41,865 nucleotides of DNA from an uncultured Dehalococcoidia bacterium (GTDB lineage Bacteria; Chloroflexota; Dehalococcoidia; SZUA-161; SpSt-899). The notes under the pieces were generated by a model. It was not told the DNA's origin, ran no database searches, and saw only the letters and a program-made list of their open reading frames with translations. This document shows, piece by piece, positions 1-41,865 of the stretch. Where the stretch lies: positions 1 to 41,865 of the forward strand of contig CBFDTP010000002.1 in assembly GCA_965612975.1 (NCBI GenBank), written 5' to 3'. Position numbers and translations under genes: made by a program. The stretch's first letter is position 1, and each line of letters starts with the position of its first letter.

Positions 1-68
1 TTCAAGCAGAAGACGGCATACGAGATCATGCCTAGTCTCGTGGGCTCGGAGATGTGTATAAGAGACAG
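1..68. other. Illumina Nextera P7/i7-side library adapter (technical sequence, not genomic)
   Basis: Reads CAAGCAGAAGACGGCATACGAGAT + 8-nt index CATGCCTA + GTCTCGTGGGCTCGG + AGATGTGTATAAGAGACAG (transposase mosaic end). The ORF-track start MYKRQ is its translation. Confidence 0.95.
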
Positions 69-452
69 ATTCAGACCTATACCCCGGAGCACTACGCCGT
101 GCAAGCTGCCGCTCAACAGAGCTTCGAGACGTTTTACGAACAGGAGAGCGAATTCCGCCGTCGTTATCATAACCCTCCCTTCACTCGGCTGGTCCGTCTG
201 ACCTTCTCCCACACGAACGAGCTTCGCTGCCGGCAGGAGGCAGAACGGATGGCCCGTTTCCTGCGGGAGGAAAAGGATTCCCACGGACCCTCAGATTTGG
301 ACATCCTAGGCCCGGCCCCGGCCTATGTCCCTCGAATAAGAGGCCACTGGCGCTGGCACATCATCCTGCGAGGAAGTGACCCCCGGACCTTTCTCTCCGA
401 ACTGCCCCTGCCCCCGGAATGGGTGGTGGATGTGGACCCGGTGGAGTTGTAG
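69..452 (+). CDS. priA: Primosomal protein N' (PriA), C-terminal fragment truncated by the contig end and adapter
   Basis: The C-terminal pattern PPFTRLVRL...ILGPAPAYVPRIRGHWRWHIILR...VVDVDPVEL matches the PriA C-terminal domain (E. coli ...[21 protein letters not shown]...VDVDPIE). The 5' part of the gene is missing. Confidence 0.8.
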   Translation: MQTYTPEHYAVQAAAQQSFETFYEQESEFRRRYHNPPFTRLVRLTFSHTNELRCRQEAERMARFLREEKDSHGPSDLDILGPAPAYVPRIRGHWRWHIILRGSDPRTFLSELPLPPEWVVDVDPVEL

Positions 453-455
453 GGG

Positions 456-1091
456 CTAGTCGGGGCTAACCAGTGCCGCGGCAAAGAAATCGGCCACTTT
501 GGTGCTCAACTCCTCCACGTAACCCCACCAGAAATGATCTGCCCCGGGGATGATCTCCAGCTCCTTGGGCTCCGGCAGCCCAGCTACCCGGCGACGTAGC
601 TCCTCCAGATCTACGAAATCGTCCCGCGAGCCACAGATGAAAAATTTGGGACGATGGAAATTTTGAAGCAGTTCCGGGGAAGAGAAGAATGGCGACACCC
701 CAGCCAGCGCCTTCACTCGGTCATCCTGGTCGGCCACCGGCAGTCCGACTATGGTGCCAAAGGAATAGCCGCACAGGCCAAGCCGGGAGCGGTCAACCAC
801 TTCTTGCTGGGAGAGGAAGTCAAGGGCAGCTCTCGCATCCTCCCGTTCTCCTACCCCCTCGGCGTAGCTTCCCTCGCTCCTCCCCACCCCGCGAAAGTTA
901 AAGCGGAGGCTGGCTATCCCCCTTGTTTTCAAGGCCCGACAGATCGATAGGATCACTGGGCTATCCATCGTTCCACCATAAAGGGGATGGGGGTGACACA
1001 CGACTACCCCTGGGAATGGCCCCGGGGCATCGGGCCGGTGAAGGACTCCTTCCAGGGTAATGTGGCCGCAGGGAAAGTTAACCCTTTTCAT
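456..1091 (-). CDS. Alpha/beta-fold hydrolase (COG2945-like)
   Basis: Has a GYSFG nucleophile elbow (GxSxG) and an HPHPLYGG motif. The likely start is ATG at 1091 (MKRVNF...), preceded by GGTGGGGGA. The longer track ORF to 1145 overlaps the rarA coding end. Confidence 0.75.
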   Translation of the reverse strand: MKRVNFPCGHITLEGVLHRPDAPGPFPGVVVCHPHPLYGGTMDSPVILSICRALKTRGIASLRFNFRGVGRSEGSYAEGVGEREDARAALDFLSQQEVVDRSRLGLCGYSFGTIVGLPVADQDDRVKALAGVSPFFSSPELLQNFHRPKFFICGSRDDFVDLEELRRRVAGLPEPKELEIIPGADHFWWGYVEELSTKVADFFAAALVSPD

Positions 1092-2406
1092 TCCCCCACC
1101 ATCGATGGAGCCTGGCTTTGATCTCCTTCTCGAATCCCTCGTCACTGGGTCGATAATACCTCTTGTCCTTCAGTTCATTGGGCAGATTCTGCTGCGGGAC
1201 AAAGTGGCCGGGGAAATTGTGGGGATAGAGGTAACCCTTCCCATAGCCCAGCTCTCGCATGAGCTTGGTCTCCGGGTTGCGCAGGTGGAGGGGAACTGGC
1301 GGGTTGTGGCTCATCTTAATGTCCTCCTGTACTCGGGAATACGCCTGGTAAAGGGAGTTGCTCTTCGGAGCGGTGGCCAGGTAAACCACCGCCTGAGCCA
1401 GGGCCAGGTTGGCCTCCGGCATCCCCACGAAATGGACTGCCTGCTGGGCCGAGACCGCCTGAACCAGGGCCTGCGGGTCGGCTAGTCCAACGTCCTCCGA
1501 GGCGAAACGAACCAGTCGGCGGGCAATGTATAGCGGGTCTTCCCCGGCCTCCAGCATCCGCCCCAGCCAGTAGAGGGCGGCATCGGGGTCGGAGTCGCGC
1601 ATGGATTTGTGCAGGGCGGAGATGAGGTTGTAATGCTCCTCACCGGCCTTATCATACAGCAGGGCTCGGTGTTGAAAAGCTTCCTCAATGACTGCCAGCG
1701 TGATGCGTTTCTTCCCCTCGGCGTCGGGAAGGGTGGCCGCGGCGGCCATCTCCAGGGCATTCAAGGCCACCCGGGCATCTCCGTTCGACATCCTCAAGAG
1801 GTGGCTCAGGGCATCCTCGGTGAGCTCGATGTTCTTTCTACCAAGCCCCCTCTCCTCATCCTCCAAGGCTCGTCTGATGATAAGGGCAAGCTGCTCCTCG
1901 GTTAGGGGCTTCAGGGTGAAGACACGACAGCGGGAGAGGAGCGGGGAGATCACCTCGAAGGAGGGATTTTCCGTGGTAGCTCCGATGAGGGTAATAGTGC
2001 CATCCTCAACGTAGGGGAGTATGGCATCCTGCTGGGCCTTGTTGAAGCGATGGATCTCGTCTATGAAGAGAATGGTTCGCTGATTGTACATCCCCCGGCG
2101 CTTTTTGGCCTCCTCCACCACCCGCCGGAGATCGGCCACTCCAGCGCTTACTGCACTCAGGGGAGTGAAGTGCGATTTGGTCACCTGGGCGATGACGAAG
2201 GCCAGGGTGGTCTTGCCACTTCCTGGGGGTCCCCAGAAGATGAGTGAGGGAAGCTCATCCTGTTCGATGACCTGGCGGAGGATTCGCCCCTCGCCCACTA
2301 GGTGCCCCTGGCCCACGAACTCGGCGAAGTTACGTGGCCTCATCCTGGCCGCCAGCGGGGCCTCTTGCTCGAGCTGTTTTTCCCGCTGCAGGTCAAAGAG
2401 ATCCAT
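1078..2406 (-). CDS. rarA: Replication-associated recombination protein A (RarA/MgsA AAA+ ATPase)
   Basis: Walker A GPPGSGKTT, Walker B ILFIDEIHRFNK, and the MgsA C-terminal block (HYNLISALHKSMRDSDPDAALYWLGRML...YLYPH). Confidence 0.92.
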   Translation of the reverse strand: MDLFDLQREKQLEQEAPLAARMRPRNFAEFVGQGHLVGEGRILRQVIEQDELPSLIFWGPPGSGKTTLAFVIAQVTKSHFTPLSAVSAGVADLRRVVEEAKKRRGMYNQRTILFIDEIHRFNKAQQDAILPYVEDGTITLIGATTENPSFEVISPLLSRCRVFTLKPLTEEQLALIIRRALEDEERGLGRKNIELTEDALSHLLRMSNGDARVALNALEMAAAATLPDAEGKKRITLAVIEEAFQHRALLYDKAGEEHYNLISALHKSMRDSDPDAALYWLGRMLEAGEDPLYIARRLVRFASEDVGLADPQALVQAVSAQQAVHFVGMPEANLALAQAVVYLATAPKSNSLYQAYSRVQEDIKMSHNPPVPLHLRNPETKLMRELGYGKGYLYPHNFPGHFVPQQNLPNELKDKRYYRPSDEGFEKEIKARLHRWWGNEKG

Positions 2407-2497
2407 CTTTACGCCCGGAAGTCCCTCATGAGAACCTAATCAAACCAAAGCTCGGAAGCCTTTGGACGAACTTCTCTTAGCGGGGGCTTTGGAATGC

Positions 2498-3016
2498 CTA
2501 CTTGTATCGGCGCACCTGGAAGCGATAGAGCTTTACCGGGTCGTCGGGCGATATCCCGGCCTTGGCACAGGCGATCTCGATCTGCTGATCCACGGTGTCC
2601 ACGCCCTCCAGGTCTGGCAAGAGCAAGCCCCTCTTTCCCTGGTACTCGACCAGCACGCCGTATTTCTTGGGATCAAGCTCGCTTTTACTGGCCACCGGCT
2701 CCGGTTTGGTCAAGATATCAACGCTGTAAGTTAGCTCGGGGAGCTCATTAGGGGTTACCGGGGGGAAACGGGGATCTCGGGTGGCCGAGCTAATGGCGTT
2801 GAAGATGATTTCCTCAGCTACGTTGGGCTTGGTGGGCTCAAAGGTGCCGATACAGCCCCGCAGGACCCCTCTTTTCTTGATCGAGACGAAGACGCCAGCG
2901 CGCTCCTTCATCTCTGGGGTTAGTCTTTTGGGTCGAGCGATCTCCTTTCCTTGAACATACTTCTCCACCGCCTCTTTGGCTAAGGCTACCAAAGGATGAA
3001 GTTTGTCCGAATCCAC
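2498..3016 (-). CDS. amrA: AmmeMemoRadiSam system protein A (AMMECR1 domain)
   Basis: AMMECR1 signature LRGCIGT, ~170 aa, directly downstream of the Memo-like and radical SAM partner genes. Confidence 0.88.
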
Positions 3017-3062
3017 CGGCTACCTCCTGCTTGGGCTTTCTCAAGTTATCGCGCCAGACTGG

Positions 3063-3866
3063 CTATTTTATTATAATACCGGCATACCCGACCACGCTAC
3101 TGTAGTCGCCCGAGGTCTCCGCGCTGGTCTGGTATTTCACCAGTTCAGCCTCCCTTGCCCCCAGCTGTTTGGCCGCCACGATCAGGGCCACGGTCGGGGC
3201 ATAGCCACACATGGTGATGTGCAGCTCCTCCACTCGCCTGAGGAGTTCATCCTCGTTGAGGGAGAGGATGGCCTCGATGGCCTGGCTGTCCTTTCGCTTG
3301 GCGGTCTCGTGAGGCTCATAGTGCGTCATGTCGCTGCTGGCGATAATGACCACCTGTTTCCCCACCCTCTTAATTGCCCGGGCCATCGCCAGGCCGATTT
3401 CCTTATATACCTCTCCCGGCCCCACCGAGAGGACCAAGGGGACGAAGGTGAGGTCAGGCTTAAAGTACTGCAGAAAGGGGAGTTGCACCTCAATGGAGTG
3501 CTCGTAAAGGTGGGCTTCGGTGTCCTCCCGCAGGAAGCTTGAGCTGGCCAGGATCTCCGCAGCCAACTCGGAATTGATCTTCACCTTGCCCAAAGGGGTC
3601 AGCCAGCTTCCCTCGGTCATGATGCTGAACGGGACTCCGCGACCGGTATGATTGGGCCCGAGGATGACGAAGACGTCGCGGAGCTTGATTCGCGAGATCA
3701 CTGCCCCAGCGACCGGGCCGGAGTAGATGTAGCCTGCGTGGGGACAAACTGCCCCAATGACCTCTTCCCTAGTGACTCCTTCCTCCAGATGTCTCCTTAT
3801 CTCCACCTCGAGCCGGGAGGCCGTTGCCGGATAGAAGCTCCCCGCTACCGCTGGATCCCTGATCAT
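3063..3866 (-). CDS. amrB: AmmeMemoRadiSam system protein B (MEMO1 family)
   Basis: N-terminus MIRDPAVAGSFYPA and motifs PHAGYIYSG and SSDMTHY are typical of the Memo family. The ATG at 3866 overlaps the radical SAM stop (ATGA at 3863-3866). The track ORF extension to 3989 lies inside the upstream gene. Confidence 0.88.
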   Translation of the reverse strand: MIRDPAVAGSFYPATASRLEVEIRRHLEEGVTREEVIGAVCPHAGYIYSGPVAGAVISRIKLRDVFVILGPNHTGRGVPFSIMTEGSWLTPLGKVKINSELAAEILASSSFLREDTEAHLYEHSIEVQLPFLQYFKPDLTFVPLVLSVGPGEVYKEIGLAMARAIKRVGKQVVIIASSDMTHYEPHETAKRKDSQAIEAILSLNEDELLRRVEELHITMCGYAPTVALIVAAKQLGAREAELVKYQTSAETSGDYSSVVGYAGIIIK

Positions 3867-4891
3867 CCCTGCCCCCTTGTCCGGAAATTGAGCTCCGCTC
3901 CGCAGAAGCGGCAGCGTGAGCCCTCCAACCCAAGGAGTCGAGTGGAGTAGCCCACTCGCTCCACTACCGTCCTGCCACAGGAGTAGCAAATGGTGTTCTC
4001 GCCAGGGTGGCCGGGAATGTTGCCCACGTAGATGAACTTGAGCCCCACCCTCTTTCCTATTTGATAGGCCCTCTCAATGGTCGAGGTGGGGGTGGGGGGG
4101 AGATGCTGAAGTTTCCAGTGTGGGAAAAAGCGGGTCACATGCCAGGGGGTGAGTTCCCCCAGGCTGTCGCGAATCCAGGTGGCAATGCCGGTGAGTTGCT
4201 CCTCATCATCGTTCATGGTGGGAATGAGGTTGGTCACCACCTCAACGTGCATACCCCATTTCTCCTTGGCCCTGATGGCCACGTCCAAGACCTTACGCCA
4301 GTTGGTGACCTTGGCCAGGCGGCGATAAAAATCGTCGCTGAATCCCTTGAGGTCCACCCTCCAAGCATCAAGATAGGGGCCAATTAGGTCGAGTGCCTCC
4401 TCGGTGGAGAAGCCATTGGTCACGTAAACCGTGTAGAGGCCCTCCTCCTTGGCCAACTTGGCAGAATCCAGGGTATACTCCAGCCAGATCCCAGGCTCGT
4501 TGTAGGTCCAGGCAATTCCCTGGCAACCATATTGTTTTGTCAGCCGCACCGCTTCCTCGGGAAACAATTTCTGTGAGTCTCGCTCCCTCTCCTGAGGTGT
4601 CCGATGCGAGATCTCCCAGTTCTGACAGTGTAGACAGTGGAAGTTGCAGCCCCAGCCACCCAGGGAGAAGACCTGGCTGGTGGGATAGAAGTGAAACAGC
4701 GGCTTTTTCTCGATGGGGTCTATGGCCACGGAGGAGATCTCGGCGTAATTCAGTAGTTCAAGGGTGCCCTCTCGGTTATAGCGCACCCGGCAGAGGCCGA
4801 ATTGCCCTGGGTTTATAATGCAACGCCACTGACAGACGTGGCAGCGGCACCTCGAGCCGCTTAACCTTTCGTAGAGGATTGCCTCTCGCAA
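3863..4891 (-). CDS. amrS: AmmeMemoRadiSam system radical SAM enzyme
   Basis: CNFHCLHCQN is a CxxxCxxC radical SAM cluster motif. There are Cys-rich N-terminal (CRCHVCQWRC...CRVR) and C-terminal (CYSCG...CRFCG) segments. The gene is first in the three-gene cassette. Confidence 0.88.
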   Translation of the reverse strand: MREAILYERLSGSRCRCHVCQWRCIINPGQFGLCRVRYNREGTLELLNYAEISSVAIDPIEKKPLFHFYPTSQVFSLGGWGCNFHCLHCQNWEISHRTPQERERDSQKLFPEEAVRLTKQYGCQGIAWTYNEPGIWLEYTLDSAKLAKEEGLYTVYVTNGFSTEEALDLIGPYLDAWRVDLKGFSDDFYRRLAKVTNWRKVLDVAIRAKEKWGMHVEVVTNLIPTMNDDEEQLTGIATWIRDSLGELTPWHVTRFFPHWKLQHLPPTPTSTIERAYQIGKRVGLKFIYVGNIPGHPGENTICYSCGRTVVERVGYSTRLLGLEGSRCRFCGAELNFRTRGQG

Positions 4892-4959
4892 AAGTCCTCC
4901 TAATTGAAGAATCCGCGTGATCGGCGACCAGGGGTCATGCCTTGAGAGCCTGAATCGGC

Positions 4960-6102
4960 TTACCTGCCTGACTGAAGGAGCTGCAGCTGCTTGCCCTCGG
5001 TCTTTATGCTTGGGGCGGCCACGACCTCCACTTGGTGCATTTCCTTGATAGTCCTCGCTCCGCAGACCCCCATTGAGGTTCGCAGCGCACCGATCAGGTT
5101 CTGGGTGCCGTCGGTGACCCGGCTCGGCCCGAAGAGTATCTGCTCCAAGGTTCCGGTGATCCCGACCTTAACTCGTGTCCCCCGAGGCAGGGCCGCATGT
5201 GGTGTGGCCATGCCCCAGTGATATCCCCTCCCGGGAGCCTCCTTGGCCTGAGCCAGGAGGGAACCGAGCATTACCGCATCGGCTCCACAGGCAATCGCCT
5301 TGCAGATGTCTCCCCCGCTGCGCATGCCACCGTCGGTGATGATGGGGACATATCTTCCGGTCTCCCGGAAATAATCGTCCCGGGCAGCGGCACAGTCCAT
5401 GGTCGCCGTGCCCTGGGGGATCCCTACCCCGATGACCTCCCGAGTGGTGCAGGCCGCTCCCGGCCCCACGCCCACCAATACCCCGGAAATCCCCGTCTCC
5501 ATCAGTTCCTTGGCCGCACTATAGGTGGCGCAGTTCCCCACCAGGATGGGTACCTTTATCCACTCCCGGAGCTCGGAGAAGATCAGCCCCCGATAACTTT
5601 TAGAGATGTGACGGGCGGTGGTCACAGTTGACTGCACCACCAGGATGTCCATCCCCGCCTCAGCGGCCAGGGGAGCCAGGCGCTTGGTATTGGCTGGAGT
5701 CACCGCTACGGCACAGATGGCCCCACCCTCCTTGATGGCCTTCACCCGCTCGCCCACCAGGTTTTCCTTGATGGGCTCGGAGTACCTCCTCTGGAGCAGC
5801 TCGGTGACCTCCTCATCCGGCGCAGCAGCGATCTCCTCGAGCACCTCGTCGGGATTCTCGTACCGGGTTTGAATTCCCTCCAGGTTGAGAACGGCCAAGC
5901 CTCCTAGCTGGCTCATCCTGATGGCAAAGGGCACATCCACCACCCCATCCATGGCCGAGGCCAGAACGGGTATGGCAAAGCTGAACCCCTCTATTTGGAA
6001 GCTGACATCGGTCTGGTCGGGGTTGAGGGTGATGTCCCCGGGAGCGATGGCTATCTCGTCGAAGCCATAGGCGTAACGCAAAACCCTGCTTGAACCTTTC
6101 AT
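4960..6102 (-). CDS. IMP dehydrogenase family protein (GuaB3-type, no CBS insert)
   Basis: IMPDH TIM-barrel blocks (GFDEIAIAPGD, LASAMDGV, GVGPGAACTTREV.GVG.PQ). The likely start is ATG at 6102 (MKGSS), downstream of the predicted promoter. The track start at 6165 would lie upstream of the predicted transcription start site (TSS). Confidence 0.8.
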   Translation of the reverse strand: MKGSSRVLRYAYGFDEIAIAPGDITLNPDQTDVSFQIEGFSFAIPVLASAMDGVVDVPFAIRMSQLGGLAVLNLEGIQTRYENPDEVLEEIAAAPDEEVTELLQRRYSEPIKENLVGERVKAIKEGGAICAVAVTPANTKRLAPLAAEAGMDILVVQSTVTTARHISKSYRGLIFSELREWIKVPILVGNCATYSAAKELMETGISGVLVGVGPGAACTTREVIGVGIPQGTATMDCAAARDDYFRETGRYVPIITDGGMRSGGDICKAIACGADAVMLGSLLAQAKEAPGRGYHWGMATPHAALPRGTRVKVGITGTLEQILFGPSRVTDGTQNLIGALRTSMGVCGARTIKEMHQVEVVAAPSIKTEGKQLQLLQSGR

Positions 6103-6155
6103 CTGCTCTTCCTTTCCCTTAAATAATTGGCTCAAAAAGCTGCGAGGTTTAGAAT

Positions 6156-6184
6156 ACCTTAGCACTCCCGTAGGGCTTTGTCAA
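6156..6184 (-). promoter_or_regulatory. Candidate sigma-70 promoter for the IMPDH-family gene (TTGACA-17-TAAGGT on the minus strand)
   Basis: The reverse complement of 6179-6184 is TTGACA, followed by a 17-nt spacer, and the reverse complement of 6156-6161 is TAAGGT. Confidence 0.4.
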
Positions 6185-6211
6185 GCTTTAAAAAAATTTT
6201 TTGAGAAAATG

Positions 6212-6240
6212 TTGACAAAATTTTGTTAAGAAACTATAAT
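6212..6240 (+). promoter_or_regulatory. Consensus sigma-70 promoter for the cbpA-hspR-clpC operon (TTGACA-17-TATAAT)
   Basis: TTGACA at 6212-6217, an exactly 17-nt spacer, and TATAAT at 6235-6240. An AT-rich upstream tract spans 6187-6211. Confidence 0.65.
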
Positions 6241-6259
6241 CGTGCTGAGGTGGTGTGCG

Positions 6260-7132
6260 GTGGCGTTTAAGGACTATTATCAGATTCTGGGTGTAAGGCG
6301 AGGGGCGTCGGAGAAGGAGATCAAGGAGGCCTACCGACGCCTGGCTCGGAAGTACCATCCGGATATCAACCCGGGTGACAAATCGGCGGAGGAGAAGTTC
6401 AAGGAAATAAACGAGGCCTATGAGGTTCTCTCCGACCCGGAGAAGCGGCGTAAATACGACCAGTTCGGAGAGAACTGGCAGTTTGCTGAGCAGTTCGCCC
6501 AGGCGGGAAGTGGGGGTCATTTTGGTGGCTTTCGGATGGGCGATGTCATCTTTGACTTTGGGAGCTCCAGTGGCTTTGAGAGCCTCTTCGATGACCTCTT
6601 CAGCAGCTTCGGCTTTGGCCGACCGAGAAGCCGAACGCGGATCTGGAGCCAGCCCCTGGAGCAGGAGGTGGAGATCAGCCTGGAAGAAGCCTTTCACGGC
6701 ACCACGAGGCTGATAGCCGTTGATGGTCACCGCTTGGAGGTCACGATCCCGCCGGGGGTGGATACCGGCTCCCGGGTTCGGGTAGGTGGCCGGGCAGGTC
6801 ACCCGGAGATATATCTGAACATCAAGGTTCAGCCTCATCCGCGTTTTGAGCGGCGGGGGGCTGATCTTTACACCGAGGTGCCGGTTTCCCTGACCGATGC
6901 GGTGTTGGGTGGTGAGGTGGAAGTACCCACCCTTAAGGGGAAGCTGATGTTGAAGATACCCCCGGAGACCCAAAATGGTAGGGTCTTTCGCCTGGCAGGT
7001 CAGGGAATGCCCCATCTGGGGAACTCGGGGCGTGGGGACCTCTTCGTCAAGGTGAAGGTGATCTTACCGACCAATCTCACCCCGCGTGAGAGAGAGCTCT
7101 TCGAGGAACTGCGGAAACTCCGCTCGAGGTGA
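6260..7132 (+). CDS. cbpA: J-domain co-chaperone, CbpA/DnaJ class II type (no zinc-finger domain)
   Basis: J domain DYYQILGV...YHPDINPGD...[19 protein letters not shown], a G/F-rich linker and a DnaJ C-terminal domain, with no CxxCxGxG repeats. GTG at 6260 with GAGGTGG 6 nt upstream is preferred over the track start at 6242, which sits at or before the predicted TSS. Confidence 0.85.
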
Positions 7133-7136
7133 AGCG

Positions 7137-7481
7137 ATGGAAAGTAGGGCTGAGGAACCACGTTACGCCATTGGGGTAGCGGCCAAGCTCATTGGCGTCC
7201 ACGCTCAGACCTTGAGGTATTACGAGCGAATGGGCGTGATCGAGCCAGCGCGCTCGCCGGGCAAGCAGCGACTTTATTCTCTCCAGGACATCGAGAGGCT
7301 GCGGCAGGTGAAGACGCTGATGAACGACCTGGGGGTTAATCTGGCCGGCGTGGACGTCATCCTGCGCTTAAAGCAGCGAATTGCCGAAATGGAGGAGCAG
7401 ATACGGCAGATGGAGGCCGAGATAAGGAGACTTCGGGCAGCCAGCGGCTTGGTGGAAATTCGCCGCGATTTTGAAGTTTAA
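7137..7481 (+). CDS. hspR: MerR-family heat-shock repressor, HspR-like
   Basis: MerR helix-turn-helix (YAIGVAAKLIGVHAQTLRYYERMGVIEP.R....RLYS..DIERL) plus a C-terminal coiled coil. It lies directly after the J-protein gene, as in cbpA-hspR operons. Confidence 0.8.
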   Translation: MESRAEEPRYAIGVAAKLIGVHAQTLRYYERMGVIEPARSPGKQRLYSLQDIERLRQVKTLMNDLGVNLAGVDVILRLKQRIAEMEEQIRQMEAEIRRLRAASGLVEIRRDFEV

Positions 7482-7507
7482 GTTTTATCATCAAGGGGGC
7501 AAAGAAG

Positions 7508-7843
7508 ATGACCAAAGAACAAAAGGAGCAAAAGCTGGTGCCAAACTGGCAGGTTACGGCCACCACGATTTACTGTGAGGCGGTGAAGAACGAGGCTACG
7601 ATAATGGTCTACAAGGACTGGAGCACGGCTTGTGCCTATTATAAAAGGTGGGGGCCAGTTCAGCGGGAGAAGAGGAAGGGGATCGGGGCTCTGCTCGTCT
7701 GGCTAGGGATCCTGCCCGAGGAGAAACGTACTCCGGCAAGAGAATGTCCGGGCCCGGAAAAATGCCCCCAGATTTTGGAGTACCGGGATAAGCTTTATCG
7801 GGAGGAGGAAGAATTGATGAGGAGAACCTCGGTCGTCTCATAG
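7508..7843 (+). CDS. Hypothetical 111-aa protein (4 Cys, Lys/Glu-rich ends) between hspR and clpC
   Basis: The ORF has a good RBS (AAGGGGG, 8 nt upstream) and tight spacing in the operon. I recognise no family. Confidence 0.55.
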   Translation: MTKEQKEQKLVPNWQVTATTIYCEAVKNEATIMVYKDWSTACAYYKRWGPVQREKRKGIGALLVWLGILPEEKRTPARECPGPEKCPQILEYRDKLYREEEELMRRTSVVS

Positions 7844-7858
7844 GACTCGAGGTGAAAG

Positions 7859-10300
<2,442 letters not shown>

Positions 10301-10330
10301 GCGCTGGCCAGGTACAATATCAAGCCAGTC

Positions 10331-10404
10331 GGCCCCGTGGTGTAGTGGACTAACACGCCAGCCTGTCACGCTGGAGATCGAGGGTTCGAATCCCTTCGGG
10401 GTCG
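10331..10404 (+). tRNA. tRNA-Asp (anticodon GUC), no encoded CCA
   Basis: The cloverleaf was folded by hand. The acceptor stem is GGCCCCG/CGGGGTC with one G-U pair. The anticodon loop is CTGTCAC, the T-loop is GGTTCGAATCC and the discriminator is G. Confidence 0.9.
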
Positions 10405-10447
10405 CTTAATAAGCTAGGGCAAGGTAAATCGCTTTTGAGGGTTTGTG

Positions 10448-10487
10448 ATTCTGCAAATCCTCGAAGGGATTTGCAGAATTTTTATTT
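10448..10487 (+). terminator. Rho-independent terminator
   Basis: A perfect 13-bp stem, ATTCTGCAAATCC (10448-10460) with GGATTTGCAGAAT (10467-10479), has a 6-nt loop and is followed by TTTTATTT. Confidence 0.85.
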
Positions 10488-10505
10488 AATTTCAAGGAGG
10501 GTGGC

Positions 10506-10805
10506 ATGTTGACTGTAACTGCGCAAGCGGCGGAGAAGCTGAGAGAAGCAGTACAAGCCCAGACAAGCGACCCTGAGATGGCCATCAGGCTGGTTCGGGA
10601 TCCGCTAATGCCTAATCGCCTCAACATGGAGTTTGATACTGTCCGTGAGGATGATCAGGTCATTGAAAGTGAGGGGACAAAGGTGTTGTTGGTGGATCCG
10701 GAGCTGGCCGCGGCGCTTGATGGCATGGTGATAGATTGCTATGAGACGCCGATGGGCACCCGGTTTACCATCTCGGAGGCTGGTCCAACAGAGCAACAAG
10801 GGTAA
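10506..10805 (+). CDS. HesB/IscA-fold small protein lacking the C-terminal Cys motif
   Basis: The N-terminus (LTVTAQAAEKLREAV) and length resemble HesB/IscA-like proteins. It has only one Cys and no CGCG tail. The RBS AAGGAGGG lies upstream. Confidence 0.45.
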   Translation: MLTVTAQAAEKLREAVQAQTSDPEMAIRLVRDPLMPNRLNMEFDTVREDDQVIESEGTKVLLVDPELAAALDGMVIDCYETPMGTRFTISEAGPTEQQG

Positions 10806-10936
10806 GCTTTTCCTTCCTCCACCATAATCCAGAAAGCCGCTCGCTGATGTAGCTTCCAGCCGCATGACTGGTAGGTGTACTGGTTAGGTTGAAGATTCCC
10901 TCGGTGAGTCGGTTAGGTGAGGTCTAGCTAGGTTGC

Positions 10937-10965
10937 TTGACATCCCGGATTTATTCTTCTAGTAT
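10937..10965 (+). promoter_or_regulatory. Candidate sigma-70 promoter for the zinc-ribbon/AOR/ferredoxin operon (TTGACA-17-TAGTAT)
   Basis: TTGACA at 10937-10942, a 17-nt spacer, and TAGTAT at 10960-10965. Confidence 0.55.
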
Positions 10966-10986
10966 TTCCTTTGGAAAGGAGGCCCC

Positions 10987-11238
10987 ATGGAGAAGGAAGC
11001 TGCATCTACTGCTGAAGCCCTGGCCAAGACGAGGACCTATGGGCAGGTCAGATGTCATAACCCAAGCTGTATGGAGAGGATTAGCGTACCCCCTGGAGTT
11101 AAGACCATCAAATGCCCCACCTGTGGCCTGGAGTGGCGGGTCGTCTGGGTTAGCCCCGATGTTCCTCGTATTCGAGGACCGGTATGGGACGTAAATCGGC
11201 AAATAGCCCAAGAGGCAGCGAAGAAGGAGGGCAAGTAA
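10987..11238 (+). CDS. Small zinc-ribbon protein (83 aa), function unknown
   Basis: CHNPSC...CPTC forms two Cys pairs. The RBS is GGAAAGGAGG. The stop lies 1 nt before the AOR ATG, which suggests translational coupling. Confidence 0.6.
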   Translation: MEKEAASTAEALAKTRTYGQVRCHNPSCMERISVPPGVKTIKCPTCGLEWRVVWVSPDVPRIRGPVWDVNRQIAQEAAKKEGK

Positions 11239-11239
11239 G

Positions 11240-13168
11240 ATGGCGTTGAACCGGAAGATCGCTTACATTGATCTCTCCACGGGTAAAATTGAGACCCGTC
11301 CCATCCCCCTGGAGATGCGGAAGCTGTATCTCGGTGGCCGTGGTCTTGATATGTACCTGCTGTACAATCACGTTCAGCCGGGCATTGACCCCCTGGGGCC
11401 GGATAACGTGCTTTTGGTTAGCGCTGGAATTTTAGCCGGCACGCTGGCCTCAGCCACCGCCCGAACCCACATGGCCGCCAGGTCTCCACTGACCGGTTTT
11501 CTGGGCAGCACCAACATGGGAGGTTTCTTTGCCCCCGAGCTGCGATTCGCTGGCTTCGATCATCTGGTGATAAAGGGCAAGGCGGAGAAGCCCTCCTACC
11601 TCTGGATCCATAACGGTGAGATAGAGATAAGGGACGCCAGCCATCTTTGGGGTTTGACCACTCACGCCGCCCAGCAGGCCATCAGGAGGGAGCTTGGCGA
11701 TGAGGATGTTAAGATAGCCGTTATCGGTCCAGCGGGTGAGAACTTGGTGAGATTTGCCAACGTTATCACGGGCCTCAAGAATGCCGCTGGTAGAACTGGG
11801 CTGGGAGCGGTCTTTGGCTCCAAGAACCTTAAGGCCATAGCTGTCAGGGGGACTATGGACATAAAGATAGCCCACCCCGATGAGGCCCTGGAATACAACA
11901 AGAAGTTCATCTCCCACATCACCAGCTCCAAGGTGAATATCACTCAGGGCAAACTTGGCACTCCCTTCATCTGGGGGGCTACCAACTCCTGGGGTGGTAT
12001 AAGGACCAGGAACTTCCAGCTCAATCAGCTCGAGTACGCCGATGATGTCGAGCCCGAGAGGCTCGATGAGCTGGCCACCGAGACCTTCGGACCTTATCAT
12101 ATGGCAGGTTGTTTTGCCTGCCAGGTTCACTGCCGCGGCCGGTATCGGGTTCCCCCGGGTTATCCCCACGCTGGGGAATATGATGAGGGCCCGGAGTATA
12201 CCTCTCAGGGCGCCTTCGCCGGGGAGCCTGATTGCCGCAGCGGGGGCTTAATTCTGGAGTGCAACCATCTGGTAAATATGTGGGGTCTGGATAACTTGGA
12301 AACAGGTAGCCTCATCTCCTGGGCCATGGAGCTTTATGAGAAGGGAATCCTTACCAGTGAGGATACCGATGGCCTGGATCTGAGGTTTGGCAACGAGGAA
12401 GCGCTGATGGAGATGATTCGCCGCATCACCTTCCGAGAAGGGCTGGGTGACATCCTAGCCGAGGGAGGGCTTCGAGCGGCGGAGAAGATCGGCAAGGATG
12501 CGATCAAATACCTCATTCACGTTAAGGGGATGAGCAACCTGCACTCCGATGAGCGTGCTACCCCGGCCCTGGCCCTGGGCATAGCCACTGGCTCCCGGGG
12601 TTCGGACCACCTGAGGAGCCGACCGGCCATTGATCTCTACCACCTGCCGGAGCCCGTTCTCCGGAAGATCTACAGCAACCCGATCCCCTATGATGGGCCT
12701 CTAAGCTCGGATCATCGTGAGTATGTGGGGAAGCCCTGGCAGGTCTTCTGGCAGGAGATGTGTTATGAGGCGGTGGACTGCCTGGGCATCTGCAAGTATC
12801 ACACCACCTTCCTCGGAGCCACCCTGCCCAACTTTGAGGACTGGTCCAAGGTGCTTTACTTGAACACTGGACTGGAGATGTCTCCTTTGGACATTTGGAC
12901 CGTGGCCGAGCGAGCTTACAATTTAGAAAGGCTTTTCAATCTCAGAGAGGGCTTGAAGAGAGAGCATGATTGGTTGGTAGATCGCTACTTCGATGAGCCC
13001 TGCAAACTCGGAGCGCCCGGAGTTGTTGGGGCCAAGATAGATCGGGAGAAGTTCAAGAAGATGATCGATGAATACTATGAGTACCATGGCTGGGATGAGA
13101 ACGGAGTTCCTCGACCGGAGACCCTTGAAAGGCTGGGGTTGGATAAGGAACCATCCCATCGGCTCTAA
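11240..13168 (+). CDS. aor: Aldehyde:ferredoxin oxidoreductase family enzyme (tungstopterin / [4Fe-4S])
   Basis: The N-terminus (IAYIDLSTGKIE...YLGGRGL) and the domain 2/3 blocks, at ~640 aa, are typical of the AOR family. Confidence 0.9.
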   Translation: MALNRKIAYIDLSTGKIETRPIPLEMRKLYLGGRGLDMYLLYNHVQPGIDPLGPDNVLLVSAGILAGTLASATARTHMAARSPLTGFLGSTNMGGFFAPELRFAGFDHLVIKGKAEKPSYLWIHNGEIEIRDASHLWGLTTHAAQQAIRRELGDEDVKIAVIGPAGENLVRFANVITGLKNAAGRTGLGAVFGSKNLKAIAVRGTMDIKIAHPDEALEYNKKFISHITSSKVNITQGKLGTPFIWGATNSWGGIRTRNFQLNQLEYADDVEPERLDELATETFGPYHMAGCFACQVHCRGRYRVPPGYPHAGEYDEGPEYTSQGAFAGEPDCRSGGLILECNHLVNMWGLDNLETGSLISWAMELYEKGILTSEDTDGLDLRFGNEEALMEMIRRITFREGLGDILAEGGLRAAEKIGKDAIKYLIHVKGMSNLHSDERATPALALGIATGSRGSDHLRSRPAIDLYHLPEPVLRKIYSNPIPYDGPLSSDHREYVGKPWQVFWQEMCYEAVDCLGICKYHTTFLGATLPNFEDWSKVLYLNTGLEMSPLDIWTVAERAYNLERLFNLREGLKREHDWLVDRYFDEPCKLGAPGVVGAKIDREKFKKMIDEYYEYHGWDENGVPRPETLERLGLDKEPSHRL

Positions 13169-13192
13169 TTTCTGCTAGAGAGGAGGAAATAG

Positions 13193-13693
13193 ATGGCTAA
13201 GGTTCTGATGATCGACTATGAAAAATGCACCGGTTGCCGCCTGTGTGAGCTGGTGTGCTCGGTGAAGCATGAAGGGGTGTGCAACCCTTCCCGAAGTCGG
13301 ATAAAGATAGTCAAGTGGGAGTGGGAAGGCCGTTATGTGCCGATGACCTGCCAGCAGTGTGAGTCGGCCCCTTGCATGGCGGTCTGTCCGGTGAAGGCCA
13401 TCTCTCGCGATGAGGTATTGGGGCGGGTGGTGATTGATTATGATCAGTGCATCGGCTGCCGGATGTGCGTGGCCATCTGCCCCTTTGGTGGAATGAGCTT
13501 CGATAGCATAGGTAAAAGGGTCGTAAAGTGCGACCTGTGTGATGGTGACCCACAGTGTGTCCGCTTCTGTGAGGTGGGGGCGGTGCAGTACGTTGAAGCC
13601 GATCGGGTTAGCTTGATCAAGCAAAGAGCAGCAGCGGAGAGGTTCTCTGCTTTGCTACAAAAGGTCAGTGCAGCGATAGCAGCTGCTTTGTAA
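13193..13693 (+). CDS. 4Fe-4S polyferredoxin-like electron-transfer subunit (AorA/DmsB-like)
   Basis: Repeated CxxCxxCxxxC motifs (CTGCRLCELVC, CQQCESAPCMAVC, CIGCRMCVAIC, CDLCDG...C). It lies directly downstream of the AOR gene. Confidence 0.85.
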   Translation: MAKVLMIDYEKCTGCRLCELVCSVKHEGVCNPSRSRIKIVKWEWEGRYVPMTCQQCESAPCMAVCPVKAISRDEVLGRVVIDYDQCIGCRMCVAICPFGGMSFDSIGKRVVKCDLCDGDPQCVRFCEVGAVQYVEADRVSLIKQRAAAERFSALLQKVSAAIAAAL

Positions 13694-13781
13694 CCACTGT
13701 TTAACTTAGTTACCTTTTGAGCTGGGGGTGTGGAGTATCCCTGGCTCTTATCTGTAGGGCAGGTCTCAAGGCCCTTGTGCG

Positions 13782-14891
13782 TTAAGGTTGCAGGCTTCTT
13801 CTCTGGAATAGGAACACCCCTAAGGCAAAGGAAATCAGGGTCCAAACGACCAGGATGAGAAGATCGGTCAGAACCATGCTGAAGGAAGTTCCCAGGGAAA
13901 TGACGTGTCGCGAGGCCTCACAGGCATAGTAAAAGGGGAATAGCTTGGCCAGCCAGAGAAGGGCTGGATGCATTCCCTCAACTGGGAACCAGGCTCCCGA
14001 GAGCATGGCCATGGGAATCAGGAAAATCCAGCAGATCGGCTCTCCTTGTGCTTCAGAGCGGGCCAGTGAGCCGATGATCAGACCAAATCCTAAACAGCAA
14101 AGCCCGCAGAGGAAGAAAAAGCCGAAAGCCAATCCCAGGTTACCTACAGCTCTAAGCCCCATGGGAAAGGCCACCACGAGGTAGATAATTATCTGAATTA
14201 TGGCAACGAGGGCCATCGGCAGGTAATAACCCAGGAGGAAATCCCCCGCCCTCATGGGCGTAGTACGCAGTCGAGCTAGAAAGCCTGTCTCCTTATCCTT
14301 GGTCATCGTTCGCACCAGCGTAGGGATAAGGATCATCAATCCGTAGATTATCATCCCCACAGCAATAAAGTTGAAATAACTTCGCTCCACGTTTATCTGC
14401 ATGCCTTTTTCCTCAAAGTCCAGGGGCACTTCTATGCCGGCAAAGGCCAGAGCGGCTGCCCTCGTCATCGAAGTGGCTCGAACAACCACCCATTGTTTCG
14501 TCTCATCATATACGAGCTTTAACGGAATGTGGGAGTCCATTCCCCTCCGTGTTTGCTGGATCCTCTCCCCGAACCCCTGAGGAATTATGAGGTAGCCCAG
14601 AAGATGCCCTTTTTTAACTTCTTCTCGAGCTTCAGATTCCTTGTCGAAGGATTTAACCTCGAAAGAGGGAGCTTCAGGTGGGAAATTCTTCAGGAGCTTC
14701 ACGAAGCCCGCTGAGGTTGCGGTGCTATCCTGGTCTATCACCCCGAGGGAAAGCTTGCTCTGGTGCTCTTCCCCGAAGGCAAAGCCAAAAATGAGCATGA
14801 AGGCCAGAGGCATGCCGATAAGAAAGCCTAAGGCTATCGGGTCACGCCAAATGTTCAAAAAATTACGCCTGGCAAATTCGAGGAACCTCAT
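13782..14891 (-). CDS. ABC-2 type transporter permease
   Basis: It has an N-terminal TM helix, a large extracytoplasmic loop and a C-terminal cluster of ~5 TM helices. It abuts the ATPase gene with a 1-nt gap. Confidence 0.8.
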   Translation of the reverse strand: MRFLEFARRNFLNIWRDPIALGFLIGMPLAFMLIFGFAFGEEHQSKLSLGVIDQDSTATSAGFVKLLKNFPPEAPSFEVKSFDKESEAREEVKKGHLLGYLIIPQGFGERIQQTRRGMDSHIPLKLVYDETKQWVVVRATSMTRAAALAFAGIEVPLDFEEKGMQINVERSYFNFIAVGMIIYGLMILIPTLVRTMTKDKETGFLARLRTTPMRAGDFLLGYYLPMALVAIIQIIIYLVVAFPMGLRAVGNLGLAFGFFFLCGLCCLGFGLIIGSLARSEAQGEPICWIFLIPMAMLSGAWFPVEGMHPALLWLAKLFPFYYACEASRHVISLGTSFSMVLTDLLILVVWTLISFALGVFLFQRRSLQP

Positions 14892-14892
14892 T

Positions 14893-15825
14893 TTATTCCC
14901 TCAGCTTCTTTCCCGTGAGGTGCAAGAAGACGTCCTCCAGTGTGGGTCCCTCTCGGGAGGCCGAAACTACCTCTATGCCTCGGGAGTAAAGGAAGTCCAC
15001 CACTTCCTTCAGGTCGATTTTGTCCTGAACGATATTGACCCCAAACTCATTCTCCTCCACATGGCGGTACTTCGAGCGAAGTTCCTCCACCACTTTCCCA
15101 ATCAGGCCTTTAGCCGCAACTTTGAGCACGCCGGCCTGAACAAAGCTGCTCTTTAATTCCTCCGGTGTTCCCAGGGCTACGATCCTCCCCCGGTCGATGA
15201 TGGCTACCCGGTCGGAAAGGAAATCGGCCTCCTCCATATAGTGAGTGGTTAGGAGGATCGTTTTCCTGCCCTTGAGGTCCGAGATGTATTCCCAGATGGC
15301 TCTCCTGGCCTGGGGGTCAAGCCCCAGCGTAGGTTCATCCAGGAAAAGAACCTCCGGATCGTGAATCAGAGCGGTAACGATGTTAAGCCTCCGCCTCATG
15401 CCCCCGGAATATTTCTTCACCTGATCCTTTGCCCGTTCAAGGAGCCCCACTTGCTCAAGAAGCTGCTCCGACCTTTGGCGAACTTGCTTCCCGCTAAGTC
15501 CGTAGATGTGGCCAAAGAGGGCCAAGTTCTCCCAGGCGTTGAGCTTCTCCGAGAGCACCGTCTCTTGGGTGGATACCCCAATGTGGTATTTGACCTCCCT
15601 TGGCTGGCTCCGGATGTCAAAGCCTGCAACTTTAGCCGTCCCCGAAGTGGGCCGAAGGAGACAGCAGAGCAGATTGATGGTGGTGGTCTTGCCAGCGCCG
15701 TTGGGCCCCAAGAGGGCAAAAAGCTCCCCCTGCTCAATTTGGAGGTTTAGCTTGTTTACAGCTCTTAGTCCATTGAAGTCTCTGGTGAGCTCGAAAGTCT
15801 CTACCGCTGCCTTCCGGTGACTCAT
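14893..15825 (-). CDS. ABC transporter ATP-binding protein (DrrA/ABC-2 exporter type)
   Basis: Walker A GPNGAGKTT, signature YSGGMRRRL, Walker B LFLDEPTLGLD, and a C-terminal extension domain. Confidence 0.9.
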   Translation of the reverse strand: MSHRKAAVETFELTRDFNGLRAVNKLNLQIEQGELFALLGPNGAGKTTTINLLCCLLRPTSGTAKVAGFDIRSQPREVKYHIGVSTQETVLSEKLNAWENLALFGHIYGLSGKQVRQRSEQLLEQVGLLERAKDQVKKYSGGMRRRLNIVTALIHDPEVLFLDEPTLGLDPQARRAIWEYISDLKGRKTILLTTHYMEEADFLSDRVAIIDRGRIVALGTPEELKSSFVQAGVLKVAAKGLIGKVVEELRSKYRHVEENEFGVNIVQDKIDLKEVVDFLYSRGIEVVSASREGPTLEDVFLHLTGKKLRE

Positions 15826-15860
15826 TCCTTATCCCGCTACCGGGCCTAGAAGCGGTTGAT

Positions 15861-15890
15861 ATTGTATTAAAAGTATAACTCTCCTGTCAA
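15861..15890 (-). promoter_or_regulatory. Candidate sigma-70 promoter for the ABC-2 operon (TTGACA-18-TACAAT on the minus strand)
   Basis: The reverse complement of 15885-15890 is TTGACA, followed by an 18-nt spacer, and the reverse complement of 15861-15866 is TACAAT. Confidence 0.5.
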
Positions 15891-15916
15891 TCGGCCGCCC
15901 AACGTTTTATTTTGCA

Positions 15917-15950
15917 GTGCAGTACGTTGAAGCTGGCTGGGTCAGCCAGT
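15917..15950 (+). repeat. Non-coding relic copy of the 3' end of the ferredoxin gene (17-nt exact repeat of 13583-13599 plus degenerate in-frame continuation)
   Basis: GTGCAGTACGTTGAAGC is identical at 13583-13599 and 15917-15933. Translation of the second copy gives AVQYVEAGWVSQL, against AVQYVEADRVSLI in the intact gene. Confidence 0.6.
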
Positions 15951-15959
15951 TGCCTCGGC

Positions 15960-16559
15960 TTAGAAGAAGCGCCGCATCCAGCAGAGCGTTCTTCCTCCTA
16001 CCAGGCATTCCTTATCCACCGCAAAGCTTTCCTTTAAATATAGCCGAAAGGCGGGCGTATCTTTGTCGGCCACCAGGATTACCCCCTTGAAATTACTTCG
16101 CTTGGCCTCTTCATGGAGGAAATGCAGCATACGGCGTCCAAAGCCTTGCCTTTGATAAGCGGGCCGTGTTCCCAAAATCACCAGCTCAAGGTAGCGGTCT
16201 TCATATTCAGGCTCTTCCTTGTGAACGAGTTCCAGCTCCTTGGCTGAGCGCCAGCCCAGCGTCCAGCATAGGGTGAGGACGAACCTGATGAGCGCCAGCG
16301 GTGATGGCTCGACGACTGAGTCCACGGAGACCGAGGCGCAGACGAGCTTGCCGGCTTCCCGGAGGCCATAAAACCAGGAACCCTGACTGCTTCCGAAAAA
16401 ATCGAGAAAGGCCTTCATTACTCCTCTTGTTGCTCCCGGCTTGTGGCTGAGGGCCGGGACCAGCGGGTGATGACCGGTAAAGGCCTCGATGAGCAGGTCA
16501 AGCAGCTCACGCCTATTGGCCTTCCCGAGCCTTTCCACTTTCTGGAGCGGCTTTTCCAA
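15960..16559 (-). CDS. GNAT family N-acetyltransferase
   Basis: Acetyl-CoA motif QRQGFGRRML, ~200 aa, apparent TTG start. It lies 48 nt downstream of padR on the same strand. Confidence 0.75.
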   Translation of the reverse strand: MEKPLQKVERLGKANRRELLDLLIEAFTGHHPLVPALSHKPGATRGVMKAFLDFFGSSQGSWFYGLREAGKLVCASVSVDSVVEPSPLALIRFVLTLCWTLGWRSAKELELVHKEEPEYEDRYLELVILGTRPAYQRQGFGRRMLHFLHEEAKRSNFKGVILVADKDTPAFRLYLKESFAVDKECLVGGRTLCWMRRFF

Positions 16560-16607
16560 GACTGCCCCCTCTGCCTGGGACTCTATTCTAATCTTTGCCT
16601 TTGACTG

Positions 16608-17159
16608 CTAAAGAAGCCCTCTCTCAAGCTTTTCCAAAACTGCCTCAAGCCATTTGATTTCGCTCTCAAGCCGGAGCAGCCCGTGGTCGAAGAGGGCTTT
16701 CATTATTTCCAGATAGCTTTCTTGCTGGTGCGACTTCAGTGCCTCGGCTTTTTCCTTCTCAAGGCTTTGGAGTTCTTTCCGCAATAGCTCTTTTCGACGC
16801 TGTAGATGTTCCCTTAGCTCCCCGGGTGGTAGAGCTCGGGCGAAGCGGATGACGATGTCCAGCGGGGCAATTCTCTTCTCAATCTTGACCAGGTTTTCCC
16901 GCAGCAGGCGCAGGAATTCTTTCTTGCCCTTTTCGGTGATTTGATAGACATCGCGCGGAGGGCGTCTCCCTCGCTGCGCCGTGGTGAGCTTCTCGATAAA
17001 TCCCCCTTGGGCTAGCTTATTCAGAGCGAAGTAGATCGCCCCATAGGAAATGTCAGCATATTCCTCCATATGCTCGTGCTTAATTCTCTGCCTTACCTCA
17101 TATCCATGCATTGGGCCTTCTTCGAGAAGAAGGCCTAGAAGGATTAGTTTAGTACTCAT
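16608..17159 (-). CDS. PadR family transcriptional regulator
   Basis: Winged-helix N-terminus (LGLLLEEGPMHGYEVRQRI...SYGAIYFALNKL) with a long C-terminal coiled-coil domain. Confidence 0.85.
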   Translation of the reverse strand: MSTKLILLGLLLEEGPMHGYEVRQRIKHEHMEEYADISYGAIYFALNKLAQGGFIEKLTTAQRGRRPPRDVYQITEKGKKEFLRLLRENLVKIEKRIAPLDIVIRFARALPPGELREHLQRRKELLRKELQSLEKEKAEALKSHQQESYLEIMKALFDHGLLRLESEIKWLEAVLEKLERGLL

Positions 17160-17185
17160 TTTATCTCGTATATTCTAGCTAAAAT

Positions 17186-17213
17186 ACTATAGAACTTAAA
17201 TTATAGCTGTCAA
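17186..17213 (-). promoter_or_regulatory. Candidate sigma-70 promoter for padR-GNAT (TTGACA-16-TATAGT on the minus strand)
   Basis: The reverse complement of 17208-17213 is TTGACA, followed by a 16-nt spacer, and the reverse complement of 17186-17191 is TATAGT. The region is AT-rich. Confidence 0.45.
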
Positions 17214-17261
17214 GTCTTATAAGGGTCATCAAACCAAGCGCAGGGCTTAAAGTTGGGCCAG

Positions 17262-18248
17262 CTATTTGGTTCCTTCCAGCTTTTCGAGCTGCCTTCTTTT
17301 GCCAATTACCACCAGTTGATCGCCGGGCTCGATGAACATCTCCGCCTCCGGCTTGGGAATAAGGGTGCCATCCTTCTTCCGCAGGGCGAGGATGGTCAAT
17401 CCGGAAAGCTTCTCCCCCTCGCTAATCCTCTTCCCGGAGAGAGGGGACTCGGCTACCACCTCAATGTCCTCCAGCTCAAGGGGACTGCTTGGCTTGCCGA
17501 AGACGGTGTCGATGAAATCCACTGCCAGGGGGCGAAGGGCCAGCATGGCCATGCGCCGACCACCGAGGCGCAGGGGAAAGACGACCCGATTGGCCCCCGC
17601 CCGCTCGAGCTTGGGCACTGTGTCCTCGCTGCTCGTCCGGGCAACGATGAAGAGCCTTGGGTTGAGCTCCCTGGCGGAGAGGGTGATGAAGATGTTCTCG
17701 GCATCGCTGCCCGTCGCCGCGATCAGCCCGCGGGCCCGGCCAATTCCCGCCTCCTTGAGCACCTCGTCGGAGCTGCCGCTCCCGACGAGGTAGAGATAGC
17801 CCTGCTGTTTGGCCTCGGCACAGGCTGCCTCATTCGGGTCGATGATGACGAAGGAGGCCTTGCTCCTCGAGAAAGCCGCAGCCACCTCCTTCCCCACCCG
17901 CCCGTAGCCACAGATGATGAAGTGATTTTTAAGCTTGGAGATCTGATTTTTCATCCTTCGCCTCCACATGATCCCTTCAATGCCCTGTTCTATGAAGTAT
18001 CCCACGATCGCCGTCGCAGTGTAGAACATGACCCCAACCCCACCTACGATGAGGAAGCTGGTGAAGGCCCTCCCCGCCTGGGTTAGTTCGTGAACCTCTT
18101 TGTATCCTACGGTGCTCAGGGTAATGATGGTCATGAAGATGGAGTCGGAGAAGCTCCATCCCTCGATGAGCATGTAGCCACCGGCACCGATCAGGATGAG
18201 CAGGAATAGAGCGCCAATCCCCCAGATAAAGCGGCGTCGGGCCGTCAT
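17262..18248 (-). CDS. 2-TM pore-loop cation channel with cytoplasmic RCK (TrkA-N/TrkA-C) domains, MthK-like, atypical filter TVGYKE
   Basis: M1 helix, pore helix, TLSTVGYKE and M2 helix are followed by a Rossmann GYGRVG motif (TrkA-N) and a TrkA-C domain. The ATG at 18248, preceded by GGTGAGAGG, is preferred over the GTG at 18257. Confidence 0.8.
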   Translation of the reverse strand: MTARRRFIWGIGALFLLILIGAGGYMLIEGWSFSDSIFMTIITLSTVGYKEVHELTQAGRAFTSFLIVGGVGVMFYTATAIVGYFIEQGIEGIMWRRRMKNQISKLKNHFIICGYGRVGKEVAAAFSRSKASFVIIDPNEAACAEAKQQGYLYLVGSGSSDEVLKEAGIGRARGLIAATGSDAENIFITLSARELNPRLFIVARTSSEDTVPKLERAGANRVVFPLRLGGRRMAMLALRPLAVDFIDTVFGKPSSPLELEDIEVVAESPLSGKRISEGEKLSGLTILALRKKDGTLIPKPEAEMFIEPGDQLVVIGKRRQLEKLEGTK

Positions 18249-18307
18249 CCCTCTCACCTAAAGCATAGCTGAACCAGCCCGAGGAAGCAATGCGTGCTCG
18301 ACTTAGC

Positions 18308-18336
18308 TTGATAGATATCACCGTGAATGTTAAAAT
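18308..18336 (+). promoter_or_regulatory. Candidate sigma-70 promoter upstream of tig (TTGATA-17-TAAAAT)
   Basis: TTGATA at 18308-18313, a 17-nt spacer, and TAAAAT at 18331-18336. This would give a ~165-nt purine-rich leader. Confidence 0.45.
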
Positions 18337-18506
18337 TGGCGAGTGGATTTGGTGGAAGAGGGTGAGACCAGAGGAGAACGCCGGGAAAGGCGGCGGAGGA
18401 AAAGGCGACGGAAGATGCTACAGCATGGCAAGGCCTTTATCGGGTTTACCGCGATGCCATTTCTAAACGCCTGCGCCGGAAGGAAGATTGACCCCCTGGA
18501 GGAGGA

Positions 18507-19814
18507 TTGAAGGTCTCTTCAGAGAGGTTACCGAGCTGCCAGCTTCGGCTGAGGTTTGAGGTTGACCCGGAGGAAATGCAGGGACCCCTCAAGAGGGCCT
18601 ACCAGCGTCTGGCTCATCGGGTTGCTATCCCCGGCTTCCGCCGGGGGAAGGCTCCCCCACATATATTGGAGCGTCATGTGGGACGTCAAACCCTCCTCCA
18701 GGAAGCCCTGAACGATTTAATCCCTCAGCTATATGAGCAGGCCATAAAGGAACGGGGAATCGAGCCGTTTGCCGGACCGGAGCTTGAGCTGCTCCAGCTC
18801 GACCCCCCGATCTTCGAGGCTCGGGTGCCCCTTCCTCCGCGGGTGGAGCTGGGGGACTATCACGCCATTAAGGTAACCCCGGATGAGGTGGAGATAACCG
18901 AGGAGCAGGTGGAGGAGGCCTTGGAAGGGCTGCGCCACTCCCAGGCTTATTGGCAGCCCGCTGAACGACCATGCCGTCTGGATGATATAGTGGTTCTCGA
19001 TATCAGGGGGGAGGTCGAGGGCGAGCCTCTGTTCGATGAGAAGGAGCGCTGGTACCGCCTGACCTCCGAGGCCACCTGGCCAGCCCCCGGTTTTGTCCAG
19101 CAGGTGTTGGGGATGAACAAGGGGGAGGGGAAGGAGTTTGTTCTGCCCCTGCCCGCGGACTTTCCAGAGAGCCAGTTTGCGGGAAAGGAATGTCATTTTA
19201 AGGTCTTCCTCCACGAGGTCAAGGAGGAAAACATCCCCGAGCTCAACGATGATTTTGCCAAAAGCCTTGACTGGGAGGTGAACAGCCTGGAGGAACTGCG
19301 GGGGAAGATGAAGGCGAGGCTGAGGGAAAGGGCGGAGCAGGAGGCGAAAAGCAAGCTGGAGAGGGAGGTTCTAGAGGCCCTGGTGGGCTTCTCTGAGGTG
19401 GAGTTTCCCCCTATCCTGGTCGAAATGGAGATAGACCAGCTCATCGGGGAGGAACTGCGGCGACGAGGATGGCCCAGCCTGGAGGACTTTCTTCGCAACC
19501 TGGGCAAGAGCGAGGAGGAACTGAGGGAGGAGCTGCGACCGCTGGCCGAGGAAAGGCTCACCCGCTCCCTTGTCCTGGGCAAGGTGGCTGAGCAGGAGAA
19601 CATCCGCGTTGGCGAGAGCGAAATCGAGGCGGAGATAGAGAGGCTCTCTGCCAGCGCTGGTGAGCGCCGGGAGGAGCTTCGCCAGCTTTTAAGCTCCCGG
19701 GGTAGGGAATCCATAAGAAACGAACTCCTGACCCGCAAGACGTTGGAGCGATTGGTGGAGATCGCTCTGAAGGAGGAGCCTGAGGGCCCGGCAGAGCAAA
19801 CTTCTGAGAACTGA
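18507..19814 (+). CDS. tig: Trigger factor
   Basis: TTG start with the strong RBS GGAGGAGG. Ribosome-binding motif GFRRGKAP, then an FKBP-like domain and the C-terminal domain. It is followed by clpP, as in many bacteria. Confidence 0.9.
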   Translation: MKVSSERLPSCQLRLRFEVDPEEMQGPLKRAYQRLAHRVAIPGFRRGKAPPHILERHVGRQTLLQEALNDLIPQLYEQAIKERGIEPFAGPELELLQLDPPIFEARVPLPPRVELGDYHAIKVTPDEVEITEEQVEEALEGLRHSQAYWQPAERPCRLDDIVVLDIRGEVEGEPLFDEKERWYRLTSEATWPAPGFVQQVLGMNKGEGKEFVLPLPADFPESQFAGKECHFKVFLHEVKEENIPELNDDFAKSLDWEVNSLEELRGKMKARLRERAEQEAKSKLEREVLEALVGFSEVEFPPILVEMEIDQLIGEELRRRGWPSLEDFLRNLGKSEEELREELRPLAEERLTRSLVLGKVAEQENIRVGESEIEAEIERLSASAGERREELRQLLSSRGRESIRNELLTRKTLERLVEIALKEEPEGPAEQTSEN

Positions 19815-19859
19815 GGCATTCACATCGAGAGGAACTTCGGCTATAATCAATTTGGGAGT

Positions 19860-20468
19860 GTGAAAATGCGCTTTGAGAATGTGATTCCCATGGTCATCGA
19901 AACCAGCGCCCGAGGGGAGCGCGCCTTCGATATCTATTCCCTGCTGCTTAAGGAGCGCATCGTCTTCTTGGGCATGCCCATCACTGACCAGGTGGCTAAT
20001 CTGGTCATCGCGCAGCTCCTTTATCTGGAGAGGGAGGATCCGGACAAGGATATCAGTCTGTACATTAACTGTCCCGGTGGGGTTATCAGCGCCGGGTTGG
20101 CCATTTACGATACCATGCAGCTCTTGCGATGTGACATTTCCACCATCTGTGTGGGACTGGCGGCCAGCATGGGTACCCTTCTGCTCTGCGCCGGGACAAA
20201 GGGCAAGCGCTACGCCCTGCCCAACTCCACCATTCACATGCATCAGCCGGTGGGTGGGGCTCAAGGGCAGGCGGCGGATATCGCCATCGCGGCCAAGGAA
20301 ATCCTTCGCCTCCAGGACATCATTCGCACCATCATCTCCAAACACACCGGCCAACCCTATGAGAAGGTGGCTCGGGACACCGATCGGGACTTCTACCTCA
20401 ATCCGGAGCAGGCCAAGGAGTATGGCCTTATCGATGAGATCCTGATAAGGCCGGAGGGCAGATCCTGA
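19860..20468 (+). CDS. clpP: ATP-dependent Clp protease proteolytic subunit ClpP
   Basis: [26 protein letters not shown], catalytic Ser in GLAASMG, and His in IHMHQP. The start is either GTG at 19860 or ATG at 19866. Confidence 0.93.
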
Positions 20469-20516
20469 CGCTGTCGGACCCTGACCGGGACGGAGGCTGG
20501 AAGGTTTGGCGATAGA

Positions 20517-21794
20517 GTGACGGAGATTCCCACGATATTTGTGCTCGAACCGACGGCTGAGGAAAGTCAACGTCGGGCTGCCGGAACGCTGATCAGGAAG
20601 GAATCACGGCCTGACTTAGAGTCCCTCAAAACACACCTCAGGGAAATCCGCCAATATTCTCGCGACCACCAAGCTGCCCTTTTAGAGCAGCTCAATGAGA
20701 GCCTCAAGCGTCATCCCAGGTTGAGGCTGGTGAGCTGTCCTGATGCCCGGCAGGCTGCGGCTTACATCAGGCAAATCGCCGGGAAAATAAACCTGGTCTC
20801 GGTTAACAAGTCGAGCGTGGTGATAAACGAGCTGCGGCCGGAACTTCAAGCCTCTGGCTTTAAGATATACGTTCGCTACTTCACGGAGTTCAAGGACTTC
20901 GATAAGAAGGTACAGGATTATTGGGATCTTCCTGGATTGCATCAGAGAGGCCTGGTGGAGTCCTTCGATGTCTCCGTGAAGCTAACCCAACTGGAGTCAG
21001 CGGAGACCCGGGACTATTTAGCCGTTTTGGGCGTCAACGCCATCTCGGCCGAGGATGGCTCCATCTTCTTCCTCCAGCACCTCTCCAACATCTCGAAAGA
21101 TCTGCAGCAGGCCAAGAAGGTAGTGCTGGTGATCACCCCAGAAAAGGTGGTGGCGGATAAGGAGGCAGCCCTCTTCCAGACTAGATGCATGGGCATCTTC
21201 GGCCTGGAAAGCATTCTTCTGGATCTCGGGCCCAAGGAGCTAGGGCAGTATGATTTCGAAGCTCTCCCCATCGTCCCCGAAGATCGCGAGGTGCATGTCC
21301 TCATCCTGGATAATGGTCGGGGCACGCTTCTCGTCGATGGATATCGGCAGCTTCTCTTGTGTCTCGATTGTCGTGCCTGCGCTCGACAATGTCCCATCGG
21401 CCTGCATGTAGATCACCAGGGCTGGGTCTGGAGTCCCAAGAACTATCTCTTCGGGTTTTTGCAGGGTTGGGTCTCCTCAACCGAGGCCTGCCTTCATTGT
21501 GGTCGTTGTGAGGTTGAGTGCCCAGTTGAAATTGCCCTGCCTGACCTGATCTGGGAAGCCCAATTTGAGCATTATGCCCGACATGGTCGGCCCTGGCGGA
21601 AGAGGTTGTTGGATAACCCCGAGCTACTGGCCAAATTCGGATCGTTGCTGGCCCCGCTCTCCAACTGGGTGAAGGACACCCCCATCTTCAAGTTGCTCAT
21701 GGAGGCCTTGGTCGGCCTTCATCGGAAGGCCAGATTGCCCGTTTTTCACCGGCAGACTCTGAGGAAGTGGGCCAGGGAGGGCCATCGTGGCTGA
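20517..21794 (+). CDS. LUD (DUF162) domain protein fused to a 2x[4Fe-4S] ferredoxin module, LutB-like
   Basis: An N-terminal LUD-like region is followed by CLDCRACARQCP and CLHCGRCEVECP. The GTG start is tentative. Confidence 0.65.
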   Translation: MTEIPTIFVLEPTAEESQRRAAGTLIRKESRPDLESLKTHLREIRQYSRDHQAALLEQLNESLKRHPRLRLVSCPDARQAAAYIRQIAGKINLVSVNKSSVVINELRPELQASGFKIYVRYFTEFKDFDKKVQDYWDLPGLHQRGLVESFDVSVKLTQLESAETRDYLAVLGVNAISAEDGSIFFLQHLSNISKDLQQAKKVVLVITPEKVVADKEAALFQTRCMGIFGLESILLDLGPKELGQYDFEALPIVPEDREVHVLILDNGRGTLLVDGYRQLLLCLDCRACARQCPIGLHVDHQGWVWSPKNYLFGFLQGWVSSTEACLHCGRCEVECPVEIALPDLIWEAQFEHYARHGRPWRKRLLDNPELLAKFGSLLAPLSNWVKDTPIFKLLMEALVGLHRKARLPVFHRQTLRKWAREGHRG

Positions 21795-22506
21795 AAAGGT
21801 GATCTATTACGCCGGCTGCTTTGCCAACTATTACGACCCCGAGGTCGGCAAGGCCTTGATCAAGATTCTGCGAAGAAGTGGGATCGAGGTTGTCCTTCCG
21901 GAGCAGAAGTGCTGTGGCATGCCCATGTTGGCCAATGGCAATCCTGAGGGGGCTAAGGAGAACATCAAGTATAACCTTAAATCTCTGGCCCGAGCCGCCT
22001 CTCCAGACCACGATATCCTCACCACCTGCCCCAGCTGCAATCTTATGTTAAGGAAGGAGTGTTTGGCCTTCTTCGAGAGCGAGGAGGCCAGATTTGTCTC
22101 CAGCCATGTTTATGATGCCGGCGAATACCTGCTAAGGCTGCACCGTCAGGGGAGGCTGAATCTCGACCTGCGGGAGATGCCGCTCCGGGTTTTCTACCAC
22201 AACCCTTGTCACTTAAAGGTGCAGAACTTGACTCGAGAGCCGGTGGAATTGCTGAAACTAATACCTGCCCTGGTGGTGAGTGGGGTCAATACCAGTTGCT
22301 GCGGTATGGGCGGTTCATATGGCATGAAGAAGGCCAACTATGATCTCTCGGTGGCAATAGCGGAGAAGGTCTGGAGGGAGGTGAAGGCTGCCTCAGCTGA
22401 CTTAGTGGTGACGGAATGCGGGGGCTGCAAGCTTCAGATAGAGTCTGGCACCGGGGCAAAGGTATTACATCCGCTTGTTCTGCTGGATCAGGCCTACCAA
22501 TCCTAG
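21787..22506 (+). CDS. CCG-domain (Fe-S) oxidoreductase, LutA / GlpC / HdrD C-terminal-like
   Basis: Two cysteine-rich CCG repeats (YYAGCFANYY...CCGMP and YHNPCHL...CCGMGG). It overlaps the previous gene by 8 nt. Confidence 0.8.
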   Translation: MAEKVIYYAGCFANYYDPEVGKALIKILRRSGIEVVLPEQKCCGMPMLANGNPEGAKENIKYNLKSLARAASPDHDILTTCPSCNLMLRKECLAFFESEEARFVSSHVYDAGEYLLRLHRQGRLNLDLREMPLRVFYHNPCHLKVQNLTREPVELLKLIPALVVSGVNTSCCGMGGSYGMKKANYDLSVAIAEKVWREVKAASADLVVTECGGCKLQIESGTGAKVLHPLVLLDQAYQS

Positions 22507-22781
22507 GTTGAGGAAGTGCTCAAGAGGGCATTGAGCTTTTTCATCAGCCGTGACTTATGCCTGGCGGCTTTATTGCGGTGGATGATGCCCCGCTTGGCAG
22601 CCTTGTCTAGCGTGCTTATGGCCTGTCGAACCACCTCGATGGCCACCTCCATATTTCCGGAGCTGATGACCTCTTCGGCTTTGGTCAGGTAAGTTTTGAC
22701 CCGGCTTCGAATGGGCTTGTTGTAACTTTGTCTCCTTTTCGAACTTCTTATTCTCTTCTTGGCCGATTTGGTGTGAGCCAA
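22503..22781 (-). CDS. rpsT: 30S ribosomal protein S20
   Basis: AHTKSAKKRIRSSKRRQSYNK...AARHKSRL, with a TTG start. Its stop overlaps the convergent gene's stop (CTAG at 22503-22506). Confidence 0.92.
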   Translation of the reverse strand: MAHTKSAKKRIRSSKRRQSYNKPIRSRVKTYLTKAEEVISSGNMEVAIEVVRQAISTLDKAAKRGIIHRNKAARHKSRLMKKLNALLSTSST

Positions 22782-22891
22782 AGCACTACCCCCTTCCTCA
22801 AGTTAAATCTTACCTCAAAGGCGCTGATTTGTCCAGTTGCCGGATGAGGCTTGCTTGACCTGAGCCAGTTGGTTCGCTAAGCTATCGGGAG

Positions 22892-23509
22892 ATGGGCCTA
22901 TTTATTAGCTTTGAGGGTGGGGAAGGATGTGGGAAGAGCACTCAGGCACGGGCACTTTATCGACAGCTCCGCCGAAGGAAATTGCCTGTCCTTCTGGCCA
23001 AGGAGCCCGGTGGTACCCCTCTGGGAAAGGCGGTTAGGAGCCTGCTGAAGAGCGGCGGGCTGAGGATCAGCGCTCTGGCGGAGGTCTTTCTCTTTATCGC
23101 CGCCCGGGCGGAGTTAGTTCAGGAGGTCATTCGTCCCGCCTTAGAACAGGGGATGATCGTCCTGTGTGACCGATTTGCGGAATCGACCCTGGCCTATCAG
23201 GGATATGGGCGGGGGCTGGATTTGGCTCTGCTGAACAGGCTAAACGACCTGGCCACCGGCGGACTAAAGCCAGATCTCATCATCCTGTTGGACTTGGAGG
23301 TCGGCCGGGGACTGCAGCGCAAAAGGGGCCAGGATCGATTTGAACGGGAGGCGCTCTCCTTCCACGAGAGGGTCCGCCGGGGTTATCTTGAGCTGGCTAC
23401 TGCGGGGGGTGATCGGTGGCAGGTCATTGATGCCTCGCTTCCTCCGGATGAGGTCAGGCAGGCTATCTGGCGGCGGGTGCAGGAATTTCTTGACACCCGC
23501 GGCTTCTAG
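22892..23509 (+). CDS. tmk: Thymidylate kinase
   Basis: FISFEGGEGCGKSTQ P-loop, EPGGTPLG, and the DRF...S..AYQG motif. Confidence 0.92.
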   Translation: MGLFISFEGGEGCGKSTQARALYRQLRRRKLPVLLAKEPGGTPLGKAVRSLLKSGGLRISALAEVFLFIAARAELVQEVIRPALEQGMIVLCDRFAESTLAYQGYGRGLDLALLNRLNDLATGGLKPDLIILLDLEVGRGLQRKRGQDRFEREALSFHERVRRGYLELATAGGDRWQVIDASLPPDEVRQAIWRRVQEFLDTRGF

Positions 23510-23519
23510 CCGCTATAAT
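23490..23519 (+). promoter_or_regulatory. Candidate sigma-70 promoter for rpsU-yqeY (TTGACA-18-TATAAT), overlapping the tmk 3' end
   Basis: TTGACA at 23490-23495, an 18-nt spacer, and TATAAT at 23514-23519. Confidence 0.5.
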
Positions 23520-23553
23520 TCTCCAGGCTTGACCGGAAAGGAGGCTGAGTGAA

Positions 23554-23748
23554 TTGAGCGAGGTAATTCTACACGAGAACGAATCACTGGAAAGCGCGCT
23601 CCGGCGCTTTAATCGTAAACTTCAACAGGATGGCATTCTCAGCGAGTATCGCCGTCGTGAGTATTATGAGAAGCCATCGGTAAAGCGCAAGCGGAAAAAG
23701 GCTACCAAGCTTCGTAAGAGCCTGAAGAATTCCGGACATCTCCGATGA
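23554..23748 (+). CDS. rpsU: 30S ribosomal protein S21
   Basis: [38 protein letters not shown], with a TTG start after GGAAAGGAGG. Confidence 0.9.
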
Positions 23749-24194
23749 CCTTGCTGGAGAGGTTGACCGCTGATCTAAAGGAATCGCTCAGACAGGGCGA
23801 TAAGCTTCGTTCCTCGGTGATCCGGCTGGCAAAGGCCGCCATCCATAACGCCGAGATCGCTAAGGGTCGTCCGCTGGAAGAAGGTGAGGTGCTCGAGGTT
23901 CTCTCCCGACAGGTCAAACAGCGTCGGGAGAGCATCACCGAGTTTGAGAAGGCTGGTCGCGAAGATCTCCTTTCCAAGGAGAAGGCCGAGCTCTCCATAC
24001 TTCTGGAATACTTACCTCAGCAGCTGTCACGAGAGGAGATCGCGGCAGCTGCCCGCCAGGTTATTCAAGAGGTAGGGGCGCAGGGACCCCGGGACAAGGG
24101 CCGAGTGATGGGCAAGCTCATGCCCCAACTGCGTGGCAAAGCCGAAGGACGACTGGTCAGCGAAGTGGTAGATGAGCTCTTAGCGGGAACTTGA
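23745..24194 (+). CDS. yqeY: GatB/YqeY domain-containing protein
   Basis: L..L..DLKESLR..D..R..VIRL...A..N.EI and a C-terminal block typical of YqeY. It has an ATGA overlap with rpsU. Confidence 0.85.
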
Positions 24195-24273
24195 TCTCCG
24201 TTTCCGGCCACAGATATAGCTCTTTGCCCCGCCCCAACAATTTGCCAATCAAGAGGTTTTAGTTCGGCAGACG

Positions 24274-25020
24274 ATGAGGTTCGGTATCCTTGTTTTCCCT
24301 GGCACCTGGAGTGACCGGGATTTTCACTGGGCCCTTAGGGAGGTGCTGGAGCAGGAGGTGGAGTACGTCTGGCATAAGGAGACCGACCTCTCTCGATTCG
24401 ACTGCGTGATCCTCCCCGGCGGCTTTTCCTATGGCGATTACCTTCGCCCCGGCGCCATTGCCCGGTTCTCCCCAGTGATGGAGGCCTTAGTTCAGTTTGC
24501 TGCCCGTGGGGGGCTGGTGCTCGGCAGTTGTAACGGTTTTCAAATCCTATGCGAGGCTGAACTGCTTCCCGGGGCCCTCTTGAGGAATAATCATCTGCAG
24601 TATCGCTGTCAATGGGTTCACTTAAGGGTGGAAAACGGTTCCTGCCCCTTTACCTGCCGGTGTCAGGAAGGACAGGTGCTCCGCATGCCTATCTCGCACT
24701 ATGAAGGTGCTTACTATGCTGACCCGGAGACCCTCGCCAGGCTTAACTCCCGGGGGCAGATCGTCCTCCGTTACTGTAACCCTTCGGGCGAAATCACCCC
24801 GGAGTCCAATCCCAATGGTTCGCTGGAAAACATTGCGGGGATAATCAATGAGCAGGGCAATGTCCTGGGCCTCATGCCCCATCCTGAGCGCTGCTGTGAG
24901 GAGATCCTCGGCGGCACCGATGGCAAGTTCCTCTTCGAATCCTTGCTGGCCTGGACGAAGCTCTCCCGAAAGAGCCTCAAGAGCACCGAGAGGTCGGTTG
25001 GTTCACAGGAGACCTCGTAA
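24274..25020 (+). CDS. purQ: Phosphoribosylformylglycinamidine synthase, glutaminase subunit PurQ
   Basis: [23 protein letters not shown], catalytic Cys in SCNGFQIL, and MPHPER. It carries a ~20-aa C-terminal extension. Confidence 0.9.
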
Positions 25021-25203
25021 CCCCTTCCCTGCTCCCCTCAGGCGGTGATGAGGATTGCGCCAGTAGGAAACCAGGCTGTCGAAACTTTCCGGGATAAAGG
25101 CAAAGCTCATCCAGTCGAATAGGAGTTTAGCACTTTGCGAGGCTGGAAACAATGCCCCTCCTCTTAAAAATCTGCTCTGCTGGCTATTTCTCCTGAGCTT
25201 GAG

Positions 25204-25821
25204 TTGTGTTTAAATTTTAAAGGGGTAGTTTTAACCGTGGAGGAACAGGTTCACGAGGATGTGTTGAAATTAAAGCAAGGCCTGGGCGAGCTTCCGGAGC
25301 CCATTGTTAAGCCTTTCCTCATCGTGATGAGCGGGCTTCCCGGGACGGGGAAGTCCTATTTTAGTCGGAAGTTAACCGAGAGGCTTTCCTGTGTCAGGCT
25401 GGAGAGCGATGAGCTGCGCAAGCTTCTCTTTCCCCGACCAACCTATGCAGCCGATGAGAATCAGCGTCTCTTCTCCGCCCTGCATCGGCTGACCGAAGAG
25501 CTGCTGCAGCGAAACATTCCGGTTTTGCTGGATGCCACCAACCTGATTGAGCGCCATCGGGAGCAGCTTTATCACATTGCCGAGAGGTTAGGGGCCAAGT
25601 TGATCCTGGTGCGGGTCGAAGCCCCACCGGAGGTGGTGCGACAAAGGCTCGAAGCTCGGATGTCCCGCACTGACCGGGAGGATAGCTCTGAGGCCGATTT
25701 CTCGGTTTATCAGCGAATGAGGCGGAGGGTTCAGCAAATCCGGCGGCGGCACTTCGTGGTGGATACCTCCCGGGATATCACCCCGGTGCTCGAGAAGATC
25801 GTCCGCGAGGTAAGGCGCTAA
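25204..25821 (+). CDS. P-loop kinase-like ATP-binding protein (AAA_33 / zeta-toxin-like fold)
   Basis: Walker A GLPGTGKSYF and a DATN motif. The start is uncertain, either TTG at 25204 or GTG at 25237. Confidence 0.6.
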   Translation: MCLNFKGVVLTVEEQVHEDVLKLKQGLGELPEPIVKPFLIVMSGLPGTGKSYFSRKLTERLSCVRLESDELRKLLFPRPTYAADENQRLFSALHRLTEELLQRNIPVLLDATNLIERHREQLYHIAERLGAKLILVRVEAPPEVVRQRLEARMSRTDREDSSEADFSVYQRMRRRVQQIRRRHFVVDTSRDITPVLEKIVREVRR

Positions 25822-25855
25822 ACTGCTTCTTTGAATGGGCCTGCCTAGGATGGAA

Positions 25856-26317
25856 TTAGCTGGAGGATCTCCCGCCCTCGACCACCTTGACCGGATCCCC
25901 CCTCTTTACCTCGCCCCCTGAGATCACCCGGGCGAACACCCCCTCCCGGGGCATGATGCACTTGCCCACCTGGCGAAAGATGGCACAGCCCGTATGACAT
26001 TCCTTCCCGATCTGGGTAATTTCCAGGATCACCCCTCGGCCAATCTGCAGCCTGGTCCCGGGGGGAAGGGAGAGGAGATCGAGGCCTTCTACGGTCAGAT
26101 TCTCGGCGAAGTCCCCCGGGCCCACCTCGAGTCCCAGGGCTCTCATTTTCTCCAGGCTGCTGGTCGAGAGGAGGCTTACCTGGCGAGGGATGCCCGGTGT
26201 GGCATGGGCATCACCCAGGAGCCCATAATTGGCCTGCAGGAAACCGGAGTCCCCCGGCTGCTTCCTCGTTCCCTTGTTCTTACTGGTATAGACGGCGATT
26301 ATTCGCCCCTTCATCAT
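25856..26317 (-). CDS. MOSC domain-containing protein (small stand-alone type)
   Basis: Typical ~150-aa MOSC sequence (GLLGDAHA...RQVSLL...GDFAENLTVEG...QIGKECHTGCAIF.QVG.CIMPREGVFARV). It has an ATGA overlap with the upstream larE-like gene. Confidence 0.85.
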   Translation of the reverse strand: MMKGRIIAVYTSKNKGTRKQPGDSGFLQANYGLLGDAHATPGIPRQVSLLSTSSLEKMRALGLEVGPGDFAENLTVEGLDLLSLPPGTRLQIGRGVILEITQIGKECHTGCAIFRQVGKCIMPREGVFARVISGGEVKRGDPVKVVEGGRSSS

Positions 26318-27111
26318 TTCAGCCTTCGGTTTAAGCTCCCTACTCGATAGCCCTCAAGGTCAAGGACAATATAAGCATACCCCAAATCCTTTAGCTTGGC
26401 CACGATCTCTTCTCGTCGGCGGAGTAACCGCTCCATGTCCTGGGGCTCAACCTCTATCCGGGCAACCTCTCGGTGATGCCTTACCCTGACCTGCCTTGGC
26501 CCCAGGGAGAGAAGAAATTCTTCCGCCCGATTTATCCTCTCCAGAATCTCCGTGGTTATTGGAATCCCGTAGGGAATTCTTGAGGCCAAACAGGCAAGGG
26601 AGGGCTTGTCCCAGTTGGGCAGGCCCAGTTCCTTGGAGAGGAGTCTTATTTCCTCCTTGGTGAGGCCCACCTCGAGGAGGGGGCTTCTCACCCCGGCCTC
26701 CACAGCGGCCCTTCGGCCCGGGCGGAAGTCATCTTGGTCGTCGAAATTGGTGCCGTCGAGCACCCAGCGCATACCCTCTCGCCGGGCTATTTCCCAAAGC
26801 TGCGCGAAGAGTTCTCGCTTGCACCAGTAGCAGCGGTCGGGGGAATTAGAGCGGAACTCTGGCTGGGAAAGCTCATCGGTGGGAAGGGGCAAGAGCCTTA
26901 CCCCAAGGCTCTCGGCGAGTTCTTGGGCAGCTAAGAACTCTCGCCGGGGGTAGGTGGGGGAAGTGGCGGTAACGGCGAGAACGCGCGATCCCAGCACCTC
27001 TCGCGCCACTCGAAGCAGGAAGGTGCTGTCCACCCCACCGGAGTAGGCGATGACCGCTGAGCCCATCTCGCGGAGCAGCCCTTTCAGGTTCTCCAGCTTC
27101 TCCCTCGCCAT
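26314..27111 (-). CDS. larE: LarE-family PP-loop ATP-dependent sulfur transferase (TIGR00268-like)
   Basis: PP-loop AYSGGVDST, then CYWCK (CxxC) and PSLACLASRIPYG motifs. The start ATG at 27111 lies 1 nt after the upstream stop. The track ORF extension to 27351 runs inside the upstream gene. Confidence 0.8.
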   Translation of the reverse strand: MAREKLENLKGLLREMGSAVIAYSGGVDSTFLLRVAREVLGSRVLAVTATSPTYPRREFLAAQELAESLGVRLLPLPTDELSQPEFRSNSPDRCYWCKRELFAQLWEIARREGMRWVLDGTNFDDQDDFRPGRRAAVEAGVRSPLLEVGLTKEEIRLLSKELGLPNWDKPSLACLASRIPYGIPITTEILERINRAEEFLLSLGPRQVRVRHHREVARIEVEPQDMERLLRRREEIVAKLKDLGYAYIVLDLEGYRVGSLNRRLK

Positions 27112-27112
27112 T

Positions 27113-28006
27113 TCAAACCCTCTCCAACACCCTTTGCTGTAGACGGCAGAAGCTGCAAATTTGAGTAGTGGTGAGATAACCACAATTCTCGCAGGGTTGG
27201 AGTTCGGGCTCCTCCTTAGCCACAAAGGCCAGTCGGCTTTTGAGAAATCCCTGGTAGAACCTGAGCTTGGTGCCAGGGGATTCTTGTTCCAGCCGGTTAA
27301 GAGCACTTTTGTAAAGCAGTGAGGTTGAGCCCTGAGAGTAAGGGCACTCATCGAGGATGTAATCTATCCCCCGGATCAGGGCATAGGCCGCCATCTCCCG
27401 TTCCGAGCACAGCACCAGGGGTTTAACCTTGCGCCGAAGGCTTTCCCGATCTGGAAGCGAAGGAGCTTGGCGAGCCAGGGCATCGGTTTGCCAGTTGAGC
27501 AGGTTCCCCAGAAGGAAGGAAACCTCATCATCGAGGTTATGACCAGTGGCGATGACGTCAAAGCATCTTCCAGACTGGTTCATGAGATAACGTTTCACCA
27601 GGCCGCACACTGAGCAGGAGGTTCTCTTCGCTCGGCGGGCGATCTCCGGGATGGCCAGTCCCCCGAAATAATCCTTAACCCGTTGGATGTGGAGTCTGGC
27701 TCCCTTCCTTTGGGCGAAGCTAACTGCCTTTTCCTCCGACTTCTGAGAGTACTCCCCTATTCCTAAATCTATGTACAACCCCTCAGCTTGGTAGCCAAGC
27801 TCCAGTAGCAGATCCCAAAGGCTTAGGCTATCCTTTCCTCCGGAGACCGCCACCAGCACCTTCTCACCCGGGGAAAGAAGGCGCAGGCTACCGATGGTCC
27901 GTCTCACCCTCCTTTGAAGGAAGGTAACGAAGCAGTTCTCGCAGAGGTTCAGATTATGGGCGGGAAGTTTTATAACTGCCCTCCCGTGACACATGCGGCA
28001 CTTCAT
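27113..28006 (-). CDS. ttuA: TtuA/Ncs6-type PP-loop tRNA 2-thiolation-like enzyme with N- and C-terminal zinc fingers
   Basis: N-terminal CRMC...CENC, PP-loop VAVSGGKDS, central CSVCG plus DECPY cysteines (Fe-S ligand pattern), and C-terminal CENCG...CSFC. Confidence 0.75.
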   Translation of the reverse strand: MKCRMCHGRAVIKLPAHNLNLCENCFVTFLQRRVRRTIGSLRLLSPGEKVLVAVSGGKDSLSLWDLLLELGYQAEGLYIDLGIGEYSQKSEEKAVSFAQRKGARLHIQRVKDYFGGLAIPEIARRAKRTSCSVCGLVKRYLMNQSGRCFDVIATGHNLDDEVSFLLGNLLNWQTDALARQAPSLPDRESLRRKVKPLVLCSEREMAAYALIRGIDYILDECPYSQGSTSLLYKSALNRLEQESPGTKLRFYQGFLKSRLAFVAKEEPELQPCENCGYLTTTQICSFCRLQQRVLERV

Positions 28007-28207
28007 CTAACCTCCTGAGATAACCGGCCTTATCTCAATCTCCCCCTCCACCAGTTCATCCGGGGGAACCAGTCTGTTCCCTTGAATGACCAAAACCTCC
28101 TCCGGGTTGAGGTTCAGCTTCTGTAATACCTTCTCCGCGCGGAGCCTCCCCTCAAATTCATAAACCTTCCCCAGGTAGCTCACCCTTACCGTGGAGGAAT
28201 GCTCCAT
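28007..28207 (-). CDS. ThiS/MoaD/TtuB-like ubiquitin-fold sulfur carrier ending in Gly-Gly
   Basis: A 66-aa beta-grasp-sized protein ending ...IRPVISGG. The ATG at 28207 is preceded by AGGAGG with a 5-nt spacer. Its stop directly abuts the ttuA-like ATG. Confidence 0.75.
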   Translation of the reverse strand: MEHSSTVRVSYLGKVYEFEGRLRAEKVLQKLNLNPEEVLVIQGNRLVPPDELVEGEIEIRPVISGG

Positions 28208-28316
28208 TGGCACCTCCTAACCTTGCTGGCCGGATTTCTCTAGGTATTTCTCGGGGTTCTCCTCAAACTGAATTCCCGGAACCTCTAGGTCTCCAGCTAC
28301 CCGTCGGTGAGCGAGC

Positions 28317-29480
28317 CTATTTCTGTCGGAGGAAGGGCGACATGGCCCGCAGCCGGGCTACGGCCCGGGGCAAAGCTTCCAGCACCTGCTCGATATCCTC
28401 CTCGGTAGTCCACCGGCCCAGGGTTATCCTCAGCGAGCTCAGGGCCTTCTCCGGCGGCAGGCCCATGGCCAGGAGCACGTGGGAGGGAGCCAGGCTGGTG
28501 GAGCTACAGGCCGAGCCGGTGGAGACGCAGATGCTCTCGAGGTCAAGGCTAAGCATCAGGGATTCCCCCTCGATGAACTCGAAGCTCAGGTTGGCGTTGT
28601 TGGGGAGTCGCTGGATGGGGTGGCCATTAAGCCAGGCCCGCTCAACCGAGGAGAGAACCCCGGTGATGAGGCGATCCCGGAGTGAGGCCAGGCGTTTCGC
28701 CTCCTCTTCCATCTCCCCTTCGGCTATCTCCGCCGCCTTGCCGAAACCGACGATCCCCGGCACATTCTCGGTGCCGGCGCGGTGGCCTGACTCCTGCTCC
28801 CCACCGTGGGCTAGTGGGACAAGCCTGGTTCCCTTTCGAATGTACAGGGCTCCTATCCCCTTCGGCCCATACAATTTATGCGCTGAGGCTGAAAGAAGAT
28901 CCACCCCGAGTTCTTCAACATCCACCGGAATATGCCCCACCGCTTGAACGGCATCGGTGTGGAAGTACACCTCGGCCTCCCGGGCAATCTTCCCGATCTC
29001 GGCGAGGGGCTCAATGGTGCCCACCTCGTTGTTGGCCAGCATTATGGAGATGAGCATCGTCTTGGGAGTGAGAGCTTTCCTGACATTGCCCGGATCCACC
29101 AGTCCCTGACCATCAACTGGAAGGTAGGTTATCTCAAAACCGCTCTCCTCCAGAAACTTGCAGGTTTCCAGCACGGAGTGATGTTCGATGGGCGTAGTAA
29201 TAATGTGATTCCCTCTATTCTGGTTGGCCAAGGCCACCCCTTTAATGGCCAGGTTGTTGGCCTCAGTTCCCCCACTGGTGAAGAAGATCTCTTGCGGGCG
29301 GGCGCCGATGAGGTGGGCCACTTTCTCTCGGGCCTCTTCCACGGCCAGGCTTGCCTCCTGACCCAGGGAATGCACGCTCGACGGATTGCCGAAGTTCTCC
29401 GTGAAGTAAGGCAGCATAGCCTGCACCACCTCAGGATGGGTCGGTGTAGTAGCAGCGTAGTCCAGATAAATTCTCCTCAT
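28317..29480 (-). CDS. Cysteine desulfurase, NifS/IscS (group I) type
   Basis: IYLDYAATTP, the PLP lysine in SASAHKLYGPKG, and the active-site loop STGSACSS. Confidence 0.92.
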   Translation of the reverse strand: MRRIYLDYAATTPTHPEVVQAMLPYFTENFGNPSSVHSLGQEASLAVEEAREKVAHLIGARPQEIFFTSGGTEANNLAIKGVALANQNRGNHIITTPIEHHSVLETCKFLEESGFEITYLPVDGQGLVDPGNVRKALTPKTMLISIMLANNEVGTIEPLAEIGKIAREAEVYFHTDAVQAVGHIPVDVEELGVDLLSASAHKLYGPKGIGALYIRKGTRLVPLAHGGEQESGHRAGTENVPGIVGFGKAAEIAEGEMEEEAKRLASLRDRLITGVLSSVERAWLNGHPIQRLPNNANLSFEFIEGESLMLSLDLESICVSTGSACSSTSLAPSHVLLAMGLPPEKALSSLRITLGRWTTEEDIEQVLEALPRAVARLRAMSPFLRQK

Positions 29481-29597
29481 GGAAGACCTCAGCGCATGGT
29501 ATGGTTTATTGGCCTTTCCTTAAGCGGTTTAAAGGGTTATGCCAGACTCGGCCCTGGGCAGCGGAGCTGCCGGTTCGGTCAGCAGAAACTTGCCCCC

Positions 29598-30389
29598 TCA
29601 ATGCTTCTCCCGAACTTCGGCGGTGACTAACTCACGAGCCAACTCGGCCGCCTTTCGGCCGGAGAGGAGCATCCCCCCAAAGATGGCCCCCATCCGGGGT
29701 GAGCCGAAGACCGCATTGGCGGCCATGCCGGCGACTAGTAGTCCGGGGTAAACCTCTCGGGTATTCTCGAGTATTTCACCTTCCCCCCGCTCCGCCCACA
29801 TAGGCTTTTCTCCGATGACCTCTCCCGTCTTCGTCCGCAGCACCGGCCCCAGCTTTCTAGCCACCAGGCGGCAAACTTCCGCATCGTGTCCGGTGGCATC
29901 AATCACCACCTTGCATCTGGTGGCTAGAGGGTCAACATGGAGTTTTGACCAGGCCACCGCGCTCCAGTTCAGAACCAGCCCAGCAATCCGATTCTCCCGA
30001 ATCACCACATCTTCTACGTCAATGAGGTTAAAAACCCGAGCCCCGGCCTTTATGGTCTTGGAGCACATGGTGGAAATGGTCTCCAAGGAATCGGCTACGA
30101 AATACTCGCCCTGATACTTCACGCTCGACACATCGAATTCATCAAGTATTTCCTTCCCTTCTTCTTGGACCACGATGCGGCTCATCATCATGGCACCTCC
30201 CGGCATTCCCCCACCGATGCGAAGTTGTCTTTCAAAAACCACCGTCTTTATCCCCTCCCTGGCCAAGCAATACGCCGCGGTCAACCCCGATGGTCCGGCA
30301 CCGACCACGGCCACATCGGCCACCAGGGAGTCGAGGAAATCCCTGAGGTAATTTTCGGTGATCGCTCGCGAGATTAGCGTCTCATCCAT
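29598..30389 (-). CDS. thi4: Thi4-family thiazole synthase (archaeal/bacterial His-type, ADP-thiazole synthase)
   Basis: DVAVVGAGPSGL dinucleotide fold, GGGMPGGAM, and VIDATGHDAEV (His where yeast THI4 has the sacrificial Cys). The ATG at 30389 is preceded by AAAGGAG. ATG at 30404 is an alternative start. Confidence 0.85.
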   Translation of the reverse strand: MDETLISRAITENYLRDFLDSLVADVAVVGAGPSGLTAAYCLAREGIKTVVFERQLRIGGGMPGGAMMMSRIVVQEEGKEILDEFDVSSVKYQGEYFVADSLETISTMCSKTIKAGARVFNLIDVEDVVIRENRIAGLVLNWSAVAWSKLHVDPLATRCKVVIDATGHDAEVCRLVARKLGPVLRTKTGEVIGEKPMWAERGEGEILENTREVYPGLLVAGMAANAVFGSPRMGAIFGGMLLSGRKAAELARELVTAEVREKH

Positions 30390-30475
30390 ACCTTCTCCTT
30401 TCATCCTTTCACCGGTTTCTTTAAAATCCAGCGAGCCCAATTGCTGCGGGGCCCAATTGTCCCGCTTTAGCTGGC

Positions 30476-30919
30476 TTAGATATAGTAGGTGAGTGCCGAA
30501 GTCTGCTCCTTCCTTCGTTGCATTTCCATCAGATCCTGGAGGGTTTTTGAGGCCAAGGCCTGAGTGATGAGGGAGGAGAGTTCCCCCCACAGGTCATGAG
30601 TGGCACAAACCTCCACCCGCGGGCAGACCTTTGGGTCTGCTACGCATTCCACCAGGTTGATTTGACCCTCAAGGGCTTGGACAACCTCGCTCAGCCTTAT
30701 CTCAGCGGGGGATTTTGCCAACACAAAGCCTCCCTGTACCCCCCGGATGCTGCGCACCAGCCCAGCTGCCTTGAGCTGGATGAGAATTTGCTCCAGGTAG
30801 TTCCGGGTAACCCCCTGCCTTTGAACGATATCTCGAAGCAGGACCGGCCCCTCCCCGCTGTGCTGGGCGATGTCCACCAGGGCTCGCATGCCATATCTTG
30901 CCTTGGTGGATAATTTCAT
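30476..30919 (-). CDS. Rrf2 family transcriptional regulator (IscR-like, three-Cys cluster motif)
   Basis: MKLSTKARYGMRALVDIA...LEQIL..L..AGLV.S.RG..GG, then C-x5-C-x5-C-x2-H (CVADPKVCPRVEVCATH), resembling the IscR Fe-S ligands. Confidence 0.88.
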   Translation of the reverse strand: MKLSTKARYGMRALVDIAQHSGEGPVLLRDIVQRQGVTRNYLEQILIQLKAAGLVRSIRGVQGGFVLAKSPAEIRLSEVVQALEGQINLVECVADPKVCPRVEVCATHDLWGELSSLITQALASKTLQDLMEMQRRKEQTSALTYYI

Positions 30920-30994
30920 CTCTTGTCTACTAAGTTTATCATTTAGTTACCCAGAGGGGAAGAGGTACAATTCAGCCCCCTCCGAACCTGTGGA

Positions 30995-31144
30995 TTAGGG
31001 GCATTCTTCCGCCAGTTTCCTCAGGCCACCAACCTCACGCAGCACGATCTGCCGACTGTAGCGCCTGATCTGCTGCCTTACCCAGGCAATGCCGCGCTCG
31101 ATCTCCTCTTCCTCAGCCGAGGCAGCCTCAGTCCGCGAAACCAA
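30995..31144 (-). pseudogene. Truncated ThiF/MoeB (E1-like) N-terminal fragment, ~49 codons, stops before the Rossmann GxGxxG
   Basis: My own minus-strand translation gives (TTG)VSRTEAASAEEEEIERGIAWVRQQIRRYSRQIVLREVGGLRKLAEECP*. RYSRQI.L...G is the hallmark start of ThiF/MoeB/HesA proteins. Compare RYARQLLFPPLGEEGQKRLK in the intact MoeB at 33186-33947. Confidence 0.45.
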
Positions 31145-31218
31145 ACCTTTGAATTCTTAACTGAATTTATCATCTTTATGTACTACAGCGTAGCGAGAAA
31201 TAACCTGTCAAGTCTCGT

Positions 31219-32136
31219 TCAGGTGGCTTGGAGCATTTTATCCACGGCCACCTTGGCTCGAAGGCGGATTCCCTCTGGTACTTTCACCTCGGGGGACATC
31301 TCCCTGAGGGAGAAGAGCACCTTCTCCAGGGTGATGAGCTTCATGTTGGGGCAGATGGCCCTCTCCTGGGCCGGGAAGAACTCTTTCCCCGGGTTTTCCT
31401 TTTTCAGGCGGTGAATTATGCCTATCTCCGTGCCCACGATCAGCTCTCGGCTCTCGGTCTTCTGGGCGAAGCGGATCATGCCGCCGGTGCTGAGAACTTC
31501 ATCGGCCAGCTCGATCACCCCAGGCCGACACTCGGGGTGGACGATCACCTTGGCCCCAGGGTGTTTTTCCCTCATCTGGAGGATGTCCTCCCGCCTTATC
31601 CGAACGTGGGTGGGACAGAAGCCAGGCCAGAGGATGAGGCTCCGACCAGTTCTGGTGGCGACGAAATGGCCCAGGTACTGATCCGGCACAAAGAGAATGC
31701 TGTCTTGGCCTGGAAGCTGACTTACGATCCGGGCAGCGTTGGCTGAGGTGCAGCAGATGTCAGCTTCGGCTTTCACCTCGGCGGTGGAGTTGACATAACA
31801 GACCACAGTTGCCTCAGGATGCTCTCTCTTCTCCTGGCGCAGGGATTCGGCGGTGATCATGTCGGCCATGGGGCAGCCGGCGTTTGGGTCAGGGAGAAGC
31901 ACCACCTTGTCGGGACAGAGGATAGAGGCTGTCTCGGCCATGAAGCGAACTCCACAGAAGACGATCACCTCAGCATCGGTCTGGGCTGCCCTTTGGCTGA
32001 GCTCCAGGGAATCGCCGACGAAATCGGCGATATCTTGGATTTCCGGCCGCTGGTAGTTATGGGCCAGGATGACTGCCCGCCTTTGCTCCTTAAGCTGTAG
32101 GATCTGGTCTATGATCTTCTGATCCGGGGAGGCCAT
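31219..32136 (-). CDS. nadA: Quinolinate synthase NadA
   Basis: AVILAHNYQRPEIQDIADFVGDSLELS, VFCGVRFMAE, and HPEC blocks, ~305 aa. Confidence 0.92.
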   Translation of the reverse strand: MASPDQKIIDQILQLKEQRRAVILAHNYQRPEIQDIADFVGDSLELSQRAAQTDAEVIVFCGVRFMAETASILCPDKVVLLPDPNAGCPMADMITAESLRQEKREHPEATVVCYVNSTAEVKAEADICCTSANAARIVSQLPGQDSILFVPDQYLGHFVATRTGRSLILWPGFCPTHVRIRREDILQMREKHPGAKVIVHPECRPGVIELADEVLSTGGMIRFAQKTESRELIVGTEIGIIHRLKKENPGKEFFPAQERAICPNMKLITLEKVLFSLREMSPEVKVPEGIRLRAKVAVDKMLQAT

Positions 32137-32920
32137 TAACTACCCTCCATTCGTTGGCGTAAATGTTGAACTTCTTGCCCCTTACAAAGGCAATGAGGGT
32201 GACCCCCAGCTCGCTGGCCAGCTTTACTGCTAGGTCGGTAGGGGCGGAAATCGAGATGATGATCGGAATCCGCCCCTTGGCTGCCTTAAGCAGCATCTCC
32301 GAGGAAATCCTCCCACTGGAGAGCAAGATCTTATCCTCGGTGGGAATCTCCTCAAGCAGGCATTGGCCGAAGATCTTGTCGACGGCATTGTGTCGGCCGA
32401 TGTCCTCACTGAAGGCCAGGATCTTACGTGTATCTGAAAGGGCGGCGCCATGAACACCGTGGGTGGCTAGATAGATCTCGGACAGCCGCTGAAATTCCTT
32501 GGTGAGTTCCAACACCGCCTCAGGCGATATGTTCACCTCCGTCTCAATGCGGGCTACGTTCTGGGCATCGATGGCATGATAGAAGCTGGCTCCTCGTCCG
32601 CAACCCGAGGTTATGAATCGCCTGAAAAGGAAATCCGGGGCAAGTTCGAGTGCTTGAACGGTCTCCACTCGGGCTATGCCGCGGCGCTCGTCAAGCAGGA
32701 CCTTCTTCAGCTCGGCCTTGTCTTTCACCAACCCCTCGGAGAACAGGAAGCCAACGGCGAGATACCTGAGCTTTGTGGGGGAGCAGAGCAAGGTCACCAG
32801 TTCTTGATTGTTCAGCACGATCGTAAAGGGAAACTCCCGGGCAACCAGATCCTCTACCTCACCCCTCTGCCCTTCCCGGATGCGCAGCAAGGTTAGCTTA
32901 GTCGTCCCCTCCACTTTCAA
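32090..32920 (-). CDS. fdhD: FdhD-family sulfurtransferase (formate dehydrogenase accessory protein homologue)
   Basis: EFPFTIVLNN, FLFSEG, TSGCG, EDIGRHNAVDK, and SGRISSEM...KA....IPII.SISAPT. It has a TTG start in a TTGA overlap with the moaD-like stop. Its 3' end overlaps the nadA start by 47 nt. Confidence 0.85.
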   Translation of the reverse strand: MKVEGTTKLTLLRIREGQRGEVEDLVAREFPFTIVLNNQELVTLLCSPTKLRYLAVGFLFSEGLVKDKAELKKVLLDERRGIARVETVQALELAPDFLFRRFITSGCGRGASFYHAIDAQNVARIETEVNISPEAVLELTKEFQRLSEIYLATHGVHGAALSDTRKILAFSEDIGRHNAVDKIFGQCLLEEIPTEDKILLSSGRISSEMLLKAAKGRIPIIISISAPTDLAVKLASELGVTLIAFVRGKKFNIYANEWRVVNGLPGSEDHRPDPTA

Positions 32921-33189
32921 CCTCCAGCAGCCATGAACAGGATGGTAACTTCATCCCCATCGTTCACCGGATAATTCAGCTCCTCCGGATAGGTGGTATG
33001 CTCGTTGATGTAGATCTCGATGTAGCCATGCAGCTGCCCTTGCTTATCAAAAAGCTGTGACTTCAGGCCAGGAAAGCGAGCTTCTAGGGAATCGAGACAC
33101 TGGCCCACATTCTTGCCCTCAACCTCCACTATCTCCTGTCCCCCGGTGAGATGGAGAAGAAAGGGATGTATCCGAACCTTAACGCTCAT
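32917..33189 (-). CDS. MoaD/ThiS-family ubiquitin-fold sulfur carrier ending in Gly-Gly
   Basis: 90 aa, ending ...VTILFMAAGG. The ATG at 33189 forms an ATGA overlap with the moeB stop. The track start at 33213 lies inside moeB. Confidence 0.8.
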   Translation of the reverse strand: MSVKVRIHPFLLHLTGGQEIVEVEGKNVGQCLDSLEARFPGLKSQLFDKQGQLHGYIEIYINEHTTYPEELNYPVNDGDEVTILFMAAGG

Positions 33190-33947
33190 CTTGCTCCTCC
33201 GCAGATAGGGCATTTCGGATTTTTCTGCAGTTCCACGAAGGAAAAATCCATCGTTTCGCCGTTTATGTACAGCATTCGTCCGGTCAATAGCTTCCCGAAT
33301 CCGGCGAGAAGCTTTATGGCCTCCATCACCTGGAGGGAGGCTATGAGAGCCGGGGTGACCCCCAGCACTGGAAAAGGACGCCTGGCTTCAGGAGGGTGAG
33401 GGAAAAGGCATTGCAGGCAAGGGGTTTGGCCGGGGATAATGGTGGTTATTTGTCCCATTAGGCCATCAATGCCCCCATGGATGAAGGGAATTCCCTCCCG
33501 GCAGCACCCCTCATTCAGGATAAACCTGGTTTTCATGTTGTCCAAGCCATCTATCACTAGGTCAGCCCCCTGGATGAGCTGCCTCACGTTTTCCGGCGTT
33601 ATTCTCTCGGCGAGGGGGGTTAAATTCACCTTTGAATTCAGTCGGGCAAGTTTGCGGCTGGCGGAAAACACCTTTTCCTTCGCCACGTCTTCCTCCCAGT
33701 GCAGGATCTGGCGGTTAAGGTTGGAGAGTTCAACTCGGTCCGCGTCCACCAGGGTCAGATGGCCTACGCCGGCGCAGGCGAGATAAATTGCTGCGGGGCA
33801 ACCCAGCCCACCGAGCCCGGCGATCACCACATGAGCGCGCTTCAGCCTCTTTTGTCCCTCCTCCCCAAGGGGAGGGAAAAGAAGCTGGCGAGCATATCGC
33901 ACGCGCTCCTCCTCGGTGAGGTTGGGGTTCCGCTTCCGGCGACGCAT
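33186..33947 (-). CDS. moeB: ThiF/MoeB/HesA-family E1-like adenylyltransferase
   Basis: RYARQL, GLGGLGCPAA Rossmann motif, and two CxxC pairs (CLQC and CPIC), ~250 aa. Confidence 0.9.
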   Translation of the reverse strand: MRRRKRNPNLTEEERVRYARQLLFPPLGEEGQKRLKRAHVVIAGLGGLGCPAAIYLACAGVGHLTLVDADRVELSNLNRQILHWEEDVAKEKVFSASRKLARLNSKVNLTPLAERITPENVRQLIQGADLVIDGLDNMKTRFILNEGCCREGIPFIHGGIDGLMGQITTIIPGQTPCLQCLFPHPPEARRPFPVLGVTPALIASLQVMEAIKLLAGFGKLLTGRMLYINGETMDFSFVELQKNPKCPICGGAR

Positions 33948-33962
33948 TTTAGGTACCTCCCT

Positions 33963-33991
33963 ATTTTAGCCAATGGGTAGCGAATAAACAA
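33963..33991 (-). promoter_or_regulatory. Candidate promoter for the moeB operon (TTGTTT-17-TAAAAT on the minus strand)
   Basis: The reverse complement of 33986-33991 is TTGTTT, followed by a 17-nt spacer, and the reverse complement of 33963-33968 is TAAAAT. Confidence 0.35.
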
Positions 33992-34024
33992 TAACGCGGT
34001 GGGTCAGGGCTGCTCATTGGGCTG

Positions 34025-34053
34025 TTGATACTTTCCAGTTGGCGGGTTATACT
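34025..34053 (+). promoter_or_regulatory. Candidate sigma-70 promoter for the acyl-CoA dehydrogenase pair (TTGATA-17-TATACT)
   Basis: TTGATA at 34025-34030, a 17-nt spacer, and TATACT at 34048-34053. This argues against the track start at 34039. Confidence 0.5.
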
Positions 34054-34107
34054 GTTCATGGCCCCAAGGGGTGTCTTGCTAGGCCCCCAATTCAAAAGGA
34101 GGTGAAG

Positions 34108-35280
34108 ATGGATTTTCGGCTCACCGAAGAGCAGGAGAAATTCAGGAAAGAAGTTCGTGACTTCCTCGAGGGGGAGATCAAACAGGGGCTGTGGGAGCCA
34201 ACCATTGATGCCTGGATCATGGCCTATGATCCGGCCTTTACCAAGCGCGTGGCCGCCAGGGGATGGATTGGACTCACCTGGCCGAAGGAGTATGGCGGGC
34301 AAGGGCGTTCCTTCGTGGATCGCCTCATCCTCACCGAGGAGATGCTGCGATACGGTGCCCCAGCAGCCTGTCACTGGTTTGCCGATCGGCAGATCGGGGG
34401 GTCAATCCTCAAATACGGCACTGAGGAGCAAAAACGAGAGCTGCTGCCCAAAATCATCCAAGGGGAGATGTATGTCGGGCTGGGCATGAGCGAGCCAGAG
34501 GCGGGCTGTGATCTGGCCTCCCTTAAGACGCGGGCGATAAAGAAGGACGATCACTACGTCATCGATGGGCAGAAGACCTGGACCAGTGGCGGCCGCCACA
34601 TGAACTATCTTTACCTGCTGGTGCGGACTGATCCTAACGTGCCCAAGCATCGCGGCATCAGCGAGTTCATCATCCCCAAGGATCTGCCGGGGATCACCAC
34701 CAGCCCCATAGTTGATATCACCGGGAACGAGGCCTGGAACGAGGTCTTCTTCGATAACGTGCGTGTTCCCAAGGAGTGTCTCATCGGTCAGGAAAACAAC
34801 GGCTGGCGCCAGGTGATGGAGCAACTGGCCTATGAGCGCAGCGGCATGGAAAGGCTGATGGCCAACTACCCGGTGTTCGAGGGCATCATCCAATTCGTCA
34901 AGGAGACCAGCCGGGACGGAAAGCCGCTGTCTCAGGATCCGGTGATCCGCCACCAGTTGGCTCAGCTGAAGATCGAATTCGAGGTGGGACGACTCTTCAT
35001 GTATCGAGTAGCTCTGGTCATGGATGAAGGACGTTCGCCGGAGTGGGAGGCAGCCATGTCCAAGGCCTATGCCACTGCCTTTGAGCAGCGGCTGGCCAGC
35101 ATTGCCCTGGAGATCTTGGGGCTCTACGGACATCTGGCTCCCGGCTCCAAGTGGGCGAAGCTGAATGGTATGGCTTATCATTCCTATCTCTCCTCCAAAG
35201 GTTACAGCCTTCAGGCGGGAAGCTCGGAGATCCTGAAGAACATCCTGGCCCTACGAAAGCTGGGGTTGCCAGCTCAGTAA
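34108..35280 (+). CDS. Acyl-CoA dehydrogenase family protein (paralogue 1)
   Basis: MDFRLTEEQEKFRKEVRDF, GMSEPEAGCDLASL, and DGQKTWTSGG blocks. The ATG at 34108 follows AAAAGGAGGTGAAG. Confidence 0.88.
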   Translation: MDFRLTEEQEKFRKEVRDFLEGEIKQGLWEPTIDAWIMAYDPAFTKRVAARGWIGLTWPKEYGGQGRSFVDRLILTEEMLRYGAPAACHWFADRQIGGSILKYGTEEQKRELLPKIIQGEMYVGLGMSEPEAGCDLASLKTRAIKKDDHYVIDGQKTWTSGGRHMNYLYLLVRTDPNVPKHRGISEFIIPKDLPGITTSPIVDITGNEAWNEVFFDNVRVPKECLIGQENNGWRQVMEQLAYERSGMERLMANYPVFEGIIQFVKETSRDGKPLSQDPVIRHQLAQLKIEFEVGRLFMYRVALVMDEGRSPEWEAAMSKAYATAFEQRLASIALEILGLYGHLAPGSKWAKLNGMAYHSYLSSKGYSLQAGSSEILKNILALRKLGLPAQ

Positions 35281-35360
35281 CGATGCTGCCACTTGCCACT
35301 CATGGAGTTCCCTTGAAGGGGCTTGAAAGGTGAAAAAATTCACGCAGAGGAGGTAGCGGA

Positions 35361-36491
35361 ATGAACCTATCCTTCACTGAAGAACAGGAGATGCTGCGCC
35401 GGATCGCTCGCGATTTCCTCACGGAGAAGTTTCCCAAGAAGCTGGTGAGGGAGCTGGAGGAAAGTGAGCTGGGCTACTCCCCCGAGATATGGAGGGAAAT
35501 GGCCGAGCTTGGCTGGATGGGGCTTCCCTTCCCGGAGGAGTATGGTGGGGCGGGGATGACCTTCCTCGACCTGACGGTGCTGCTGGAGGAAATGGGGCGG
35601 GCGGCCATGCCCGGGCCGTATTTTTCCACGGTTGTCCTCGGCGGATTTTCCCTCCTTGACCTCGGGAGGGAGGAACAGAAGGCCCAGTTCTTGCCAAAGT
35701 TAACGAGTGGCCAGGCCATCTTCACCCTGGCCCTGACTGAGGCCGATGGTCAGTACAGCGCTGCTTCGATTAAGACCAAGGCCGAGCCTTCAGGGAACGG
35801 CTGGGTCATCAGTGGGACGAAGCTCTTCGTCCCTGATGCCCAGGCGGCCGATTACCTCATCCTGGTTGCCCGAACTAAGGATAAGGGAGCCCCTGAGGAG
35901 GGTTTGACCTTCTTCATCACGGAGGCCAAAAGTCCTGGGATCAGCATAACTCCCTTGAGAACCCTGGCCGATAAACTTTGTGAGGTTAATTTCGACCGGG
36001 TGAAGGTGCCCGAGTCAGGTCTTCTCGGGAAGCTTAACGAGGGCTGGGTTGAGGTGAGGAAGATAATCGACCGAGCTGCCGTGGCCAAGTGTTGTGAGAT
36101 GGTAGGTGGGTTAAGCCAGGTTCTCGACATGACGGTGGATTACGCCAAGGAGAGAAAGCAATTTGGTCGGCCCATTGGCAGCTTTCAGATTATCCAGCAC
36201 TACTGTGCGGATATGTTCACCGATCTCGAGGGCCTGAGGCTCAGCACCTACCAGGCTGCCTGGAAAATTAGCGAGGGGCTTCCCTGCGCAGAGGAGATCG
36301 CAGTGGCCAAGGCCTGGGCCGCTCAGGCAGGGGAGCGGGTGATCAGTCTGGCCCACCAGATCCACGGGGCTATTGGGGTGACCATCGAATATGACCTGCA
36401 CTATTATACCCGGAGGCTGAAGGCCGCTCAGCTCAGCTTCAGCGGAGTGGATTATTACCGTGAAGTGGTGGCCCAGGCAATGGGTCTTTAG
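35361..36491 (+). CDS. Acyl-CoA dehydrogenase family protein (paralogue 2)
   Basis: MNLSFTEEQEMLRRIARDF, the middle beta-domain, and C-terminal helices (FGRPIGSFQIIQHYCADM). Confidence 0.85.
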   Translation: MNLSFTEEQEMLRRIARDFLTEKFPKKLVRELEESELGYSPEIWREMAELGWMGLPFPEEYGGAGMTFLDLTVLLEEMGRAAMPGPYFSTVVLGGFSLLDLGREEQKAQFLPKLTSGQAIFTLALTEADGQYSAASIKTKAEPSGNGWVISGTKLFVPDAQAADYLILVARTKDKGAPEEGLTFFITEAKSPGISITPLRTLADKLCEVNFDRVKVPESGLLGKLNEGWVEVRKIIDRAAVAKCCEMVGGLSQVLDMTVDYAKERKQFGRPIGSFQIIQHYCADMFTDLEGLRLSTYQAAWKISEGLPCAEEIAVAKAWAAQAGERVISLAHQIHGAIGVTIEYDLHYYTRRLKAAQLSFSGVDYYREVVAQAMGL

Positions 36492-36505
36492 TTTTTCCTG
36501 ACTGG

Positions 36506-37420
36506 TCAGACGAATGCCCAGGCTACCAGGCCCAGGGACAGGAAGAGGGGCGTGAGCAGAACGACCATCACATTGGCCCCCAGTGAGGGAACAAGATTCT
36601 CTGGCTGGTTATAGTAAGTCAGGGCTCCCCGCATGGCCTTAAGTGCTAGAGGCAGGGTAACCAGTCCGAAGAGGGCCGGCCAAGGCATGACTTGAGCCAG
36701 TACCCCGGCGAGTATAATTCCATAGGCGAGCACATTTACCACGCAGTAAACCAGGGCTGCTCCTCTTCGCCCCAGAATGATCGGCAGATGTCGGCGCCCA
36801 CCGCTGAGGTCAGCCTCCACATCGGGGAACTCATTTAGCAGCAGGAGATTGGCGATCAGCAACCCGGCCATGGTGGTCACCAGGGCGGCCGCCAGGCTGT
36901 AAGTTCCGGATTGGGTGAAGTATGTTCCCAAAACTATAAGGGCAAAGCCTCCGGCCGCCACCTCGCTGACGGCCGGCAGCCTGGTGAGGTAAGGGGTATA
37001 AAGGGCCACTAGGATCACTCCGGTAAGCCCTATGGGCAGGATGGCCCAGCGATAAACGAGCAGGAAGTAGATACCGATGAGGATCACCACCCCGAGGCTG
37101 GCCAGCCCCAGCAAAAGCACTCCTTGGGGTGGCAGTTGCCCGGTGGGAAGTAGTCCACTGCCTCCGCTGAAGGGAGTCCGCTGGGTGCGGAGATCTATCC
37201 CCCGCCGGTAGTCAAAGTAGTCGTTGAGCACATTGACCGCTATGTGGGCGCAGAGAGCCCCGATGAAGGCCAGAGTGAAGTAAAGAGGCCGAAAAGGATG
37301 GCCTTCTAAAAAGGAAACCGCCAGCCCGGCGAAGACGCAAACCGGGGTTAATAGAAGGAACTGAGGCCTGGTTTCAGCCAGCCATATCTTAAACCGCCGT
37401 AGGGCGAGGCTACCCGCCAT
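36506..37420 (-). CDS. UbiA-family aromatic prenyltransferase (MenA-like motif)
   Basis: About 8-9 predicted TM helices and the Asp-rich motif NVLNDYFDYRRGID. Confidence 0.8.
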   Translation of the reverse strand: MAGSLALRRFKIWLAETRPQFLLLTPVCVFAGLAVSFLEGHPFRPLYFTLAFIGALCAHIAVNVLNDYFDYRRGIDLRTQRTPFSGGSGLLPTGQLPPQGVLLLGLASLGVVILIGIYFLLVYRWAILPIGLTGVILVALYTPYLTRLPAVSEVAAGGFALIVLGTYFTQSGTYSLAAALVTTMAGLLIANLLLLNEFPDVEADLSGGRRHLPIILGRRGAALVYCVVNVLAYGIILAGVLAQVMPWPALFGLVTLPLALKAMRGALTYYNQPENLVPSLGANVMVVLLTPLFLSLGLVAWAFV

Positions 37421-38186
37421 GGCATCTCCTTATCCTTACCGGTGTTCCTATCCTGGCCCTAAGCCGCTCGGCAGCGCTGCCATTTTTGACGGCGATCTCC
37501 AGGTTTCCGGTGCTGCCGATCAGGGCCAGGAGCTCTTCTCCTGCCTCGTAGCAAGGGCTCAGTTTCCCGATGCGGTGCCCTTGGATTTCCAGGGAAAGCT
37601 CTCCCTCCAACAACTCCTCCTCGATGTTGGTGATGAGGTTACCGAAGTGATCAATATGAATTACCTGACCCACTATTAGGTCTCCCTTTACCTCAGGGCG
37701 TGGCAGCGGCAGAGTCACCAGGTCGGAGGCTGGTTCCCCGAACTGCTCCAGCGGAACCCCCCGGGAAAGGTGAGCGGCGACCGGAGCGAATATATCCCTT
37801 CCATGGAAGGTAGAGCTCACCGGATGAAGCCAGAATTTGGGGTTGCTGATGGAAAAAGCCTGGTAGCTGGTTGATTCCTCCAGCACCCCGCTCAGCACTC
37901 CGTTGTCCGGAGCGATGAAGTAGGCCTCCCCGGTCTTCAGGATCATCGCCCGGCGTTTACCTCCTACCCCAGGGTCCACTACCACCACGTGTATTGTTTG
38001 GGGAGGAAAGAAGCGGAAGGCGGTTTTGAGCAGAAAAGTGGCCTGAGCGATGTTCTGGGGGGCAATTTCATGACAGAGGTCAACGATTATGACCTGGGGA
38101 TTGATCCTCAGGATCACTCCTTTCATGATGCCCACATAGGGGTCAGCAGTCCCGAAGTCGGTGGTCAGGGTGATAACCCGGCTCAT
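37410..38186 (-). CDS. SAM hydrolase / SAM-dependent halogenase family protein (DUF62, SAM hydroxide adenosyltransferase)
   Basis: ITLTTDFGTADPYVGIMKGVIL, VVVVDPGVG and IAPDNG blocks. Its 3' end overlaps the UbiA gene start by 11 nt. Confidence 0.85.
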   Translation of the reverse strand: MSRVITLTTDFGTADPYVGIMKGVILRINPQVIIVDLCHEIAPQNIAQATFLLKTAFRFFPPQTIHVVVVDPGVGGKRRAMILKTGEAYFIAPDNGVLSGVLEESTSYQAFSISNPKFWLHPVSSTFHGRDIFAPVAAHLSRGVPLEQFGEPASDLVTLPLPRPEVKGDLIVGQVIHIDHFGNLITNIEEELLEGELSLEIQGHRIGKLSPCYEAGEELLALIGSTGNLEIAVKNGSAAERLRARIGTPVRIRRCHGG

Positions 38187-38188
38187 GC

Positions 38189-38410
38189 TCAGGTGCCCAA
38201 TCTGGCGCTAAGGGCGGCCAGGAGAACGAAGATTATCCCCAGGGCAATGGTGGAACGGAACAAAACTCGTTCAATCCCTCTCCTCGTCTGATAGGTAGGC
38301 ATGCCCCACCCTCCGAAGATGCCTCCAGTGGCCCCGCCCCGAGACTGCGTGAGGATGAGGAGCAGCAAGGCTATGGCGATAACTATCTCGGCGATGAACA
38401 TGAACTTCAT
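38189..38410 (-). CDS. secG: Preprotein translocase subunit SecG
   Basis: 73 aa with two TM helices and a Gly-rich loop (LTQSRGGATGGIFGG). It has an ATGA-type overlap with the gatB stop. Confidence 0.85.
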   Translation of the reverse strand: MKFMFIAEIVIAIALLLLILTQSRGGATGGIFGGWGMPTYQTRRGIERVLFRSTIALGIIFVLLAALSARLGT

Positions 38411-39852
38411 TTCAACTTCTCCTTAAGCAGATTTGCGACCAGCTCCGGTTTGGCTCGACCCCTTGTGGCTCGCATCACTTGTCCTATGAGAAATTTGAGT
38501 GCCTGCTCTTTGCCCTTCTTATAATCGGCCACGGCTTTGGAATTTTCTTGGAGCACCTTCTCTACCACCGGCAGGAGTTCGGAGGACTCACTGATCTGGG
38601 TCAACCCCTGTTCAGCCACCACTTCGGAAGCCGATTTGCCGGTGTGGAACATCTCCTCGAGCACCTTCTTGGCCAGCGTGGTGCTGAGCACGCCTCGCTC
38701 GATCAGCTCCAGCAGGTCGTTCAAACCCTTTGGGCTAACCTGGGAGTCGGATATCCCCGTGCCGGTGACGTTGAGAAGGTGGAGGAGATCTCCCAATATC
38801 CAGTTGCTGATGGTCTTGGCCCTCTCTTTGGAGGAGAGCCGGACACATTCCTCGAAGAAATCGGCCAGCTCCCGCGAGCTGGTCAGGAGGTTGGCATCGT
38901 AGTTCGGCAAGCCATACTGGGTTATGAAGCGCTCGCACCGGGCATCGGGCAGTTCGGGAAGGCGAGACCTGATCTCCTCGACCAACTCGGAGCTTATTCT
39001 CAGCGGAGGGAGGTCGGGTTCCGGAAAGTAGCGATAATCGTGGGCATACTCCTTGCTCCTTTGAAGAACGGTGATGCCCTTCGCCTCATCCCATCCCCTG
39101 GTCTCCTGTCGGGTGGGAATACCTTTCCGAAGGAGTTCCTCCTGTCTTTCGGCTTCATATTTCAGCGCCTGGTAGACCGCTTTAAAGCTATTGAGGTTTT
39201 TCAGCTCGACCTTGGCGGATGACCTGCCCGTTTCCGTATCATGCACGCTGATGTTGGCATCGCAGCGAAAGCTTCCCTCCTCCATGTTGGCGTTGGATAC
39301 CCCAAGCCAGCGAAGTAGCCGGTGCAGCTTGATGAGGAATTCCCGGGCCTCCTCAGGCGAGTTTATGTCCGGCCGGGTCACGATTTCCAGGAGCGGAACC
39401 CCCGCGCGATTCACGTCCACCAGGCTGTAAGTCTCTCCTGAGGGATCATTGCGGTGCAGGAGCTTGGCCACATCCTCCTCCAGGTGAACTCGGATGATGC
39501 CAATGCGCTTTTTCCTTCCGTCCACCTCTATCTCCAGCCAGCCGTCGTGAGAGAGGGGAGTGTCGTACTGCGAGATCTGATAACCCTTCATCAGGTCAGG
39601 GTAGGGGTAATTCTTGCGGTCGAACTTGGTGAAAGAAGCTATGGTGCAGTTCAGGGCCAGGGCAGTGGCTATGGCATACTCCACCGCCTGTCGGTTAATG
39701 ACCGGGAGCACCCCGGGCATCCCCAGGCAAACTGGGCAGACGTGTGAATTAGGGGGAGAATTGACGTAATCGGCACTACACCGGCAGAACATCTTGCTTC
39801 GGGTGGAGAGCTGGGCATGCACTTCGAGCCCGATGATGGTTTCATAGGCCAT
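38407..39852 (-). CDS. gatB: Asp-tRNA(Asn)/Glu-tRNA(Gln) amidotransferase subunit B
   Basis: YETIIGLEVHAQL....K.FC.C, C.VC.G.PG.LP, and the C-terminal YqeY-like tail, 481 aa. Confidence 0.93.
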   Translation of the reverse strand: MAYETIIGLEVHAQLSTRSKMFCRCSADYVNSPPNSHVCPVCLGMPGVLPVINRQAVEYAIATALALNCTIASFTKFDRKNYPYPDLMKGYQISQYDTPLSHDGWLEIEVDGRKKRIGIIRVHLEEDVAKLLHRNDPSGETYSLVDVNRAGVPLLEIVTRPDINSPEEAREFLIKLHRLLRWLGVSNANMEEGSFRCDANISVHDTETGRSSAKVELKNLNSFKAVYQALKYEAERQEELLRKGIPTRQETRGWDEAKGITVLQRSKEYAHDYRYFPEPDLPPLRISSELVEEIRSRLPELPDARCERFITQYGLPNYDANLLTSSRELADFFEECVRLSSKERAKTISNWILGDLLHLLNVTGTGISDSQVSPKGLNDLLELIERGVLSTTLAKKVLEEMFHTGKSASEVVAEQGLTQISESSELLPVVEKVLQENSKAVADYKKGKEQALKFLIGQVMRATRGRAKPELVANLLKEKLK

Positions 39853-40001
39853 ACCGCTTGCATTTTACCCTCAGGGAGCGGGAAGTGCAACACCTAACAC
39901 TCGCCTTGCTCGTTGCTTGTCTTCGGCAGCTCTATTTTGCTAGAATCTTAAGAGGCAATGAGGCCCTAGGAGCTTAGTTATAGAAGCTCGAGTGCCGGAC
40001 A

Positions 40002-40373
40002 ATGCCAATTTATGAATACCGCTGCGGTGACTGTGGCTGTCGTTTCTCGAAGCTCGTCTTAAGGCCCTCGGGAGCGTCTTCTCTTTCATGTCCCCGGTGC
40101 AACAGCGGAAACATCTCCCGCCTGTTTTCCTCCTTTCGCATGGTCAGAGCTGGCTCTGAGGAGGAAGCCCTGGAGGATGTCTTTTCCGATTCCAAGTTGC
40201 TGGAGGGGTTGGAGAGGAACGATCCCCGGGCCTTGGCCGAATGCGGCCGGAGGATGGCGCGGGTTGCCGGGGAGGACCTCGGCCCCGAATACGAGGAGAT
40301 GCTGAACCGTCTGGAGGCTGGCGAGCCCCCGGAAGAGGTGATGGGCGAGGAGGAAGAGGATGCCGATCTATGA
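40002..40373 (+). CDS. FmdB-family (CxxC_CxxC_SSSS) zinc-ribbon protein with acidic tail
   Basis: MPIYEYRCGDCG...SCPRCNS...R..S, followed by a Glu-rich C-terminus. Confidence 0.8.
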   Translation: MPIYEYRCGDCGCRFSKLVLRPSGASSLSCPRCNSGNISRLFSSFRMVRAGSEEEALEDVFSDSKLLEGLERNDPRALAECGRRMARVAGEDLGPEYEEMLNRLEAGEPPEEVMGEEEEDADL

Positions 40374-40722
40374 GTTCCTCTGCTTGAGCTGTAGGAGGAA
40401 GGCCAGCCTCTTCATCAGGAGCATTTCTGCCTCCTCTGAGGTTAGCTGTCCCTCCTGTGGAAGCAAACAGCTTGAGCGAATCATGTCCCGGTTTGCCTTT
40501 CATAAGTCGCTCAAGAGCATCCACGAGGAATCGGGGGATCCAGAGCACCCCTCTCCGGACTATTATAAGGATCCTCGGAATATCGGCCGATGGGTGGAGA
40601 AGAAGTTCCACGAAATGGGGCAGGAAATGCCCTCCTCGATCCGGGAGATGATCGATGCGGCGCGAGAGGGGGATATGCCGGGCCCGGTAAAGGAGCTTCA
40701 GCCGAATGTCAAGGAGATCTAG
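40360..40722 (+). CDS. FmdB-family zinc-ribbon protein (second tandem paralogue)
   Basis: MPIYEFLCLSC...SCPSCGS...R..S. It overlaps the first copy by 14 nt. Confidence 0.8.
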   Translation: MPIYEFLCLSCRRKASLFIRSISASSEVSCPSCGSKQLERIMSRFAFHKSLKSIHEESGDPEHPSPDYYKDPRNIGRWVEKKFHEMGQEMPSSIREMIDAAREGDMPGPVKELQPNVKEI

Positions 40723-40734
40723 AGCCTGCCGATC

Positions 40735-41799
40735 ATGGACGTAGGCCTGGGGAAGGAAGGTTACGGAATGTGGCGTGTTCTGGACGCTAATTTTAATCGC
40801 CTGGGCGAGGCGCTGCGCGTTCTGGAGGATATTTCCCGCTTCATCTTGGAGGAGAAGGATTTAACCGAAAGGTTTAGGCTCCTGCGCCACGGGCTTACTC
40901 CTCGTGATCCTTTCCTCAAGGCAAAGTTCCTCCATGCTCGGGATTCGGCCGGTGATGTGGGGAGAGGAGCGGAGAGGTCAGAGCGGAGGGATGAGGTGGC
41001 TGTGGCTTTGGCCAATGCTCGCCGGGTTCAGGAATCCCTTCGCGTGATCGAAGAGCTGAGCAAACTCCCTGAGGTATCCCCTCATCTGGATCAAGACAAG
41101 TTCAGCCAGGCCAGGTTCACCTTTTATGAGCTGGAGAAGGAGCTTTTTTCCCGGCTTCAGCGACGGCAAAAGCGCGAGAGGATAAGGGGCCTCTACCTCA
41201 TCCTCGACTGTCAGGCGGCGCGGGGGCGCGACGAGGTCAAGCTGGCCCGGCAGGCAATCCTGGGCGGTGTTAGGCTGATTCAGCTTCGCGACAAGGAGCG
41301 CTCCTCGGCTGAGCTTCTCCCGCTGGCCCGCAAGCTGCAGCAACTCTGTGCTGAGTCCTCTGTCCTTTTCCTGGTGAACGACCGAGTGGATTTGGCCTTG
41401 GGAGCCGAGGCCGATGGAGTCCACCTGGGGCCGGATGATTTTCCGGTCCAAGAGGCCAGAAAGCTCCTTCCCTGGGATAAGCTCATTGGCTGTTCGGTGA
41501 AAACCCTGGCCCAGGCCCGCCGAGCTGCGGAGGAGGGGGCAGACTATGTGAGCGTGGGCTCCATCTATCCCTCGCCCACCAAGCCTCAGGCGAAGGTGGT
41601 TGGTCTGGACCTCCTGCGGCAGACTCGAGGTGAACTCTCCCTTCCCCTGGTAGCCATAGGGGGCATAGGGCCGGAGAGGGTGGCCGAGGTTCTTACGGCT
41701 GGCGCCGATGCGGTGGCGGTGGTCAGCGCCGTGCTGCAGGCCGAGGATGTCACCACAGCGGTTCGAGAGCTGGTACAGAAAATAGAGGAGGCAAGTTGA
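40735..41799 (+). CDS. thiE: Thiamine-phosphate synthase ThiE with a ~140-aa N-terminal extension domain
   Basis: The C-terminal ~210 aa is a canonical ThiE TIM barrel (LYLILD..., IQLRDK, FLVNDRVDLAL...ADGVHLG.DD, GCS, ADY...G.I..S.TK, PLVAIGGI). The N-terminal region starts VLDANFNRLGEALRVLEDISRF. The start is either 40735 or 40768. Confidence 0.88.
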   Translation: MDVGLGKEGYGMWRVLDANFNRLGEALRVLEDISRFILEEKDLTERFRLLRHGLTPRDPFLKAKFLHARDSAGDVGRGAERSERRDEVAVALANARRVQESLRVIEELSKLPEVSPHLDQDKFSQARFTFYELEKELFSRLQRRQKRERIRGLYLILDCQAARGRDEVKLARQAILGGVRLIQLRDKERSSAELLPLARKLQQLCAESSVLFLVNDRVDLALGAEADGVHLGPDDFPVQEARKLLPWDKLIGCSVKTLAQARRAAEEGADYVSVGSIYPSPTKPQAKVVGLDLLRQTRGELSLPLVAIGGIGPERVAEVLTAGADAVAVVSAVLQAEDVTTAVRELVQKIEEAS

Positions 41800-41802
41800 G
41801 GC

Positions 41803-41865
41803 CTGTCTCTTATACACATCTGACGCTGCCGACGAAGGCTTAGGTGTAGATCTCGGTGGTCGCCG
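41803..41865. other. Illumina Nextera P5/i5-side library adapter, reverse complement (technical sequence)
   Basis: Reads CTGTCTCTTATACACATCT + GACGCTGCCGACGA + index AGGCTTAG + GTGTAGATCTCGGTGGTCGCCG. Confidence 0.95.

Follow-up and report, generated by a model that had tools for sequence, protein, structure and literature searches.

Sulfur-handling genes grouped with a cysteine desulfurase probably form a lineage-specific mosaic in a Chloroflexota bacterium

Results

Gene content and layout of the locus

We analyzed a 41.9-kb stretch of DNA (the window) from an uncultured Chloroflexota bacterium. Between positions 25856 and 30919, seven co-directional open reading frames on the minus strand encode an Rrf2-family regulator, a sulfide-type Thi4, NifS, a small carrier ending in GG, TtuA, LarE, and a MOSC-domain protein, in the order given in a preliminary description of this DNA. 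That description began the sulfur cluster at the Rrf2 gene, but the co-directional string extends upstream through four more genes (31219-33947). The features are as follows, with the matches on which each assignment is based in parentheses.

33186-33947, minus strand: MoeB/ThiF-type E1 adenylyltransferase, 253 aa, without a rhodanese domain (NCBIfam MoeB/ThiF/UbaA models)
32917-33213, minus strand: MoaD/SAMP1-like carrier, 98 aa, C-terminal AAGG (Pfam ThiS PF02597, TIGR01687)
32090-32920, minus strand: FdhD, sulfurtransferase for the Mo/W-bisPGD cofactor (TIGR00129, 200.6 bits; cut-off 140.9)
31219-32136, minus strand: quinolinate synthase NadA, a [4Fe-4S] enzyme (NF006878, 449 bits; cut-off 294)
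30995-31155, minus strand: non-coding spacer upstream of Rrf2, probable gene remnant (three-frame translation)
30929-30947, minus strand: ACTAA-N9-TTAGT inverted repeat, a candidate operator shortly before the Rrf2 start (read from the sequence)
30476-30919, minus strand: Rrf2-family regulator with a C-x6-C-x5-C-x2-H cluster-ligand motif (PF02082, TIGR00738)
29598-30389, minus strand: sulfide-dependent (non-sacrificial) ADP-thiazole synthase Thi4 (TIGR00292, 318 bits; cut-off 148)
28317-29480, minus strand: NifS-type class I cysteine desulfurase (TIGR03402, 583.7 bits; cut-off 530.75)
28007-28207, minus strand: TtuB-like sulfur carrier, 66 aa, ending in GG (best solved relative, TtuB 5ztb_E)
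27113-28006, minus strand: TtuA, [4Fe-4S] tRNA 2-thiouridine (m5s2U54) synthetase (TtuA_LIM_N and PP-loop, structure-sequence matches)
26314-27111, minus strand: LarE, [4Fe-4S]-type sulfurtransferase for pyridinium-3,5-biscarboxylate mononucleotide (P2CMN) (TIGR00268)
25856-26317, minus strand: stand-alone MOSC-domain protein, 153 aa (PF03473, 47.8 bits; cut-off 22.7)

Direct reading bore out the junctions described earlier: the carrier stop codon TAG (28009-28007) abuts the TtuA ATG (28006), 1 nt lies between the TtuA stop (27113) and the LarE ATG (27111), and the end of the LarE gene overlaps the beginning of the MOSC gene in an ATGA (26317-26314). With the starts used in that description (Thi4 ATG at 30389, carrier ATG at 28207), the remaining gaps measure 86 nt (Rrf2/Thi4), 117 nt (Thi4/NifS), and 109 nt (NifS/carrier), matching its range of 86-117 nt. 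Tight junctions are not confined to the last four genes: the MoeB/MoaD, MoaD/FdhD, and FdhD/NadA genes overlap as well. The gaps between the seven genes contain neither terminator-like sites nor Rfam matches nor RNA folds of unusual stability; the layout is operon-like, as had been proposed, and the locus may be co-transcribed. Since no IscU/NifU scaffold is encoded in the window, the locus does not explain the cluster supply of its Fe-S clients.

The genes belong to characterized families

All previous family assignments held in family-model searches, and by these scores the membership of the locus proteins in their families lies far beyond chance. The Rrf2 protein scored 134 bits with PF02082 and 141 bits with TIGR00738 (cut-off 73) and remained under the cut-offs of the IscR and CymR equivalog models. 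The preliminary description of an IscR-like Rrf2 protein was right about the family, while the spacing it gave, C-x5-C-x5-C-x2-H, needs correcting to the one listed above. The regulator presumably controls the locus. Half-sites resembling ACTAA/TTAGT also precede the Rrf2 gene of L113. The spacer contains a frame without ATG reading ...RRYSRQIVLREVGGL..., which resembles a ThiF/MoeB N-terminus when compared by eye with that of the MoeB of the locus, RYARQLLFPPLGEEGQ.

The MoeB/ThiF protein scored 221-274 bits with the NCBIfam models, under the equivalog cut-off in every case, and its 90% cluster includes a member titled 'MAG: adenylyltransferase [Chloroflexi bacterium]'; it is a candidate TtuC-like activator of GG carriers. 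Its neighbor, the MoaD/SAMP1-like carrier, matched Pfam ThiS with 38.3 bits (cut-off 22.5) and fell narrowly below the TIGR01687 cut-off of 49.5 with 47.7 bits. NadA acts on the route to nicotinate nucleotides. The best solved relatives of Thi4 are 7rk0 (269 bits) and 4y4n, and the protein has ATGHD at the active-site position.

TtuA aligned over its full length with Thermus thermophilus TtuA (5gha/5b4e; 300 bits) and scored 269 bits with Pyrococcus horikoshii TtuA. The alignments include its PP-loop (SGGKDS), the cysteines of the cluster motif CxxC...C, and both zinc fingers, and Pfam TtuA_LIM_N matched. For the 66-aa carrier, TtuB (5ztb_E, E = 4e-4) was the best solved relative, followed by PF1061 and SAMP2, and Pfam SAMP2 scored 24.4 bits, under its cut-off of 27. 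Of 22 distant TtuA loci, 13 have a small homologue of the carrier gene immediately upstream of TtuA. Judged from these alignments, the tRNA-thiolation pair TtuA/TtuB of Thermus has its orthologues in the TtuA and carrier proteins of the locus. U54 thiolation of the m5s2U54 type is typical of thermophiles. The TtuA/TtuB/TtuC pathway has been described (PMC8584467).

LarE scored 344.7 bits with TIGR00268 (cut-off 150) and 187 bits with Lactobacillus plantarum LarE, and retains all catalytic and P2CMN-phosphate-binding Ser/Arg residues. The third cysteine of its CxxC..C motif is shifted by one residue, as in Thermotoga maritima LarE (PMC9283937). In vitro, [4Fe-4S] LarE receives sulfur from IscS (PMC9283937). 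Neither TtuA nor LarE falls into the TilS or QueC families, the placement that the preliminary description had named as one that would count against it. Its suggestion that TtuA, LarE, and MOSC build an unknown thio-cofactor is disfavored by the full-length match to Thermus TtuA, the closeness of the carrier to TtuB, the residues kept in LarE, and the mixing of this LarE with LarB/LarC-linked LarEs in a tree (see below).

In PRK14499, a MoaC/MOSC fusion model, it is the C-terminal half that the MOSC protein matches, and the protein carries an invariant C107-H108-x2-C111-x8-C120. The top Foldseek matches of its AF2 model (pLDDT 83) were YuaD (1oru, TM 0.79), YiiM, and mARC1.

LarE and MOSC form a recurrent pair

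The 4-nt overlap between the LarE and MOSC genes is repeated in L081 and L121 and, at a greater distance, in L118 (LarE 64% identical), and a 428-aa protein (P0005, 8 member sequences) is a single-polypeptide LarE::MOSC fusion that aligns to both proteins. In other phyla, MOSC lies <1 kb from LarE in L013 and L054. A role of MOSC in molybdenum cofactor (Moco) metabolism alone does not predict these overlaps or the fusion. The recurrent pair, in one case fused, is the single fresh lead from the locus.

We considered whether LarE and MOSC are a dedicated two-protein sulfur insertase, in which the invariant Cys/His motif of MOSC takes persulfide or sulfide from NifS and hands it to the open iron of the LarE [4Fe-4S] cluster, the pair being an accessory module behind any sulfur operon. 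This would parallel the eukaryotic Moco sulfurase, in which a NifS domain hands over to a MOSC domain within one protein. In addition to the overlaps, the fusion, and the proximity in other phyla, the joint loss of both genes in strain L117 fits this idea, and catalytic LarE has no established sulfur donor in vivo (PMC9283937). However, MOSC was near LarE in just 2 of 80 LarE loci of other species (P about 0.02 in a rough model), and the best 150 matches among 1.84 billion representative proteins contained no second fusion. Four MOSC relatives (69-71% identical) adjoin FdhD or NadA, with NifS-IscU, MnmA, Thi4, Rrf2, and CysK/CysE nearby and no LarE within 6 kb. Stop codons interrupt the MOSC frame of L111, where LarE is intact, the window MOSC has Tyr in place of the Cys10 found in at least 90% of homologues, and the AF2 model of the fusion does not pack the domains confidently (pTM 0.70, linker pLDDT <50). 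On balance we regard a dedicated insertase as a tentative and rather unlikely proposal. In Dehalogenimonas, another Chloroflexota genus, a MOSC gene lies within a Moco/fdhD cluster (PMC13390414).

Modules are gained and lost between close strains

The exact seven-gene order was found only in two strains from other samples, L087 and L121, which are 99-100% identical. The L121 sequence, from a hydrothermal vent metagenome (99.0% over 7045 bp), has a 329-bp insertion after MOSC that encodes a third GG carrier. Strain L117 (~91% DNA identity, syntenic flanks) keeps FdhD-NadA-Thi4-carrier-TtuA, and four clean gene-sized indels remove MoeB-MoaD, Rrf2 together with its upstream spacer, NifS, and LarE-MOSC; its Thi4 and carrier genes overlap in an ATGA. 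In L081 (~89-92% identity), carrier-TtuA-LarE-MOSC follows a P-type ATPase/YHS gene where the window has NifS, and Rrf2-Thi4-NifS is missing. The locus thus consists of separable modules, [MoeB-MoaD], [FdhD-NadA], [Rrf2], [Thi4], [NifS], [TtuB-TtuA], and [LarE-MOSC]. Near-identical strains differ by the gain or loss of these modules as whole genes.

The carrier-TtuA-LarE-MOSC core occurs only in the narrow lineage of the window (L081, L088/L111, L087, and L121; TtuA/LarE 74-100% identical). It is absent at 22 TtuA loci (~50% identity), none of which has LarE or MOSC around TtuA, and at 80 LarE loci of other species, none of which has TtuA within 5 kb. The coherent, conserved module envisaged in the preliminary description did not survive this comparison, which that description had itself named as a way to refute it, whereas its general idea of a desulfurase grouped with several sulfur-inserting clients holds.

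These distributions also bear on the idea that all seven genes belong to a single obligate operon for sulfur distribution under common regulation, with Rrf2 balancing how much sulfur each of the three inserting enzymes receives via the desulfurase, carrier, and MOSC that they share. The operon-like layout, the full string in L087 and L121, and the Rrf2 genes heading comparable sulfur islands in L113, L082, and L013 would agree with it. The gene losses in L117 and L081 and the separation of TtuA from LarE and MOSC in the wider survey argue against it, as does Thi4, since the sulfide-type enzyme (so named by TIGR00292) requires neither carrier nor persulfide relay. An obligate operon therefore appears improbable.

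LarE genes lie in two kinds of neighborhood

We surveyed neighbors within 5 kb of LarE at the 80 loci, each from a different species. LarB/LarC were nearby in 22 and sulfur-supply genes in 21, and no locus had both. Rrf2 (9 loci), CysK (9), MnmA (8), NifS (7), and NadA (6) each far exceeded a rough random expectation of 0.2-0.7, hence co-location of sulfur genes with LarE in other genomes is strongly enriched. MnmA directly adjoins LarE in L002, L040, L050, L075, L082, and L119, an uncharacterized PP-loop protein of 333 aa is encoded next to LarE in 7 loci, and fusions of LarE with RNase H-like domains exist. That TtuA, LarE, and MOSC are tightly coupled and that a tRNA 2-thiouridylase recurs directly beside LarE could point to a functional tie closer than a shared sulfur supply.

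In the tree, LarEs from the two contexts are interleaved, and the window clade is sister to Chloroflexota LarEs that adjoin LarB/LarC (L001, L004, and L009). The Fe-S ligands and the P2CMN-phosphate-binding Ser/Arg are invariant in every context. It is very improbable that LarE of the sulfur islands is not a nickel-pincer enzyme and instead makes a new thio-compound from nucleic acid or an unknown carboxylate, together with a tRNA thiouridylase (TtuA here, MnmA elsewhere) and MOSC: its neighbors, its fusions, and the lack of LarB/LarC in all sulfur-context loci would fit, but the tree and the invariant residues speak against it, and LarB/LarC may be encoded elsewhere in those genomes. LarA, LarB, and LarC are absent from the window and every relative's contig, and for this reason the nickel-pincer role of the window LarE is unproven for this genome.

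Discussion

Overall, we think that the locus is probably a 'sulfur island', a mosaic specific to its lineage in which a cysteine desulfurase is combined with client enzymes, in a Chloroflexota bacterium found in hydrothermal samples. Known sulfur-handling enzymes are grouped here in a loose mosaic and not in a new fixed pathway, because near-identical strains lack some of the genes. Each gene product most likely acts as its characterized orthologue does. The NifS gene would thus stand among genes for enzymes that consume mobilized sulfur or need Fe-S clusters, with a cluster-binding Rrf2 regulator at the head. NifS would convert cysteine to a persulfide and presumably feed each client. The MoeB/ThiF E1, encoded 5 kb upstream, would adenylate the small GG carrier (TtuB) for thiocarboxylation, and TtuA with its [4Fe-4S] cluster would move the TtuB sulfur to tRNA U54. 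Thi4 would form the thiamin thiazole from sulfide. LarE, with its own [4Fe-4S] cluster, would convert both P2CMN carboxylates to thiocarboxylates on the way to the nickel-pincer cofactor, with LarB and LarC presumably encoded at other sites of the genome. MOSC, FdhD, and MoeB/MoaD might serve sulfuration of the pterin (Mo/W) cofactor, which is the least certain assignment. Dedicated pairs of desulfurase and client genes are known (PMC5372745), and the grouping seen here is comparable to one of them, the yrvO-mnmA pairing of Bacillus.

Gene content and junctions of the sulfur cluster

All seven co-directional minus-strand ORFs of the preliminary description (Rrf2, Thi4, NifS, a GG carrier, TtuA, LarE and MOSC) were found, and their junctions were as described. 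The carrier TAG (28009-28007) lies directly before the TtuA ATG (28006), a single nucleotide separates the TtuA TGA, which ends at 27113, from the LarE ATG, which begins at 27111, and LarE ends and MOSC begins within one shared ATGA at 26317-26314. The remaining gaps measure 86, 117 and 109 nt, given the Shine-Dalgarno-backed starts of Thi4 (30389) and the carrier (28207). The seven-gene layout thus stood, but the cluster does not start at Rrf2, as four same-strand genes with overlapping junctions extend it upstream (31219-33947, in the order of transcription):

33186-33947, minus strand, MoeB/ThiF-type E1
32917-33213, minus strand, MoaD/SAMP1-like GG protein
32090-32920, minus strand, FdhD
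31219-32136, minus strand, NadA

Overlaps also join these upstream genes, so the close spacing seen from the carrier to MOSC is no special property of that part of the string. The 299-nt spacer between NadA and Rrf2 holds a candidate gene remnant (approximately 30995-31155, minus strand), an ATG-less frame that ends in ...IERGIAWVRQQIRRYSRQIVLREVGGLRKLAEECP and a stop and resembles the N-terminus of ThiF/MoeB. Such an apparent remnant upstream of Rrf2 is consistent with past rearrangement.

The gaps and the leader gave no sign of additional control elements. Rfam families (E up to 1) yielded nothing but one spurious lncRNA match, none of the three gaps or the leader had an unusually stable RNA fold (z = -0.33, +0.97, -0.18 and -0.15), and a riboswitch or attenuator in these regions was rejected by the Rfam search and RNA folding. 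Promoter- and terminator-like sites showed no excess over shuffled sequence, no minus-strand site fell within a gap, and direct and inverted repeats within 25700-31300 were limited to chance-like matches.

Assignment of the encoded proteins

Model searches upheld the family assignments. Thi4 matched the sulfide-dependent equivalog TIGR00292 (318.4 bits against 148.3) and NifS matched TIGR03402 (583.7 bits, cut-off 530.75). The structures nearest to Thi4 are the catalytic bacterial and archaeal proteins 7rk0 and 4y4n, and ATGHD at its active site aligns with the 7rk0 motif; in sulfide-dependent Thi4, His replaces the sacrificial Cys. The Rrf2 regulator was recognised by the superfamily model (141 bits against 73), but its motif is C-x6-C-x5-C-x2-H and not C-x5-C-x5-C-x2-H as first read. 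It scored 126.8 bits with the IscR model TIGR02010 (cut-off 207.55) and 105.5 with NF008110 (275), and lies below the IscR and CymR equivalog cut-offs, which leaves it as a member of the Rrf2 superfamily. An ACTAA-N9-TTAGT repeat is located just 5' of its start, and the protein probably senses cluster status and controls at least its own promoter.

TtuA aligned with Thermus thermophilus TtuA (5gha/5b4e) at 300.5 bits, residues 1-296 matching 1-298, and with the Pyrococcus horikoshii protein at 269 bits. The PP-loop SGGKDS, the three Cys ligands of the [4Fe-4S] cluster and the N- and C-terminal zinc fingers align with those of Thermus TtuA, and Pfam TtuA_LIM_N and ATP_bind_3 both match. The NF049949 equivalog, which is narrow and covers archaeal Pyrococcus-type TtuA, was missed (300.9 bits against 450), the Thermus protein being the nearer relative. 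On these alignments, we regard the window protein as an orthologue of Thermus TtuA. Neither of the two PP-loop proteins of the string, TtuA and LarE, belongs to TilS or QueC.

The GG carrier has 66 aa and ends in SGG. Its top solved match is TtuB, albeit a weak one (E = 4e-4, 23.8 bits), and it scored 24.4 bits with Pfam SAMP2, under the cut-off of 27. Among 22 metagenomic loci with a TtuA 47-51% identical to that of the window, 13 have a homologous small carrier gene just 5' of TtuA and 2 contain NifS, whereas LarE and MOSC are missing from all 22 neighbourhoods. The TtuA-TtuB-TtuC pathway leads to m5s2U54 in tRNA and has been reviewed (PMC8584467). The TtuB-like carrier is likely to be activated by the upstream E1, a member of whose 90% cluster is annotated as a Chloroflexi MAG protein.

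The remainder of the window encodes housekeeping functions, an aldehyde:ferredoxin oxidoreductase and a ThiD2-ThiE fusion; IscU was not found within the window. Three loci outside the cluster are relevant to its setting:

11240-13693, plus strand, aldehyde:ferredoxin oxidoreductase (tungstopterin family), followed by a 4Fe-4S ferredoxin
40735-41799, plus strand, ThiD2-ThiE fusion (thiamine phosphate synthase)
2498-4891, minus strand, adjacent AMMECR1, Memo-like and radical-SAM genes, presumably the conserved 'AmmeMemoRadiSam' trio

The oxidoreductase is a likely user of the pterin cofactor for which MoeB, MoaD and FdhD work. ThiD2-ThiE lies 10 kb from Thi4, so the genes for thiamin are dispersed and not gathered in a single operon.

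Close strains carry a mosaic of modules

Close relatives of the window locus differ by whole genes. Two of them, L087 (100% identical) and L121 (99.0% over 7045 bp), have the same gene string. L121 carries in addition a 329-bp insertion right after MOSC (its positions 7045-7373, between window positions 25840 and 25841), which encodes a 107-aa ThiS-family protein with a C-terminal AGG that would be the third GG carrier of the island. L121 was recovered from the metagenome of a hydrothermal vent, an origin that fits a thermophile-type tRNA modification.

A third relative, L117, shares about 91% DNA identity with window positions 25822-34024 and is syntenic on both flanks. Of the 8-kb cluster it has FdhD-NadA-Thi4-carrier-TtuA only and lacks MoeB-MoaD, Rrf2 with the 299-nt spacer, NifS, and LarE-MOSC, which the alignment shows as four clean gaps, each of gene size. 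In L117 an ATGA overlap joins Thi4 to the carrier, and a spacer of about 60 nt that contains a hairpin precedes TtuA. L081 (~89-92%) has carrier-TtuA-LarE-MOSC with a P-type ATPase and a YHS gene upstream, while L088/L111 (74-78% protein identity) keep carrier-TtuA-LarE and have a MOSC frame with stop codons. Across the close strains TtuB-TtuA is the constant pair, the two genes LarE and MOSC behave together as an accessory module, and Rrf2 and NifS are confined, among the close strains compared, to the strain group of the window itself.

The close strains thus show a mosaic and not a unit. The order carrier-TtuA-LarE-MOSC, put forward earlier as a conserved core, was absent from 80 LarE loci and 22 TtuA loci elsewhere and is lost in the ~91% identical L117; it persists only among relatives whose proteins are 74% identical or more (L081, L088/L111, L087 and L121). 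The parts and layout of the proposed sulfur-distribution operon stand, but a conserved coordinated module is not supported, since close strains lose modules and wider surveys lack the order. Near-identical strains that differ by whole-gene modules amount to natural 'knock-outs' with which dependencies among the parts could be probed.

LarE occurs in two alternative gene neighbourhoods

LarE scored above its equivalog cut-off (TIGR00268, 344.7 bits against 150, 259 of 259 model positions). The protein contains SGGVDS, CYWC and ACLASR, with the Cys shifted by one residue relative to C176 of Lactobacillus plantarum LarE, and conserves the substrate-phosphate S and R-x-R. A CxxC..C arrangement with this one-residue shift marks the catalytic [4Fe-4S] type of LarE from Thermotoga maritima, to whose cluster IscS provides sulfur in vitro (PMC9283937). 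No LarB or LarC homologue was present in the window or in related contigs (42 kb of genome covered), and LarA is absent from the window. In a published survey, LarC and LarB were gene neighbours of LarE in ~54% and ~47% of cases, respectively (PMC13082051).

We analyzed the genes within 5 kb of LarE in 80 loci from different species (LarE 48-62% identical), using verified LarB, LarC and MnmA query sequences.

Gene neighbourhoods of LarE in 80 loci (within 5 kb)
LarB or LarC: 22/80
At least one sulfur-supply gene: 21/80
LarB/LarC together with a sulfur-supply gene: 0/80
Neither LarB/LarC nor a sulfur-supply gene: 37/80

The sulfur-supply genes were Rrf2 (9 loci), CysK (9), MnmA (8), NifS (7) and NadA (6); MOSC (2), Thi4 (1) and TtuA (0) were rarer. 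A rough random model would give 0.2-0.7 per family, which the sulfur-gene counts far exceed. MnmA adjoins LarE in four of the loci (L002, L040, L050 and L075) and in two closer relatives (L082 and L119). The mutually exclusive neighbourhoods support cysteine desulfurase as the sulfur source in vivo, hitherto shown only in vitro.

In a neighbour-joining tree, LarE proteins of both contexts were interleaved, and the window clade was sister to Chloroflexota LarEs flanked by LarB/LarC. The catalytic and substrate-phosphate residues are invariant across all contexts. A separate subfamily of sulfur-context LarE was therefore rejected, and the simplest reading of tree and residues is a single LarE function with two alternative genomic homes. 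The proposal that the locus might build an unknown thio-cofactor instead was judged unlikely. If the favoured reading of the locus as a strain-specific mosaic of known enzymes is right, it holds little new chemistry; each of its enzymes has a characterised orthologue.

Two further associations of LarE were seen. In 7 of the 80 loci, LarE has a PP-loop protein of ~333 aa at a distance of 16-220 nt (for example, L016 1328-2329, with homologues adjoining LarE in L020, L032, L057, L064 and L071). This protein has only weak matches, to the N-terminal domains of ThiI and MnmA. Six of ten long LarE homologues checked in the representative library (P0243, P0257, P0266, P0332, P0334 and P0385) are fused at either end to an RNase H-like domain (Pfam RVT_3/RNase_H).

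MOSC and its pairing with LarE

The MOSC protein matched PF03473 (47.8 bits against 22.7) and the MOSC portion of a model for MoaC/MOSC fusions. A sequence search of the PDB gave only spurious polyubiquitin matches; Foldseek placed the predicted fold close to YuaD (1oru, TM 0.79), YiiM and mARC1. C107, C111 and C120 are invariant among 25 homologues. Residue 10 (26288-26290) is Tyr in the window and Cys (AVCxS) in at least 90% of these homologues. Together with the decayed MOSC frame of L111 and the absence of the gene from L117, this change may indicate relaxed selection on MOSC in the window lineage.

LarE and MOSC overlap by 4 nt in the window, in L081 and L121, and in the more distant L118, and the two genes are near each other in L013 (order MOSC-CutA-LarE) and L054. 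One true LarE::MOSC fusion (P0005) was found, in locus L082, where it lies 3' of Rrf2-Nfu-MnmA and is followed by CutA. No further fusion was present in the best 150 matches of P0005 against 1.84 billion representative proteins, the rank range expected to hold two-domain matches of this kind; the long matches that were checked have an RNase H-like, LarB, LarC or zinc-ribbon domain as fusion partner. An AF2 model of P0005 gave no confident packing of the two domains (pTM 0.70, linker pLDDT <50). Four MOSC relatives with 69-71% identity adjoin FdhD (overlapping it in L114 and L116) or NadA (L113 and L115), near NifS-IscU, MnmA, Thi4, Rrf2 and CysK/CysE and with LarE absent nearby. A literature search, incomplete in coverage, for LarE with MOSC, LarE with MnmA and MOSC with FdhD returned no description except a Dehalogenimonas MOSC gene drawn within a Moco/fdhD cluster (PMC13390414).

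The recurrence of LarE-MOSC and the rare fusion offer a concrete hypothesis for the function of the MOSC protein. We consider it conceivable, if rather improbable, that MOSC is a physiological partner of the catalytic [4Fe-4S] LarE, shuttling persulfide or sulfide from NifS to the LarE cluster. As a partner of LarE, MOSC may act in some lineages with CutA or an extra ThiS-like carrier. If this were true, a stand-alone bacterial MOSC would gain its first defined role outside molybdenum enzymes, and an in vivo sulfur donor would be named for nickel-pincer cofactor synthesis. The idea that MOSC is itself the new nickel-pincer enzyme family was rejected, as that family is an aldo-keto reductase family (PMC13524815).

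Two unrelated loci have a CutA1 gene directly beside LarE and MOSC: in L082 it follows the LarE::MOSC fusion (3434-3685), and in L013 it separates MOSC from LarE (4609-4929). In L081, L083 and L088, genes for copper-type P-type ATPases or YHS proteins adjoin LarE or the carrier.

Proposed sulfur flow and comparison with known systems

From the gene identities, junctions and comparative patterns observed, we infer co-transcription, regulation and every step of the following sulfur flow. NifS would generate persulfide sulfur. The upstream E1 would adenylate TtuB, and the resulting thiocarboxylate would pass sulfur to the [4Fe-4S] cluster of TtuA for thiolation of U54, as in the reviewed pathway (PMC8584467). 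Thi4 would use sulfide, and NadA would be an Fe-S client. LarE would receive sulfur on its cluster and make the dithiocarboxylate precursor of the nickel-pincer cofactor, on the condition that the genome encodes LarB and LarC at another site. The sulfur chemistry of pterin cofactors would fall to FdhD, MoeB/MoaD and, probably, MOSC. The value of the locus lies in the two-neighbourhood pattern of LarE, the strain-level modularity and the LarE-MOSC hypothesis.

The window shares with the TtuA-TtuB-TtuC(-TtuD) system of Thermus a full-length TtuA, a TtuB-like carrier immediately upstream, a MoeB/ThiF E1 and a cysteine desulfurase. It differs in that no protein or domain of the rhodanese (TtuD-like) kind was seen, the E1 being a bare protein of 253 aa, and in that LarE and MOSC are translationally coupled after TtuA. 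As in an iscRSUA-type operon, an Rrf2 regulator with cluster ligands lies upstream of a class I desulfurase; however, IscU, IscA, HscBA and ferredoxin are lacking from the string, the IscR models were missed and six residues, not five, separate the first two Cys.

Among Gram-positive bacteria, cymR lies upstream of yrvO, and nifS beside nadBCA. An Rrf2-family regulator upstream is thus common to the window and to these systems, but that of the window has a Cys3-His cluster motif, which to our knowledge CymR lacks. The window likewise encodes a class I desulfurase with clients, as do the dedicated pairs yrvO-mnmA and nifZ-thiI of B. subtilis (PMC5372745), but it gathers several clients in one string, its set varies between strains, and its thiolase is TtuA with a thiocarboxylate carrier in place of MnmA. 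Transfer RNA thiolation, thiamin and NAD (NadA) are classic IscS-dependent processes (PMC5372745; works cited in PMC9283937).

The grouping of NifS, FdhD and MOSC in one cluster recalls Moco sulfuration by FdhD with IscS or by Moco sulfurase. In the eukaryotic Moco sulfurase, one polypeptide joins a NifS-like domain to a C-terminal domain that contains MOSC, whereas the window proteins are separate and MOSC is coupled to LarE, not to FdhD. Unlike in the FdhD/IscS system, no formate dehydrogenase is encoded in the window, the sole pterin enzyme seen being the aldehyde:ferredoxin oxidoreductase (11240-13168). With the larBCE genes, the window shares the LarE equivalog, SGGxDS, CxxC..C and the phosphate-binding residues, but its LarE sits in a sulfur-supply neighbourhood without LarB, LarC or LarA in the window. 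Overall, the window joins known systems, namely TtuABC, desulfurase-client pairs, larBCE and the logic of FdhD/IscS and NifS-MOSC, in one strain-specific string, and thus does not represent a new system.
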